DNA of 64,000 nt from contig JAHJTE010000001.1 in NCBI GenBank assembly GCA_018830005.1, positions 709,624 through 773,623 on the forward strand. The letters are read 5' to 3'. The notes under the pieces are model-generated. The model did not search any database. It had not been told where the DNA came from and saw only the letters and a list, made by a program, of their open reading frames with translations. The stretch is from Candidatus Omnitrophota bacterium (GTDB lineage Bacteria; Omnitrophota; Gorgyraeia; JAHJTE01). The position numbers and the translations under genes were made by a program. Positions within the stretch are counted from its first letter, which is position 1. Every line of letters starts with the position of its first letter. Shown here one piece after another: positions 1 to 64,000 of the stretch.

Positions 1-5
1 AGTCT

Positions 6-344
6 TTGCCGCCAATTGAGATTGTACCGGATGAGCAATTTTTCAATTTTCAGGCTAAATATAAAAGCGAAGGCACGCAATATATTGTTCCGGCAAGGTT
101 AGATAAAACTTTATTAGAGCAGTTTAGGCATGCTGCGTTCTCTGCGCATAAATGCCTATCTTGTAGTGGATTTTCTCGTGTGGATATGCTTCTTGGCGCT
201 GGTGATAATAAGATTTATGTGCTTGAAGTGAATACGATTCCTGGTTTAACCGAAAGGAGTCTACTCCCTAAAGCGGCTAAGTATATCGGCCTTGATTTTC
301 CAAGGCTGTGTCAGGAAATACTAGGATTGGCTAGAGGCTTATGA
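6..344 (+). CDS. ddl: D-alanine--D-alanine ligase, C-terminal part (5' end outside the window)
   Basis: The translation ends ...LEVNTIPGLTERSLLPKAAKYIGLDFPRLCQEIL, the conserved Ddl C-terminus. It lies directly upstream of ftsQ-ftsA, the dcw-cluster order. Confidence 0.8.
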   Translation: MPPIEIVPDEQFFNFQAKYKSEGTQYIVPARLDKTLLEQFRHAAFSAHKCLSCSGFSRVDMLLGAGDNKIYVLEVNTIPGLTERSLLPKAAKYIGLDFPRLCQEILGLARGL

Positions 345-1147
345 AATATCAAAAGAGAAATATCAAGATTAAGCAAAAAAAGATTTTTAAAATAAGGTAT
401 ATAAGGAAGTTTGCGATATTTTCTATTTTAGTTATTTTAGCAATTCTGACTCTAAATCCCTCTTTTAAGAAGATACAAAAAAGCGCCTTTTTCGAAGTCA
501 GGACAGTTGTAATAAAAGGCAATCCCGGCTGGCTTGAGCACTCTGTGAGATTTCTTATTGGTAAGAATCTTTTTAGCATTGATTTAGACAAGGTCAGAAA
601 CAGATTAAAATATGAGCATTCTGAAATAGAAGAGATCTCATTAAGTAGACTTTGGCCAGATGCAATATATATTAAGTTTACTCTTAGAAAGGCTGTGGCG
701 ACATTGGCAGCAAGGGAAGATTTATTAGTTGACAAATACGGATTCTTTTTAGAAAGAGGCAAATATAAAGAGGCTGTCCTTGATTTACCTCTGATTCAAG
801 GCATCTCTCTTAGGGGATCAGAGAGAAAAAAGCGCATAAATTTAGATGCTAAAGTCACAGCAGCATTCGAACTTATCCAGCTATATTCAAAGTCAGGGAT
901 CTTAGATGATTACAGGCTGATTGAGGTAGATGTCGGACATATCTCCAAAAACGCACTCTCTATTAGCAAAAAAGAATCTGGCAAAGATCAGCATCGAATA
1001 ATTGTAAAGGTTGGCGAAGGTTCATATAAGAGGAAGTTAGAGATGCTAGAGGTCTTCTTAAACAAGGCAGATTTTAACTGGGCTAATATAAATTATGTTG
1101 ATTTGCGTTTTAACGAGCCGATCGTTGGTTTAAAAGATGGGCAATAG
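341..1147 (+). CDS. ftsQ: cell division protein FtsQ/DivIB (N-terminal TM helix plus POTRA-like region)
   Basis: 268 aa with a basic N-terminus and one TM helix, then a periplasmic domain. It sits between ddl and ftsA. Its ATGA start overlaps the ddl stop. Confidence 0.65.
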   Translation: MKYQKRNIKIKQKKIFKIRYIRKFAIFSILVILAILTLNPSFKKIQKSAFFEVRTVVIKGNPGWLEHSVRFLIGKNLFSIDLDKVRNRLKYEHSEIEEISLSRLWPDAIYIKFTLRKAVATLAAREDLLVDKYGFFLERGKYKEAVLDLPLIQGISLRGSERKKRINLDAKVTAAFELIQLYSKSGILDDYRLIEVDVGHISKNALSISKKESGKDQHRIIVKVGEGSYKRKLEMLEVFLNKADFNWANINYVDLRFNEPIVGLKDGQ

Positions 1148-2372
1148 TCAAATTTTTGTTGTGGATATCGGAGGCAGTAAGGTAAGTGCAGCCTTGGCAT
1201 TCTGCTCAAGGGACAATAGAATTTTTGAGATTTTTACTGAGTCCGCAAAAAGAAGAGCTGTATCTAGAAATAGCACAGAGTACATGAGCGATTTGAGTGA
1301 TATAATTTCAAACATCAAGACATCCTTAGAGAGGAAGACCGATACCAGATTAAAAGATGTCTTTGCCAATATTGATTCCGAATTTGTAAGTTGTCGCCTA
1401 AGTAAGGCGGCAATGGCCTTGACCCAAGGCGTTGCAAAGACTGTTTCGCATTCAGAGTTGAAGAGGGTCCAGAGTCAAGCCCGGCATTTGGGGCTTAAGC
1501 TTGATGAAGAAATACTGCATGAATTTCCTAGCCGCTATATAGTCGACTCAAACGTGGCTGTAGGCAATCCCTTGGGATTAGCAGCCAGAAAATTAGAAGT
1601 GGACCTATTCCTTATAGTCGCAAAGGCTATTGGTGTTGATTCTATGACTAAGATCCTAAGTCGCTCTGGACTAAAACTCAAATCAGTTTCCTTTTCAGGG
1701 ATTGCATCTGCTGCGGCAATATTAAAGAGCAGGGAAGAATTGCAAAATGCAGTTGTAATTGATATTGGAGCCCTAAATACAAAGATTGCGATTTTTTCTG
1801 ATGGCATCTTAAATGATGTAAAGGTGATACATTTTGCTGGAAATAATATTAGCGAGGCTATTTCAAGTTCCCTAAATCTATCTTATGCACTTGCTGAGGA
1901 ATTGAAAGAAACCTATAGCAGCGTAGCAGTTGATGTTGCTTTATCCGACGACGACATCATGATCAAGACCAAAAACTCTTATAAGACAATTAAACGCTCC
2001 AAGGTTTCTAAAGCGGCATTGCCAGAGGTAAAGAGATTGATTTCTTTGATAAAAGATTGCCTGGGTCAAGCCTTATCGAATGAGCCGCGTATTTTTGTCT
2101 GTGGAGGTACTGCGCTTTTAGATGGTCTCTTGGAGGCATTGGAGGCTGAGCTATCAGTACCAGTTGTTCTTGGCCGTCCAAACGTAGACTATTTCCCGGC
2201 CCAAAAACGTAATAATTTTTTCAAAAATCCTAGCCAGGCAACGATGGTCGGCCTTATTGCACTGGCTTTAAAAAAAGCAGATGTGATACCCGCCTCACCC
2301 AAGCCTAAAGGAAAAGAATTATTCGGTCAATTTCTTGAGAAAGTAAAGCAGGCCTATACTGATTATTTTTAG
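1137..2372 (+). CDS. ftsA: cell division protein FtsA (actin-like ATPase)
   Basis: N-terminal VVDIGGSKV phosphate-1 motif, CGGTALLDGL in the second actin-fold half, and a C-terminal amphipathic tail. It follows ftsQ. Confidence 0.8.
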   Translation: MGNSQIFVVDIGGSKVSAALAFCSRDNRIFEIFTESAKRRAVSRNSTEYMSDLSDIISNIKTSLERKTDTRLKDVFANIDSEFVSCRLSKAAMALTQGVAKTVSHSELKRVQSQARHLGLKLDEEILHEFPSRYIVDSNVAVGNPLGLAARKLEVDLFLIVAKAIGVDSMTKILSRSGLKLKSVSFSGIASAAAILKSREELQNAVVIDIGALNTKIAIFSDGILNDVKVIHFAGNNISEAISSSLNLSYALAEELKETYSSVAVDVALSDDDIMIKTKNSYKTIKRSKVSKAALPEVKRLISLIKDCLGQALSNEPRIFVCGGTALLDGLLEALEAELSVPVVLGRPNVDYFPAQKRNNFFKNPSQATMVGLIALALKKADVIPASPKPKGKELFGQFLEKVKQAYTDYF

Positions 2373-2428
2373 TCACCTTCCTCAACGTCCTCATATGAGT
2401 CCTTTTCCATTGACACTCATTTAGTTTT

Positions 2429-3157
2429 ATGTTAAGTTATTCCGTTAGCATTCTTAAAAAGTCAAAAGAGATGATTCAAGAAAATATTTTGCGCTTAAAG
2501 GAGCGCATAACCGCAGTCTGTAACCGCCTAGGCAGAAACCCGCAAGAAATTAAGATTGTCGCTATTACAAAAAATACCACACCCCCAATGATTAAGCAGG
2601 CTATTGATTACGGTATTAATGATATTGGCGAAAATCGTGTTCAGGATGCTATTTCAAAGTTTGCCAGTTTAGAGAGCGAGAAGATAAAATTTAGCAAACA
2701 TATGGTTGGCCATCTACAGACTAACAAGGCCAAAAAGTGCGTTGAAATATTTGATCTTATACAGTCTGTAGACAGCCTAAAACTAGCCTCAGAGATTAAT
2801 GAGCAGGCTGAAAAAATCAACAAAATCCAGAATATATTGATCCAGGTCAATACCTCTAGCGAAGTAACTAAATTCGGTCTGAAGTGCGAAGAGCTCAAAG
2901 GTTTTATAAGAGAGATTCCCAAATTTGAAAATTTAAAGGTTCAGGGTCTCATGACCATAGCGCCTTTAGTAGAGAATCCTCAAGAAGTACGTATCTTTTT
3001 TAAGAGATTAAGTGAATTAAAAGATAAGATTAACGAGCAGAGAGAGCAGGCTGAAAATATAGGAATCCTCTCAATGGGCATGACTGATGATTTTGAGGTA
3101 GCAATTGAGGAAGGCTCAAATATGATTAGGGTTGGCAGGGCTATTTTTGGAGACTAG
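2429..3157 (+). CDS. yggS: YggS/YlmE-family pyridoxal-phosphate homeostasis protein (alanine-racemase N-domain fold)
   Basis: IVAITKNT, GENRVQD and MGMTDDFEVAIEEGSNMIRVGRAIFG motifs. The true start may be the Met at 2471. Confidence 0.8.
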   Translation: MLSYSVSILKKSKEMIQENILRLKERITAVCNRLGRNPQEIKIVAITKNTTPPMIKQAIDYGINDIGENRVQDAISKFASLESEKIKFSKHMVGHLQTNKAKKCVEIFDLIQSVDSLKLASEINEQAEKINKIQNILIQVNTSSEVTKFGLKCEELKGFIREIPKFENLKVQGLMTIAPLVENPQEVRIFFKRLSELKDKINEQREQAENIGILSMGMTDDFEVAIEEGSNMIRVGRAIFGD

Positions 3158-3982
3158 ATGCAAAAAGGAATCGGGATTATAGGCTTTGGTAATATGGGTT
3201 CGGCGATTGCTGAACAATTAAAAGATAAATATCAAATTTTTGTTTTTGATAAGGATGAAAATAAGACCAGAGATTTAAGCTCTATTTATGTTAGTAGAGA
3301 TATTGATAGTTTATTAGCTAGAGTCGATACAGTTATATTGGCAGTAAAGCCGCAGGACTTTGATGCCTTAGTTAGCAAGATAAAAGATTTGCTCGCAAAT
3401 AAACTTGTGGTTTCGATTGCTGCTGGTATTTCTACAGAATATATCCAGAAGGAATTAGGCAAGGTGCGTATTATTCGCAGCATGCCTAATCTTCCTGCTA
3501 AAATAGGCCGTGGCATGATTTGTATATGTAGGGGCCAATATGCTACTGGCAATGATTTGAAATTTGCAAGAGAACTGTTTCTAAATTTGGGAACTATACT
3601 AGAGGTAGATGAGTCTATGATGGATTCTGCAACAGCAATCTCTGGCAGCGGCCCGGGTTTTCTCTATGCATTTCTTGAAAATAGAGAAAAAAGCCAATGG
3701 CCTGATTTTTTAAAAGAGAAATTCATACCTAAGCTCTCTGAGTCAGCCCTGAAGGCAGGCTTCAGGCAAGAAGAGGCCAAAATCTTGGCTAATCACACTG
3801 CTTGCGGTAGCCTTGCGTTACTAGAGCAGACTGGGCTAGGCCCGCAAGATTTACGAATGCAGGTTACTTCTAAAGGAGGCACTACAGAAGCTGGCTTAAA
3901 GAAATTAGACGTTAATAATGTTGAGTCTTTACTTGCGGCATGTGAAGCAGCTTTATTAAAAGTAAAGTCATTGTCGCGCTAG
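3158..3982 (+). CDS. proC: pyrroline-5-carboxylate reductase
   Basis: IGIIGFGNMGSAIAEQL Rossmann N-terminus and a conserved TSKGGTTEAGL C-terminal motif. Confidence 0.85.
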   Translation: MQKGIGIIGFGNMGSAIAEQLKDKYQIFVFDKDENKTRDLSSIYVSRDIDSLLARVDTVILAVKPQDFDALVSKIKDLLANKLVVSIAAGISTEYIQKELGKVRIIRSMPNLPAKIGRGMICICRGQYATGNDLKFARELFLNLGTILEVDESMMDSATAISGSGPGFLYAFLENREKSQWPDFLKEKFIPKLSESALKAGFRQEEAKILANHTACGSLALLEQTGLGPQDLRMQVTSKGGTTEAGLKKLDVNNVESLLAACEAALLKVKSLSR

Positions 3983-3992
3983 GGGAGTAATT

Positions 3993-4856
3993 ATGTCAGG
4001 AAAAATCGGAATCATGGGTGGAAGCGGCTTACAAAAATTAGAAGGGATAAAGGATGTGAGAAAAGAAGAGGTTAAGACACCTTTCGGAGATGCGTCGGAT
4101 AAATTTGTAATTGGGAAGCTAGAAGGCAAAGAGGTTGTTTTTCTGCCGCGGCATGGCCTGGGCCATAGGATAGCTCCGAGTGAAATAAATTATCGGGCTA
4201 ATATTTATGGAATGAAAAAACTTGGCGTTGAAAGAATAATCTCTGTAACTGCCTGCGGTAGTTTAAAAGAGGATATCAGGCCTTTAGATTTTGTGGCTGT
4301 TGATCAGTTTGTTGACAGGACTAATCATGCAAGGGATATGACCTTTTTTGATAAGGATATTGTTGTCCATGTAGTTTTTGCACATCCAGTATGCGCAGGG
4401 CTTTCTAATTCGATATGTGAGGCTGCTAAGCTAGGAGATGTCAGTATTCACAAGGGTGGTACCTACATAAACATGGAAGGACCCGCATTTTCAACTCTAG
4501 CAGAGTCGAATCTTTACCGGTCTTGGGGAATGGATATAATTGGCATGACTAATATGGCTGAGGCAAAATTAGCACGAGAGGCAGAGATATGTTATGCGAC
4601 ATTGGCTGCTGTAACGGATTATGACTGTTGGCATCTTGAACATGAAAGCGTAACTATAGATTTAGTAATTGCCAACTTACAAAAGAATATTGATAACGCA
4701 AAGAAGATCATATCTAATCTTGTTAAAATCCTACCGGACAAAAGAGATTGCGGCTGTCGCGATGCGCTTAAGTTTGCAATTATTACAGATAAAAACCTAA
4801 TACCGAATAGGGTAAAGAAAGATCTAGATATTATCATCGGAAAGTATATAAAATGA
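3993..4856 (+). CDS. mtnP: S-methyl-5'-thioadenosine phosphorylase
   Basis: IGIMGGSGL ... VTACGSL ... GMTNMAEAKLAREAEICYATLAAVTDYDCW, the PNP/MTAP family signature. Confidence 0.8.
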   Translation: MSGKIGIMGGSGLQKLEGIKDVRKEEVKTPFGDASDKFVIGKLEGKEVVFLPRHGLGHRIAPSEINYRANIYGMKKLGVERIISVTACGSLKEDIRPLDFVAVDQFVDRTNHARDMTFFDKDIVVHVVFAHPVCAGLSNSICEAAKLGDVSIHKGGTYINMEGPAFSTLAESNLYRSWGMDIIGMTNMAEAKLAREAEICYATLAAVTDYDCWHLEHESVTIDLVIANLQKNIDNAKKIISNLVKILPDKRDCGCRDALKFAIITDKNLIPNRVKKDLDIIIGKYIK

Positions 4857-7630
4857 GCCAGGATTATCGCAACACATTAAATCTACCAAAGACGTCTTTT
4901 AACATGCGGGCAAATCTGCCGAAGAATGAGCCTAAGATTTTAGATTCTTGGCAGGCTAGGAAGATTTACGATAAAATCAAGCTCAAGTATTCTAAAAGTA
5001 AATCTTATATCCTGCATGATGGGCCTCCTTATGCCAATGGTCATATCCACATCGGCCATGTCTTGAATAAGACCTTAAAGGATATCGTCGTAAAATACAA
5101 GACAATGAAAGGTTATAATTCTCCCTTTGTGCCTGGTTGGGATTGTCACGGTCTTCCCGTAGAACATCAGTTATTCAAGGAATTGGGAATAAATAAGGAC
5201 CAGATAGATCAGTTGAAATTTAGACGTAAGGCTTATGATTATGCAGTTAAATTTGTTAAAGTGCAGAAGCAGGAGTTTGAGCGTTTAGGGGTTTTTGCAG
5301 ATTGGGACAAGCCTTATTTGACATTAGATAATGACTATGAAGAAAGCATTATTGATTCATTTGCAAAATTAGTAAAAAAAGGATATATCTATCGCGGCCT
5401 AAAACCTGTTAACTGGTGTGCAAGGTGCGAAACTGCTTTAGCTGAAGCAGAGGTCGAATATGAAAAGCATACTTCACCTTCAGTATTCATTAAATTAAAA
5501 ATTGATGAATCTAATCAGATTCTTAAGGATAGCTATTTCGTGATTTGGACAACCACTCCCTGGACATTAATTGCGAATGTGGCAGTAGCAGCTCATCCTG
5601 ATTTCAATTATGCATACATTAAAACAGAGAAGGGCAATTTAATTTTATTAAAGGAATTATCCTCGCAACTTTTAGCGGCATTTGGCATAGAAAAATACGA
5701 GCTTATCAAAGAGATAAAAGGCAGAGATCTAGAAGGTCTAGGTTATACGCATGCTTTTGAGTTTAGGAAGGGTAAGGTTGTTTTAGCTGATTATGTATCT
5801 AAAGAGGAAGGCAGTGGTCTTGTTCATATAGCCCCGGGGCATGGTAGCGAAGATTATTTAACAGGCTTAAAATATAAGCTGGATATCGTGATGCCTGTAG
5901 ATGCAAAAGGAGTTTTTGATAAAACTGCGCATGAATTTAATGGCCTGAATGTGTTTAAGGCCAATGACATCATTATTGATAAACTAAAGATGAGAGGTTC
6001 ACTGCTGCGTACTGATAATATTGATCACTCTTATCCGCATTGCTGGAGATGCAAGAGCCCGGTAATATTCAGGGCAACAAAGCAGTGGTTTTTGAGAGTT
6101 GATCATAAGGAAAATATTTTTGCTAAGACCTTAAGGAGAAGACTCCAGGATGTAATCAAAAAGATTAGATGGATACCTGCAACCGGCAGGGAAAGGATTG
6201 CGACAATGGTGCAGTTAAGACCAGATTGGTGCTTGTCGCGTCAGCGCTATTGGGGCGTGCCTGTTCCAGCATTGGTGTGTAACAGCTGTCAGGAGGAATT
6301 CCTAGAGCCTAAGGTTATTGAGAGATTCAGCCGATTTATTAGCGAAGATGGTTCAGATGCGTGGTTAAAAAGAGACTTAGGAGATTTCCTTCCACCTGGC
6401 CTGAGTTGTCCGCATTGCGCAGGGAAGGATTTTTCGAAAGGAACTGATATCTTAGATGTCTGGTTTGATTCAGGCGTAAGCCATCAAGCAGTATTAAAGA
6501 GAAGAGCCGATTTAACCTTTCCTTGTGAATTATATCTAGAGGGTTCTGATCAGCATCGGGGTTGGTTTCAGTCTTCTTTGATACCTTCAATGTGCATAGA
6601 CAAACGAGCTCCATTTAAGGCCGTCTTAACTCACGGTTTTGTAGTTGATGGCAATGGAAGAAAGATGTCCAAGTCTTTAGGCAACGTAATTTCTCCCCAG
6701 GAGATTATTAAAGATTACGGAGTAGATATCTTAAGATTGTGGGTTGCTTCCAGCGATTATAATTTTGATGTGCGTATATCAGTCCAGATTCTGGCTCGTC
6801 TGTCTGAGGCCTACAGAAAAATAAGAAACACGATAAGATTTCTCTTGGGGAACTTATATGATTTTAATCCTAGAGAAATGAAATTAGACCTTAAAGATTT
6901 TAGTATATTTGACCGTTGGGCTATTTCAAGGCTATCTGAACTTACTGAACAGGTCGGTAAGTATTATGAGGATTTTGATTACTATAAGGCCTACCAGACT
7001 ATATATAGTTTTTGCTTAAGCTCTATGAGCACTTTTTATCTTGACGTAATGAAAGATTTACTTTATACTTCTAGGGCTAATTCTAAGGCACGCAGGGCAA
7101 CCCAAAGCGTTCTTTATCAAATATTACTTGTTCTTTCTAAGCTTATCGCTCCGATTTTAAGTTTTACTGCTGAAGAGGTATGGCAATCAATTCCCGCAGT
7201 AGAAGAAGAGAGTGTTTTCTTAAGTCCCTGGCCGAAGCTTAATAAAAAGTGGCGAGATTTAGGACTCGAGAATGATTTTAGAAAGATTTTAGAAATACGC
7301 GATTTAGTTTTAAAGGCCTTAGAGACAAAGCGTAGCCAAGGTATTATCGGAAGCCCCCTAGAGGCACGCGTAATCTTAGAAGTTAAGAACGAAAAAGATT
7401 TTAGGTTGCTTGATAAATTCCGTCATGATTTACCTGCGGTTTTTATAGTTTCACAAGTAGATTTAAGCAGAGGCAGTACTCTTAGCATAAAGATAGAAAA
7501 GGCAAAGGGCACTAAATGTGCGCGTTGCTGGAATTACAACGAAAATGTAGGTCTGGATAAAGTTTATCCTGAGATTTGTCCCAAGTGTATTAAGACATTA
7601 GGAGAGTCAGGCGAAGCTGCTAGGTCATAG
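4853..7630 (+). CDS. ileS: isoleucyl-tRNA synthetase
   Basis: 925 aa with a HIGH motif (PYANGHIHIGHVLNK), a KMSKS motif and a C-terminal Zn-finger (CARCWNY...CPKC). Confidence 0.95.
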   Translation: MSQDYRNTLNLPKTSFNMRANLPKNEPKILDSWQARKIYDKIKLKYSKSKSYILHDGPPYANGHIHIGHVLNKTLKDIVVKYKTMKGYNSPFVPGWDCHGLPVEHQLFKELGINKDQIDQLKFRRKAYDYAVKFVKVQKQEFERLGVFADWDKPYLTLDNDYEESIIDSFAKLVKKGYIYRGLKPVNWCARCETALAEAEVEYEKHTSPSVFIKLKIDESNQILKDSYFVIWTTTPWTLIANVAVAAHPDFNYAYIKTEKGNLILLKELSSQLLAAFGIEKYELIKEIKGRDLEGLGYTHAFEFRKGKVVLADYVSKEEGSGLVHIAPGHGSEDYLTGLKYKLDIVMPVDAKGVFDKTAHEFNGLNVFKANDIIIDKLKMRGSLLRTDNIDHSYPHCWRCKSPVIFRATKQWFLRVDHKENIFAKTLRRRLQDVIKKIRWIPATGRERIATMVQLRPDWCLSRQRYWGVPVPALVCNSCQEEFLEPKVIERFSRFISEDGSDAWLKRDLGDFLPPGLSCPHCAGKDFSKGTDILDVWFDSGVSHQAVLKRRADLTFPCELYLEGSDQHRGWFQSSLIPSMCIDKRAPFKAVLTHGFVVDGNGRKMSKSLGNVISPQEIIKDYGVDILRLWVASSDYNFDVRISVQILARLSEAYRKIRNTIRFLLGNLYDFNPREMKLDLKDFSIFDRWAISRLSELTEQVGKYYEDFDYYKAYQTIYSFCLSSMSTFYLDVMKDLLYTSRANSKARRATQSVLYQILLVLSKLIAPILSFTAEEVWQSIPAVEEESVFLSPWPKLNKKWRDLGLENDFRKILEIRDLVLKALETKRSQGIIGSPLEARVILEVKNEKDFRLLDKFRHDLPAVFIVSQVDLSRGSTLSIKIEKAKGTKCARCWNYNENVGLDKVYPEICPKCIKTLGESGEAARS

Positions 7631-7656
7631 GTTCATTCAAAAAAGGAGAATCAAAA

Positions 7657-8040
7657 GTGAAAAGGAAGTTATTGAGGAAGGATTTGAAAAATTTCAAGAA
7701 TTTAATAATAAAAAGAAAAGAAGAGATCCTTGAGGAATTAAGACACATAAGAGATGACACCTTGCGTCAGTCTCAGCGTGATGCTGCCGGAGATATAAGC
7801 GCCTATACCCTACATATGGCAGATATTGCTACTGATAGTTATGATCGTGAATTTTCTTTAGGTATCGCCTCCAACGAACGGAAGATACTTTATGAAATAG
7901 ATGACTCTTTAAAACGAATAGAAGAGGGAACATTTGGCATATGTGAATGCTGTGATAAGCCGATTGCGAAAACAAGGCTCAAGGTCCTACCCTATACGCG
8001 ACTGTGCAGAAAGTGTCAGGAAAAACTAGAGAAAAAATAA
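7657..8040 (+). CDS. DksA/TraR-family C4 zinc-finger protein
   Basis: GTG start. It has a coiled-coil N-terminus and a CECCDKPI...x17...CRKC zinc finger. It lies between ileS and lspA. Confidence 0.65.
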   Translation: MKRKLLRKDLKNFKNLIIKRKEEILEELRHIRDDTLRQSQRDAAGDISAYTLHMADIATDSYDREFSLGIASNERKILYEIDDSLKRIEEGTFGICECCDKPIAKTRLKVLPYTRLCRKCQEKLEKK

Positions 8041-8471
8041 TATTTTTTCTTTCTACCTTCCTTATTGTCCTCTTTGATTTTTTATCCAAGAGACTAATCT
8101 TAAATAGACTGTATTTTGGCGAGAGCATTCCTTTGATTCAGGGAGTTTTTCATATTAGCCTCGTAGCGAATCGCGGCAGCGCATTTGGGCTATTCAAGAA
8201 TCTATCCAGTTTCTTTACTGTATTTTCGATTATCGCAGTCTTGGTAGTTGGCTATTTATTTTTAACATCTAGGCAGACATCGAAGATATATCATCTTTCT
8301 CTTTCCTTGATTCTGGGCGGCGCCTTAGGTAATTTGATTGATAGGATCAGCCTTGGTTTTGTTGTCGACTTCCTGGATTTTAGAATCTGGCCGGTATTTA
8401 ATCTTGCTGATAGTGCAATAACTATCGGAGTCGGATTGTTAATCCTCCAGTTATTACATAAAAAGAAGTAA
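8004..8471 (+). CDS. lspA: lipoprotein signal peptidase II
   Basis: Four TM helices, ANRGSAFG and FNLADSAITIGVGLLIL motifs. The start is uncertain because the ORF overlaps the upstream gene by 37 nt. Confidence 0.85.
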   Translation: MQKVSGKTREKIIFFLSTFLIVLFDFLSKRLILNRLYFGESIPLIQGVFHISLVANRGSAFGLFKNLSSFFTVFSIIAVLVVGYLFLTSRQTSKIYHLSLSLILGGALGNLIDRISLGFVVDFLDFRIWPVFNLADSAITIGVGLLILQLLHKKK

Positions 8472-8498
8472 GCGATTAAGTTATAAGGACTAGGTTTA

Positions 8499-9263
8499 AT
8501 GTATCCAGTCATTTGTAGAATAGGCCCATTTACTTTGTATTCTTATGGCTTGATGTTTGCCTTTGCCTCTTTAGTATGTCTTTTCTTCGTAGTCAAAGAA
8601 GGTAAGACAAAAGGTATCCAGAGTACTATATTTTTTGATATTTTCTTCTGGACGCTTATAAGCGCAATAGTGGGCGCGCGCCTTCTTTATATCCTGACAA
8701 ATCTCAATCTTTATCTAGCAGAGCCTAAGGAAATCTTGAATATACACCATGGCGGCCAATCATGGTTTGGCGGTTTTGTCTTTGGCATGTTAGCTGCCAT
8801 AATTTTTATCAGAAGAAAAGGACTATCCTTTTTTTATATTGCAGATATCTTTGCGCCTTATCTTGCCTTGGCTCAAGGTATTGGTAGAATAGGTTGTTTT
8901 CTAAACGGCTGTTGTTATGGAAGGTTGAGTAATTCAATCTTTGCAATAGAATCCTTCTCGCATTCCGGCGCCAGACATCCTACGCAACTATATGCCTTTT
9001 TTAACCTGATATTAATTTTTGTTCTTTTATCCGCCTATAAAAAAAGGCGAAAAGAGATCATCCCTGGTGAGGTCTTCTGTCTATATCTCATCCTTTATGG
9101 TATCAATCGCTTCATAGTTGAGTTTTTCCGCGCTGATACCATTTCTACGCCCATCCTTACTTTAAGTCTTTTTCAGATATTTTCAATTATATGGATACTC
9201 AGCGCAGTTATTGCCTACTTAATTTTAAAAACAAAACATTATAATGGAAAAGCGCGAGTTTAA
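8499..9263 (+). CDS. lgt: prolipoprotein diacylglyceryl transferase
   Basis: GPFTLYSYGLMFAFA N-terminus, the GARLLY and GRIGCFLNGCCYG signature. The lspA-lgt pairing supports the call. Confidence 0.9.
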   Translation: MYPVICRIGPFTLYSYGLMFAFASLVCLFFVVKEGKTKGIQSTIFFDIFFWTLISAIVGARLLYILTNLNLYLAEPKEILNIHHGGQSWFGGFVFGMLAAIIFIRRKGLSFFYIADIFAPYLALAQGIGRIGCFLNGCCYGRLSNSIFAIESFSHSGARHPTQLYAFFNLILIFVLLSAYKKRRKEIIPGEVFCLYLILYGINRFIVEFFRADTISTPILTLSLFQIFSIIWILSAVIAYLILKTKHYNGKARV

Positions 9264-10149
9264 CGTAGAAGAAGAGGCCTCTAGTATGCGTCTGGACATC
9301 TTCTTGACGCATAAGCTATCGGGATCTGTTTCTCGCAATACAGTAAAAAAGCTTATTAGCCAAGGCCATGTTTTCCTAAACTCTAAAGTTAGGAAACCAT
9401 CTTGTAAGTTAAATTATCAGGATAAGGTTTGCGTTGAAATACCGCAAAAAGAGAAGTCTTGTTTAGAGGCATATTATATGCCTCTAAACATTATCTATGA
9501 GGATGATTCTTTATTGGTTGTTGATAAGCCAACAGGATTGAGTGTTCATCCCGGAGCGGGAAATCGCAACCGCACCTTGGTCAACGTCCTGCTTTCCTAT
9601 ACCCAGAGGCTTTCTGATGTTGATCCCAAACGGCCAGGCATTGTGCATAGGTTGGATAAGGACACCTCAGGGCTGTTAATTATTGCCAGGAATAATCAAG
9701 TCCATCTTAATTTGACACGCCAGTTTAAAGACCGCAGCGTAAAAAAAACCTACCTTGCCATTGTCGAAGGCAAGGTCCAGTTTGATGAGGGATTAGTCGA
9801 TGCACCTGTTGGGCCTGATCCACGCAGGCGTAAATTTATGAAAGTTAATTTTGCTCATAAGCGCCAGGCACAGACAACATATAAAGTGCTTAAACGCCTG
9901 CGAAATTTTAGCGTAGTTGAATTGTCTCCGATTACTGGCCGGACGCATCAGTTGAGAGTGCATATGAAATATCTCGGACATCCAATCTTGGGTGATGAAA
10001 AATATTCTGGCCGTTTTAAATTTAGTCGCCTCGCACTTCATGCAAAATTTATAAGATTACGCCACCCAGAAACAGGCAAGATAATGGAATTTAGCTCTTC
10101 CATTCCAAGAGAGATCTCAGAATTTATAAAACAGCAGGAGAAAATTTAA
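9244..10149 (+). CDS. rluD: RluA-family 23S rRNA pseudouridine synthase (RluD-like)
   Basis: An S4-like N-terminus, then the HRLDKDTSGLLIIARN catalytic motif. Confidence 0.85.
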   Translation: MEKREFNVEEEASSMRLDIFLTHKLSGSVSRNTVKKLISQGHVFLNSKVRKPSCKLNYQDKVCVEIPQKEKSCLEAYYMPLNIIYEDDSLLVVDKPTGLSVHPGAGNRNRTLVNVLLSYTQRLSDVDPKRPGIVHRLDKDTSGLLIIARNNQVHLNLTRQFKDRSVKKTYLAIVEGKVQFDEGLVDAPVGPDPRRRKFMKVNFAHKRQAQTTYKVLKRLRNFSVVELSPITGRTHQLRVHMKYLGHPILGDEKYSGRFKFSRLALHAKFIRLRHPETGKIMEFSSSIPREISEFIKQQEKI

Positions 10150-10152
10150 TAT

Positions 10153-10180
10153 TTGAGTTCGATGCTATATTTGTTATAAT
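10153..10180 (+). promoter_or_regulatory. candidate sigma70 promoter with an extended -10 (TTGAGT-N16-TGtTATAAT)
   Basis: Read directly from the sequence, upstream of the 10238 ORF. Confidence 0.35.
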
Positions 10181-10237
10181 AGCAATGTTGGATTGATTCT
10201 GTTAGTTTTAGGGAGAACAATTGAAGGAGGTTTTAAT

Positions 10238-10972
10238 ATGTCTGATTCAGTTAATATCTTTCGTGTAGGTTTGATTATCATTGTAATTTTGTTGCTTATC
10301 CTTGTGAGTGCTGCTGGTTTTTTTCTTCAACAGGAAATCAAAAAGAACACTAATCTGGGAGAGCAGCTAATCAAGGCGCAGGAACAGGAGAATTTATTGA
10401 AGTCTTCTTTTGAAAATTCAGACGAGAAGATATCGCGCCTAAATATCTTAATAGGAGAATCTCAAGAGGAGATTAAGTCGCTGACTTCAAAGATCTCTGT
10501 TTTAGAAAATGATAACATGAGGCTAAGCGAAGAACTTTCTAGCCTCAAAGGGCACATGCATACTACTAATAATCAAAATATAGAGTTTTTAAAGAAAGTA
10601 GATGATTTAGAGAATGAACTGAGACGCAAAGAGGGAGAGTTAGGGATTGCAGTTAAGGAGAAGGAGGATTTGCTTGCTAAGTTAGAAGTTTTAGAGCAAA
10701 AGCGCTCTTCTATTGATTTGGAGAAGATTGTAGTAAAACCTCTCCTGGAGGGAAAGATTGTAAATATTGATAGAAAATATAAGTTTTTAATAATTGATCG
10801 TGGAGAGCAAAATAATGTTGAGGTTGGAGATATATTTATCTGTTTTCTCGATGATAGAGAAATTGGGCAGGTTAAGGTAGAGAAGGTTTATGAATCGCTC
10901 TCAGCAGCAAATTTCTTACCCGATCTGCAGTTTCAATATCTGAAACAAGGAGCAAAGGTGGTAAGAAGATAG
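10238..10972 (+). CDS. hypothetical membrane-anchored coiled-coil protein with a small C-terminal beta-rich domain
   Basis: A GAAGGAGG RBS lies 8 nt upstream of the ATG at 10238. The protein has an N-terminal TM helix, about 130 aa of heptad coiled coil (LENDNMRLSEELSSLKG...), and a C-terminal GKIVNIDRKYKFLIIDRG...VGDIF region. The ORF-track start at 10193 has no RBS. Confidence 0.5.
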   Translation: MSDSVNIFRVGLIIIVILLLILVSAAGFFLQQEIKKNTNLGEQLIKAQEQENLLKSSFENSDEKISRLNILIGESQEEIKSLTSKISVLENDNMRLSEELSSLKGHMHTTNNQNIEFLKKVDDLENELRRKEGELGIAVKEKEDLLAKLEVLEQKRSSIDLEKIVVKPLLEGKIVNIDRKYKFLIIDRGEQNNVEVGDIFICFLDDREIGQVKVEKVYESLSAANFLPDLQFQYLKQGAKVVRR

Positions 10973-10974
10973 AT

Positions 10975-12291
10975 ATGAGGAAAATCAGTCCTGCGAGTTC
11001 CCTATCCGGCAGCCTGACCTTAGGCGGCGACAAATCGATTTCTCACCGGGCAATAATTTTAAGCTCTATCAGCGCCTCGCATGTTAGGATAAAAAATTTT
11101 TATCCATCTCAAGATTGCCTTTATACCCTGAGGGCCATGCGTAGCTTAGGCGTAGAGATTCGCCAGCTAAAAAAAGGACTATTGGATATATCAGGCGTGG
11201 GTTTAGGTGGGTTATCTGCCTCTGGGAGTATTTTTTTAGGTGATTCCGGCACAACCTATAGGTTGTTAGCAGGATTGCTATCTGGCCTGAGATGCTCAAT
11301 TAGTTTGAAGGCGGGAAAAAGCCTTTCTAAAAGACCGATGCGAAGAATCATTGTCCCCTTAACAAAGATGGGGGCAGTTATTAAAGGCCGGCAAGGGAAA
11401 AAATTTGAAAGTTATCCTCCTTTAAATATTAAAGGTGGCAATTTGAAAGGGATTATTTATAAACTGCCAGTAGCAAGTGCCCAGGTAAAATCTGCGATTC
11501 TTCTGGCTGGCTTAAATGCTAAGGGTAAGACTTGTATAAATGAAAAGGTCAGCTCGCGTGATCACACTGAAAGAATGCTAAAGACCTTTGGTGTTTCTGT
11601 TTCTGTTAAGGCAGGCAACATTAGGTTGCAGCCTCCCAAAAAAGAACTAAAAGGGCCGCCTCAGATCACGATCCCGGGTGATTTTTCTTCTGCGGCATTT
11701 TTTATTGTAGCTGCACTCCTGCTAAACGGCTCAAGGCTTACTATAAAAGGCGTAGGCGTGAATCCTACGCGTACGGGTTTGTTGAAGGTATTAAGAAGGA
11801 TGAAGGCAAATATTAAAGTCATTCCGCTTGCTAAAAATAGGCCAGATCTTGAGCCTATAGCTGAGGTAATTATAAGGAGTTCAGCATTGAAGGCGACCAA
11901 GGTGAGCCCAAAAGAGATTCCTTCTTTGATTGATGAGATACCAATCCTTATGGTAGCGGCAAGCTTTGCAAATGGCACTACTAGAATTCCTGCTGTAGAT
12001 GAATTAAGAGTCAAAGAGACTGATAGGATTTTCTCAATGCTTTATAATCTGAAGCGAATGGGTGTTAATATCAGGATTAAGAAAGAATCAGGCAAAGAGA
12101 CCATCTACATCAAAGGCCTTAAGCGATTAAAGGCTGTCAGGCTCAGGAGCTTTTCAGATCATCGTAGCGCAATGGCCTTGGTTGTTGCTGCTTGCTGCGC
12201 AGAAGGAGTGAGTTTCTTAGATGATACTTCTTGCATCCGCAAGTCCTTTCCTGATTTTTTTAAAGCGTTGGAGTCAGTCAAAGTTACTTAA
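10975..12291 (+). CDS. aroA: 3-phosphoshikimate 1-carboxyvinyltransferase (EPSP synthase)
   Basis: LTLGGDKSISHRAIIL, LGDSGTTYRLL and the conserved RVKETDRI motif. Confidence 0.9.
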   Translation: MRKISPASSLSGSLTLGGDKSISHRAIILSSISASHVRIKNFYPSQDCLYTLRAMRSLGVEIRQLKKGLLDISGVGLGGLSASGSIFLGDSGTTYRLLAGLLSGLRCSISLKAGKSLSKRPMRRIIVPLTKMGAVIKGRQGKKFESYPPLNIKGGNLKGIIYKLPVASAQVKSAILLAGLNAKGKTCINEKVSSRDHTERMLKTFGVSVSVKAGNIRLQPPKKELKGPPQITIPGDFSSAAFFIVAALLLNGSRLTIKGVGVNPTRTGLLKVLRRMKANIKVIPLAKNRPDLEPIAEVIIRSSALKATKVSPKEIPSLIDEIPILMVAASFANGTTRIPAVDELRVKETDRIFSMLYNLKRMGVNIRIKKESGKETIYIKGLKRLKAVRLRSFSDHRSAMALVVAACCAEGVSFLDDTSCIRKSFPDFFKALESVKVT

Positions 12292-12298
12292 ATTTTAA

Positions 12299-12327
12299 TT
12301 GACACAAGTAACTGATTTTGATATAGT
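12299..12327 (+). promoter_or_regulatory. near-consensus sigma70 promoter TTGACA-N17-TATAGT for the mreB operon
   Basis: TTGACA at 12299-12304, a 17-nt spacer, TATAGT at 12322-12327. A GAAGG RBS precedes mreB. Confidence 0.6.
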
Positions 12328-12370
12328 TAAGTATGCTAAAATTGATAAAATTCAAATTTGAAGGTTTATT

Positions 12371-13450
12371 ATGAAAAAGATTTGGCCACTAGTAAAACAG
12401 ATTTGGCGGCTCGTTTTTAATTATGTGCGTAGTCTATTCTCAAATGATATGGGTATAGATTTAGGCACAGCGACCACGCTCGTTTACGTTAAGAATGAGG
12501 GTGTTGTTTTATGTGAACCTTCAGTCGTTGCCATAGAAAAAGGGACTTCTCATGTTTTGGCAGTAGGCGAGGAGGCCAAGCGAATGCTAGGCAGAACTCC
12601 TGGCAATATTGTTGCTGTGCGGCCAATGAGAGATGGCGTTATCTCTGATTTTGAGGTCACAGAGGCGATGCTTAGATACTTTATCCGCAAGGTTCAGAGT
12701 AGAAGGGTATTATTTGGGCCGCGGCTTATTGTAGCTATTCCTTCTGGGATTACTGAGGTAGAAAAGCGGGCTGTGAGGGATTCTGCTGTGAGGGCGGGCG
12801 CCAGAGAGATATTCCTAATTGAAGAGCCTATGGCAGCAGCAATTGGAGTGGGATTACCAATCCAGGAGCCTACGGCCAATATGATTGTTGATATTGGCGG
12901 AGGCACAACAGAGATAGCCATTATCTCTTTAGCCGGTATTGTTTTTTCTAAATCCATTCGTATCGGCGGAGATGAAATGGATCAGGCAATTATCGAATAT
13001 ATAAAGAAAAATTATAATTTATTGATTGGTGAACGCACTTCCGAAGATATAAAGATAAAGATAGGTTCTGCCTATCCTTTAGAAGAGGAGCTTTCATTAG
13101 AAGTAAGAGGAAGAGACTTGGTAGCTGGTTTACCAAAGATGATTAATATAACCAGCGAAGAGGTCAGGGATGCATTAAAAGAGCCAGTACGCGCCATTCT
13201 TGATGTTGTCAAAATTAGCTTAGAGCGTATACCCCCCGAATTAGCCGCAGACTTGATAGAAAAAGGAATTATGCTTGCTGGCGGAGGTGCATTGTTACGG
13301 GGAATAGATAGCCTAATTGCTGAGGAGATGGGCTTGGTTGTTCATATTGCTGATGATCCTATGACCGCTGTTGCCTTAGGCACAGGCAAGGCATTGAGCG
13401 AGATTAAATACCTAAGGCGCGTTATGGTTAGTGTTAAATCAGAGCTTTAG
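12371..13450 (+). CDS. mreB: rod shape-determining protein MreB
   Basis: [29 protein letters not shown] and the overall actin fold. Confidence 0.95.
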
Positions 13451-13500
13451 TTTCCAAAAGATATTTTAACTTCAAATTTCCTCACTCTCGACCCCAAAGT

Positions 13501-14289
13501 GTGATAAGAATAAAAAAATTCATTCCTTTAATTACTTTTTTCTTTTTCCTTTTTATAATTCTTTCCTTTTCGCATCTTTCTTCCGGATTTAATCTTGCAT
13601 TTGATTTTTTGAAATTACCGCTTAAGATTTTCCTCTACCCCGGAAATATTATCAAAGAAATCCTCTTGCTGCAGGAGACCTATGATGAAAACTCACGCCT
13701 GAAACAAGAAAACGCCATTCTTAATTATAAAATGTCCCGTATCTTGAATATGAAACATGAAAATATTCGCCTAGAGGAACTCTTGGGACTAAAGAGTCAA
13801 TCAAGTTTTAATCTTGTTGCAGCCACTGTAATTGCTCGCGACCCGGATAACTGGACTTCAACACTTATTATCGACAAGGGTCAGGAGGCGAACATAAGAG
13901 AGGACTCTGTTGTTATAGGCCAAAAAGGCCTGGTGGGGATAGTAAGTGATATAGGCCTGACGACATCTAGAATAGTTCTGATCAACGATCCTAATTTTAA
14001 TTGCGCAGCGCTGTTACGAGACTCACGAGTGCATGGCCTGCTATCTGGTTCGATCTTTGGCGGATGTCGACTGCGTTTTCTTTCTCAGGAAGATGATGTA
14101 GCTATTGGCGATGTTGTAATCACAAGCGGCTTGACACTTGAGGTAAGTAGCAGCCTTTTTCCAAAAGGGATTGTAATTGGCAAGGTAAAGTTCATAGCTG
14201 AAGAGTCTTCCGGACTTGGTAAATATTGCTTGGTTGAGACCATTGAAAGATTAGAGAAATTGGAAGAGGTATTGGTAATTATTCCTTAA
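13501..14289 (+). CDS. mreC: rod shape-determining protein MreC
   Basis: GTG start, a TM helix and coiled coil, then VVIGQKGLVGIV...SRIVLINDPN beta-domain motifs. It follows mreB. Confidence 0.8.
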   Translation: MIRIKKFIPLITFFFFLFIILSFSHLSSGFNLAFDFLKLPLKIFLYPGNIIKEILLLQETYDENSRLKQENAILNYKMSRILNMKHENIRLEELLGLKSQSSFNLVAATVIARDPDNWTSTLIIDKGQEANIREDSVVIGQKGLVGIVSDIGLTTSRIVLINDPNFNCAALLRDSRVHGLLSGSIFGGCRLRFLSQEDDVAIGDVVITSGLTLEVSSSLFPKGIVIGKVKFIAEESSGLGKYCLVETIERLEKLEEVLVIIP

Positions 14290-14348
14290 GTTCATACCAA
14301 AACAAATTACAAATAAAAATTAATTTGTGATTTCGGTCATTTTTTTCT

Positions 14349-14846
14349 ATGATCAATTTTATCCTTAGTATCGCAAGTTTAATATTGCTTCATCTACAGG
14401 TTCTATATCCTGCTGGCCTTTTATTATTTGGTGCAAAACCAGATTTTCTGCTCATCCTCATTATATTTTTAAGCCTCTATAGTAAGAACGAGCGTACTTT
14501 TTTTTGGGCCGCACTTTTAGGAGGCTTGAAGGATCTTTTATCAGCTGATCTATTTGGAGTAAGCATTTTGAGTTTTGCGCTAATAAGTATGATTATGGCT
14601 AAAGTCGAAGCAAGATTTTTCTTTCGGAATAGATTTAAGACCTTATTTATTTTTGTATTTTGTATTTCTTTTCTGAACGGATTACTTTCTTATATGCTGC
14701 ATATATTTTTTAGTACTGGAATCTATCCCATCTTTGCTGGTTTTAAGATCTCAATTTTGCAGGCGATATTAACCGCATGTTGGTCAATACCTCTAATTTC
14801 CTTGTTAAAAAAATGCGTTTCAAGATTTTTTATATCTCAATCCTGA
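14349..14846 (+). CDS. mreD: rod shape-determining protein MreD (polytopic membrane protein)
   Basis: 165 aa and 5 TM helices, between mreC and PBP2. Confidence 0.6.
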   Translation: MINFILSIASLILLHLQVLYPAGLLLFGAKPDFLLILIIFLSLYSKNERTFFWAALLGGLKDLLSADLFGVSILSFALISMIMAKVEARFFFRNRFKTLFIFVFCISFLNGLLSYMLHIFFSTGIYPIFAGFKISILQAILTACWSIPLISLLKKCVSRFFISQS

Positions 14847-16537
14847 TAGCCTTTATATCTGTAGCTTCGCGTCTTTTCTTTCTGCAGATTATACAGGGTA
14901 ATTATTATCGCCTCCAGAGTGCGCGCAATACAATCAGGGTGATTCCCGAGAAAGCGATTCGTGGCAAAATCCTCGACAGAAATGGCGTCATCTTAGCGCA
15001 AGATCGACTTGCACTTGACGTGGCCATTATTCCTCAGGATTTGAAAGATATGCGCACAGTCTTTAGTGAGCTTTCAAAGATCTTTGCTATAAAAGAAGAG
15101 GAGCTAGAGGCAAGATTTAGAGGAAACATTAGCACTCCATTTGCGCCAGTAGTTGTACTCGGAGATATCGATAAGGAAAAGGCGTTAATAGTTGCTGAGA
15201 AGACAAATAAATTTCCCGGGGTAATAATAGAGTCTAGACCAACGCGGGTCTATCCCTATAAATACGTAGCTTCTCATATATTAGGTTATATGGGTATGCC
15301 CGAGGTGGTCAAGGAGAGTCTGGGGGATTATGGTTTTACTGCTGTCAATCAGGTAGGGATAAGCGGCATTGAGAAGTATCTAGAGAGATTCTTACGCGGT
15401 GAAAATGGAGGTATGCAGATTGAGGTTGACAATCGGGGCAGACAAACCAGCTTGCTTGGTTTGCGAGTTCCCAAAAAAGGCGTTGATATAAGATTGACAA
15501 TTGATATCAGGGTACAGGAGATCCTGGATGATTTGTTTAGCGAAAATAAGGGAGCAGCAATTTTAATACATCCGTTTAATGGTGAAATATTAGCCATGGT
15601 TAGCTCTCCCGCATTTGATCCTAATGTTTTTGTGGAAAAAGAACACAACAAATTGCGCTTGAGATATCTTCTTGATAAGGATGCGTCTCTTTTTAACCGT
15701 GCAACGCTAGGTCAGTATCCTGCTGGTTCGGTATTTAAGATAATTACTGCCTTGGCAGCCCTTACTAATAACGCGATTAATACTGATACGCGTTTCTTTT
15801 GTCCAGGAGGGAAACTCATTGGCAGGCGAGAATTTAAATGCTGGTCAAGACATGGAGAAGAGGATTTAAAAGATGCGATTGTTCATTCTTGCAACGTGTA
15901 TTTTTATAATGCGGCTATACTGCTGGGTGCCCAGAGGCTAAGCGAGTACGCAAAGATATTTAATTTAGGAAGACCTACGGGTATTGATTTACCTATGGAG
16001 GAGTCAGGATTTGTTCCTTCTCCATCCTTGCGTAGAGAGATCTATCATCAAGGCTGGTATAAAGGTGACACTGCTAATCTTGCGATTGGTCAGGGAGGTT
16101 TGCTGGTTACGCCGATTCAGATTGCATCAATGATTAGCGTTATTGCTAATTCAGGTCAGCTATTAAAACCGCATTTGGTTGCTGAGGTCGGCGGCAAGAA
16201 GGTAATATACGAAGCTCCTTCAAAGGTTAATATTGAATCTAATTATCTATCTTTCCTAAGAGGAGCCTTGCGCAGCGTAGTTGAGGATTCTAGCGGCACC
16301 GCCCATATGCTCCAGATGTACGATATGGAGATTAGTGCTAAAACTGGCACTGCCCAGGCAGGGGCAGGTCGCAAACATGGATGGGTTGTCGGATTTCTTC
16401 CCTTTGATAAACCAGAGGTAGCATTTGTTATATTTTTAGAGGATTCGCAAGGCAGTTCCTCTGCGAATGCCTTAGCGATAAAGTTATTTAGACGCCTGTA
16501 TAAAGAAAAGTTACTAGTTTTTAAACAAGACAAATAA
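14813..16537 (+). CDS. mrdA: penicillin-binding protein 2 (elongasome transpeptidase)
   Basis: SxxK (AGSVFKI), SCN and KTGTA motifs. The start is placed at MRFKIF (14813) rather than the overlapping 14777. Confidence 0.9.
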   Translation: MRFKIFYISILIAFISVASRLFFLQIIQGNYYRLQSARNTIRVIPEKAIRGKILDRNGVILAQDRLALDVAIIPQDLKDMRTVFSELSKIFAIKEEELEARFRGNISTPFAPVVVLGDIDKEKALIVAEKTNKFPGVIIESRPTRVYPYKYVASHILGYMGMPEVVKESLGDYGFTAVNQVGISGIEKYLERFLRGENGGMQIEVDNRGRQTSLLGLRVPKKGVDIRLTIDIRVQEILDDLFSENKGAAILIHPFNGEILAMVSSPAFDPNVFVEKEHNKLRLRYLLDKDASLFNRATLGQYPAGSVFKIITALAALTNNAINTDTRFFCPGGKLIGRREFKCWSRHGEEDLKDAIVHSCNVYFYNAAILLGAQRLSEYAKIFNLGRPTGIDLPMEESGFVPSPSLRREIYHQGWYKGDTANLAIGQGGLLVTPIQIASMISVIANSGQLLKPHLVAEVGGKKVIYEAPSKVNIESNYLSFLRGALRSVVEDSSGTAHMLQMYDMEISAKTGTAQAGAGRKHGWVVGFLPFDKPEVAFVIFLEDSQGSSSANALAIKLFRRLYKEKLLVFKQDK

Positions 16538-16539
16538 GT

Positions 16540-17676
16540 ATGACTAGAGAATTTGACTGGACGCTATTAGGAGTGGCTTTTGCAATAAGTATTATTGGGG
16601 TTATCTCCATTTATAGCGCAACACATTATACAGGAGGAGCTAGTCTAACTCTGCCAACGCAGATGCAAAGTAACATCTGGATTAAGCAGTTAATTTGGAT
16701 GTTGCTTGGCGTAATCCTTGCAGTGTTGGTTTCTAATATCAATTATCATCGCTTCTGGGATTTTGCCTGGCTTTTTTATATTGCTAGCATTATTTTGCTA
16801 GTTTTAGTTCTTTTTCGTGGCGCTGAAAGATCAGGCGCCAAGCGTTGGCTTGAATTTGGATATCTATCATTTCAACCAGTTGAATTAGTGAAGATTTCGA
16901 TAATAATTATTCTTGCACGCTATTTTACCAAGCAGATATCTTATCATTTTTCACAAAATCTTTATCATTCAAACCCCCTTATTTTATTAAGGACAGCATT
17001 TATTCCTTTGGGTCTTGTGCTTTGTCCATTTTTTCTCATCATCCTGCAGCCGGATTTAGGATCAAGCGTAGTATTGTTTCCAATTTTATTTGCTGTACTT
17101 TTTTGTACTCATGTTTCTAGAAAGTTTCTCATTACTTTGATTAGCCTAGGCCTGGCATCTTTGCCTTTCCTTTGGCAAATCTTGAAAGATTATCAAAAGC
17201 AGAGATTATTAGTTTTTTTGAATCCTGATCTTGATCCTCTGGGTGCAGGCTATACTATTGCTCAATCTAAGATAGCAATTGGTTCAGGTAAATTGTTAGG
17301 TAAAGGATGGCTCTCGGGTACTCAGAACCAACTCAATTTTTTACCTGAACGCCACACAGATTTTATTTTTTCCATTATCGCAGAAGAATGGGGTTTTTTT
17401 GGTTCAATGCTCATCCTTTCACTTTTCTTTCTGTTGGTTTGGCGGATTATAAAAGTTATCTTAAAGACAAATGATATCTTTGGCCGTATTATATGCATTG
17501 GCATTGTTGCTCTTCTTTCATTTCAAATTTTGGTTAATATTGCTATGAGCAGCGGAATGATGCCGGTGGTAGGTCTGCCATTGCCCTTTATTAGTTATGG
17601 AGGTTCATCTTTATTACTTTCATATCTATGCATTGGTATAGTATTGAATATTTCTAAGCAACGCATAATCTTTTAA
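16540..17676 (+). CDS. rodA: SEDS-family peptidoglycan glycosyltransferase RodA
   Basis: Ten TM helices, a GAKRW motif and the FtsW/RodA/SpoVE family C-terminus. It follows PBP2. Confidence 0.9.
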   Translation: MTREFDWTLLGVAFAISIIGVISIYSATHYTGGASLTLPTQMQSNIWIKQLIWMLLGVILAVLVSNINYHRFWDFAWLFYIASIILLVLVLFRGAERSGAKRWLEFGYLSFQPVELVKISIIIILARYFTKQISYHFSQNLYHSNPLILLRTAFIPLGLVLCPFFLIILQPDLGSSVVLFPILFAVLFCTHVSRKFLITLISLGLASLPFLWQILKDYQKQRLLVFLNPDLDPLGAGYTIAQSKIAIGSGKLLGKGWLSGTQNQLNFLPERHTDFIFSIIAEEWGFFGSMLILSLFFLLVWRIIKVILKTNDIFGRIICIGIVALLSFQILVNIAMSSGMMPVVGLPLPFISYGGSSLLLSYLCIGIVLNISKQRIIF

Positions 17677-17696
17677 TTTTTTAATAAAGACATATC

Positions 17697-19412
17697 ATGC
17701 AAGATTTATTATTGAGCGTAAAAAAGCCAGCTCGTTATATTGGCACTGAGTTTAATGGCAATCATGGCCTAAAACAAGATGTGGCTGTAAAATTCGCCAT
17801 CTGTTTTCCGGGTCTATACGAGATAGGCATGAGTAATTTGGGTTTGAGAATAATATATGGTCTTCTGAATAGTCAGCAAGATTGTTTATGCGAGAGATTC
17901 TTTCTGCCGGCACCTGATATGCTTGGATTGATAAAGAGCAAAAAGGCTAAATTTACATCCCTTGAGTCAGGACGTAGTTTAAGTGATTTTGATATTGTTG
18001 GTTTTTCACTCCAGCATGAGTTAGATTATACAAATGTATTGCACATGCTAGAGCTTGCTGGATTGCCTTTTTTTTCGAGGCAACGCCATGAAAATCATCC
18101 TTTGATAATTGCAGGAGGTCCTGCCTTAGCTAATCCTGAGCCAATAGCTGATTTTTTTGACTTATTTATTATCGGCGAGGCAGAAGAGGCCCTTCTAGAA
18201 TTGACTGCTGAATATAAAAAGTTCCCTAGCAGGCTTAATCGCAAAGAATTGCTGGCGCGGCTTTCAAAGATAGACGGCATATATGTTCCAATGCTTAAAG
18301 GCAGAGTTGGTTTTTCTGTTAGGCGCCGATTCATTAAAGACCTAAATTCATCTTTTTTTCCGCAAGACTGGATTGTTCCTTATATCCCTATTGTTCATGA
18401 TAAGATAATGCTTGAGGTAATGCGCGGCTGTCCACATTCTTGTCGCTTTTGCCAGGCGAGAATGTTTTATTCTCCTTTTAGGATAAAGAGCAAAGAAAGG
18501 ATTGTTCAACTAGGTTTAGCAGCACAGGAGAAAAGCGGCTACGAAGAGATATCGTTGTTAGGTCTATCTTCCTTGGATCATCCCCAGATAAAAGAAATCT
18601 ATAGCTGTTTGACTGATGCCTTGCGTAGTCAATGTGTCGGCGTCTCTTTAGGTTCGCTGCGACCAAGCTCTAGGGTTTTGAATCTGCTGGAGATGACAGC
18701 CAAGATAAAAAAGGTCGGACTTACTTTGGCCATAGAAAGCGGCTCAAACTGGCTGCGGCAGCTTATAAACAAGCAAATAGATATGGATTCATTAAAAGAA
18801 TTGATTCAAGCTTGTTATTCTAAAGGCCTAAGACGGATTAAGCTCTATTTTATGTTCGGCCTGCCTTTTGAGAGAGAGGATGATCTGGAATCAATTGCCG
18901 ATATAATCTACGAATTAGCTCATATAGGAGGCAGGCTTAGAAAGAATCTATTGTTTTCAGTAAGCATTAATCCTTTTATTCCTAAACCACATACTGTTTT
19001 TCAATGGCATCCTATGGATGATTTGAAGACCTTAGATAGAAAAAAGAGGTTTTTGATTTCAGCAATTTATAAGCGGATCAAGAATGTAAAGATTAGTTTT
19101 CATTCTCCTGGTATGAGTTATGTAGAGGCGCTTCTTGCTCGTGGCGACAGAAAGATGTCTGGACTTATTATCGAGGCATTTAAAAGAGGTGCGCTAATGG
19201 ACTCTTACGGTGATTATTTTAATTTTGACTTATGGCAGGAGGCTGAAAAAGCAGCTGGGATTGACGCCGGGAGTTATCTTTATCGTGAAACTATAGATGA
19301 GCAAAAATTGTGCTGGGACTATATAGATATGGGCTACGATAAAGAAAGGCTTAAAATAGAATACGAAGATGTTATTAAACTCGGGCGTATGAGGCCAGGC
19401 CAGGGGTCCTAA
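17697..19412 (+). CDS. uncharacterised radical SAM protein with an N-terminal B12-like/Rossmann region (TIGR03960-like)
   Basis: A CPHSCRFC (CX3CX2C) radical SAM cluster motif. Its position after rodA matches the TIGR03960 family context. Confidence 0.7.
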   Translation: MQDLLLSVKKPARYIGTEFNGNHGLKQDVAVKFAICFPGLYEIGMSNLGLRIIYGLLNSQQDCLCERFFLPAPDMLGLIKSKKAKFTSLESGRSLSDFDIVGFSLQHELDYTNVLHMLELAGLPFFSRQRHENHPLIIAGGPALANPEPIADFFDLFIIGEAEEALLELTAEYKKFPSRLNRKELLARLSKIDGIYVPMLKGRVGFSVRRRFIKDLNSSFFPQDWIVPYIPIVHDKIMLEVMRGCPHSCRFCQARMFYSPFRIKSKERIVQLGLAAQEKSGYEEISLLGLSSLDHPQIKEIYSCLTDALRSQCVGVSLGSLRPSSRVLNLLEMTAKIKKVGLTLAIESGSNWLRQLINKQIDMDSLKELIQACYSKGLRRIKLYFMFGLPFEREDDLESIADIIYELAHIGGRLRKNLLFSVSINPFIPKPHTVFQWHPMDDLKTLDRKKRFLISAIYKRIKNVKISFHSPGMSYVEALLARGDRKMSGLIIEAFKRGALMDSYGDYFNFDLWQEAEKAAGIDAGSYLYRETIDEQKLCWDYIDMGYDKERLKIEYEDVIKLGRMRPGQGS

Positions 19413-19467
19413 GATGATTTTGGCGAGTGATAATCTTTTAAGTTTTTTGAGTTCCTTTTAAAAGACA

Positions 19468-19496
19468 TTGACATTTAAAAAATAATCCGTTATAGT
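19468..19496 (+). promoter_or_regulatory. near-consensus sigma70 promoter TTGACA-N17-TATAGT heading island A
   Basis: TTGACA at 19468-19473, TATAGT at 19491-19496, inside the 200-bp gap before the GGDEF gene. Confidence 0.55.
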
Positions 19497-19611
19497 AAAT
19501 TAAAATGAAGTTTATTCGTTGAGGTTCTCTGGCGAAAAATGCTTAATTTATCCTGTAAGTTACTTGCTGGTAGCTTAGCAAGTAAAGGGATTCATTAAAG
19601 GAGATGTATAA

Positions 19612-21057
19612 ATGAAAAAAAATAATAAAAAATCCAATTTATCCTCGAGAAGCTTAAAGGTAAAGCTTAAGTTGGCGTTTGCGCTATCTTCGGTTATCCC
19701 TATTTTGATTTTACTTAATATGCTAAACCCTAGCTTGTTTAGTTTTACTTTCAGGCTTAACGAGATACAGCCGATAACTATTAAGTTCTGGCCAATATTT
19801 ATAATTACTACAGTGATTGTAAGTCTGGGTTATTATATCTTGAAGCTGATAATCGATCCGGTAATTTCAATAAGTCGTGATGCCAAACATATAGCCCAGG
19901 GTGATTTCGAACGCGTAATTAAGGTCGGTGCTGACAGAGGGGATGAAATCGGAGATTTGAGCTTTGCCTTAGATAAGTTAACAACGCGAATTCGTAGTTC
20001 AATGCAAGAATTGAGCCAGTACGGCGAGAAGACCAAGAAGATAAATCTGGAGATTAATAAGCGCGTAGTGGTCTTGAGTAATCTCCTGCAGATAAGCACT
20101 TTAATCTCTCAAGGCGCAAACTTAAACGAAATACTACATTTAAGTGTAGATAGGATTATGGAGGTGGGTCAGTCAGAGATAGGTTTCCTGATGGTTAAAG
20201 AGCAGATGAAAAATGTATTGACGATGAGGTCTTTACGCGGCGTAGGCGCAGGGAGATTTGAAAATCTCGAAATCGCAATTGGCGAAAATCCTCTGGCGGA
20301 TTTAATCTATAGAAAAGAGGTTATAATCCTTGATCAAAACAACAAAGATACATCAAGAGAGGTTAACGCCTGGCAGGAAAAGTTTGCAATGCGCAATGCC
20401 GTCATAATACCTTTGTTTGTACGCGGCGATCCCTTGGGTATTATCTGTATTGCCAATAATAAAGAGAACTTTTCTTATACTTCTGACGATTTAGAAGTGA
20501 TTGAAATCTTCGTTAAACAGATAGCGATTGCGCTTGAGACAGATTTCTTACATTTCAGAGTCCAAAAATTAGAGGTAAAGGATGCCCTTACCGGACTTTA
20601 CAATGAAAGATTTGTAAAGGCACGTTTAGATGAAGAGATCAAGAGGGCAATTATTTACCAGAGGCCATGTGCCTTCCTCTTGTTCAATGTTGACAATTTC
20701 AAACGTTACTATACACTTTTTGGCGGCCTTGCCTCTGAGGCCGCACTTAAAAGGATTGCTCTCGTTCTGGAAGATAGTATTACTGATGTAGATAGGGTGG
20801 GGCGTTTTGGTGATAATGATTTTGCTGTAATTTTACCTGAGCGTAATAAAAAAGAGGCCAATAAGATTGCAGAAGATATAAGAAAGAAACTAGAGTTTGT
20901 TTTTAAAGAAGAACCAGACGCCAACAAGAGAATAACCTTAAGCGGTGGCGTAAGCGAAAATCCCATTGATGGCGTTTCTGCACAAGAGCTGGTTGTTAAA
21001 GCGCGGCAGATGCTGATGGAAGCAAAGGCAAGAGGCAAGAACCAGATAAAGGGTTAG
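19612..21057 (+). CDS. membrane HAMP-GAF protein with a degenerate GGDEF domain (GGEEF replaced by GDNDF, no RxxD I-site)
   Basis: Two TM helices and a HAMP region (DLSFALDKLTTRIRS), then a GAF-like region. The GGDEF fold is recognisable (LTGLYNERF...FNVDNFKRY...GRFGDNDFAVILPE) but the catalytic motif is altered. Confidence 0.8.
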   Translation: MKKNNKKSNLSSRSLKVKLKLAFALSSVIPILILLNMLNPSLFSFTFRLNEIQPITIKFWPIFIITTVIVSLGYYILKLIIDPVISISRDAKHIAQGDFERVIKVGADRGDEIGDLSFALDKLTTRIRSSMQELSQYGEKTKKINLEINKRVVVLSNLLQISTLISQGANLNEILHLSVDRIMEVGQSEIGFLMVKEQMKNVLTMRSLRGVGAGRFENLEIAIGENPLADLIYRKEVIILDQNNKDTSREVNAWQEKFAMRNAVIIPLFVRGDPLGIICIANNKENFSYTSDDLEVIEIFVKQIAIALETDFLHFRVQKLEVKDALTGLYNERFVKARLDEEIKRAIIYQRPCAFLLFNVDNFKRYYTLFGGLASEAALKRIALVLEDSITDVDRVGRFGDNDFAVILPERNKKEANKIAEDIRKKLEFVFKEEPDANKRITLSGGVSENPIDGVSAQELVVKARQMLMEAKARGKNQIKG

Positions 21058-21066
21058 AGTTTAACT

Positions 21067-21510
21067 ATGAGCGCATTTAAAAAAGTAATGGCAAAACAAT
21101 TAGGGGAGCTTCTGATTGAACGTGGAGTTATCGGGGCTAAACATCTTGAGAAGGCGCTTGAAGTTCAGAAGGAAAAAGGCGGTCTTATCGGGGAAATCCT
21201 TGTAGAATTAGGTTTTGCAAAGGAAGAGGATATAGCTCATGCATTAACTGCCCAGTACGGGTTTCCATACTTACCTTTAAAAAATTATGATATAGATTTA
21301 GAAATTGTCCGGATTATCCCTAAGAATGTAGCTATCCAGTACTGTCTTATTCCCATAGATAAGATCGGCACCTCGCTAACAGTTGCTATGTCTAATCCAT
21401 TAAATGTTCAGGCGATCGAGGATATAGAACTACTTACCAAGTGCAAGGTTCAGACTTTTGTAAGCACCCCTTCAGATATTAGAGAGACAATAAAGAAATA
21501 TTATAAATAA
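21067..21510 (+). CDS. stand-alone MshEN/T2SSE_N domain protein, a putative c-di-GMP receptor
   Basis: Two tandem copies of the MshEN-type motif, KQLGELLIERGVIGAKHLEKALEVQ and LIGEILVELGFAKEEDIAHALTAQ. No ATPase domain. Confidence 0.75.
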   Translation: MSAFKKVMAKQLGELLIERGVIGAKHLEKALEVQKEKGGLIGEILVELGFAKEEDIAHALTAQYGFPYLPLKNYDIDLEIVRIIPKNVAIQYCLIPIDKIGTSLTVAMSNPLNVQAIEDIELLTKCKVQTFVSTPSDIRETIKKYYK

Positions 21511-21558
21511 AACCCAATATTCCTCATCTTTGGTATTTATTTTTAATTTTTAATAACT

Positions 21559-23274
21559 ATGGTTTCTTTAAAAGAACGCCTTACAGAGATCCTGATTAAG
21601 AATAAAATCATCACGCGGGAGAACCTGGATAAGGCGATTGCAGTTCAGTCTAAAGAAGGCGGAAGGCTGAGCGATATCCTTGTGCGTTTAGGATATGTAG
21701 ACCAGAAAGACTTAGTTATTGCCTTAAGTGAAGGTTTGGGCCTGCCCCCGATTGACCTAAACCGTTTCAAGATTGAATCGGAAGTAACTAAACTTATCCC
21801 CCAGGAGACCGCAAGGCACTACCAGATAATCCCTGTATCAAAAATGGGTAATACGCTTACCTTGGCTATGGCCGATCCTCTCAACGTCTTTGCTATTGAT
21901 GCAGTCAAGACCTTGACAGGTTTTGATATAAATCCGATTATCGCAAAGCCGGAAGATGTGATGAATGCAATTACTCAATATTACGGAGAGGACTCTTACC
22001 AGGCTATAGAAGATATAATTGATGAAATGGGTAAAGATAGCGAGCTGGAAGTTATTAAGGATGAAAAGATAGATTATGCAGACGTGCAGGAATTGGCTCG
22101 TCTTACTCAAGAAGCCCCTGTAATTAAGATTACCAATCTTTTCCTAAAGCAGGGAATTGAAGCCAGGGCCTCGGATATATTAATTGAGCCGTTTGAGAAA
22201 AGTGTTCGCGTTAGGCTACGTGTTGATGGCATGTTAAAAGAGATTGAATCCCCGCCTAGATCTTTACATGCTTCCGTAGTCTCTAGGATTAAGGTAATGT
22301 CTGGAATGGATATAGCCGAACATAGGCTTCCTCAGGATGGAAGATTTAAGATCAAGCTAGAAGGCAAGGATGTTGATTTTCGTGTTTCAGTTTTGCCTTC
22401 TAGCTTTGGAGAAAAGGTTGCTTTGCGTATCCTGGATAAAACTACGGCAAAATTGGATATTACCCAACTTGGATTTGACAAGCATGCCGTGGAGGTTCTA
22501 AAAAAAAGTGCCCTTAAGCCGCATGGTATGATTCTTACCTGCGGCCCTACAGGAAGCGGTAAGACAACCACGTTATATTCTTTGCTTAAATTTATCGATG
22601 CCCCAGATAAGAACATTATTACAGTCGAAGACCCTGTAGAATACCAACTTCGCGGCATTAATCAGGTCACTGTAAATGTAGATATTGGACTTACATTTGC
22701 CAGTTGCCTGCGTTCTATCTTGCGGCAGGATCCTGACATTATTATGGTAGGTGAAATTCGCGATTTTGAAACAGTCGATATTTCAATTAAGGCCGCGTTA
22801 ACAGGCCATCTTGTTTTGAGTACGTTACATACTACTACAGCTCCTGGTTCTGTGATTCGGCTTGGAGATATGGGCGTAGAACCATTTTTAATTACCTCTA
22901 GTGTTATTGCTGTTATGTCCCAGAGGCTACTACGCAAGCTTTGCGAACGCTGTAAAGAAGAGATAGTAGTTAAAGAAGAGGTCTCCAAGAAGGTAGGCAT
23001 AAAGACAGGGACAAAGGTCTTTGCTGCAACGGCCTGCAAGAATTGTCTTAATACTGGTTATGCTGGCCGTTTAGGAATAATAGAGATTTTAGAATTAACC
23101 CCCAAGGTTAAAGAGTTGATACTTGGTCGGGTGCCGGAGGATGTGATTAAGAAAGCTGCTCGCGAGGAAGGGATGAAGACACTTCAGGAGGCTGGTATAG
23201 AAAAAGTTATCGAGGGCCTCACTTCTATAGACGAAGTTGTGCGCCTTACAGCGCCTGATAAAGAAATGGCATAA
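21559..23274 (+). CDS. pilB: type IV pilus assembly ATPase PilB/GspE (copy 1)
   Basis: A GspE-N domain, Walker A GPTGSGKTT, Asp and His boxes and a C4 Zn motif CERC...CKNC. Confidence 0.9.
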   Translation: MVSLKERLTEILIKNKIITRENLDKAIAVQSKEGGRLSDILVRLGYVDQKDLVIALSEGLGLPPIDLNRFKIESEVTKLIPQETARHYQIIPVSKMGNTLTLAMADPLNVFAIDAVKTLTGFDINPIIAKPEDVMNAITQYYGEDSYQAIEDIIDEMGKDSELEVIKDEKIDYADVQELARLTQEAPVIKITNLFLKQGIEARASDILIEPFEKSVRVRLRVDGMLKEIESPPRSLHASVVSRIKVMSGMDIAEHRLPQDGRFKIKLEGKDVDFRVSVLPSSFGEKVALRILDKTTAKLDITQLGFDKHAVEVLKKSALKPHGMILTCGPTGSGKTTTLYSLLKFIDAPDKNIITVEDPVEYQLRGINQVTVNVDIGLTFASCLRSILRQDPDIIMVGEIRDFETVDISIKAALTGHLVLSTLHTTTAPGSVIRLGDMGVEPFLITSSVIAVMSQRLLRKLCERCKEEIVVKEEVSKKVGIKTGTKVFAATACKNCLNTGYAGRLGIIEILELTPKVKELILGRVPEDVIKKAAREEGMKTLQEAGIEKVIEGLTSIDEVVRLTAPDKEMA

Positions 23275-23280
23275 ATTAAA

Positions 23281-24981
23281 ATGGCAACTTTAAGCAATAA
23301 GATATTAGAGATTTTAGTTAAGACAAAGCGCATCTCCCTTAAGCAGAAGCAGCAGGTTTTGTCTTTAAAGAAGCAAAAGGATTCATCAATCAAAGATATC
23401 CTTATTAATGAGGGTTTTATTTCTAATAAGGAGTTGTTAGCAGTTCTTTCAGAAGAATTTAGATTACCGCCTTTAGATCTATCTAAATATAAAATTGATG
23501 CGGAGATAATCAAGATTATTCCCGAACGCCTGGCTCGCCAGCATCATCTTATCTGCGTTTCTCAGATTGGCTCTACGATTACTGTGGCAATGAGTGATCC
23601 TTTAAATATATTCGCGCTTGATGATTTGCGGATTTTGACAAAAAAGGAAATTGATCCTGTAATATCAACTGAAAGCGATATAAACAAAGCTATTGAAAAA
23701 TATTATTGCGGGGACGTGGTTGCTATTTCTTCTTTGCTTGATGAGGGAGATAAAACAGCAGAGGTATTAAGTGTTGATGGCGAACAATCAAATATATCAG
23801 CTGTTATCGAAGAGAGCCAAAAGGCCCCGATTGTAAAAGTCGTTGATTTGATTATTGCCGAGGCCCTTTATAAACGGGCTTCTGATATTCATGTTGAGCC
23901 GGCTGAAGAAGGTTTACGAGTGCGTTACCGCATAGATGGCAATCTGTATGACACTCTTACATTACCGAAAAGCAATCAAAATGCTATTTTAGCGCGACTT
24001 AAGATTATGAGCGGTTTAGACATAACCGAATCAAGGCTTCCGCAAGACGGACGCTTTAAGATTAGGTTGGAATCAAAGGAGATAGACTTTCGTGTTTCTG
24101 CACTGCCGACGACATTTGGTCAAAAGTTCGTTCTGAGGGCATTGGATAAATCAAGTCTTTCTATGGGGTTGGATAAGCTTGGTTTCTTTCCAGAGAGATT
24201 GGCGCTGTTTAAACAGGCGATAGCAAAGCCTTATGGAATGATTTTAGTTACAGGGCCAACAGGAAGCGGGAAATCTACAACCCTTTATTCTATATTGAAT
24301 CGATTGAATACGATGGAAAAAAACATAATTACTGTTGAAGACCCTGTTGAGTATCAGATTGAGGGCATCACCCAGATACATGTAAAACCTGAGATTGGCC
24401 TTACCTTTGCTGCTGGATTACGTTCCATACTGCGTCAAAGTCCGGATATCATTATGATTGGTGAGATTCGCGATTCCGAGACAGCAGATATAGCTGTGCG
24501 TGCTTCTCTAATTGGGCAGTTAGTTTTTTCTACCTTGCACACAAATGATGCTGCTGGCGCAATCACACGTTTAATTGATATGGGGGTTGAGCCATTTCTT
24601 GTTGCCTCTTCAATTATTATGACCTGTGCACAGAGGCTTTGTCGTAAAATATGTAATGCCTGCAAAGAGCCAGTCGAAATCCCGGACAGTATCCTTAAAA
24701 AATTAACTCTAAGGCCAACCAAGACAGATACCTTTTATGCAGGACGCGGCTGTAACCACTGCAACAATACTGGTTATTTTGGCAGATTGGCAGCTTTAGA
24801 AGTCTTGATGATTGACGATAATATATGCAGGATGATTTTAAAAAAATCTTCTAGTGATCAGATTAAGGAATATGCAATTAAAAATAATGGCATGCAGACA
24901 ATCTGGGATGATATGATGCGTAAGCTTAAAATGGGTGCTACTACTTACGAGGAAGTTTTACGCGTAGCGATTGATACATAA
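23281..24981 (+). CDS. pilB: type IV pilus assembly ATPase PilB/GspE (copy 2, tandem paralogue)
   Basis: Same architecture as copy 1. Walker A GPTGSGKST, C4 motif CRKICNAC...CNHC. Confidence 0.9.
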   Translation: MATLSNKILEILVKTKRISLKQKQQVLSLKKQKDSSIKDILINEGFISNKELLAVLSEEFRLPPLDLSKYKIDAEIIKIIPERLARQHHLICVSQIGSTITVAMSDPLNIFALDDLRILTKKEIDPVISTESDINKAIEKYYCGDVVAISSLLDEGDKTAEVLSVDGEQSNISAVIEESQKAPIVKVVDLIIAEALYKRASDIHVEPAEEGLRVRYRIDGNLYDTLTLPKSNQNAILARLKIMSGLDITESRLPQDGRFKIRLESKEIDFRVSALPTTFGQKFVLRALDKSSLSMGLDKLGFFPERLALFKQAIAKPYGMILVTGPTGSGKSTTLYSILNRLNTMEKNIITVEDPVEYQIEGITQIHVKPEIGLTFAAGLRSILRQSPDIIMIGEIRDSETADIAVRASLIGQLVFSTLHTNDAAGAITRLIDMGVEPFLVASSIIMTCAQRLCRKICNACKEPVEIPDSILKKLTLRPTKTDTFYAGRGCNHCNNTGYFGRLAALEVLMIDDNICRMILKKSSSDQIKEYAIKNNGMQTIWDDMMRKLKMGATTYEEVLRVAIDT

Positions 24982-25001
24982 ATTTTTAAAGGGGAGATAA
25001 A

Positions 25002-26201
25002 ATGACAGTTTTCAAATATACGGCGAAAAATAGATCAGGTAAAAAGATCTCAGGCATGCTAGAAGCTGATAATCAGAATCTGGCTATTGAGACTTTGCGT
25101 AAGAAAGAATTAATACCTATTAGCCTATCGGAAGAGAAGGCAAAACGGCGTGTTAGTGGGCGCAAGGTTAAATTGGATGATCTTGTTATTTTTTCTCGTC
25201 AGCTGGCTACGATGGTTGATTCAGGAATTCCCCTTGTTCAGGCATTAAGCATTCTAGGAGAGCAGGTGCAAAAGGAAAATTTCCGGCAGGTGATTTTAAG
25301 GATACGTCAAGATATCGAAGAAGGTGCAGGTTTTTGTGATGCCCTGGCTAAGCACACAGCAGTATTTTCTCCGCTTTACATTAATATGGTAAAGGCAGGA
25401 GAAGCAAGTGGTTTATTGAATGAGATATTAGATAGGTTAGCTAATTATTTAGAAAAGGCAAGCGCCTTGCAGAGAAAGGTAAAATCTTCCTTGACCTATC
25501 CAATCGTGGTAATTGCCATGGCCTTAATTATTACTATCTTTTTGCTGGTTAAGGTTGTTCCAACATTTAGAGGTATATTTGATATGCTTGGCGGTACCTT
25601 GCCTTTACCTACGCGGATCTTGATTGGTTTCAGCGATATGTTGCGGCATTCATTCTTGTATATTGTAATTTTCTTAGTTGGTGTAGTATTCCTGCTTAAG
25701 AAATGGTCAAAGACTCCAAGGGGGAGAAGGACCATTGATTATTACCTACTCAAGCTTCCTGTCTTTGGCCCACTTTTAAAGAAAGTAGCAATAGCTAAGT
25801 TCAGCCGGACACTTTCTACGTTAGTAAGAAGCGGCGTTCCTATCTTAGGTTCCTTAGAGATTGTAGGCAAGACAGCAGGCAATAAAATAGTTGAAGAGGC
25901 ATTAGATAACGCGCGCAAGTCTATTAAAGAAGGTGAGCCTATTTCCGGCCCCTTGAGTGAAAGCGATGCGTTTCCGCCTATGGTAGTAAGGATGATTGCT
26001 GTAGGCGAACAGACAGGCGAGTTGGAGAAGATGTTAAGCAAGATCGCTGACTTTTATGATGAGCAGGTTGATGCCACAGTAAGTTCTATGACAAGTTTAA
26101 TTGAGCCAATGGTCATCGCCTTTTTAGGTGTTATTATCGGTGGCATTGTAGTCTCATTATTCTTGCCCATATTTAAGATTACGGAACTATTGGGAAGATG
26201 A
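25002..26201 (+). CDS. pilC: type IV pilus platform protein PilC (GspF family)
   Basis: Two GspF repeats and three TM helices. It follows the pilB genes. Confidence 0.9.
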   Translation: MTVFKYTAKNRSGKKISGMLEADNQNLAIETLRKKELIPISLSEEKAKRRVSGRKVKLDDLVIFSRQLATMVDSGIPLVQALSILGEQVQKENFRQVILRIRQDIEEGAGFCDALAKHTAVFSPLYINMVKAGEASGLLNEILDRLANYLEKASALQRKVKSSLTYPIVVIAMALIITIFLLVKVVPTFRGIFDMLGGTLPLPTRILIGFSDMLRHSFLYIVIFLVGVVFLLKKWSKTPRGRRTIDYYLLKLPVFGPLLKKVAIAKFSRTLSTLVRSGVPILGSLEIVGKTAGNKIVEEALDNARKSIKEGEPISGPLSESDAFPPMVVRMIAVGEQTGELEKMLSKIADFYDEQVDATVSSMTSLIEPMVIAFLGVIIGGIVVSLFLPIFKITELLGR

Positions 26202-26275
26202 GGTGTTTTTAGATCAGGGCTACAGGAATAATTTTTTAACCTAACTCTTTCATTATTAATTTGTTAAGAAAATTC

Positions 26276-26305
26276 TTGACTTTGTAATAGTTAGGTGTCT
26301 ATAAT
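26276..26305 (+). promoter_or_regulatory. sigma70-type promoter TTGACT-N18-TATAAT for the riboswitch-pilA transcript
   Basis: TTGACT at 26276-26281, TATAAT at 26300-26305, about 50 nt upstream of the GEMM element. Confidence 0.5.
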
Positions 26306-26352
26306 ATATTTTACAGGGCCTAATTTTTATGGTATACTTGAGGTAACATTGA

Positions 26353-26468
26353 AAAAGGCAAACCAGTCGTAAGGCTGGGACGCAAAGCTAAAGGGCCTTG
26401 TGAAAGGGTAGCCAGTTACCAATGAGAATAACCTATTTCAGGTGACTGGAATAGGTTTTATTTTTTTG
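26353..26468 (+). ncRNA. c-di-GMP-I (GEMM) riboswitch-like leader with a terminator expression platform (copy 1)
   Basis: GGCAAACC-AGTC-GTAA(GNRA)-GGCTGG-GACGCAAAGC-TAAAGGGCC matches the GEMM core (Vc2: GGCAAACCAUUCGAAAGAGUGGGACGCAAAGCC). It is followed by hairpin CCTATT...AATAGG plus a T-run at 26430-26468. Confidence 0.8.
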
Positions 26469-26578
26469 GCCGGGACTAATAAATGTCAAGCCAGAGGAAA
26501 ACGAAATTATTATTATTTTTCTAGAAACTGGGTTGATATGATAAGTTCAATCAAGGCCAAGAGAGGAGGTTGTTAATT

Positions 26579-27007
26579 ATGAGAAACAGATCAGGTTTTA
26601 CCTTGGTTGAAATCATGATTGTTGTTGCTATTATTGCTTTATTGGCAGCCATAGCAATACCTAACCTGTTGCGTGCTCGTCTCAATGCTAACGAGTCTGC
26701 ATCGATTGCTGCTATGCAGACGCTTTCTACTGCAGCCCAGAGTTATCGTTCAGCTAATCCTAGTTATCCTACTAACTTAGCTGCTTTGTCTAACGCAACT
26801 CCACCTTATATTGATTCTGTATTAGCAGGTGGAACAAAATCAGGCTATGCATTTATTTTGACAGGTACCACAAATGCATTTACTGCAACTGCTGCTCCTA
26901 GCACTGTGGGCACTACGGGTAATAGATATTTCTTTGTTGATGAAAGTGGTGTTGTCAGGTATGCTAGTGGCGCTGCAGCTACATCTGCAAGCAGCCCAAT
27001 TGAATAA
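26579..27007 (+). CDS. pilA: type IV major pilin (PilA-like), leader MRNRSG followed by FTLVEIM
   Basis: GGAGG RBS 9 nt upstream of the ATG at 26579 (the track start at 26570 is a TTG). Class III signal peptide G|FTLVEIMIVVAIIALLAAIAIPNL, 142 aa, Ser/Thr-rich C-terminal tail. Confidence 0.85.
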   Translation: MRNRSGFTLVEIMIVVAIIALLAAIAIPNLLRARLNANESASIAAMQTLSTAAQSYRSANPSYPTNLAALSNATPPYIDSVLAGGTKSGYAFILTGTTNAFTATAAPSTVGTTGNRYFFVDESGVVRYASGAAATSASSPIE

Positions 27008-27035
27008 GGATTCAACTTAAGGATTTACGAGAAAA

Positions 27036-27066
27036 GGCGCTTCTTTTTAAGAGGCGCCTTTTTTCT
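27036..27066 (+). terminator. intrinsic terminator after pilA
   Basis: GGCGCTTCT-ttta-AGAGGCGCC hairpin followed by TTTTTTCT. Confidence 0.65.
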
Positions 27067-27086
27067 AACTAGATATCTTTAAAGGA

Positions 27087-28856
27087 ATGAAAAGATCACA
27101 ACAAATTATACTTATTATCCTTGTCGGTTTATTGTTTTATTTTAATAGTCTTTTTAATGGGCTTGTTTGGGATGATGAGTTTTTAATCAAGGACAACCCT
27201 TATATCAGAAGCATTCCGACTGCTTTTTCTTACGCCTTTTCTAATGATCTATTCCCGGGAGAGCTACTATTTAAGCGGACTAATTATTATCGGCCCCTGC
27301 AGACACTAAGTTACTCTCTAGATTTTTTTATCTGGAAAGATACGCCCTTTGGTTTTCATCTCGCTAATTTAATCCTGCATATTATTAATGCCCTTTTAAT
27401 ATATTTAATTATTTCCTGTCTTTATAATCTGCCTTTGGTTTCTTTTGTTTGTGCCTTATTCTTTGTAGCCCATCCTATTCATCATGAGGCAGTGAGCTAT
27501 ATCTCTGGCCGTGCAGATTTATTGGCAGCATTTTTTATCTTGAGCTCTTTTTATTGCTTCCTTAAATATAGACTCGAGAATATAGCTGTGCGGCGCAATT
27601 ATTTCCTTGTTTTATCATTTATTTGTTTCTTTTTAGCACTTCTTTCTAAGGAGTATGCACTTATCCTGCCTTTCCTATTTTTATCCTTTGATTTTTCTTT
27701 TCAAAAATTAAATAGAAAAAATCTAGGCCAATACGTTTTCTTCTTACCCCTGATATTCCTCTTTATCATGTTGCGACTTTCTGCTTTAGGATTGGATAAT
27801 TCATTGCTGGGCGGCAGATATGCACATTTACTTTGGCAGGAATTGCCGATTCGTTTTTTTGGTTTTATAAAAAGCATACCGCTTTACTTAGGTATTTTAA
27901 TTTTTCCGGTTGATTTGCATATGCGCAGAGCCTTTCCCAGACCTGCAGGCCTTTTCGATCCTTTAGTATGGATTGGTATTTTTATTTTGCTCAGTTGTTA
28001 CTTCATTTTTTATAAAAGGAGAAAACAGGAGCCGCTTTATTTATTTTTGTTTCTTTGGTTTTTGATTCCTGTAGTTTCTCAATCACAGCTAACGCTTTCC
28101 GGATTTGGCTTTGCCGAGCACTTTTTATACCTTGCCTCAATGGGCGTCTTCTTTGCTTTTGCAAAGGTTTTTGTGGGCCTTTTTCTTAAATTTAAAGCAA
28201 GGGCGCAAAAACAGAGATTTATCGTTACTATACTTTTAATCTTACTTAGTTTTTATGGCAGCTTGACGAGTGTCCATAATCTTAACTGGAAGGATAGTCT
28301 GACATTCTATAAGTGGACGCTGAAGTTTTCACCCGAGAGCATTAAGTTGCGCATAAATCTAGCCAGAGAGTATATTGCCCTAGGTAGGGATGATCTGGCC
28401 TTAGTTGAATTCTTACGTGCTAAAAAGTTATTAGAGCAAGTGGAGGTATCTAAATATAAAGATAAACCAATTTTAGATTGGACTCTGAATGAGGCGATAG
28501 TAGTCGGCTATTACAATGTGGCTGTGCTTCATGCCAGCCAGAAAGATTATACAAGGGCGGAGCAGGAATATCGGCTGTCCCTTGCGATTAAGCCAAATTT
28601 TAATAAGGCACGTAATAATCTAGCTGCCTTATTGACCAAGCTAGGCAGAGATAAAGAGGCGATAGAGCAATTGTCGCTTGTTTTGAGTTCTGATCCAGAA
28701 GATTTAAAGGCATATTATAATCTGGGCGCAATCTTAGCGAATCTAGGCGAAGATGAAAAGGCAAGGCAGGTCTGGCAAGATGGCTTAAAGATAGATCCGG
28801 ATGATGCCAAGATTGGCGATGCGCTTGCGAGGCTCCTGGAAGAGAAGAAGAGATGA
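27087..28856 (+). CDS. PMT/TMTC-like GT-C glycosyltransferase domain (DUF1736-like, NGLVWDDEF motif) fused to a C-terminal TPR array
   Basis: About 11 TM helices and an acidic DD(E/F) motif in the first periplasmic loop, as in protein O-mannosyltransferases. C-terminal TPR repeats (YYNVAVLHASQKDYTRAEQEYRLSLAIKPN...). Confidence 0.65.
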   Translation: MKRSQQIILIILVGLLFYFNSLFNGLVWDDEFLIKDNPYIRSIPTAFSYAFSNDLFPGELLFKRTNYYRPLQTLSYSLDFFIWKDTPFGFHLANLILHIINALLIYLIISCLYNLPLVSFVCALFFVAHPIHHEAVSYISGRADLLAAFFILSSFYCFLKYRLENIAVRRNYFLVLSFICFFLALLSKEYALILPFLFLSFDFSFQKLNRKNLGQYVFFLPLIFLFIMLRLSALGLDNSLLGGRYAHLLWQELPIRFFGFIKSIPLYLGILIFPVDLHMRRAFPRPAGLFDPLVWIGIFILLSCYFIFYKRRKQEPLYLFLFLWFLIPVVSQSQLTLSGFGFAEHFLYLASMGVFFAFAKVFVGLFLKFKARAQKQRFIVTILLILLSFYGSLTSVHNLNWKDSLTFYKWTLKFSPESIKLRINLAREYIALGRDDLALVEFLRAKKLLEQVEVSKYKDKPILDWTLNEAIVVGYYNVAVLHASQKDYTRAEQEYRLSLAIKPNFNKARNNLAALLTKLGRDKEAIEQLSLVLSSDPEDLKAYYNLGAILANLGEDEKARQVWQDGLKIDPDDAKIGDALARLLEEKKR

Positions 28857-36874: not shown

Positions 36875-38729
36875 AAAATTAGCAATTTCTATAAGTATTT
36901 TCTTTTTCTTATTTTTGATATTACAAAATACTTCAGGTCCTGAGTCATTAGTTATCGCAGAGGAATTAGAGCTGGAGGATTTATCGCAACTCTTTGAGGA
37001 AGAGATTGATGTAGAAATTTTTGGCCTTGAGGATGAGGTTTCTTCTGAGATTATGGCTGAAGAGCTTAATGAAGAGGAATTAAAGGCGGTAGAGGCTGAG
37101 TTTGAAGAGGCTGAAGAAATCTTTGGCCTAGGTCAAGAAGAGGAGGCCTTGGATATCCCAGAAGAGGTTGCAGCGGAAATTTTGGCAGAAGAGCTCCCTA
37201 TTGTTACAGAATCTGAGTTGTCGTCTGAATTAGACCAGCTTGAGCCGGCAGGAAAGAAGCTGGCCGAAGAGGTTACTGAGGTGCAAGAGGGGAAGACGCA
37301 AGAGGAGGAGTTACCGGTTACCAAGGTATCCCTTGATTTTAAAGAGGCAGATATTAGAAATGTGTTAAGAATCCTTTCTTATAAAAGTGGAGTTAATATT
37401 GTTGCAAGCCCTGAAGTAACCGGCTTAGTTACTATAAGACTTACTGATGTTCCTTGGGATAAGGCATTAGATGTGGTGCTTGATACTTATGGTTTCGGAC
37501 ATGAACGCAAGGAAAACATTATTACGGTTTATCCTATGGAAATGCTTACTGCAAGAAAAAGCCAAGAGCAGGCGTTAGCGGCAGTTCAGCCTACAGTAAC
37601 TAAAGTTATAAAACTAAAGTTTATTGATGCTACTGATATGAAGAAGGCGCTTGATCCACAGCTATCTCCGCGCGGCAGGGTTACTGTTTTGGAGGCAACC
37701 GGTCAAGCTGGATGGGAATTTGGCGGCTCAGAGTTAGGTAAAAGAGCGCGCATAGGTGAAAAAACGAGCAGATCGAAAATGCTCATTATCTCTGATATCC
37801 CTCCGGTATTAGAAAGGCTAGAGGAGGTTATTGCTGAATTAGATGTGCGGCCAGAGCAGGTGTTAATTGAAGTGAGACTTTTGGAAGTAAATCGCGATAA
37901 ATTATCTGACTTAGGTATGGAGTGGGGTACAGGCTCTGATGGTACAGGCTTTATCGAGACAAGCGGTAAGGGTTTAGACGGAAGCTCAGAGACTCAACTT
38001 AGCGTCCAAGGCGAAACGCTTCAAGTATCGCCTTCGACGTTTTCTTCTAAGTCTGGTTTTTCTGGAATTACACCGTTTAATGCTGGCCTTACTGCTACAT
38101 TCCAAAAGATTACCGGCAGTCAGTTTCAGGCTATATTACATGCTGTAGCAGAGGACGTAGAAGTAAATACACTTTCAGCACCACGCATCTTGACATTGAG
38201 TGATCAGGAGGCGACTATCCTAATAGGAAGCAAATATCCTATTCTTACCTCTGATGTAAGTACAGAGGCAGGGGCGACAGTTACCACAACACTTGATTAC
38301 TATGAGGATATCGGAATCCAGCTTAATGTTGTGCCTCAGGTTAATGACGATGGCTATATTAATCTAATCGTACATCCTGCGGTAACTTCTATTTCAAGCT
38401 ACATAGGGGACAATTCCTATCCTGTAATAATAACCCGTGAGGCAGAGACACAGCTTTTGATTAAAGATGGCGAGACAATAGTCATTGGTGGACTGCTTAA
38501 GGATGTAAAGGGAGAGTCAGAAATTGGCATTCCATTTTTAAGTAAGATCCCTATTCTAGGTTTTTTATTTAGGCGCACGGTAGTAGATATAGAAAAGATC
38601 GATCTTTTAATATTTATAACTGCAAGAGTAGTTAAATCCGAAGGGGACCTGATAACGTTTAAACAAAGCGTAGAAACTCCGGTCAGAAATTTAATACCAG
38701 CAGAGCCCGTAATTAAAGAAGAAGAGTAA
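36858..38729 (+). CDS. pilQ: type IV pilus secretin PilQ with an acidic Glu-rich N-terminal extension
   Basis: GTG start after an AAGGAGGG RBS. AMIN/N0-N1-like domains and a C-terminal secretin signature (IVIGGLLKD...EIGIPFLSKIPILGFLF). Confidence 0.9.
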   Translation: MQVKIKKLAISISIFFFLFLILQNTSGPESLVIAEELELEDLSQLFEEEIDVEIFGLEDEVSSEIMAEELNEEELKAVEAEFEEAEEIFGLGQEEEALDIPEEVAAEILAEELPIVTESELSSELDQLEPAGKKLAEEVTEVQEGKTQEEELPVTKVSLDFKEADIRNVLRILSYKSGVNIVASPEVTGLVTIRLTDVPWDKALDVVLDTYGFGHERKENIITVYPMEMLTARKSQEQALAAVQPTVTKVIKLKFIDATDMKKALDPQLSPRGRVTVLEATGQAGWEFGGSELGKRARIGEKTSRSKMLIISDIPPVLERLEEVIAELDVRPEQVLIEVRLLEVNRDKLSDLGMEWGTGSDGTGFIETSGKGLDGSSETQLSVQGETLQVSPSTFSSKSGFSGITPFNAGLTATFQKITGSQFQAILHAVAEDVEVNTLSAPRILTLSDQEATILIGSKYPILTSDVSTEAGATVTTTLDYYEDIGIQLNVVPQVNDDGYINLIVHPAVTSISSYIGDNSYPVIITREAETQLLIKDGETIVIGGLLKDVKGESEIGIPFLSKIPILGFLFRRTVVDIEKIDLLIFITARVVKSEGDLITFKQSVETPVRNLIPAEPVIKEEE

Positions 38730-38763
38730 AACTGTTTAAAATATTTTACAAATTGCTTTAATT

Positions 38764-38801
38764 AACCCTTGGCAGATTTGTTTGTCAGGGGTTATTTTCT
38801 T
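38764..38801 (+). terminator. possible intrinsic terminator after pilQ
   Basis: CCCTTGGCAGA-tttg-TTTGTCAGGGG hairpin (11 bp with 3 G·U pairs), then TTATTTTCTT. Confidence 0.35.
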
Positions 38802-38823
38802 AAGGCACAATTGGCGAAGTCAA

Positions 38824-39132
38824 TTGAAAGCGAAGGTTATTATCGAAATAAAATTTTCAAAGTGCGGCCTAATGCGTTACATATCTCATTTGGATTTGTT
38901 GCGGTTATTTAGGCGTGCAGCAAGCAGGGCAAAGATTGCCCTAGAGTTAACACGCGGCTTTAATCCGCATCCAAAAATAAGTATAAATAGGGCATTGAAA
39001 TTAGGCGAAGAATCCGATGCGCTTTTTTGTCAATTTGGACTAGAAGCAAAAATGGATACACAGGAGTTTGCAAGCCGTTTGCAGCAGGAGTTACCCGAAG
39101 GGATAAGCATAAAGCAAGCCAAACTAATATGA
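38824..39132 (+). CDS. TIGR03936/DUF2344-like 'radical-SAM-linked' protein, short form
   Basis: IEIKFSKCGLMRYISHLDLLRLFRRAASRA...GFNPHPKIS matches the family N-terminus. The start is proposed at the in-frame TTG at 38824 (the track start at 38782 is also a TTG). The stop overlaps the rng ATG (ATGA). Confidence 0.5.
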   Translation: MKAKVIIEIKFSKCGLMRYISHLDLLRLFRRAASRAKIALELTRGFNPHPKISINRALKLGEESDALFCQFGLEAKMDTQEFASRLQQELPEGISIKQAKLI

Positions 39133-40625
39133 CTAAATTTATTTTAATTAATTCTGGAACGCAAGAGAATCGCGTTGCTATGCTTAAGGATGGAAAACTG
39201 GAAGAATTTTTCATAGAGAGAGTCAATAAGCGAACTATTGTCGGTAATATTTATAAAGCCAGAATTGATTCAATAGCAACATCTTTAAACGCTGCCTTTG
39301 TCGATATCGGATTAGGAAAGAAGGGTTTTCTTTATTTATCCCAGCCTGCTTTTGGTCCTGAATTCAATGATGATGATGTTGATAATTTAACTCTTGCAGC
39401 TTCCCCCCAGGTTAAAAAAAACGGGCGTTTAAATGTAGGTCAGGAGATTCTTGTCCAGGTAGTAAAAGAGCAATTTGGCACCAAGGGGCCGCGGCTGACA
39501 ACCAAAATATCATTGCCCGGCAGATACTTGGTAGTAATACCATATAGCAATAATATCGGTATTTCCCGGCGTATTGACGAGGATGCTGAGAGAAAGCGCT
39601 TAAAGGATCTTATGCATTCGATGCGGCTTCCTTCTGATTTTGGATTTGTTATTCGCACAGTAAGCGTAGGCACAGACAAGAGGCAGTTGCATCGAGATGT
39701 AAAGTTTTTAATTAAACTCTGGCATAGAATCGCGCAGATCTCTCATCGTAGTAAAACGCCAGCATTAATTCATGAAGAATTCAATCTAATAATGCGCATT
39801 GTACGTGATTCATTTACTGAAGATGTTACGAATATATTCATAGATTCTAAGAGAGATTTTCATGCTATTAGAAGATTTGTCCGTATCTATTCTCCTAGTC
39901 TATTGCGTAAGGTTCTGTTTTACCGAGGCAAGGAACCATTATTTGAGAAGTTTAAAATAGAAGAAAAGATCGATGAGATTTATGAGCGCAAAGTAAATTT
40001 GAAATCAGGTGGTTATCTATATATTGAACCCACAGAAGGTCTAGTGGCTGTTGATGTTAATAGCGGAAGATTCAAAGGCCCTACTGCTGCAAGGGGTGTT
40101 AAGGCCCAGGAAGAGATGGCATTTAAGGTCAATATGGAAGCCGCAGATGAGATTGCCAGACAATTGAGACTGAGGGATTTGGGTGGGCTTATTGTAATTG
40201 ATTTTATTGATATGATAAAGGATGTTCACCGCAAGCGAGTATTTACCCACTTTAAGCAATTACTCAAACATGATAGGGCAAAGACAGATGTAATCAGAAT
40301 ATCTGAGTTTGGAATTCTGGAGATGACACGTCAGAAGCAGCGTTTAAGCGCTGAGAAGGTGTCTTTTCAAATCTGTCCTTATTGTGAGGGTAGGGGTAGA
40401 GTTAGAACAGTGGCCACAGTTGCTATCGCAGTTTTACGCATGCTTAATAAAGTCTTAAAAGAGCAAAAAAAGGGAAAACTATTAATTAGTTTACATCCAG
40501 ATGTCGTTGAATTCTTAAATCTGCAATATAAAGATACCTTAAAGGATTTACAGCAAAGATTCAAATCTTCCTTAATTCTTAATCCTAGTCCACATCTGCA
40601 CTTAGAGAAAATCATTATAGAATAA
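39129..40625 (+). CDS. rng: ribonuclease G/E-family endoribonuclease
   Basis: The start is taken at MTKFILIN. S1 domain and the RNase E/G catalytic core (VAVDVNSGRF, DLGGLIVIDFIDM). Confidence 0.9.
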   Translation: MTKFILINSGTQENRVAMLKDGKLEEFFIERVNKRTIVGNIYKARIDSIATSLNAAFVDIGLGKKGFLYLSQPAFGPEFNDDDVDNLTLAASPQVKKNGRLNVGQEILVQVVKEQFGTKGPRLTTKISLPGRYLVVIPYSNNIGISRRIDEDAERKRLKDLMHSMRLPSDFGFVIRTVSVGTDKRQLHRDVKFLIKLWHRIAQISHRSKTPALIHEEFNLIMRIVRDSFTEDVTNIFIDSKRDFHAIRRFVRIYSPSLLRKVLFYRGKEPLFEKFKIEEKIDEIYERKVNLKSGGYLYIEPTEGLVAVDVNSGRFKGPTAARGVKAQEEMAFKVNMEAADEIARQLRLRDLGGLIVIDFIDMIKDVHRKRVFTHFKQLLKHDRAKTDVIRISEFGILEMTRQKQRLSAEKVSFQICPYCEGRGRVRTVATVAIAVLRMLNKVLKEQKKGKLLISLHPDVVEFLNLQYKDTLKDLQQRFKSSLILNPSPHLHLEKIIIE

Positions 40626-40658
40626 GATCAGGCCTTGGTTTAAGTGGCTTGATTTTAC

Positions 40659-40687
40659 TTGATAGTTTTAACTACTTATGTTAACAT
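40659..40687 (+). promoter_or_regulatory. candidate promoter TTGATA-N17-TAACAT for rplU-obg, followed by a 5' leader hairpin GGGTCT...AGACCC (40689-40706)
   Basis: Read directly. Confidence 0.35.
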
Positions 40688-40735
40688 AGGGTCTCAAATA
40701 AGACCCAGACTTGTTGAAACTAAAGGAGATAAAAT

Positions 40736-41056
40736 ATGTATGCCATAATCAAGAGCGGTTCAAAACAATACCGCGTAGAAAAGAATTCCGAGATAGATGT
40801 CGAGAAGATATCATTGCGTCCTCGCGCCAAGACAATAACCCTGGATGAGGTGTTGTTGTTATCTGCTGCAAAAGAGATAAGCGTTGGCAGGCCATATCTT
40901 AAAAATGTAAGTATTAAGGCTGAGGTTATAGCGCCGATTATCAAGGCAGATAAAGTGATTGCTTTTAAATTTCGCAGGAGGAAAGATTCGCATTGGAAGA
41001 AGGGACATCGTCAGAAACTAACCCGCCTTAAAATAAAAGAGATCACAGTCAGTTAA
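40736..41056 (+). CDS. rplU: 50S ribosomal protein L21
   Basis: MYAIIKSGSKQYRV... is near-universal L21. Confidence 0.95.
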   Translation: MYAIIKSGSKQYRVEKNSEIDVEKISLRPRAKTITLDEVLLLSAAKEISVGRPYLKNVSIKAEVIAPIIKADKVIAFKFRRRKDSHWKKGHRQKLTRLKIKEITVS

Positions 41057-41082
41057 TAATCTGTGCAATCTATTTAAAAGAG

Positions 41083-42039
41083 ATGTTCATTGATACTGCC
41101 AGGATTAAGCTTAAGGCTGGAGACGGCGGCAATGGCTGTCGGAGTTCTAGGCGTAGAAAAAATAGGAGGTTTTCTATACCTGATGGCGGAAGCGGCGGCA
41201 AGGGAGCGGATATAAAGTTTTGCGTGGATTCTAAGGTTCAGACGCTTCTGGATTTTCGTTATCGTCAGCATTTTCGCGCGAAAAACGGTACTCAGGGCGG
41301 TTCGAATTGTAAGAAAGGAAAAGATGCGCCTGAGTTGATAATCAAGGTTCCTCCTGGTACTATTATTCGCGATGCAGAATTAGGATTGCTCTTGCGGGAT
41401 TTAACAGGTCCTGAAGAAGAGGTAATTGCGGTAAAGGGAGGCAGTGGCGGCCGCGGTAATAGTTCTAGACGTCACATGGCAGAAGAAGGAGCTAAAGGCG
41501 AAGAGAAAGAAGTAACTCTTGAGCTTAAGATTATTGCTGATGTAGCAATCGTCGGACTTCCCAACGCAGGAAAATCCAGTTTAATTACTTGCCTGTCCCA
41601 TGCTAGGCCAAAAATTGCTGCTTATCCGTTTACGACAAAATCACCTATCTTAGGAGTTTTCGAATCATCTGATTTTTCTTTTGTGCTTATTGATGTCCCC
41701 GGACTTATAGAAGGAGCCCATTTGGGTAAAGGCATGGGGGATACATTCTTGAGGCATATAGAAAGAACCAGATTATTATTGCAGGTTATTGATATATCTA
41801 ACCAAACGTCCTCTGATCCCTTATCAGATTATGAAATTATAAATGAGGAACTGAAGGCCTCTGGCAGGAATCTAGAGAAAAAGCCGCGGATTATCGTTGC
41901 TAATAAAATAGATTTAGAGGGTTGGCAGGATAATCTAAAGAGGTTAGAGGAGGGGTTAGGCACTCCCGTAATCGCGATTTCTTGTAAGGAAAAACAAGGT
42001 CTAAAGAGGTTGATTGATGAAATTAAGCGAAAATTATAG
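41083..42039 (+). CDS. obg: GTPase Obg/CgtA
   Basis: MFIDTARIKLKAGDGGNGC...GGSGGKGADI Obg fold, then G1 GLPNAGKSSL and G3 DVPGLIEGA. Confidence 0.95.
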   Translation: MFIDTARIKLKAGDGGNGCRSSRRRKNRRFSIPDGGSGGKGADIKFCVDSKVQTLLDFRYRQHFRAKNGTQGGSNCKKGKDAPELIIKVPPGTIIRDAELGLLLRDLTGPEEEVIAVKGGSGGRGNSSRRHMAEEGAKGEEKEVTLELKIIADVAIVGLPNAGKSSLITCLSHARPKIAAYPFTTKSPILGVFESSDFSFVLIDVPGLIEGAHLGKGMGDTFLRHIERTRLLLQVIDISNQTSSDPLSDYEIINEELKASGRNLEKKPRIIVANKIDLEGWQDNLKRLEEGLGTPVIAISCKEKQGLKRLIDEIKRKL

Positions 42040-43084
42040 ACGTTTGGTAATTAAAGTCGGAACGAGCATCCTCACAGATAGCGCGAATCATCTCGATATT
42101 GGTTTTATTAATAATATTGCTTATCAGGTTTCGGCTCTTGTAGGCGAAGGAAGAGAAGTCGTTGTTGTTTCAAGCGGCGCTATTGCATGTGGCTTGGATA
42201 ATTTAAGTTTAACAAAGAGGCCTACTAAATTGGACAAGCTTTCTGCCCTAGCCTCTTTAGGTCAAATCAGGCTGATGGAGGCATATCAGAATGCCTTTAG
42301 GAAATATCATAATAATTGTGCTCAGGTATTGCTTACTTGGGATGATTTTGATAAAAGGGCCCGATTCTTAAATGCAAAAAAAACGCTAAATCAATTATTC
42401 AAATATAAGTCTGTTGCGATTATCAATGAAAATGATTCAGTCTCTACAGAGGAGATAAAATTCGGAGATAATGACAGATTGTCAGCTTTAGTTGCTACTC
42501 TTATCTCCAGCGATATCCTTATAATCCTTTCAGATGTTGATGGGCTTTTTGACAGAAAGAACAACAGGTTAATCAACCTTGTTGAGAAAATCGATAATGA
42601 GATTATGCGTCTAGCCTGCGGTAGTAAGAAGTTTAGCTGCGTGGGAGGAATGCACACAAAACTTGAGGCTGTAAAGATCGCAAATAATGCTGGCATACCC
42701 TGCATCTTAGCTAACGGAAAAACCAAGGATATCCTGATTGATATTGCTAAAGGTGAAAGCCCGGGTACATTTTTTTGTGCAGGTACTAGGCCGAAAGATA
42801 AGAAAAACTGGATTGCAACTAGTGCAAAGTGCAAGGGTGCGATTGTGGTTGATGCAGGAGCCAAGGCAGCAATTATTGCCAGGAAAAAGAGCCTCTTGAG
42901 TGTAGGTATCATAGAGGCGCAGGGTGAATTTAAAGAGAATGATGTTGTGTTTATCGCTGATATGGCCGGCTCTAAATTTGCCAAGGGTATAACAAGATTT
43001 TCAGCCCAAAAGATTAACCAGATAAAAGGCAAAAAAGGCCAGCCGGAAGTAGTGCATCGCGATTGCCTTATTGTTATTGAGTAG
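42014..43084 (+). CDS. proB: glutamate 5-kinase with a PUA domain
   Basis: LVIKVGTSILTD and VVSSGAIACG motifs. C-terminal PUA. Confidence 0.9.
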   Translation: MMKLSENYRRLVIKVGTSILTDSANHLDIGFINNIAYQVSALVGEGREVVVVSSGAIACGLDNLSLTKRPTKLDKLSALASLGQIRLMEAYQNAFRKYHNNCAQVLLTWDDFDKRARFLNAKKTLNQLFKYKSVAIINENDSVSTEEIKFGDNDRLSALVATLISSDILIILSDVDGLFDRKNNRLINLVEKIDNEIMRLACGSKKFSCVGGMHTKLEAVKIANNAGIPCILANGKTKDILIDIAKGESPGTFFCAGTRPKDKKNWIATSAKCKGAIVVDAGAKAAIIARKKSLLSVGIIEAQGEFKENDVVFIADMAGSKFAKGITRFSAQKINQIKGKKGQPEVVHRDCLIVIE

Positions 43085-43090
43085 GTAATT

Positions 43091-44353
43091 ATGAAAGACA
43101 GTCTAAAAGGGCAAATACTAGAAATCGCTAAATCTGCCAAGCAGGCCTCTTTTGAGTTAGCGCTTAGCTCAAAACAAGAGAGGAGAGATTGTATTCTCAC
43201 AATGGCCGATGCCTTACTTGAAAATAAGGCAATAATCCTTAATGAGAATAAAAAAGACATCGAGAAGGCAGGTCAGGACACAAAGACTGAAGCGTTTATT
43301 GACAGATTGACGCTGAATGAAGAGCGATTGAAAAAGATGTCTGAATCACTAAAGAGCATTGCAGGTCTCAATGATTCAATGGGAGAGGTGATCAAGGCTC
43401 ATAAGGTAGCTTCTGGCCTGGAAATCAAAAAGGTTAGAGTTCCAATCGGCGTTGTTAGTATAATCTATGAATCGCGGCCGGATGTTACTAGCGACTGTTT
43501 AGGTCTTTGTTTAAAAAGCGCTAATGCACTTATTTTAAGAGGAGGCAGTGCAGCAATTAATTCAAATATAGCAATCTTTAACATACTAAAAGATGTTATT
43601 AAAAAGTGCGGCCTTGCTCATGACGGATATCAATTAGTTAAAAATACCGATAGAAAATCAATCGATATCTTACTAAAAATGAATAATTATATTGATTTAG
43701 TCATACCCAGAGGCGGAGAAGCGCTTATAAATGAAGTTACTAAAAAATCAACGATTCCGGTGATAAAGCATTATAAAGGAATTTGCACTGTCTATGTAGA
43801 TGTGGCTGCTAATTTAGATATGGCCTATAAGATTTGTCTTAATGCAAAGGTAGAGCGGCCGGGCGTATGCAATGCAATGGAGACATTACTTGTTCATAAA
43901 AAGATTGCCGCAATATTTTTGCCGAAGATGCTTGAACTCTTTTTTCAAGAGAAGGTAGAGGTAAGAGGCACAGCCAGCGTTAGAAAATTCAACTCGAAAG
44001 TTATAAAGGCAAAAAGGGGTGATTTTCAGACTGAATTTCTTGATTTGATTTTAGCTGTACGTATAGTTGATGGCTTGGATGAGGCGATTGAGCACATAAA
44101 TACCTTTGGTTCGCATCATTCTGATAGCATTGTTACTGAGGATCAGATTGCAGCAAGAAAGTTTTTGCAGCAAGTTGACTCTGCCTGCGTATTTTTAAAT
44201 ACCTCAACCCGCTTTAGTGATGGTTATCAATTCGGTATGGGCGCAGAGATGGGGATTTCAACGGATAAGATTCATGCACGCGGTCCAATGGCAGTTGAGG
44301 AGTTGACCACCTATAAATATCAGATTATAGGAAACGGCCAGATTAGAGAATAA
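43091..44353 (+). CDS. proA: gamma-glutamyl phosphate reductase
   Basis: Aldehyde dehydrogenase fold, VIPRGGEALI and CNAMETLLVHK motifs. Confidence 0.9.
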   Translation: MKDSLKGQILEIAKSAKQASFELALSSKQERRDCILTMADALLENKAIILNENKKDIEKAGQDTKTEAFIDRLTLNEERLKKMSESLKSIAGLNDSMGEVIKAHKVASGLEIKKVRVPIGVVSIIYESRPDVTSDCLGLCLKSANALILRGGSAAINSNIAIFNILKDVIKKCGLAHDGYQLVKNTDRKSIDILLKMNNYIDLVIPRGGEALINEVTKKSTIPVIKHYKGICTVYVDVAANLDMAYKICLNAKVERPGVCNAMETLLVHKKIAAIFLPKMLELFFQEKVEVRGTASVRKFNSKVIKAKRGDFQTEFLDLILAVRIVDGLDEAIEHINTFGSHHSDSIVTEDQIAARKFLQQVDSACVFLNTSTRFSDGYQFGMGAEMGISTDKIHARGPMAVEELTTYKYQIIGNGQIRE

Positions 44354-44925
44354 TGAGAATAGGAATATTAGGCGGAACATTTAACCCTGTTCATATTGGT
44401 CATTTGATTCTAGCTGAATATGCACGCCAGGCCCTGAGATTAGATAAGCTTTTTTTCGTGCCAGCAAATATATCTCCTCTTAAGTCAAGGTCTCAAGCTG
44501 TCTCTAGCTATCATAGATTAGAGATGCTGAAACTTGCGATAAGAGGATGCAGGGATTTTGCGATTTCAGATATGGAGATAAAAAGAGGCGGTAAATCTTA
44601 TACGCTTGAAACATTGTATGCATTCCTTAAAGAATTCAATAATAAAAAAGATAAAATTTTTTTTATAAGCGGTTCTGATTCTTTGGGCCAGCTTAATAGA
44701 TGGAAGGATTTTAAGCAGATATTAAAAATTGCTAAATTCGTGGTGGCCGAAAGACCGGGATTTTCTCCATGTAGGCCTTCAGGCCATATTAAGACTATTC
44801 AGATACCGCAGATTGATATTTCTTCCTCTCTGATCAGAGCGCGTTTAAGAGCAGGTAAGTCAGTTCAGTATCTGGTTCCTGATAGAGTAGCTGCCTATAT
44901 TAAAAAGGGGAGACTTTTTAGATAA
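44353..44925 (+). CDS. nadD: nicotinate-nucleotide adenylyltransferase
   Basis: GILGGTFNPVHIGH (HxGH) and ISSSLIR motifs. Confidence 0.85.
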   Translation: MRIGILGGTFNPVHIGHLILAEYARQALRLDKLFFVPANISPLKSRSQAVSSYHRLEMLKLAIRGCRDFAISDMEIKRGGKSYTLETLYAFLKEFNNKKDKIFFISGSDSLGQLNRWKDFKQILKIAKFVVAERPGFSPCRPSGHIKTIQIPQIDISSSLIRARLRAGKSVQYLVPDRVAAYIKKGRLFR

Positions 44926-45564
44926 ATGAAAATTCTAGTTGCACCATCAATTCTAGCAGGTGATTTTGGTCGTCTGAATGAAGAAATTAAAAGAATAGAG
45001 AAGGCAGGCGCAGATTTAATACACATAGACGTAATGGATGGACATTTTGTTCCCAATATTACTATAGGCCCGAGGCAGGTGTCAGCTATTAAAAAGAGTA
45101 CTCGCCTACCGCTGGATGTGCATTTAATGATAGAAGAGCCTTTTAAGCTTTTGGATGATTTCGTCAACGCTGGTTCGGATATAATTACTGTTCACATTGA
45201 AAACGTCTCTTTAAAGACATTAAAGGCAAGGTTTAAAGAGCTAAGGGCAAAAAATGTAAGATTAGGAGTTGCACTTAAGCCCAAGACAAGTATTAAGGCA
45301 ATCGCATCTTGCATTGACTATCTTGATTTCATCCTTCTCATGAGCGTTAATCCTGGTTTTTGCGGTCAGAAATTCATGCCTCTAGTTTATCCTAAGATAG
45401 AAAATCTAAGAAAGGTATACAATCTTGATATTGAGGTTGATGGCGGCGTAAATAATGAAAATGCACCGCGATTAATCTCTTGCGGAGCAAATGTGTTAGT
45501 TGCCGGAAATTATATATTCAAGTCAAAGGATATTTCCCAGGCAGTGAGGAGTCTTAGGGCATGA
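44926..45564 (+). CDS. rpe: ribulose-phosphate 3-epimerase
   Basis: APSILAGDFGRL, HIDVMDGHFVPN, MSVNPGFCGQKF. Confidence 0.9.
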   Translation: MKILVAPSILAGDFGRLNEEIKRIEKAGADLIHIDVMDGHFVPNITIGPRQVSAIKKSTRLPLDVHLMIEEPFKLLDDFVNAGSDIITVHIENVSLKTLKARFKELRAKNVRLGVALKPKTSIKAIASCIDYLDFILLMSVNPGFCGQKFMPLVYPKIENLRKVYNLDIEVDGGVNNENAPRLISCGANVLVAGNYIFKSKDISQAVRSLRA

Positions 45565-46964
45565 GGAAAAAGCCAGTGATTAAATTCGGTACAGACGGCT
45601 GGAGGGCGGTTATAGCAGGAGATTTTACATTCGAGAATGTTGCGATTCTTTCTCAGGCAGTAAGTGATTACTTTAAGAGTCTTAAGTCAGGCGGGCAAGT
45701 TGAGGCAGTCATTGGTTTTGATACACGCTTTCTATCACGCGAGTTTGCGCATTATGCAGCAGAGGTGTTGGTGGCTAATAGGATAAAGGTTATATTATCT
45801 GATAGGGCAATATCTACGCCAGCCTTAAGTTTTGCCACTAAATCTAACAGATGCGATTTTGGAATAATGATTACGGCAAGTCATAATCCCCCTGAATTTA
45901 ACGGGTTCAAGATTAAGGATAGCTTCGGCGGCGCTGCTGATACTGATATAACCAAGGCCGTTGAAAAATTACTTCATAAAAATAAAGTAAAAAAGGCAAG
46001 CCTAGCTAATAACAGATATTGCAAGGTCAAAAATTTAATCACTGCTTATGAAGGCTTTCTAAAAAAATATTTAGATTTAAGAAAGATACATTCTAGACGC
46101 CTTAATGTTCTCGTTGATGTAATGCATGGCAGTGGCAATGCGATAATACCTGACTGTATTGGAAGCGGCAAGGTAAAGGTTACCTTGATGCGTAGCGACG
46201 TGAATCCTTCATTTGACGGAGCAAGGCCTGAACCATTGCCGGAGAATTTGAGTCAGATGATACATCGTATGAAAAATGAGAAATTTGATTTAGGATTGGT
46301 GCTTGACGGCGATGCGGACAGAATTGCCGCACTTGATTCAGACGCTAACTTTATCAGCCCCCAGGTTATACTCTGTCTTTTAATCCTTCATTTATTCCAA
46401 GACCGCAAAGAAAAAGGTGCGGTAGTTAAGACAGTGGTGGGCACAACATTGCTTGATAAGGTCTGCGCACATTTAAAATTAAAGCTATTCGAGACGCCTG
46501 TTGGTTTTAAATATATAAGCAAGCTGATGAAGGAAACTACTGTATTGGTTGGCGGAGAAGAGGCAGGCGGTATTGGTTTTAAAAATTATATCCCTGAACG
46601 TGATGGCAGCTTAGCCGGATTGCTGCTTTTGGAGATGTTATCGTTTAGAGGACGTAGCATAAAGCAGCTCATAAAGGAACTGAAATCCAAATTTGGAAGT
46701 TTTTATTATACCAAGGATAGCATTGAATTGCATAATGTAGGCCACTTCAATTTAGGAAATGTTAAGGTTCCCAAAAAGATATTAGGAAAGGATGTAGTGC
46801 GAATTAACAGAAAAGACGGCCTGAAGCTTATCGGGAGTGACGAAAGCTGGTTAATGTTACGGCCTTCGGGAACCGAGCCGATTGTTAGAGTTTATGCCGA
46901 GGCTGCTACAAGAGAGAAGGCAGAGAGGTTGATTTCATTAGGTAAGAAGATGATTAGATCGTGA
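45561..46964 (+). CDS. phosphoglucomutase/phosphomannomutase-family protein
   Basis: GTDGWRA, active-site TASHNPPEFNGFK, metal loop DGDADR. Confidence 0.85.
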   Translation: MRKKPVIKFGTDGWRAVIAGDFTFENVAILSQAVSDYFKSLKSGGQVEAVIGFDTRFLSREFAHYAAEVLVANRIKVILSDRAISTPALSFATKSNRCDFGIMITASHNPPEFNGFKIKDSFGGAADTDITKAVEKLLHKNKVKKASLANNRYCKVKNLITAYEGFLKKYLDLRKIHSRRLNVLVDVMHGSGNAIIPDCIGSGKVKVTLMRSDVNPSFDGARPEPLPENLSQMIHRMKNEKFDLGLVLDGDADRIAALDSDANFISPQVILCLLILHLFQDRKEKGAVVKTVVGTTLLDKVCAHLKLKLFETPVGFKYISKLMKETTVLVGGEEAGGIGFKNYIPERDGSLAGLLLLEMLSFRGRSIKQLIKELKSKFGSFYYTKDSIELHNVGHFNLGNVKVPKKILGKDVVRINRKDGLKLIGSDESWLMLRPSGTEPIVRVYAEAATREKAERLISLGKKMIRS

Positions 46965-47563
46965 CGACGTTATGTTATCGTCTTTCAAAAGTCCTCTTAT
47001 TGTTGATTTTAAAGGTAATACTGCGAATCAAAATTAAGGTTAAGGGACTTGAGTTCATACCCAAGAAGGGGGCATTCCTTTTAATTTCCAACCACCTAAG
47101 CTATCTGGATCCGCCTATAGTCGGTATAAGCTGTCCACGTCCACTCATATTTTTGGCTCGCAAGGACTTGTTTGATATTCGCTTTCTGGGTCCTTGGATG
47201 AGGGCTGTAGGGGTTGTTCCGCTTATGCCTGAGAGTGGGGATATTAAAGCAATCAAAGGGGCGATAAAGGCATTAAAAAAAGGTAATGTTGTGGCTGTTT
47301 TTCCTGAGGGCGCTAGGCAGGCAGCTACGGAAAGTTCTTTTCAAAATATAAAGAAAGGCTTTTTGCTTCTTGCAAAGAAGCCCAATGTCCCTATTGTAGT
47401 AGCAAAGGTTACAGGCAGCGAGAAGGCATGGCCAAGAGACTCAAAATGCATAAAACGAGGAACAGAGGTAGAGGTTAGTTTTAGTAAGCCATTGATGATA
47501 GGTAGCTTTGAGGATTACGAGCAAGAACTTAAAACTCTAAAGGCAGTCTTTGCCAAGTTGTAA
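46961..47563 (+). CDS. plsC: 1-acyl-sn-glycerol-3-phosphate acyltransferase
   Basis: NHLSYLD (HX4D) and FPEGAR motifs. Confidence 0.8.
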   Translation: MTTLCYRLSKVLLLLILKVILRIKIKVKGLEFIPKKGAFLLISNHLSYLDPPIVGISCPRPLIFLARKDLFDIRFLGPWMRAVGVVPLMPESGDIKAIKGAIKALKKGNVVAVFPEGARQAATESSFQNIKKGFLLLAKKPNVPIVVAKVTGSEKAWPRDSKCIKRGTEVEVSFSKPLMIGSFEDYEQELKTLKAVFAKL

Positions 47564-47663
47564 TATGTTAAAAGAGCATACCAATTCTTCTTGACTTTTA
47601 GTTAGATTTAGGCTAACTTATTAAGATTATGATGCAAAAATCTATATATAGAGGTGAAAGGGA

Positions 47664-49211
47664 ATGAAGAGTCAGAATGATACGCTAGAAAGTCTGTATG
47701 GTGGCAGTTTCAAAAATTTTAAAGATGGACAAATTGTAAAAGGCAAGGTAGTCAATATCAGCTCAAAAGAAGCAATGATAGATATTGGCTATAAATCAGA
47801 GGGTATGATTCCTTTGATAGAGTTTGATAGCAATGAATTAGTCATAGGAGCTGAAGTTGAGGTTTTGATTGAATCTTTGGAGGCAGACGATGGGACGATT
47901 GTTCTTTCCAAAGAAAAAGTTAGAAGAATGAAAGGCTGGGATGAGATTTGTGCGGCTGCAGAGGAAGGAGGACAACTTTTGGAAGGCAAGGTAAAGGCCA
48001 AGATTAAAGGAGGCTATACATTGGATGTTATGGGGGTCGATGCCTTTTTGCCTGAATCCCTATCTACCTTTAGGGGAAAGCCCCAGAGAGAAATCATTAA
48101 TAATGTATTTAAGTTTCAGGTTATTAAGATGAATAATCAGCGTCGAAGTTTGATAGTTTCTCGCAAAGATGCCCTTGCCAAGGAGAGGGATTCTGTTAAA
48201 AAGCAACTCTGGCAAGAGCTGAAGATTGGAGATATTCGTCAAGGCCAGGTTAAGGCCATTACTGATTTTGGTGCATTTGTAGATTTAGGCGGCGTAGACG
48301 GCCTTCTTCATATAACAGATATGAGCTGGTCACGAATTTCTCATCCATCGGAGATAGTGGCGATTGGAGATAAAATAGAGGTAATGATTTTAAATTTAGA
48401 CAAGGATAATTCTCGTGTGTCCTTAGGCCTAAAACAGCGCACGCCTGATCCTTGGGAGAATGTAGAAGAGAGGTTTCCGCCTGAGACAAAAGTAAAAGGC
48501 AAGATTGTTAATATATTAAATTACGGCCTGTTTGTAGAGTTAGAAAAGGGCATAGAAGGTCTTGTGCATATTTCCGAGATTTCCTGGAGTAAGAGGACGG
48601 CTGATCTGAAGGATACTTTTGCCATTGGAGATATGATCGAGGCCAAGGTCTTGAATGTTGAACCGCAGACAAAAAGGATTTCCTTAAGCATAAAACAACT
48701 TGAGCCAAATCCCTGGGAAACAGCCAGTGATAAATATACAAGGGATATGAAGGTTACTGGCGCTGTTAGGGGATTTAGTGAGTATGGTGCATTTGTTGAG
48801 TTGAGCGATAATCTAGAGGGAATGATCCATGTTTCAGATATGTCTTGGACAAAGAAGATCAGTCACCCTCAAGAGGTGTTGAGAAAAGGACAGCGCGTAG
48901 AGGTTATAGTTTTGTCTGTTGATGCTCAGAATCAGAAAATATCACTCGGGCTAAAACAGTTAACAGAAAATCCCTGGCCGAAGATTGCACAGGAATATGA
49001 GCTGGATAAGATAGTCGAGGCAGAGGTGTCCTCCCTGACAAATTTTGGTGTTTTTGTAAAATTATCAGATGAATTGGAAGGTTTAATCTACACCGGAGAA
49101 ATTGAGCCCAGCGTTAAAGAGACATTAAAGCCAGGTGATAAGATAAAGGCAAAAATAATTAAGGTCGATGTAGATGCCGCCAAGATTGGCTTAAGTGCTA
49201 AATTAGAATGA
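47664..49211 (+). CDS. rpsA: 30S ribosomal protein S1 (multiple S1 domains)
   Basis: Repeated S1 OB-fold units (G.V...T.FGAFV.L...GLLH.S). Confidence 0.9.
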   Translation: MKSQNDTLESLYGGSFKNFKDGQIVKGKVVNISSKEAMIDIGYKSEGMIPLIEFDSNELVIGAEVEVLIESLEADDGTIVLSKEKVRRMKGWDEICAAAEEGGQLLEGKVKAKIKGGYTLDVMGVDAFLPESLSTFRGKPQREIINNVFKFQVIKMNNQRRSLIVSRKDALAKERDSVKKQLWQELKIGDIRQGQVKAITDFGAFVDLGGVDGLLHITDMSWSRISHPSEIVAIGDKIEVMILNLDKDNSRVSLGLKQRTPDPWENVEERFPPETKVKGKIVNILNYGLFVELEKGIEGLVHISEISWSKRTADLKDTFAIGDMIEAKVLNVEPQTKRISLSIKQLEPNPWETASDKYTRDMKVTGAVRGFSEYGAFVELSDNLEGMIHVSDMSWTKKISHPQEVLRKGQRVEVIVLSVDAQNQKISLGLKQLTENPWPKIAQEYELDKIVEAEVSSLTNFGVFVKLSDELEGLIYTGEIEPSVKETLKPGDKIKAKIIKVDVDAAKIGLSAKLE

Positions 49212-50419
49212 CTAAGATAGGAATCGGAGAACAGCTTACTAAAATAAAGAGAGGTATCGTTGAGATAATCAGCGAGCCAGAGTTAATTGCAAAGCTTGAA
49301 AGCTCATTGCGGCAGAAAGCACGGCCTCTAAGGGTAAAGGCAGGTTTTGATCCTACTACAAGCGATATCCACCTTGGACATACAGTCCTCTTGAAGAAAT
49401 TGCGCGCCTTTCAAGATTCAGGACACAAGGTAGTCCTCCTGATTGGCGATTATACTGCACTTATTGGTGATCCTTCTGGGCAGTCTCAGACAAGAAAAAT
49501 GCTCACGCCCGAAGTGGTTAACCGCAATGCCAAAACTTACTTAGGGCAAGTTTCTAAAATACTGCTTATGGGTAAAAAACATCTTGAGGTAAGATATAAT
49601 TCTGAGTGGTTTGGTAAGGGATGGAATGGAAAGGATAAAGTAGACCTAGATAAGTTCTTGGAAATCACCTCTAGATATAATGTTGCCAGGATTATAGAAC
49701 GCGATGATTTTTCAAATAGGTTAAAAGATGGCAAGCCTATCAGTGTCCTGGAGTTTTTATATCCTTTAATGCAGGGCTATGATTCGGTCGTGCTTAATGC
49801 TGATATTGAATTAGGGGGTACAGATCAAAAGTTCAATCTCTTGATCGGCCGTGATATACAGCGTATCTATGGCAAACAGCCTCAGGTAGTGATTACTCTG
49901 CCTTTACTTGAAGGCCTAGACGGCAAGCTAAAGATGTCCAAGACCTATAATAATTATATCGGCATTGCCGAGAAACCAGATGAGATTTTTGGTAAGATTA
50001 TGTCCACATCAGATGAGCTTATGTTGCGTTTTTACGATGTGCTTACAGAGGATAATCTAGGCGTCGTCAAGAAAATGCACCCAAAAGAGGCAAAGCTGAA
50101 TCTAGCCGAAGGTATAGTTTCCAGATTCTATTCACAAAAGCTTGCGGCTAAGGCAAGAAGTGATTTCGAGGCTGTATTTAGTCAAGGCAAAGAGCCAAAG
50201 AAGACTTCCAACTACCGCCTTAAAGACAAAAACGGCGAGACAATTTTTAGTGTGCTTACTAATAGTGGACTTGTCTCCTCAGGCAATGAGGCGCGGCGTC
50301 TGTTGCGCGATGGCGCAGTACGCCTTGCTAATAAAGTAATAAAGGATGAAAAATTCCTCGTTGACTCACCTGCTATGCTTAAAGTCGGAAAGACACGCTT
50401 CTTAAAGATTACTCTTTAG
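49208..50419 (+). CDS. tyrS: tyrosyl-tRNA synthetase
   Basis: DPTTSDIHLGH (HIGH) and KMSKT motifs. C-terminal S4 domain. Confidence 0.95.
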   Translation: MTKIGIGEQLTKIKRGIVEIISEPELIAKLESSLRQKARPLRVKAGFDPTTSDIHLGHTVLLKKLRAFQDSGHKVVLLIGDYTALIGDPSGQSQTRKMLTPEVVNRNAKTYLGQVSKILLMGKKHLEVRYNSEWFGKGWNGKDKVDLDKFLEITSRYNVARIIERDDFSNRLKDGKPISVLEFLYPLMQGYDSVVLNADIELGGTDQKFNLLIGRDIQRIYGKQPQVVITLPLLEGLDGKLKMSKTYNNYIGIAEKPDEIFGKIMSTSDELMLRFYDVLTEDNLGVVKKMHPKEAKLNLAEGIVSRFYSQKLAAKARSDFEAVFSQGKEPKKTSNYRLKDKNGETIFSVLTNSGLVSSGNEARRLLRDGAVRLANKVIKDEKFLVDSPAMLKVGKTRFLKITL

Positions 50420-50453
50420 ACCCACCTTTTTAAAAACCAAAATCAAAATAACT

Positions 50454-50485
50454 GCTTCTGTTAGCGCAAAGAAGCTTTAGATTTT
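50454..50485. terminator. hairpin between the convergent tyrS and CHASE2-GGDEF genes (possible bidirectional terminator)
   Basis: GCTTCT-10 nt loop-AGAAGC flanked by T/A-rich runs on both strands. Confidence 0.35.
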
Positions 50486-50499
50486 GTAATCTCAAGGAT

Positions 50500-52227
50500 T
50501 TATTTAGTAGGAGGCCTTTCTGGTATGAGGAAAACACACACCTTGTTTCTACCTGTCTCTTTGGCTTTATAAAGCGCCTTGTCAGCGAAAGAGATTAATT
50601 CTTTAGGGGTCTGGGCATCTGTCTCAGTTAAGGATGCGATTCCTATACTGATTGTTACCTTTAGAGGCTGGTTCCCTTTATAAGGGAAGTTAAATTCTTC
50701 AATAGATTTTCTTAGACGTTCAGCGTAGATACTGGCGCCTTTTGCAGTTGTATTAGGCAAAATACAGCAGAATTCTTCACCGCCGTAACGGGCCACGACA
50801 TCCACTCTGCGGCTGCTCTCCTGGATGATCCTAGCAACATTCTTTAAGATTACATTTCCTTCTTCATGCCCGTAAGTGTCGTTTACTTTTTTAAAGTGGT
50901 CAACATCCATTATCAAAAATGTAAGTTGAGTATTTTCCTCTTTTGCGTGTGCAAATTCAGAATCAAGTTTAAGTATTAGATAGCGATGTACAAAGAGTCC
51001 TGTGAGCCCATCAGTAATCGCCATAGTTTTTAAGATTGCTGCCTCAACCAATAAGCGCATATATTTGTATGTCTCCGTGCCCAGATACAAAAATGCGGCA
51101 ATAAATATCGGACCAAAGTAGTCAAAGGATAAGTTTTGATAGGAAAGCAGAAAGGAAACAAGCATAAGCCCTAAAAGCTCTAGCGCCAAAAGAAGGGAAC
51201 CTTTAAGGATTGAGAGTTTATAGGTGAATATTGCGGTGCAAATTGCAACTATTAGAATCAACAGGATTGAGAAAATCTCAGGCGTCTCTTTTAGAAAATT
51301 TCCTGATAAGTACATTAGGATTTCATTGGCATTGATTACTACCCCTGGCATCAGGCCCAGGGGGGTAGGGTAGACATCGTGAAAGATTTCAGCAGTCGTG
51401 CCGACGAGAATAATCTTTTTGTGGATACTTGCTTTACTAGCAGTTTTATTGATTATTTTATGAAAGGGGATGATTTCAAAGTCTTTATTTTTTGCCTGGT
51501 AATTAATCAATGCTGTGCCTTTTTCTGAAAGAGGAATGATTACTTGCTTTGTTGTTTTTGCCACATCTTTTAGATTGATAAGCATTCTGCGATTATTAAG
51601 TGAGACGTCGTTTTTAATATCGCTTTCGTGATAGCGCAAAAAGGTCTTTAGTCCGAAAGAGGTTTTTAGTATTCCCGGAAGGTCTTTTCTTGGAAACAGG
51701 AGGCGGCAATTACGCACGGTTAAATCTTTATCGCGTGTCTTGTTAACAAAGCCAAAGCCTAAGGCTGCTTTTTGCAAAGGCAGATAAGGTTCATTATAAC
51801 TTTTATCCGGGGCAATGTAACTTGCAAGAATTACATTGCCTGCATTTTTAATTGCCTCAGCCAGTGCCGAATCATCATCCTTATTATTGCTTTCTCCTGT
51901 AAATACCATATCCAGACTAATGATCTTTGGTCTGTATTCATTTAGGTTATCAATAAATTCACTCAAGAAACTTCGTGACCAGGGCCATTTTTTCTGCAAG
52001 ACCATGAATGATTCGTCATCAATAACAACAAGGCTGATCTCTTTTAATTCTTTGGGTTTAGGTTTTAACTGATAAGTAAGGCGATTAAACAAATCAGCAG
52101 TTTTTAACGAAAGGATATTTAAAAAAGTAATTTTATGGGAGGAAAAAGAATAAGCCAGGCTTATAATCATCGCCACACAGATTACCTTTATCAGATTCTT
52201 ATCCCAGGATATCTTTTTCTTTTTCAT
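50500..52227 (-). CDS. CHASE2 sensor-domain diguanylate cyclase (canonical GGEEF, RxxD I-site present)
   Basis: N-terminal periplasmic CHASE2-like region, three C-terminal TM helices, GGDEF domain with DVDHFKKVNDTYGHEEGN and RRVDVVARYGGEEF. Confidence 0.85.
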   Translation of the reverse strand: MKKKKISWDKNLIKVICVAMIISLAYSFSSHKITFLNILSLKTADLFNRLTYQLKPKPKELKEISLVVIDDESFMVLQKKWPWSRSFLSEFIDNLNEYRPKIISLDMVFTGESNNKDDDSALAEAIKNAGNVILASYIAPDKSYNEPYLPLQKAALGFGFVNKTRDKDLTVRNCRLLFPRKDLPGILKTSFGLKTFLRYHESDIKNDVSLNNRRMLINLKDVAKTTKQVIIPLSEKGTALINYQAKNKDFEIIPFHKIINKTASKASIHKKIILVGTTAEIFHDVYPTPLGLMPGVVINANEILMYLSGNFLKETPEIFSILLILIVAICTAIFTYKLSILKGSLLLALELLGLMLVSFLLSYQNLSFDYFGPIFIAAFLYLGTETYKYMRLLVEAAILKTMAITDGLTGLFVHRYLILKLDSEFAHAKEENTQLTFLIMDVDHFKKVNDTYGHEEGNVILKNVARIIQESSRRVDVVARYGGEEFCCILPNTTAKGASIYAERLRKSIEEFNFPYKGNQPLKVTISIGIASLTETDAQTPKELISFADKALYKAKETGRNKVCVFLIPERPPTK

Positions 52228-52435
52228 TGTAAAATTAGTCTAGCATAAAAGTGGGGTTTAGGCAAGGCTAAAATCTCTGAGTATGTTTTTATAACTTTAA
52301 CATTAGCAATAGGTTGCATTAAGGATATCTTTTGTTTTCAGCTTGAAATCATGCATTGTCTATGTTATACTTAAATTGTTAGGAAATAAGCTCGAAAAAA
52401 CCCTGAATCTAGTGTTCTGTATAGGGCATTAGTCG

Positions 52436-52604
52436 GAAAAGGCAAACCATTTGAAAGAATGGGGCGGATTGAAGTGTCTGGCTTGATAAGAGCCGCAAAG
52501 CTAAAAGAGCCTACGTCCTGAATTTTTAGGATAGGGTAGTCAGCTGCCGAGATTAAGGTTTGTAACCCTATTCTTTTGTAAAAAAATAGGGTTTTTTATT
52601 TTTA
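52436..52604 (+). ncRNA. c-di-GMP-I (GEMM) riboswitch-like leader with terminator (copy 3, extended variant)
   Basis: GGCAAACC-ATTT-GAAA-GAATGG-GGCGG[...GGCTTGATAAGAGCC]GCAAAGC. Terminator AACCCTATTC...AATAGGGTT plus T-run directly before the ATG at 52617. Confidence 0.8.
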
Positions 52605-52616
52605 TGAGGCCTTAAG

Positions 52617-53282
52617 ATGAAAAGAAAAGGTTTTAGTTCATTAGAGTTAATAATTGGCTTAGCCCTTACGGCTATTATGGCTACTATGGGCATTGTTAAT
52701 TTCAGTAGCCAGGATGCGTTATTGCTTGATGCTGCAGCCCAAAAAGTTGTCTCTGACTTAAATTACGCCAGGATGTTGGCTATTGACATGGGAGAGCAAA
52801 GCGAATATACTTATTCTGGAGGCGAAGCAGGCGAGGAGGCAGGCAACTTTGTGGTTATGGATTTTAGTGATGAGGCTTCAACTCTTCCTAGTTCTTATCG
52901 CGCTGTTCCTGCGTTACAGCTGCCTGCAGAAACTGGAGATCCTGTTGGCACAAGAATTAGTGTGTTATATGAACCGGTAGTGAGAAATATTACAGAAAAA
53001 GTTGAACTTTTTTTTCCTAGTGAAGATGATTTTAAACAAGTCAAGATACAATCTGTAGACTTTGGCGATGACGGATCAGGCGGCGCTTATAACGCTGTTC
53101 GTTTTGAAGGACCTACAGGCAGACCAATGAACGGTACCTGGGTTATGGGGAATGATGAAAATGCTTATTTTTCAACTGATACAGGATTGGGAAGTTCAGG
53201 TGGCATTATTGTTGTAGAGTATAATGGCAGAACTAAGATAGTCAGGATTTCTCGTATCGGAAGGATTACTATTGAAAATTAA
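52617..53282 (+). CDS. prepilin-type pilin-like protein, KG|FSSLELIIGLALT
   Basis: ATG with a GAGG RBS. Class III signal peptide. 221 aa with a Gly-rich C-terminal domain. Confidence 0.7.
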   Translation: MKRKGFSSLELIIGLALTAIMATMGIVNFSSQDALLLDAAAQKVVSDLNYARMLAIDMGEQSEYTYSGGEAGEEAGNFVVMDFSDEASTLPSSYRAVPALQLPAETGDPVGTRISVLYEPVVRNITEKVELFFPSEDDFKQVKIQSVDFGDDGSGGAYNAVRFEGPTGRPMNGTWVMGNDENAYFSTDTGLGSSGGIIVVEYNGRTKIVRISRIGRITIEN

Positions 53283-53790
53283 TAATATTAGTAACAGATT
53301 GCATAAACTGTTAATTTTAAAAGCTCCATCAGGTCTATCACTGATGGAGCTTTTGGTTGTTATTGTCATTATCGCAGTATCCTTATTGCCTCTCTATGCC
53401 TTATTCAATCAAGCAATACTAGCCCATGTAACTGCTCAAGTTATGACTACTTCTTCTTATCTTGGCCAGTATGCTATGGAAAGTATGTTGTCCAAGGATT
53501 TTTTTGAGCTTCTTAACGAACTTGATAGTGATGTGCATTCTTATGGCAACGATACTGTCTTTGCTGGCCCTTTTTCTAAGTATAAATACACAATAGAGGT
53601 TGATGCTATTGATCCTGAATACGGTGGCGCTGGAGGGGATTTAGCTGATATAAGTGCGAGAGTTAGTTCAGCTGATGGCGTTGCAAGCGGCAGTTATCTG
53701 CGTATCTATGTAAGGATAACAAATGATATTCAGCCCGGTAAGCAATTAGAACTCTACAGTATAGTCACACCAGCAGGAGACGGGTATTGA
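53272..53790 (+). CDS. prepilin-like pseudopilin, ...APSG|LSLMELLVVIVIIAV
   Basis: The track start is a TTG overlapping the upstream gene, so the true start is uncertain. Methylation-type motif with L at +1. Confidence 0.55.
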   Translation: MKINNISNRLHKLLILKAPSGLSLMELLVVIVIIAVSLLPLYALFNQAILAHVTAQVMTTSSYLGQYAMESMLSKDFFELLNELDSDVHSYGNDTVFAGPFSKYKYTIEVDAIDPEYGGAGGDLADISARVSSADGVASGSYLRIYVRITNDIQPGKQLELYSIVTPAGDGY

Positions 53791-53791
53791 T

Positions 53792-54331
53792 ATGAAAACA
53801 AAAGGGTTTACTCTTATAGAAATGGTTATTAGCATTGCGGTTTTAGCTATTATTGCTGTAGTGCTTACCCCTATTGTATTACAATCAATAGATTTATTTT
53901 TGATGTCCAGAACTCAAGAGGTACTTGCTAATGAATCAAGATTTGCCATGAATTGGATGTCAGAAGAAATAAAAACAGAATGCGCAAGTTTCAATACTAT
54001 TGACGGTATGAGTTTGACATTTACAACCTGTGCAACGTGTGATCCTCCCAATACACCGATTTCCTATGATTGGGATAGTGCTAATAATAGATTGATTCGA
54101 ACAGTTGGCGGAGGAGACGACAACGACGATATTTTAGCTGAAAGAGTAAGTTTTGCAGAGTTTCGGGTTTTTGATACAGTTGATTTAGATATGTCGGCAG
54201 GACAGACTAACGTGAGTGATTTCAGTACGTTTGATGTAAGATTTGTGCAGATAAGATTAGCGATAACAGATGATACTGGAACAAAGGCCTATAGCCTTGT
54301 AACTCGGATTATGCCGCGTTATCTGCAATAG
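53792..54331 (+). CDS. prepilin-type minor pilin, KG|FTLIEMVISIAVLAII
   Basis: ATG start, AGGAGA RBS, canonical GFTLIEM motif. 179 aa. Confidence 0.7.
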   Translation: MKTKGFTLIEMVISIAVLAIIAVVLTPIVLQSIDLFLMSRTQEVLANESRFAMNWMSEEIKTECASFNTIDGMSLTFTTCATCDPPNTPISYDWDSANNRLIRTVGGGDDNDDILAERVSFAEFRVFDTVDLDMSAGQTNVSDFSTFDVRFVQIRLAITDDTGTKAYSLVTRIMPRYLQ

Positions 54332-54334
54332 CCA

Positions 54335-56917
54335 GTGTTGATGATGCTAAGTTTTAAATTTAACAGAAAATCCTTTGCCTTAATTCTGGCGCTGTGGATT
54401 CTGGTTGCCTTTAGCGTTATTGCCATGACAGCGATGTATGTGGTAAGCCGCAAACTTGATGAATATGTAAACCAGATAAATTCGCTTAAAGGTCAGTATT
54501 TAGCAGAATCAGCCAAGAATTACTTTTTAGAATATGTCACACCTTTTGATAATGATTTGATGGGCAACCCCCAGATAAACAAGGAATTAGGAGGAGAAAA
54601 CTTTCAATTTAGTATAAATTATGACACTGACCCTGCTCCTACAGCACGAACTGCAAGTATGACCCTTACCGGAAGCTCTCCTGGAGTTAACCGCTTTATA
54701 AGCTTGAATATAATTGAAGATGAAAATCAGAATGATGAAATAATTAAAAAAGTTAAGAAATACAATGCGGTTATTAAGAATCAGAACCCGATTACCTTAG
54801 AGGATGTGTGTATCACCAGAGGTTGTACTGAGTGGTATACTGCGGCTGATTGTGTTGACAACTGTCCTTCAACCAGTGGCGCTACTCCCGACGGTTGTTG
54901 TGAAGTATGTTATAGCTCGAGTAACTGCACTGATGCCTGTCCTTCAACCAGTGGTGGTAGTCCGAGTGGTTGTTGTGAGGGCTGTTATAGCTCAAGCAAC
55001 TGCACTGATGCCTGTCCTTCAACCAACTACTGTTGCGAAGGATGCTACAACTCAAGCAACTGCACTGACTCCTGCCCTTCAACTAGTTCCTGTTGCGAAG
55101 GATGCTACAACTCAAGCAACTGCACTGACTCCTGCCCTTCAACTAGTTCCTGTTGCGAAGGATGCTACAACTCAAGCAACTGCACTGATACCTGTCCTTC
55201 TACTAGTTCCTGTTGTGAAGGCTGTTATAGCTCAAGCAACTGCACTGACTCCTGCCCTTCAACTAGTTCCTGTTGCGAGGCATGTTATAGCTCAAGCAAC
55301 TGCACTGACTCCTGCCCTTCAACTAGTTCCTGTTGTGAAGGCTGTTATAGTTCTTGTTTTAGTGCTGTTACTAATAATTATTATAATGGGGATTGCAGCC
55401 AAGACACTGCTGCTAGTTGCTGTCTTTCTTCTGTGCCTTCAGGCTATGAATACTGTTGTGAGGCAGTTTCCTGTCAATGTCAGACAGCAGCATATCCGTG
55501 TAAAACTGTGTGTTGTCCAGAGTCAGACTATCCAACTTGGAGTACGACTTGTGATGCTAGTTATAGCTGCGATTCAAATTGGGAGCAGTCTTGCATTGAG
55601 ACGGGATGGTGTGCTTGCTCATTAGAAAGAGAGACTGGTTTTATTCTAGCAGGCGGGGAACCACAATGTCCGTGTTGTCTAGAATATGGGGATTGGACTT
55701 GTAAGACTATAAAGTTAGCATGTCCAGGCGGATGGAAGACCTCCTGCAGTAACTACGAATGTAGTAATTATGATTGTAGTGATTACGAATGTAGTAATTA
55801 TGAGTGTAGTAATTATGAATGTAGTAATTATGAGTGCAGAAACTACGACTGCAAAAACTATAAATGTAAGACAGAAGATTGCACAGCATGGCGTTCGCCA
55901 ACATTTCATAGCACTACCTACTTTGACGTATCAAGCGTCCAAGTAACTACAAACTATTCTCCCACTGCGAATCAGGCAATATGGGGAGAGTCCACTGACG
56001 CTAAGAACCTCTATGTAAATGGTAGCCTAGACCTTGATAATATCAGTGATATTACAAAATATGGTGTCTGGGGTGATGCCTATGCAAAGGATGCAATAAC
56101 TGATACTATTGGTGCAATACATGGTAGTGAGTTTGAGAATTGTAACTCAGTCGCAAATCCTGATGAATGTAGCTGGTCAGTTACAAAACCCGCAATAGAT
56201 ACAGCTTATTATGATAGGTTATTTGTTAAGGCGCAGGCTATGACTGCAGGCGATTTGCCAGATATAACCACTACCTCTTCAGGCTCCTCTGATCGACAAC
56301 TAAAAGGAAAGAATATTTTTGTAAATGGCAATGTTACTATTAGTACTGATAGCGATAATCCCTTGGAAGGCCCAGGGAATATTATTGCTATTGGAACAAT
56401 TACAATTAGTAATAGTGCTCATATTGAAGAGAATATTGGCCTTATCAGTAAAACCGCAGTTAATATTGGTCAGTCAGCGCGTGTTGGTAGGGCCAAGACC
56501 GGGGATACAAGTGGTGAATTTATTCAAGGAAAAGGCGTATTTATCTATGTTGCTAGAGATGCAGGCACAACTGTAGTAGATTTAGGATATTATTCCAAGA
56601 CAAAGGCCTATATCTTAGTAGTGCCGCATACATCTGGTACCACAGAAAATACAATAAAGGTTAGTGACTACCATGATGATGCCTCTCCTGATGATAATCG
56701 TTATGCCCGGCTTCAGGGTTTAATCTATACTGAAGGTCTTCATGATGAGACTGGTGAGGTTTACGGCTATATTTATACAGACAATCTAACCAATGACCAG
56801 ATAGTAATGTTGCGGCTGCTTGAGGATGATGTTTCTGGAACTCCTGTTGAATCACAGCGGCCCATAAAAATCAGAGGCCTTTATAACATTGGCATAGCCA
56901 ACCTTACTTATAAATAG
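54335..56917 (+). CDS. 860-aa PilX-N-like pilus protein with a hyper-Cys-rich tandem-repeat stalk and a beta-helix-like C-terminal domain
   Basis: GTG start. N-terminus FALILALWILVAFSVIAMTAMYVVSRK (PilX_N-like). About 8 copies of CCEGCYNSSNCTDSCPSTSS and about 8 copies of CSNYE. The C-terminus (NIFVNGNVTISTDSD...GNIIAIGTITISNS) resembles the 500-aa PilX-like protein. Confidence 0.7.
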   Translation: MLMMLSFKFNRKSFALILALWILVAFSVIAMTAMYVVSRKLDEYVNQINSLKGQYLAESAKNYFLEYVTPFDNDLMGNPQINKELGGENFQFSINYDTDPAPTARTASMTLTGSSPGVNRFISLNIIEDENQNDEIIKKVKKYNAVIKNQNPITLEDVCITRGCTEWYTAADCVDNCPSTSGATPDGCCEVCYSSSNCTDACPSTSGGSPSGCCEGCYSSSNCTDACPSTNYCCEGCYNSSNCTDSCPSTSSCCEGCYNSSNCTDSCPSTSSCCEGCYNSSNCTDTCPSTSSCCEGCYSSSNCTDSCPSTSSCCEACYSSSNCTDSCPSTSSCCEGCYSSCFSAVTNNYYNGDCSQDTAASCCLSSVPSGYEYCCEAVSCQCQTAAYPCKTVCCPESDYPTWSTTCDASYSCDSNWEQSCIETGWCACSLERETGFILAGGEPQCPCCLEYGDWTCKTIKLACPGGWKTSCSNYECSNYDCSDYECSNYECSNYECSNYECRNYDCKNYKCKTEDCTAWRSPTFHSTTYFDVSSVQVTTNYSPTANQAIWGESTDAKNLYVNGSLDLDNISDITKYGVWGDAYAKDAITDTIGAIHGSEFENCNSVANPDECSWSVTKPAIDTAYYDRLFVKAQAMTAGDLPDITTTSSGSSDRQLKGKNIFVNGNVTISTDSDNPLEGPGNIIAIGTITISNSAHIEENIGLISKTAVNIGQSARVGRAKTGDTSGEFIQGKGVFIYVARDAGTTVVDLGYYSKTKAYILVVPHTSGTTENTIKVSDYHDDASPDDNRYARLQGLIYTEGLHDETGEVYGYIYTDNLTNDQIVMLRLLEDDVSGTPVESQRPIKIRGLYNIGIANLTYK
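54858..55355 (+). repeat. in-frame 60-bp tandem repeat array (about 8 units; the two 5' units are 75 bp)
   Basis: Units 55021-55080, 55081-55140 and 55141-55200 are near-identical (ctgttgcgaaggatgctacaactcaagcaactgcactgactcctgcccttcaactagttc). The period coincides with the 60-column lines of the sequence listing. Confidence 0.9.
55745..55865 (+). repeat. in-frame 15-bp tandem repeat (tgtagtaattatgaa, about 8 units) encoding (CSNYE)n
   Basis: Read directly. Protein: CSNYECSNYDCSDYECSNYECSNYECSNYECRNYDCKNYKC. Confidence 0.85.
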
Positions 56918-56953
56918 CCTTCCTAGATAGACCCCAAATTTCAAACCAACTAC

Positions 56954-56995
56954 TAATCTTTCAATGGCTGCGCTGTTGGTTTTTGGATTTATTTG
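56954..56995 (+). terminator. possible terminator after the 860-aa gene
   Basis: AACCAAC...GTTGGTT stem with a long loop, then TTTTGG. Confidence 0.3.
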
Positions 56996-57175
56996 TTTCT
57001 GTATTTGTAACTTTAATATAGCAATATGTTGTATAAGATAAAAAAATATTGCTTAGCCTTGAAATATAACAGGAGGTATGTTATATTTTATGTTGACAAT
57101 TTAGAAATGAAGCGAAAAGTCCCGAATCTAGTAGTTTAGGTGTCGGGATCCCTTCTAAAATGCTAAATATTTTAG

Positions 57176-57343
57176 AAGGGGGCAAACCATTTGAAAGAAT
57201 GGGGCGGGCCGAGTGCCTGGTCCTAATAAGGACCGCAAAGCTAAAGAGCCTAAGTCCTGAATTTTCAGGATATGGTAGTCAGTTGCCGAAGTCAAAACAG
57301 CAATTTACTACCCTATTCTTTTAAGTGGAATAGGGTTTTTTTA
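57176..57343 (+). ncRNA. c-di-GMP-I (GEMM) riboswitch-like leader with terminator (copy 4, extended variant)
   Basis: GGCAAACCATTTGAAAGAATGGGGCGG[GCC...GGTCCTAATAAGGACC]GCAAAGC. GGTAGT at 57264 can pair with ACTACC of the terminator 5' arm. Terminator CCCTATTC...GAATAGGG plus T7. Confidence 0.8.
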
Positions 57344-57362
57344 TGTGAGGATAAGACTAAAG

Positions 57363-57632
57363 ATGGACAAGAAAGGTTTTACACTAGTTGAGATTATGAT
57401 TGTAGTCGGGGTTCTTGCGCTGCTAATGGCTATTTCATTGCCGATATTATCAAGAATGCGCCAAAATGCAAATGAGGCAAAAACCCAGGCTGAACTTAAT
57501 TCACTGTATAAGGCAGTTAACATGTATTATGCCTATAATGGCAGATACCCTAGCGAGTTGAGCGAATTAAGTGATTATATTACAATAGCTAACATTGATA
57601 ATAAATACGAGTTGAATTCGGATCTACCTTAA
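57363..57632 (+). CDS. short type IV pilin (89 aa), MDKKG|FTLVEIMIVVGVLALLMAISLP
   Basis: ATG at 57363 with an AGGA RBS. The track start at 57345 is a GTG inside the terminator T-tract. Shares the paralogous pilin motif with the pilin at 26579. Confidence 0.8.
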   Translation: MDKKGFTLVEIMIVVGVLALLMAISLPILSRMRQNANEAKTQAELNSLYKAVNMYYAYNGRYPSELSELSDYITIANIDNKYELNSDLP

Positions 57633-57652
57633 GAGGACTTGGTGAAGAGAAG

Positions 57653-58264
57653 ATGATTAAGAATTGTTTAGTCTCCATATTTAGTTTGATCTTGCTGCTA
57701 GGCTTATCCTTAAGTTCTGCAGAGGCAGCTTCTAATAATACCTGGTTGATTAAATCAAAGGCCACTGGTTCAGAACAGGTATTTGCTGTGTGGATGGATG
57801 GTCGGTTGAGTTCTGGCACACCTGTCTCAGAGGACGGGATTATTAGTAGTGTAACCTTTAGTGGCAGTCAATATCTTTCTGCCAAGGAATGGGTTACAAA
57901 TGAGCAGACTGGTGCAGTCCGCACTTATTGGAGCAATAAACCTATTGTCTATGGAATGGAATCAGAAGGAGGTACATACAGGATTGTCTTATCGGCAAAG
58001 AATTATGTTGGTAGCACTGGTTGGAGCCTGCCAAAGGGATATAAGAATTTTAATGTCGTTGTTAAAGTAGCTAATAAGAAGGTTGGTACAATTCTCCTAG
58101 AGGCAAGTGATACAGAGGTAAAGACAGGGTATCTGGTCCTAAATGATATCGAATCAGGCGTTCATCAGGTCAAACTAATCTGGAATAATGATAGCTACAA
58201 GCCAGCAAAGAAGTGGGATGCAAATATAGAAATCCAAAGTGTAGCATTTGAGAAGATTGAATAA
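57653..58264 (+). CDS. hypothetical secreted beta-rich protein
   Basis: Signal peptide LLLGLSLSSAEA|AS. 203 aa, no recognisable motif. Co-transcribed 20 nt after the short pilin. Confidence 0.45.
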   Translation: MIKNCLVSIFSLILLLGLSLSSAEAASNNTWLIKSKATGSEQVFAVWMDGRLSSGTPVSEDGIISSVTFSGSQYLSAKEWVTNEQTGAVRTYWSNKPIVYGMESEGGTYRIVLSAKNYVGSTGWSLPKGYKNFNVVVKVANKKVGTILLEASDTEVKTGYLVLNDIESGVHQVKLIWNNDSYKPAKKWDANIEIQSVAFEKIE

Positions 58265-58345
58265 GGTTTATTTGAGTGTACCCGCCCTTAGATATAACTT
58301 GCTGTATAGCAATGAGTTATGAAAATAATAATTATTGGCAGATTA

Positions 58346-58374
58346 TTGAAATAAGCCTTTATTTGTGTTATACT
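58346..58374 (+). promoter_or_regulatory. candidate promoter TTGAAA-N17-TATACT upstream of GEMM copy 5
   Basis: Read directly. Confidence 0.4.
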
Positions 58375-58399
58375 TTAGTTGACAATTAGTTAAGTACGA

Positions 58400-58530
58400 A
58401 AAGGGCAAACTATTCGAGAGAATAGGACGCAAAGCCAAGAGTCCTTAGCATCTTTAGATGTCAAGGATTGTCTGGTTACCGAAATTAAAAATGTGGACCT
58501 ATTCTTTTCGAAGAATAGGTTTTTTATTTA
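58400..58530 (+). ncRNA. c-di-GMP-I (GEMM) riboswitch-like leader with terminator (copy 5)
   Basis: GGCAAACTATTCGAGAGAATAGGACGCAAAGCC is almost a base-for-base match to the Vc2 aptamer core, with a GAGA GNRA loop. Terminator GACCTATTC...GAATAGG plus T-run. Confidence 0.85.
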
Positions 58531-58606
58531 TATAAAGAAAATTGCTTGAAGCTTATGTTTTATTGCGGTATACTATTAAGCGGTATATTACTAGGAGGAT
58601 CTAAAA

Positions 58607-60316
58607 ATGAACAGGAATCTTAGAAAGGGATTTAGTAGTATCGAATTTATCGGTGTGCTTACGGTAATTGTTGTAATTTTGGCATTTTCTATCCCTAAAA
58701 TTGTATCTACAAAAATAGCAGCAAACGAAACTGCCGCAATCAGCGATCTCTACAAATTGGGATCAGCGTTTGAAGCGTATCGCTCAATATACAGTACTTA
58801 CCCAAGAGATTTTTCCGACCTTAACAACCTTGCTCCGGATTTAATCGGGCAGGAGTTTGTCTCAGTCTCTGGGGCAGAATACGCTAAAGGCGGATATGCC
58901 TTTAAGATTGATTCTGTTGATACTGATATTGTGCCTACATATGCCTTTAGAATCTATGCTGAGCCAAAGGTTTCTTCGTTCAGGGTTACTGCTGGTCTTG
59001 TTAGCGGTATTCCTACTGGTAGACGCGTATTTAAGTATGGTGTGAATAAGGCAGACGCTAGTGTTGGTTATTATGCTAAGAATCCTGGAACGAGTCAGCC
59101 TGAGGCAATCTCCGACTGGATTCCTCTTACAGGAGTTGAAGGACGGGGTTTTATGGGCACATCAACAACTACACCACCTCCACCACCTCCACCACCAACT
59201 TCACCTCCTACTACAACAACTACAACAACTACTACTACAACGTCCGATACTGCACTTACATTTACAACGCAGACTATTACAACTACTATAGCCACTATAA
59301 CCACTACAACAACTACAACTAGCACAACGACTACTACACTAGGGCTAATCGGAACTACTACCACTGTACAGACAACAACAACCACAGATGTAACAGAAAC
59401 ACTTCCTGGTCTTCTTAGTTGTCCTTATGTTCATGTTTGGGATGGAAGTCAGTTTATAAAAGACAATGATATTATTCCGGGTGGAAATACTCATGAATAT
59501 ACTGATTACTATAAATTAACCAAACAGGTTAGTGCGGATAAAAATGGTGACTTATTATTTAAGATTATTGAACCTTTGGATGAAAAATCTTATCTTGATA
59601 AGGCACATCTAATAGAGGTTAGACATCCTAAGTTTGTTAATATTGCTCCTTCGCCAGAGGGTGAGATGTTCACTTATAAACAAAGGGCCTTAAGGCGACC
59701 AAGAAAGGCCATTGATACAAATGGTGAAGATATTCTAAGTCTTGTTTCTAGCAAGGGCAAAGGTGATTATCATGGTCTTCCTGGAGATTTTGTTACATTT
59801 GATTTTGGTAAGATTAAAAAAGCACCTAATGGCATGCGACTTATCTTAAGCTCTGACTTAGAATATGCCTATGCTGCTAAAAGCACGAAGTCGCTGCATA
59901 TTGAGGTGTTTCTTGAGGATAGCTATTGGCAGGAGATCTCTATAGTTCATCCTCATGAGGCCTGGGATATCTGGGCAATAGATCTAGCTTCATTTAAAGA
60001 CAAGATTGCTGGTGAGCTTAGGGTAAAGATCAACTGGAAAAATGAACACAAGCTAGATTTTGCACTTTTAGATATGTCAGCCCAGGTTCCGATTAAGATT
60101 AGAGACCTAGCCTTGGTTGAGGCAAAACACAATAAGAGATTCTTCAGTAATGTAATGTCTCTACTTAAGAAGTCTGATAATAGATATGCCAAGATGGTTA
60201 AAGGCGATGAGATATCTCTTAGATTTAGAGGTTCTAGCAAGGGCTTAGAGCCTAAAGAGGTGTTAAGTTATATCTTTGTCAGCGAGGGCTTTTATAAGCC
60301 GCTCATTAAGAAATGA
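58607..60316 (+). CDS. pilin-domain fusion protein: prepilin N-terminus + pilin globular head + Pro/Thr-rich linker + roughly 330-aa C-terminal domain of unknown function
   Basis: KG|FSSIEFIGVLTVIVVILAFSIP. A paralogous pilin motif (AISDLYKLGSAFEAYRSIYSTYP), then a P8 and poly-T linker, then a novel domain starting CPYVHVWDGSQ. Confidence 0.7.
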   Translation: MNRNLRKGFSSIEFIGVLTVIVVILAFSIPKIVSTKIAANETAAISDLYKLGSAFEAYRSIYSTYPRDFSDLNNLAPDLIGQEFVSVSGAEYAKGGYAFKIDSVDTDIVPTYAFRIYAEPKVSSFRVTAGLVSGIPTGRRVFKYGVNKADASVGYYAKNPGTSQPEAISDWIPLTGVEGRGFMGTSTTTPPPPPPPPTSPPTTTTTTTTTTTSDTALTFTTQTITTTIATITTTTTTTSTTTTTLGLIGTTTTVQTTTTTDVTETLPGLLSCPYVHVWDGSQFIKDNDIIPGGNTHEYTDYYKLTKQVSADKNGDLLFKIIEPLDEKSYLDKAHLIEVRHPKFVNIAPSPEGEMFTYKQRALRRPRKAIDTNGEDILSLVSSKGKGDYHGLPGDFVTFDFGKIKKAPNGMRLILSSDLEYAYAAKSTKSLHIEVFLEDSYWQEISIVHPHEAWDIWAIDLASFKDKIAGELRVKINWKNEHKLDFALLDMSAQVPIKIRDLALVEAKHNKRFFSNVMSLLKKSDNRYAKMVKGDEISLRFRGSSKGLEPKEVLSYIFVSEGFYKPLIKK

Positions 60317-60336
60317 TAGGCTAGATATAGGCGAAT

Positions 60337-60831
60337 ATGTTTAGAAACAATAGTCCCGTTAGAGAGCCTAACAAAGCAAAGAGGACTCTGACGGGACTTA
60401 CTTTATTTGAGGCCCTATTAGTTACGGCGGTAATCGGGATTGTTCTTGTCTTGAGTATTCCACACCTATCCAGGATGAAAATCCAGGCCAATGAGACTGA
60501 TGCAATAGCCTCTTTGGGCAAGATAGCCGCAGCCATGGAGGTTTACCGTATCCTCTATAAAACATATCCAGACAATTTAAATAAGCTCTCAATAGTCAAT
60601 CCTACTCTTTCAGCAGGACCATTGTTGAGTAGTGGCTCAAAAAGTGGCTATAATTACCGGATTGAAATTGAAGATGAGAGTTTTGATCCGAATAGCTTTA
60701 CTGTGATTGCAGAACCAAAACAGCCGCTTAAAACTGGTGAACATAGGTTTAAAGTTGACCAGAATGGAATCATATATTCTACAGACTCTCAGACCTCAAT
60801 AGTCTGGATGCCTCTGGGCGGTGCAATCTAA
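60337..60831 (+). CDS. prepilin-type pilin paralogue (long leader, ...LTG|LTLFEALLVTAVIGIVLVL)
   Basis: Shares the IASLGKIAAAMEVYRILYKTYP motif with the other paralogues. 164 aa. Confidence 0.65.
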   Translation: MFRNNSPVREPNKAKRTLTGLTLFEALLVTAVIGIVLVLSIPHLSRMKIQANETDAIASLGKIAAAMEVYRILYKTYPDNLNKLSIVNPTLSAGPLLSSGSKSGYNYRIEIEDESFDPNSFTVIAEPKQPLKTGEHRFKVDQNGIIYSTDSQTSIVWMPLGGAI

Positions 60832-60932
60832 AAGGCCCTCCTCGAGATAATCTCTTCCTTAAGTCTAATCCACTCTTTTTTAAAGGTCTAATAAAGAAAA
60901 CTTGGTAGGATCCTTGAGCTTTATAGAAAGGC

Positions 60933-62273
60933 CTATTTTATGAAATCAATAAATAGCCGCAATTCTCTAGGCAGGGTTCTAATGTTAATTCCAGATATTC
61001 TCTTGGCGAGATAACCTGGCCTTAGATAAAAGGAGTAATATGCGTTTCTAGTAATCGTTGTCAGTTCTTTTAGCGAGTAATTTCCACCCGGGCAGCTTTG
61101 GGGGAAATCAAGCGTTTTTCTATTTCCTTTTATACTTTCATAGAATTTAGTCCCAGGATAGGGCGTTGCAATATGGAAGGAGGCATAGGTGGGATTTAGT
61201 TGCTTAGCCAGCTCTATAGTTTTTTTGAAATCCTCTTTTATTTCTTCTGGAAATCCGAACATAAAGAAACAAGCTGTCTGGATCCCTGCTGATTTTGTTA
61301 ATTCAATACCATTTCTTATTTGTTCTAAGGTTAATTGTTTTTCTATTCTTTCTAGAATCCTTTGCGAGCCTGATTCAATTCCAAAATGAATGAGGACACA
61401 GCCTGCTTCTTTCATCATCTTTAGCATCTCAAGGCTTAGTGCATCTGGCCTAGTCTGGCAAGTCCAGCGGAAACCATGTTTGTTTTTAATCAGATAATTG
61501 CATAGTTCTTTCACCAGCTTCTTGTTGAAGGTAAAGGTCTCATCATAAAAATAGGCGTTTTTTATGCCGAACTTTGAGATTGCAGTTTCCACTTCAGCAA
61601 TAAGCTTCGTGCTGGATTTTAGCCGGCAGGTATTGCCGTACATTACCTGTAGGCAATAGGTACATTTATACGGACATCCTCTTGCACCCTCAAAGATCAT
61701 AAATCTATCACCCAGGATTTCGTAATTGTATTTGTATTGTTTTACAAGATGATAAGCAGGAAGGGGTAGAGAGTTTAAATCAACCAATTCTGTTTTTGGA
61801 TTAGAGATTATCTTGCCGCCTTGTTTATAAACTAGGCCAGGGACATATTTTTTTTCTTTCCTAGCCAGATCTAGCACCATAGACTCTGGTTCGCCCTTGA
61901 TTATGCCTGCGGCCCCACTTTTTTCTAGAACCTCCTCAGGAAAGAGGCAGCAGTGAGCGCCATAAAGATACAGATTCTCTTTTGGAAAGGCAGCGATAAA
62001 TTCAAGGAATGTCTCAAAATCAAGGTTAGGGCATTGCCATTTATAGAGAGGACTTGAGGTGATAATTATTTTATCATATTTTCTTGAAAGAGTAATTATA
62101 TCAGCTTTTGCTTTGCTATCAGCGTTTGCATCAAAGATCTCAACATCAATACCTGCCTTTTCCAATATAGCAGCACAATACATTAAATCAAGAGGAGGGA
62201 AGGTGCGGTTAAATCTGTGCCCCTTTTTACTTACCTTGGTTTTCCAGCTGGGGTTAACTAAAAGAATCTTCAT
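60933..62273 (-). CDS. B12-binding-domain radical SAM protein
   Basis: N-terminal cobalamin-binding-like Rossmann region, then a CPYKCTYC radical SAM motif. Confidence 0.8.
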   Translation of the reverse strand: MKILLVNPSWKTKVSKKGHRFNRTFPPLDLMYCAAILEKAGIDVEIFDANADSKAKADIITLSRKYDKIIITSSPLYKWQCPNLDFETFLEFIAAFPKENLYLYGAHCCLFPEEVLEKSGAAGIIKGEPESMVLDLARKEKKYVPGLVYKQGGKIISNPKTELVDLNSLPLPAYHLVKQYKYNYEILGDRFMIFEGARGCPYKCTYCLQVMYGNTCRLKSSTKLIAEVETAISKFGIKNAYFYDETFTFNKKLVKELCNYLIKNKHGFRWTCQTRPDALSLEMLKMMKEAGCVLIHFGIESGSQRILERIEKQLTLEQIRNGIELTKSAGIQTACFFMFGFPEEIKEDFKKTIELAKQLNPTYASFHIATPYPGTKFYESIKGNRKTLDFPQSCPGGNYSLKELTTITRNAYYSFYLRPGYLAKRISGINIRTLPRELRLFIDFIK

Positions 62274-63007
62274 TAATGCACCCAGAATCTGCTTTTAAGG
62301 AAGAGGGTAAAAAGATGTCTATATCTGTATATGGCCTCGTCTATAATATTAAATTTACTTTTTCTAGTGTCATCGCAATCAACAGAGATTTCAGTAATCT
62401 TACCGCCACTTTTGAAAATTCTGTAGATAGTTTCCACTACATAAGAAGTTCCTACATCCCGGCTTAGAAAATCCAGATATTGAAGCAAGGTCTTTCTTCT
62501 ATAGGCCTTGGCTGAGGGTGAATAGTCATGGAAGGGAAGTCCCATTAATAAATGCGCAATCCCTATATATATAATGCTTCCCCAGCGTCTTATCTTTGAT
62601 CTGCGTTGCGTCCCCATTACCTTAGAGCCTATGACTACCTCAAAGTCAGCTAAAAGATTGCAGGCCTTCTGAATAAAGCTCATATCAATAGTAAGATCCA
62701 TATCCAAGGATACAATTTTATCAAAGCAGGCCTTGCCAACTGCCTTACGAAAGGCCAACCCTACGCCCCTGCGACGACTAAGAATAACCTTAACATTAGA
62801 ATTTTTGCTAGCAAGCTCATTAGCTAAAAGAGCACTTTTATCAGTACAGCCGTTACAAGAAAGCATGACTTCGTAGTTGGGTTTAAGTTTCCCAAGATGA
62901 TTTAGAATCTTCGTAGTATTTTTAACAATCAAGTCTTCTTCATTATAGACCGGAATAATAACTGATATACCTTCTTTATCCATCTTTGCTCCTTTTTCTG
63001 GATGCAT
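62273..63007 (-). CDS. family-2 glycosyltransferase (polyprenyl-phosphate sugar synthase-like)
   Basis: ISVIIPVYNEEDLI N-terminus and the DxD-containing region VSLDMDL. Confidence 0.8.
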   Translation of the reverse strand: MHPEKGAKMDKEGISVIIPVYNEEDLIVKNTTKILNHLGKLKPNYEVMLSCNGCTDKSALLANELASKNSNVKVILSRRRGVGLAFRKAVGKACFDKIVSLDMDLTIDMSFIQKACNLLADFEVVIGSKVMGTQRRSKIRRWGSIIYIGIAHLLMGLPFHDYSPSAKAYRRKTLLQYLDFLSRDVGTSYVVETIYRIFKSGGKITEISVDCDDTRKSKFNIIDEAIYRYRHLFTLFLKSRFWVH

Positions 63008-63827
63008 AAGTTATGTATATTAAAATTATGATTACTAATCCTGAGAAAAATAACCAGCTATTTGTAAACCAATTCTTTAATGGCTCCTTTGCTTCAACTG
63101 ATAAAAAACAAGGGCTCATTTCTGAGTAATGTTTGTTCTTGTATTCATACTCGGCAATAAAGAATGCTAGGGAATTTGTAAGGGGCAGTACCTTAAAGTT
63201 TTGGAAGTCGAATTGGATTTCAATTTGTGCATTTGCAGGGAGTTTGAGCTTATCAGATTCTAGATGTGAGATAATCTCTTTAGCGTGCAGAACCTTGAGG
63301 GTGATCTCTTTAGTTGTCTCATCAAGATTCAGCAATGTTAGAGAGGCCTGCTTTTTTTGGTTGCCGGAAATTACGAAACTTGCAGCCTTAATTGCAATTC
63401 GGCTTAAAGTATTTTGGCCTACATTAAACTGGTGTATCCTTGGCGTTGAGAACGGATAGCCGTTTGCATCTTGATAAGAGATTAATAGAGGCAGATGATA
63501 TGTCCCCTCTAGGTTTACTCCCAGAGATTTGATATCTAAGTCTTCCTGCCAGATAAACTCTTTGTTCGGATCCAGGTTTACTGGATTAGATAAGATGTAG
63601 TCTTTATCTCTTGAGAGGATAGCCGGAAAAACTGAATAGGCAGTTTCATCTCCTTTGTTTTTCACCTTTACCTCAAGTCTTAATATTCCCTTTTTACTAT
63701 CTGGGTTAATAACCTCACTATTTATAACAGTTTCTATGGTTATTTGTTCTGCCAGGACATAATTAATAGGCATTAGGAGCATCACTGTCAGCGCGATAAA
63801 CAGATTAATAATAAAGTTTGTTTTCAT
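62976..63827 (-). CDS. hypothetical exported protein with a C-terminal TM anchor
   Basis: Signal peptide MKTNFIINLFIALTVMLLMP, C-terminal hydrophobic helix plus RKRSK. No family recognised. Confidence 0.45.
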   Translation of the reverse strand: MKTNFIINLFIALTVMLLMPINYVLAEQITIETVINSEVINPDSKKGILRLEVKVKNKGDETAYSVFPAILSRDKDYILSNPVNLDPNKEFIWQEDLDIKSLGVNLEGTYHLPLLISYQDANGYPFSTPRIHQFNVGQNTLSRIAIKAASFVISGNQKKQASLTLLNLDETTKEITLKVLHAKEIISHLESDKLKLPANAQIEIQFDFQNFKVLPLTNSLAFFIAEYEYKNKHYSEMSPCFLSVEAKEPLKNWFTNSWLFFSGLVIIILIYITYASRKRSKDG

Positions 63828-63841
63828 TATTTATATCCTCC

Positions 63842-64000
63842 TTATTTATTTTTCATATCTTTAATTGACGCCTTGGCATGTTCTACGTAGAGGGAGTACT
63901 TATCTATAGTTGCTGCTTTTTTTAAACTCTCAAGGGCTTTTTTATTCTTGCCCAAGCTTCGGTAGATCTGTCCTATTTCATAGTAAGATTCTGCTATATA
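63842..64000 (-). CDS. 3' end of a TPR-like protein (partial; the N-terminus lies beyond the window)
   Basis: Reverse-strand translation ...YIAESYYEIGQIYRSLGKNKKALESLKKAATIDKYSLYVEHAKASIKDMKNK*. Not in the ORF track, weak support. Confidence 0.25.
   Translation of the reverse strand, partial: YIAESYYEIGQIYRSLGKNKKALESLKKAATIDKYSLYVEHAKASIKDMKNK

Follow-up and report, generated by a model that had tools for sequence, protein, structure and literature searches.

How a type IV pilin has come to carry a large C-terminal domain with no entry in Pfam or NCBIfam, and what this domain would add to a pilus, are the questions raised by a locus of an uncultured Candidatus Omnitrophota bacterium, which we analysed within a 64,000-nucleotide (nt) stretch of contig JAHJTE010000001.1 (hereafter referred to as the window). 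Modular pilins account for the gain of new functions by simple filaments, and most of their known cargos are already-annotated domains. The cargo described here belongs to a large, well-folded and widespread family, and it comes with functional handles, namely its predicted display on a pilus, its sharing with an adjacent protease and a conserved second-messenger circuit. The hosts of the family are uncultured Omnitrophota and DPANN-type archaea, in which attachment to other cells is suspected and its mechanism is opaque; a host-dependent lifestyle has been proposed for the phylum Omnitrophota (PMC10066038). If the family were defined, for instance through a new entry in Pfam, and its ligand found, thousands of 'hypothetical' surface proteins could be annotated, and the locus itself represents a compact natural cyclase–riboswitch–pilin module amenable to in vitro work.

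The fusion gene and its parts, together with the gene that follows it, are arranged as follows.

58593 to 58599, plus strand: Shine–Dalgarno sequence AGGAGGA, read from the sequence, 7 nt before the ATG
58607 to 60316, plus strand: fusion open reading frame (ORF), 569 amino acids (aa) in three parts (pilin, aa 1 to 184; spacer, aa 185 to 271; cargo, aa 272 to 569)
58607 to 58630, plus strand: class III leader peptide MNRNLRKG, motif KG/FSSIE, with a predicted prepilin peptidase cut after Gly8
58631 to 59158, plus strand: pilin module (aa 9 to 184), delimited by weak model matches, paralogy and the orthologue alignment
59159 to 59419, plus strand: Thr/Pro-rich spacer (aa 185 to 271), 87 aa with 48 Thr and 11 Pro
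59420 to 60313, plus strand: all-β cargo domain (aa 272 to 569), 298 aa, starting with CPYVHVWDG
60337 to 60831, plus strand: small cargo-less partner pilin, 164 aa (Pfam ComP_DUS, 2.7e-6)

In DNA of 39% GC, a 569-codon ORF with conserved orthologues is far beyond what chance would be expected to produce. At least nine further proteins, taken from independent assemblies (JGI, ENA, NCBI and Logan), show the order of pilin, spacer and domain; it is kept in P0001 to P0005, P0007 and L007 as well as in P0018 and P0021, two more distant fusions of Omnitrophota, and the fusion proteins that bear an organism name all come from Candidatus Omnitrophota. Across the orthologues, the cargo is 52–64% identical, as compared with 33–42% for the pilin module that carries it. 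The fusion of a pilin, a Pro/Thr spacer and a large unnamed domain, proposed in a preliminary description of this DNA, can be read directly from the sequence. The same description had raised the possibility of a misassembly. The junction DNA is of low complexity with short repeats and is error-prone, so a pilin gene could have been joined to an unrelated gene by chimeric assembly or by a frameshift artefact within the Thr/Pro region, and the exact spacer length could be wrong. However, the shared order comes from independent samples and pipelines, and the spacers found there do not consist of low-complexity Thr runs. This recurrence of all three parts across independent assemblies excludes a chimera, and we regard an artefactual ORF as a negligible prospect.

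The N terminus, MNRNLRKG/FSSIEF (in longer form, MNRNLRKG/FSSIEFIGVLTVIVVILAFSIP), has the hallmarks of a type IV pilin signal, comprising a basic leader that ends in Gly at position −1, a hydrophobic residue (Phe) at +1, Glu at +5 and a hydrophobic helix. The rest of the pilin module is divergent: its matches to TIGR01710, the type II secretion system (T2SS) pseudopilin GspG (4.1e-5, the best NCBIfam match), and to Myxococcus PilA (1.2e-3, aa 7 to 186) are below threshold, the fusion protein has no match to Pfam N_methyl (PF07963) at E ≤ 1, and with the pilin module as the sole query no match was obtained at E ≤ 1e-6, a threshold too strict for so short and divergent a sequence. Paralogous pilins in the window do match N_methyl or ComP_DUS, and the module aligns with the downstream pilin at 60337 (39% over 114 aa, E = 1e-20) and with the pilin at 26570 (33% over 94 aa, E = 4e-12). 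The class III prepilin and pilin head of a paralogue family that had been described here is thereby borne out by the signal motif and by paralogy to these two genes.

An N-terminal pilin module followed by an extra module that is not specific to type IV pili (T4P) is the organization of a modular pilin, and we consider it probable that the protein, encoded behind a c-di-GMP-type riboswitch, is a type IV pilin of this kind and exposes a binding cargo on the pilus. Prepilin peptidase would process the pilin module after Gly8, and the T4P machinery encoded in the window (PilB, PilC and PilMNOPQ) would insert the processed pilin into filaments. The partner pilin lies directly downstream of the fusion in every locus examined and aligns across those loci; in the window, the two genes are separated by 20 nt and are probably co-transcribed. 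This invariable pairing of the fusion with a cargo-less pilin of the same type suggests co-polymerisation. Passage of a folded 33-kDa domain through the PilQ secretin would be required, and this speaks against a shaft densely loaded with the fusion.

The same passage has a bearing on another reading, in which the class III signal and the pilin helix serve only as a secretion signal and membrane anchor, as in a pseudopilin or an archaeal bindosome, and the domain acts at the envelope or in the periplasm. Bulky cargo may pass a secretin with difficulty, the best NCBIfam match is a pseudopilin, and other proteins display the cargo by means of transmembrane helices or type IX secretion system (T9SS) tails, so that the pilin could be another such anchor. 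We nevertheless find this reading unlikely, because the gene lies inside a complete T4P gene set that includes a PilQ secretin and to which it is paralogous, the constant pairing points to co-polymerisation, the long spacer fits best with projecting the cargo away from a fibre, and the characterised modular pilins are filament subunits (PMC8179133).

On the modular pilin reading, the 87-aa spacer would be an extended, possibly O-glycosylated tether that holds out the cargo domain. Its codons are mostly ACA and ACT, and its DNA contains short imperfect 9- and 12-nt repeats. In relatives, the spacers are 25–60 aa long and Cys-rich, acidic or poly-Pro, and among the orthologues aligned here the poly-Thr spacer is specific to that of the window. 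Since the relatives' spacers are shorter and differently composed, the Thr-rich chemistry and any glycosylation are non-essential to the design. The preliminary description had named two GT-C enzymes as candidates for modifying this linker; these are two membrane proteins with TPRs (27087 to 30790), and their GT-C identity finds no support in Pfam.

The cargo domain had been described as a region of about 330 aa without a recognisable motif. Its length is 298 aa, and the second point stands, as no match was found in Pfam or NCBIfam, nor in the PDB by phmmer or profile search, and no Pfam or NCBIfam model covers the domain in any of 69 family members. Nor did the window protein or these 69 relatives belong to a curated CBM or lectin family in either library, and no match to a common enzyme family, the outcome named beforehand as counting against the proposal, was found. 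A word-indexed search had yielded five relatives and the impression of a rare or orphan domain, which was overturned by an exhaustive profile search that recovered 2,789 cluster representatives at 50% identity. The signature of the domain is [GS]-C-P-[YF]-[VIL]-x-x-W-[ND]-G...D-N-[ND], and the representatives lie nearly all on non-pilin surface proteins. The carriers, from Omnitrophota, DPANN and other archaea, are mostly secreted surface proteins with the domain as a C-terminal module (at the extreme C terminus in 122 of the 155 copies examined), and the partner domains (PPC, PKD, CARDB, Laminin_G_3, NosD, FG-GAP, Big_1 and the peptidases C25, C1 and C13) are all extracellular modules. In some members, a C-terminal transmembrane anchor or T9SS-type tail follows the domain, indicating that the cargo is a displayed passenger and not the anchor. 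The archaeal gene neighbourhoods gave no clue to function. NCBIfam matches to TafC fimbrial proteins in three members were rejected as the identity of the cargo; they probably arise from the Laminin_G_3 partner domain, since three is also the number of members with Laminin_G_3. On these searches, the new element is the uncharacterised cargo family, and its carrier is a modular pilin of a known kind. The cargo is a portable extracellular module, shared between the pilin and many secreted surface proteins.

An AlphaFold2 model of the cargo computed from a 53-sequence alignment is all-β (pLDDT 93.4, pTM 0.90); an earlier model from six sequences (pLDDT 66.6) was discarded and its fold matches were not used. 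The model resembles β-sandwiches of the CBM35, CBM51, APC10, PP2-lectin and phage tail-fibre types, and the resemblances are weak (TM ≤ 0.55 over ~150 residues; best PDB E-value, 2.9e-4). We infer a binding role for the cargo, whose partner would most likely be a glycan or a ligand on a cell surface; through it, the pilus would acquire a specific target for attachment.

Residue conservation leaves room for a second role. Across the family, Cys272 is 96% and Pro273 99% conserved, and His340, Asp331, Asp484, Asp489, Asp524 and an Arg at family consensus position 553 are also strongly conserved. Cys272 is the sole Cys of the fusion protein, and a disulfide was rejected because the family has no second conserved Cys column. 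A Cys–Gln thioester was likewise rejected, as the Gln frequent in the family at position 433 is Glu in the window protein and Glu or another residue among its orthologues. A near-invariant Cys without a partner, alongside the conserved His, Asp and Arg, could point to catalysis instead of binding, and the cargo might then be a pilus-delivered enzyme, such as a hydrolase or transferase that depends on the Cys and has envelope polymers as substrates, and not a passive adhesin. Modular pilins with predicted peptidase modules are known (PMC8179133), and the two-jelly-roll enzymes PNGase F and PHM are among the weak fold matches. However, no enzyme family was matched by sequence or fold, a few members have Ser or Tyr in place of the Cys, the orthologue group of the window lacks a conserved thioester pair, and the domain is often an accessory C-terminal to a true catalytic C25, C1 or C13 domain, as is typical of binding domains. 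Catalysis is hence improbable in our judgement, and we retain the binding role.

The fusion is preceded by a leader with the following features, and a cyclase gene lies nearby.

58346 to 58374, plus strand: promoter-like site TTGAAA-17-TATACT with extended TG, 10/12 matches
58395 to 58484, plus strand: GEMM-clan aptamer, best model c-di-GMP-I-GGC (RF03167), 68.9 bits, E = 3.4e-14
58495 to 58532, plus strand: intrinsic terminator 10 nt past the aptamer, with a 12-bp stem (58495 to 58522), a UUCG loop and a T-run
50500 to 52227, minus strand: CHASE2-GGDEF diguanylate cyclase (Pfam CHASE2, 8.8e-47; GGDEF, 3.5e-49)

The promoter-like site is suggestive only, because such sites in the region are not above shuffled expectation. 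The aptamer exceeds the Rfam gathering score of RF03167 (59 bits), placing it in the GEMM clan (CL00126) and confirming that the fusion has its own GEMM leader, as had been proposed. Aptamers are also found upstream of the orthologous fusions in L004 (60.8 bits), L007 (69.7 bits) and L013 (61.8 bits), with weaker scores of 32 bits before those in L001 and L006. The terminator is kept in L004, L007 and L013 with compensatory changes in the stem, and a possible antiterminator would arise if its 5′ arm paired instead with the 3′ strand of the first aptamer hairpin; the terminator and this alternative pairing couple an expression platform to the aptamer. In the GGC variant, G presumably replaces the intercalating A (A47, Vc2 numbering) of the binding pocket. 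The five aligned aptamers all read CGCAAAGC and thereby have A at the position of the G in the RF03167 consensus, and the pocket therefore looks canonical.

These features suggest that the fusion and the cargo-less pilin are co-expressed behind a single aptamer and terminator, that the adjacent cyclase, whose GGEEF active site and RxxD I-site are intact in sequence, supplies c-di-GMP, and that ligand binding favours the terminator. By this pairing logic, the operon is probably repressed at high c-di-GMP. The terminator fold (−41.5 kcal/mol) is thermodynamically favoured over the alternative (−35.6 kcal/mol) even without ligand, so that the OFF direction rests on a kinetic argument. The pilA1 gene of Clostridioides difficile, in contrast, is under a c-di-GMP-II riboswitch of ON polarity. 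As in known c-di-GMP riboswitch pilin operons, the genes are immediately preceded by a cyclic-dinucleotide aptamer that has a terminator as its platform; unlike in those cases, the leader of the fusion scores best against the GGC model yet keeps A at the variant-defining position, and its partnership with an adjacent CHASE2-GGDEF gene is conserved. Control of pilin genes by GEMM/c-di-GMP-I riboswitches goes back to Sudarsan et al. 2008, as given in the summary of that work within PMC7266159.

The aptamer and terminator, the cargo-less pilin and the cyclase are conserved with the fusion in relatives, a cyclase homologue adjoining the fusion in L001 to L004, L006 and L013/L014. In L001, L002, L003, L006 and L007, an adjacent Peptidase_C25 gene also ends in the cargo domain. 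In such genomes, the module-bearing, gingipain-like C25 protease and the pilus would be directed to one common target. The gingipain adhesin (hemagglutinin) domains of Porphyromonas gingivalis, which are shared between RgpA, Kgp and HagA, offer a parallel, in that one non-catalytic β-sandwich module occurs on a C25 protease and on a separate adhesive structure encoded nearby, although the second carrier in Omnitrophota is a pilin. No homology of the cargo to the gingipain adhesin domains was detected, and a T9SS C-terminal domain is absent from the Omnitrophota C25 proteins examined.

The module occurs on several surface proteins within a single genome, so that pili could attach to cells displaying either the module or its ligand. 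This would accord with homotypic recognition of the organism's own surface, in cell–cell cohesion or biofilm formation, as opposed to attachment to a foreign host, prey or polymer, and the position of a second-messenger-controlled operon beside a GGDEF cyclase recalls a circuit classically tied to biofilm decisions. The predicted OFF response to c-di-GMP, however, is opposite to that of the usual biofilm matrix adhesin, evidence of self-association is lacking, and the few named examples that place the family in DPANN metagenome-assembled genomes and in Omnitrophota, with its proposed host-dependent lifestyle, are no less compatible with attachment to other cells. We therefore hold self-recognition to be very unlikely. 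A bolder version of attachment to other cells, speculative and distinctly unlikely as a whole, is that the CPYxxWNG domain is the recognition module with which ultra-small, host-dependent Omnitrophota and DPANN seize partner cells: a retractile pilus and a lytic protease would share a ligand on the host envelope, the free Cys might bond the ligand covalently or via a metal, and the CHASE2-GGDEF, c-di-GMP and riboswitch circuit would arm or disarm the device.

The closest characterised counterparts of the modular pilin proposed here are PilB and PilC of Streptococcus sanguinis, which carry a vWA domain and a ConA-like lectin domain, respectively (Raynaud et al. 2021, PMC8179133; Shahin et al. 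2023, PMC9934059). The fusion shares with them the class III signal, the small pilin module and a C-terminal graft that also occurs in non-pilus proteins, and it too would be expected to equip the filament with a binding function, probably at the tip. It differs in that its cargo is in no described domain family, an 87-aa Thr/Pro spacer takes the place of a short loop, the host is a probable diderm with a PilQ secretin, and the gene is under a riboswitch and paired with a cargo-less paralogue; the fusion is also known from sequence alone. CofB of the ETEC CFA/III pilus and TcpB of the Vibrio cholerae TCP, low-abundance minor pilins at the tip of type IVb pili according to the part of PMC8179133 that deals with them, likewise combine a pilin domain, a flexible linker and a C-terminal β-rich part. 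CofB is a trimeric initiator that binds a secreted partner, for which nothing comparable is known in the fusion, and no sequence or fold match to CofB was found. TafC, the tip adhesin of haloarchaeal Tat-fimbriae, present at about one copy per 100 major subunits (PMC11821415), also joins a fibre subunit domain to a jelly-roll adhesin head, which is laminin-G-like in TafC; unlike the fusion, it belongs to filaments that are Tat-secreted and assembled by donor-strand exchange.

The open reading frame at 58607..60316 (+) is real and encodes a 569-residue protein with the organization assigned to it in the preliminary description: a pilin, a spacer and a large C-terminal domain. Its N terminus, MNRNLRKG/FSSIEF followed by a hydrophobic helix, reads as a class III prepilin signal in which Gly, Phe and Glu occupy positions −1, +1 and +5, respectively. 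Residues 1 to 184 weakly match GspG (TIGR01710, 4.1e-5), Myxococcus PilA is also a weak match (1.2e-3, spanning residues 7 to 186), and two window pilins are paralogous to this module: the cargo-less small pilin encoded directly downstream at 60337 (39% over 114 aa, E 1e-20) and the pilin at 26570 (33% over 94 aa, E 4e-12). The spacer (residues 185 to 271, 87 aa) contains 48 Thr and 11 Pro residues, is encoded mostly by ACA and ACT codons, and contains short, imperfect 9- and 12-nt repeats in its DNA. The C-terminal domain (residues 272 to 569; the C-domain) runs from CPYVHVWDG to the stop codon; it is large, as described, but has 298 residues rather than the roughly 330 estimated.

A search with the C-domain returned five proteins of 471–512 aa from JGI, ENA, NCBI and Logan assemblies, each comprising a prepilin N terminus, a spacer and the same C-domain. 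A sixth orthologue is encoded in an Omnitrophota MAG (locus L007), and two more distant fusions, P0018 and P0021 (the latter assigned to Candidatus Omnitrophota by NCBI), share the architecture. Because the same pilin–spacer–domain order recurs in independent assemblies with differing spacers, the junction is biological, and a chimeric misassembly, which the preliminary description had considered as an origin of the frame, is excluded. The relatives' spacers are 25–60 aa long and acidic, poly-Pro or poly-Gly; among the fusion orthologues compared, only that of the window is poly-Thr, and this mucin-like spacer is new and unusually long. Such variation indicates that a spacer is needed, although no particular chemistry is. 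The relatives' spacers often contain one or two copies of a four-cysteine motif, C-x-G-x-x-C-S-x-C-x-G-x-G-C, a candidate disulfide knot or metal site. This 14-residue motif (spacer regions of P0001–P0004, P0010 and L007 7323–9020) lies ahead of the domain in relatives and is also present in a Micrarchaeota protein; poly-Thr takes its place in the window orthologue. Among orthologues the cargo is better conserved than the carrier (52–64% versus 33–42% identity).

Sequence searches of Pfam, NCBIfam and the PDB with the C-domain of the window protein gave no match, nor did profile searches. The family is common: an exhaustive profile search retrieved 2,789 cluster representatives (E ≤ 1e-3), of which 318 reach E ≤ 1e-30, the domain matching end to end in proteins of 334–2,228 aa and, among the best matches, lying within 15 residues of the C terminus in 122 of 155 copies. 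In 69 members examined, the C-domain is left uncovered by every Pfam and NCBIfam model, and the domains that accompany it are extracellular modules (PPC, PKD, CARDB, Laminin_G_3, NosD/beta-helix, FG-GAP, Big_1, fn3 and the peptidases C25, C1 and C13). In some members the C-domain comes first and a C-terminal transmembrane anchor or T9SS-type tail follows; the C-domain is therefore a passenger on display and does not itself serve as the anchor. In public records the only name given is 'hypothetical protein'; hosts that carry a name include Candidatus Omnitrophota, Micrarchaeota, Nanoarchaeia, Bathyarchaeota, Heimdallarchaeota, Chloroflexota and Syntrophobacter. This widespread, confidently folded and wholly unannotated surface domain family is new; Raynaud et al. 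(PMC8179133) predicted that database signatures would be missing for many modular-pilin cargos.

The family signature is [GS]-C-P-[YF]-[VIL]-x-x-W-[ND]-G-x-x-[YF]-x-x-D-N-[ND] (Cys conserved in 96% and Pro in 99%), and conservation extends to many Asp, Trp and Tyr positions and to one His (H340). No second conserved Cys column was found in the family alignment. Cys272 is the sole cysteine of the window protein and therefore unpaired here; it may have a catalytic or reactive role. A rival reading, an enzymatic cargo, draws support from the conservation of this free Cys and of His and Asp residues; against it stand the absence of any enzyme match and the accessory position of the domain beside true catalytic domains. 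Binding of a glycan or cell-surface ligand is its most likely function.

We propose that the fusion is a modular type IV pilin as defined by Raynaud et al. 2021 (PMC8179133), in which a pilin module acts as carrier and a tether links it to an effector module of surface-protein origin. The fusion is probably a low-abundance or tip subunit, co-polymerized with its cargo-less partner by the type IV pilus (T4P) machinery of the window; passage through PilQ would be hard if every subunit bore a folded 33-kDa head. Alternatively, the pilin part might do no more than anchor the protein, as pseudopilins and the archaeal bindosome exemplify, or the cargo module might mediate homotypic cohesion. In Omnitrophota, T4aP are reported to be almost universal, with host attachment as their proposed role, in a study that mentions neither modular pilins nor c-di-GMP control (PMC10066038).

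The gene order in the Omnitrophota relatives is rpsA, a tRNA synthetase gene, a divergent CHASE2-GGDEF cyclase gene, the fusion pilin, the small pilin and Peptidase_C25, with an rRNA operon directly thereafter where the contig is long enough (L001, L004 and L007). The gingipain-like C25 protein (~1,070 aa) is encoded two genes downstream of the fusion:

L001 8932-12150, Peptidase_C25 gene
L007 9789-13001, Peptidase_C25 gene
L002, L003 and L006, equivalent genes

On six-frame translations, the family HMM located a C-domain at the end of the C25 proteins of L001 (aa 774–1072) and L007 (aa 776–1070) and matched those of L002, L003 and L006, which are cut by contig ends; it detected no copy in the L004 C25 protein. 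At L005, the gene upstream likewise ends in a C-domain. Pilin-borne and protease-borne copies form separate groups (37–44% identity between them), so the fusion is old. The mounting of the C-domain on both pilin and protease in Omnitrophota is new, and suggests that the two are targeted in common. The adhesin domains of gingipains and hemagglutinins provide an analogy for a module common to a protease and an adhesive structure.

The window carries the C-domain only once and lacks a C25 gene in the corresponding position; downstream of its small pilin are radical-SAM and GT2 genes. Its cyclase (50500–52227 (−)), which retains an intact GGEEF motif together with an RxxD I-site, is separated from the fusion by a minor-pilin cluster with its own riboswitches (52431–58264). 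Downstream of the distant fusion P0018, too, are a small pilin and a CHASE2-GGDEF gene. About 70 N-terminal residues are near-identical between the pilin module of this fusion (gene at L013 4804–6222) and the small pilin (6235–6708) (SLPVLSRVMANMRDQSAIASLWAILEAQKSYRDAQTPTTYAN...), which indicates that the partner is a cargo-less version of the same pilin; by sequence, the pair suggests recent duplication or gene conversion. The conserved module of cyclase, riboswitch, modular pilin and partner pilin is new, whereas riboswitch control of pilin genes is already known.

The region upstream of the fusion has a complete transcriptional-riboswitch layout, including the GEMM leader previously ascribed to this gene:

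58346-58374, promoter-like site upstream of the aptamer
58395-58484 (+), GEMM-clan aptamer (c-di-GMP-I-GGC model RF03167, 68.9 bits; gathering score, 59)
58495-58532, terminator 3′ of the aptamer, 12-bp stem and T-run
3′ of the terminator, AGGAGGA, then ATG

A second promoter-like site (TTGAAG-17-TATACT, 58546–58574), between terminator and start codon, could let transcription start beyond the riboswitch and so bypass it; such sites are no commoner in this region than in shuffled sequence (7 versus 7.5).

RF03167-type aptamers lie 5′ of the fusion in the window, L004, L007 and L013 (60.8–69.7 bits), and the L001 and L006 leaders contain weaker matches (32 bits) with an insertion. Every aligned leader keeps CGCAAAGC, with A where the GGC-variant consensus has G. 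We take this A to be the intercalating A47 of the Vc2 structure; the pocket thus looks canonical, making c-di-GMP the likely ligand. Each aligned leader also has the terminator, with compensatory stem differences. In folding calculations, pairing is possible between the terminator 5′ arm and the 3′ strand of the first aptamer hairpin, giving an antiterminator intermediate of −35.3 kcal/mol versus −27.4 for the aptamer alone. Since this pairing uses an aptamer strand, a ligand-locked aptamer would favour termination, and our inference, held with modest confidence, is that the switch is OFF. Because the global minimum is the terminator fold as well, this reasoning is a kinetic one.

Five GEMM-clan aptamers occur in the 64-kb window, all on the + strand and each just 5′ of one or more pilin-type genes; besides that of the fusion, they are:

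26348-26424 (+), before the putative major pilin at 26570
32144-32230 (+), before the 500-aa PilX-like gene at 32359
52431-52551 (+), before the minor-pilin cluster at 52617
57171-57290 (+), before the 95-aa mini-pilin at 57345

Cyclic-dinucleotide RNA control appears to extend to almost all of the T4P structural repertoire. At L012, two tandem c-di-GMP-I aptamers on the minus strand (1421–1514 at 62.9 bits and 1572–1700 at 45.9 bits) precede a divergent 97-aa gene adjoining P0021, an independent Omnitrophota pilin–domain fusion with no aptamer detected on its own strand.

Right after the putative major pilin, 27087–28856 and 28853–30790 encode, in tandem, two polytopic membrane proteins that end in TPR arrays. 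Each has, close to its N terminus, a 'WDD' motif that recalls TMTC-type GT-C O-glycosyltransferases; their earlier designation as two GT-C enzymes is not upheld by Pfam, in which their N-terminal 400 residues match no GT-C family. Directly 5′ of the fusion leader, the very short pilin (57345–57632, 95 aa, N_methyl 9.8e-8) and a 203-aa protein that bears a signal peptide and shows a weak CBM60-like match (57653–58264, E 5e-3) make up a pair with a riboswitch of its own. The 860-aa protein encoded at 54335–56917, after three minor-pilin genes (52617–54331), has a hydrophobic segment at its N terminus and no match in Pfam; it may be a tip component resembling PilY1 or PilX.
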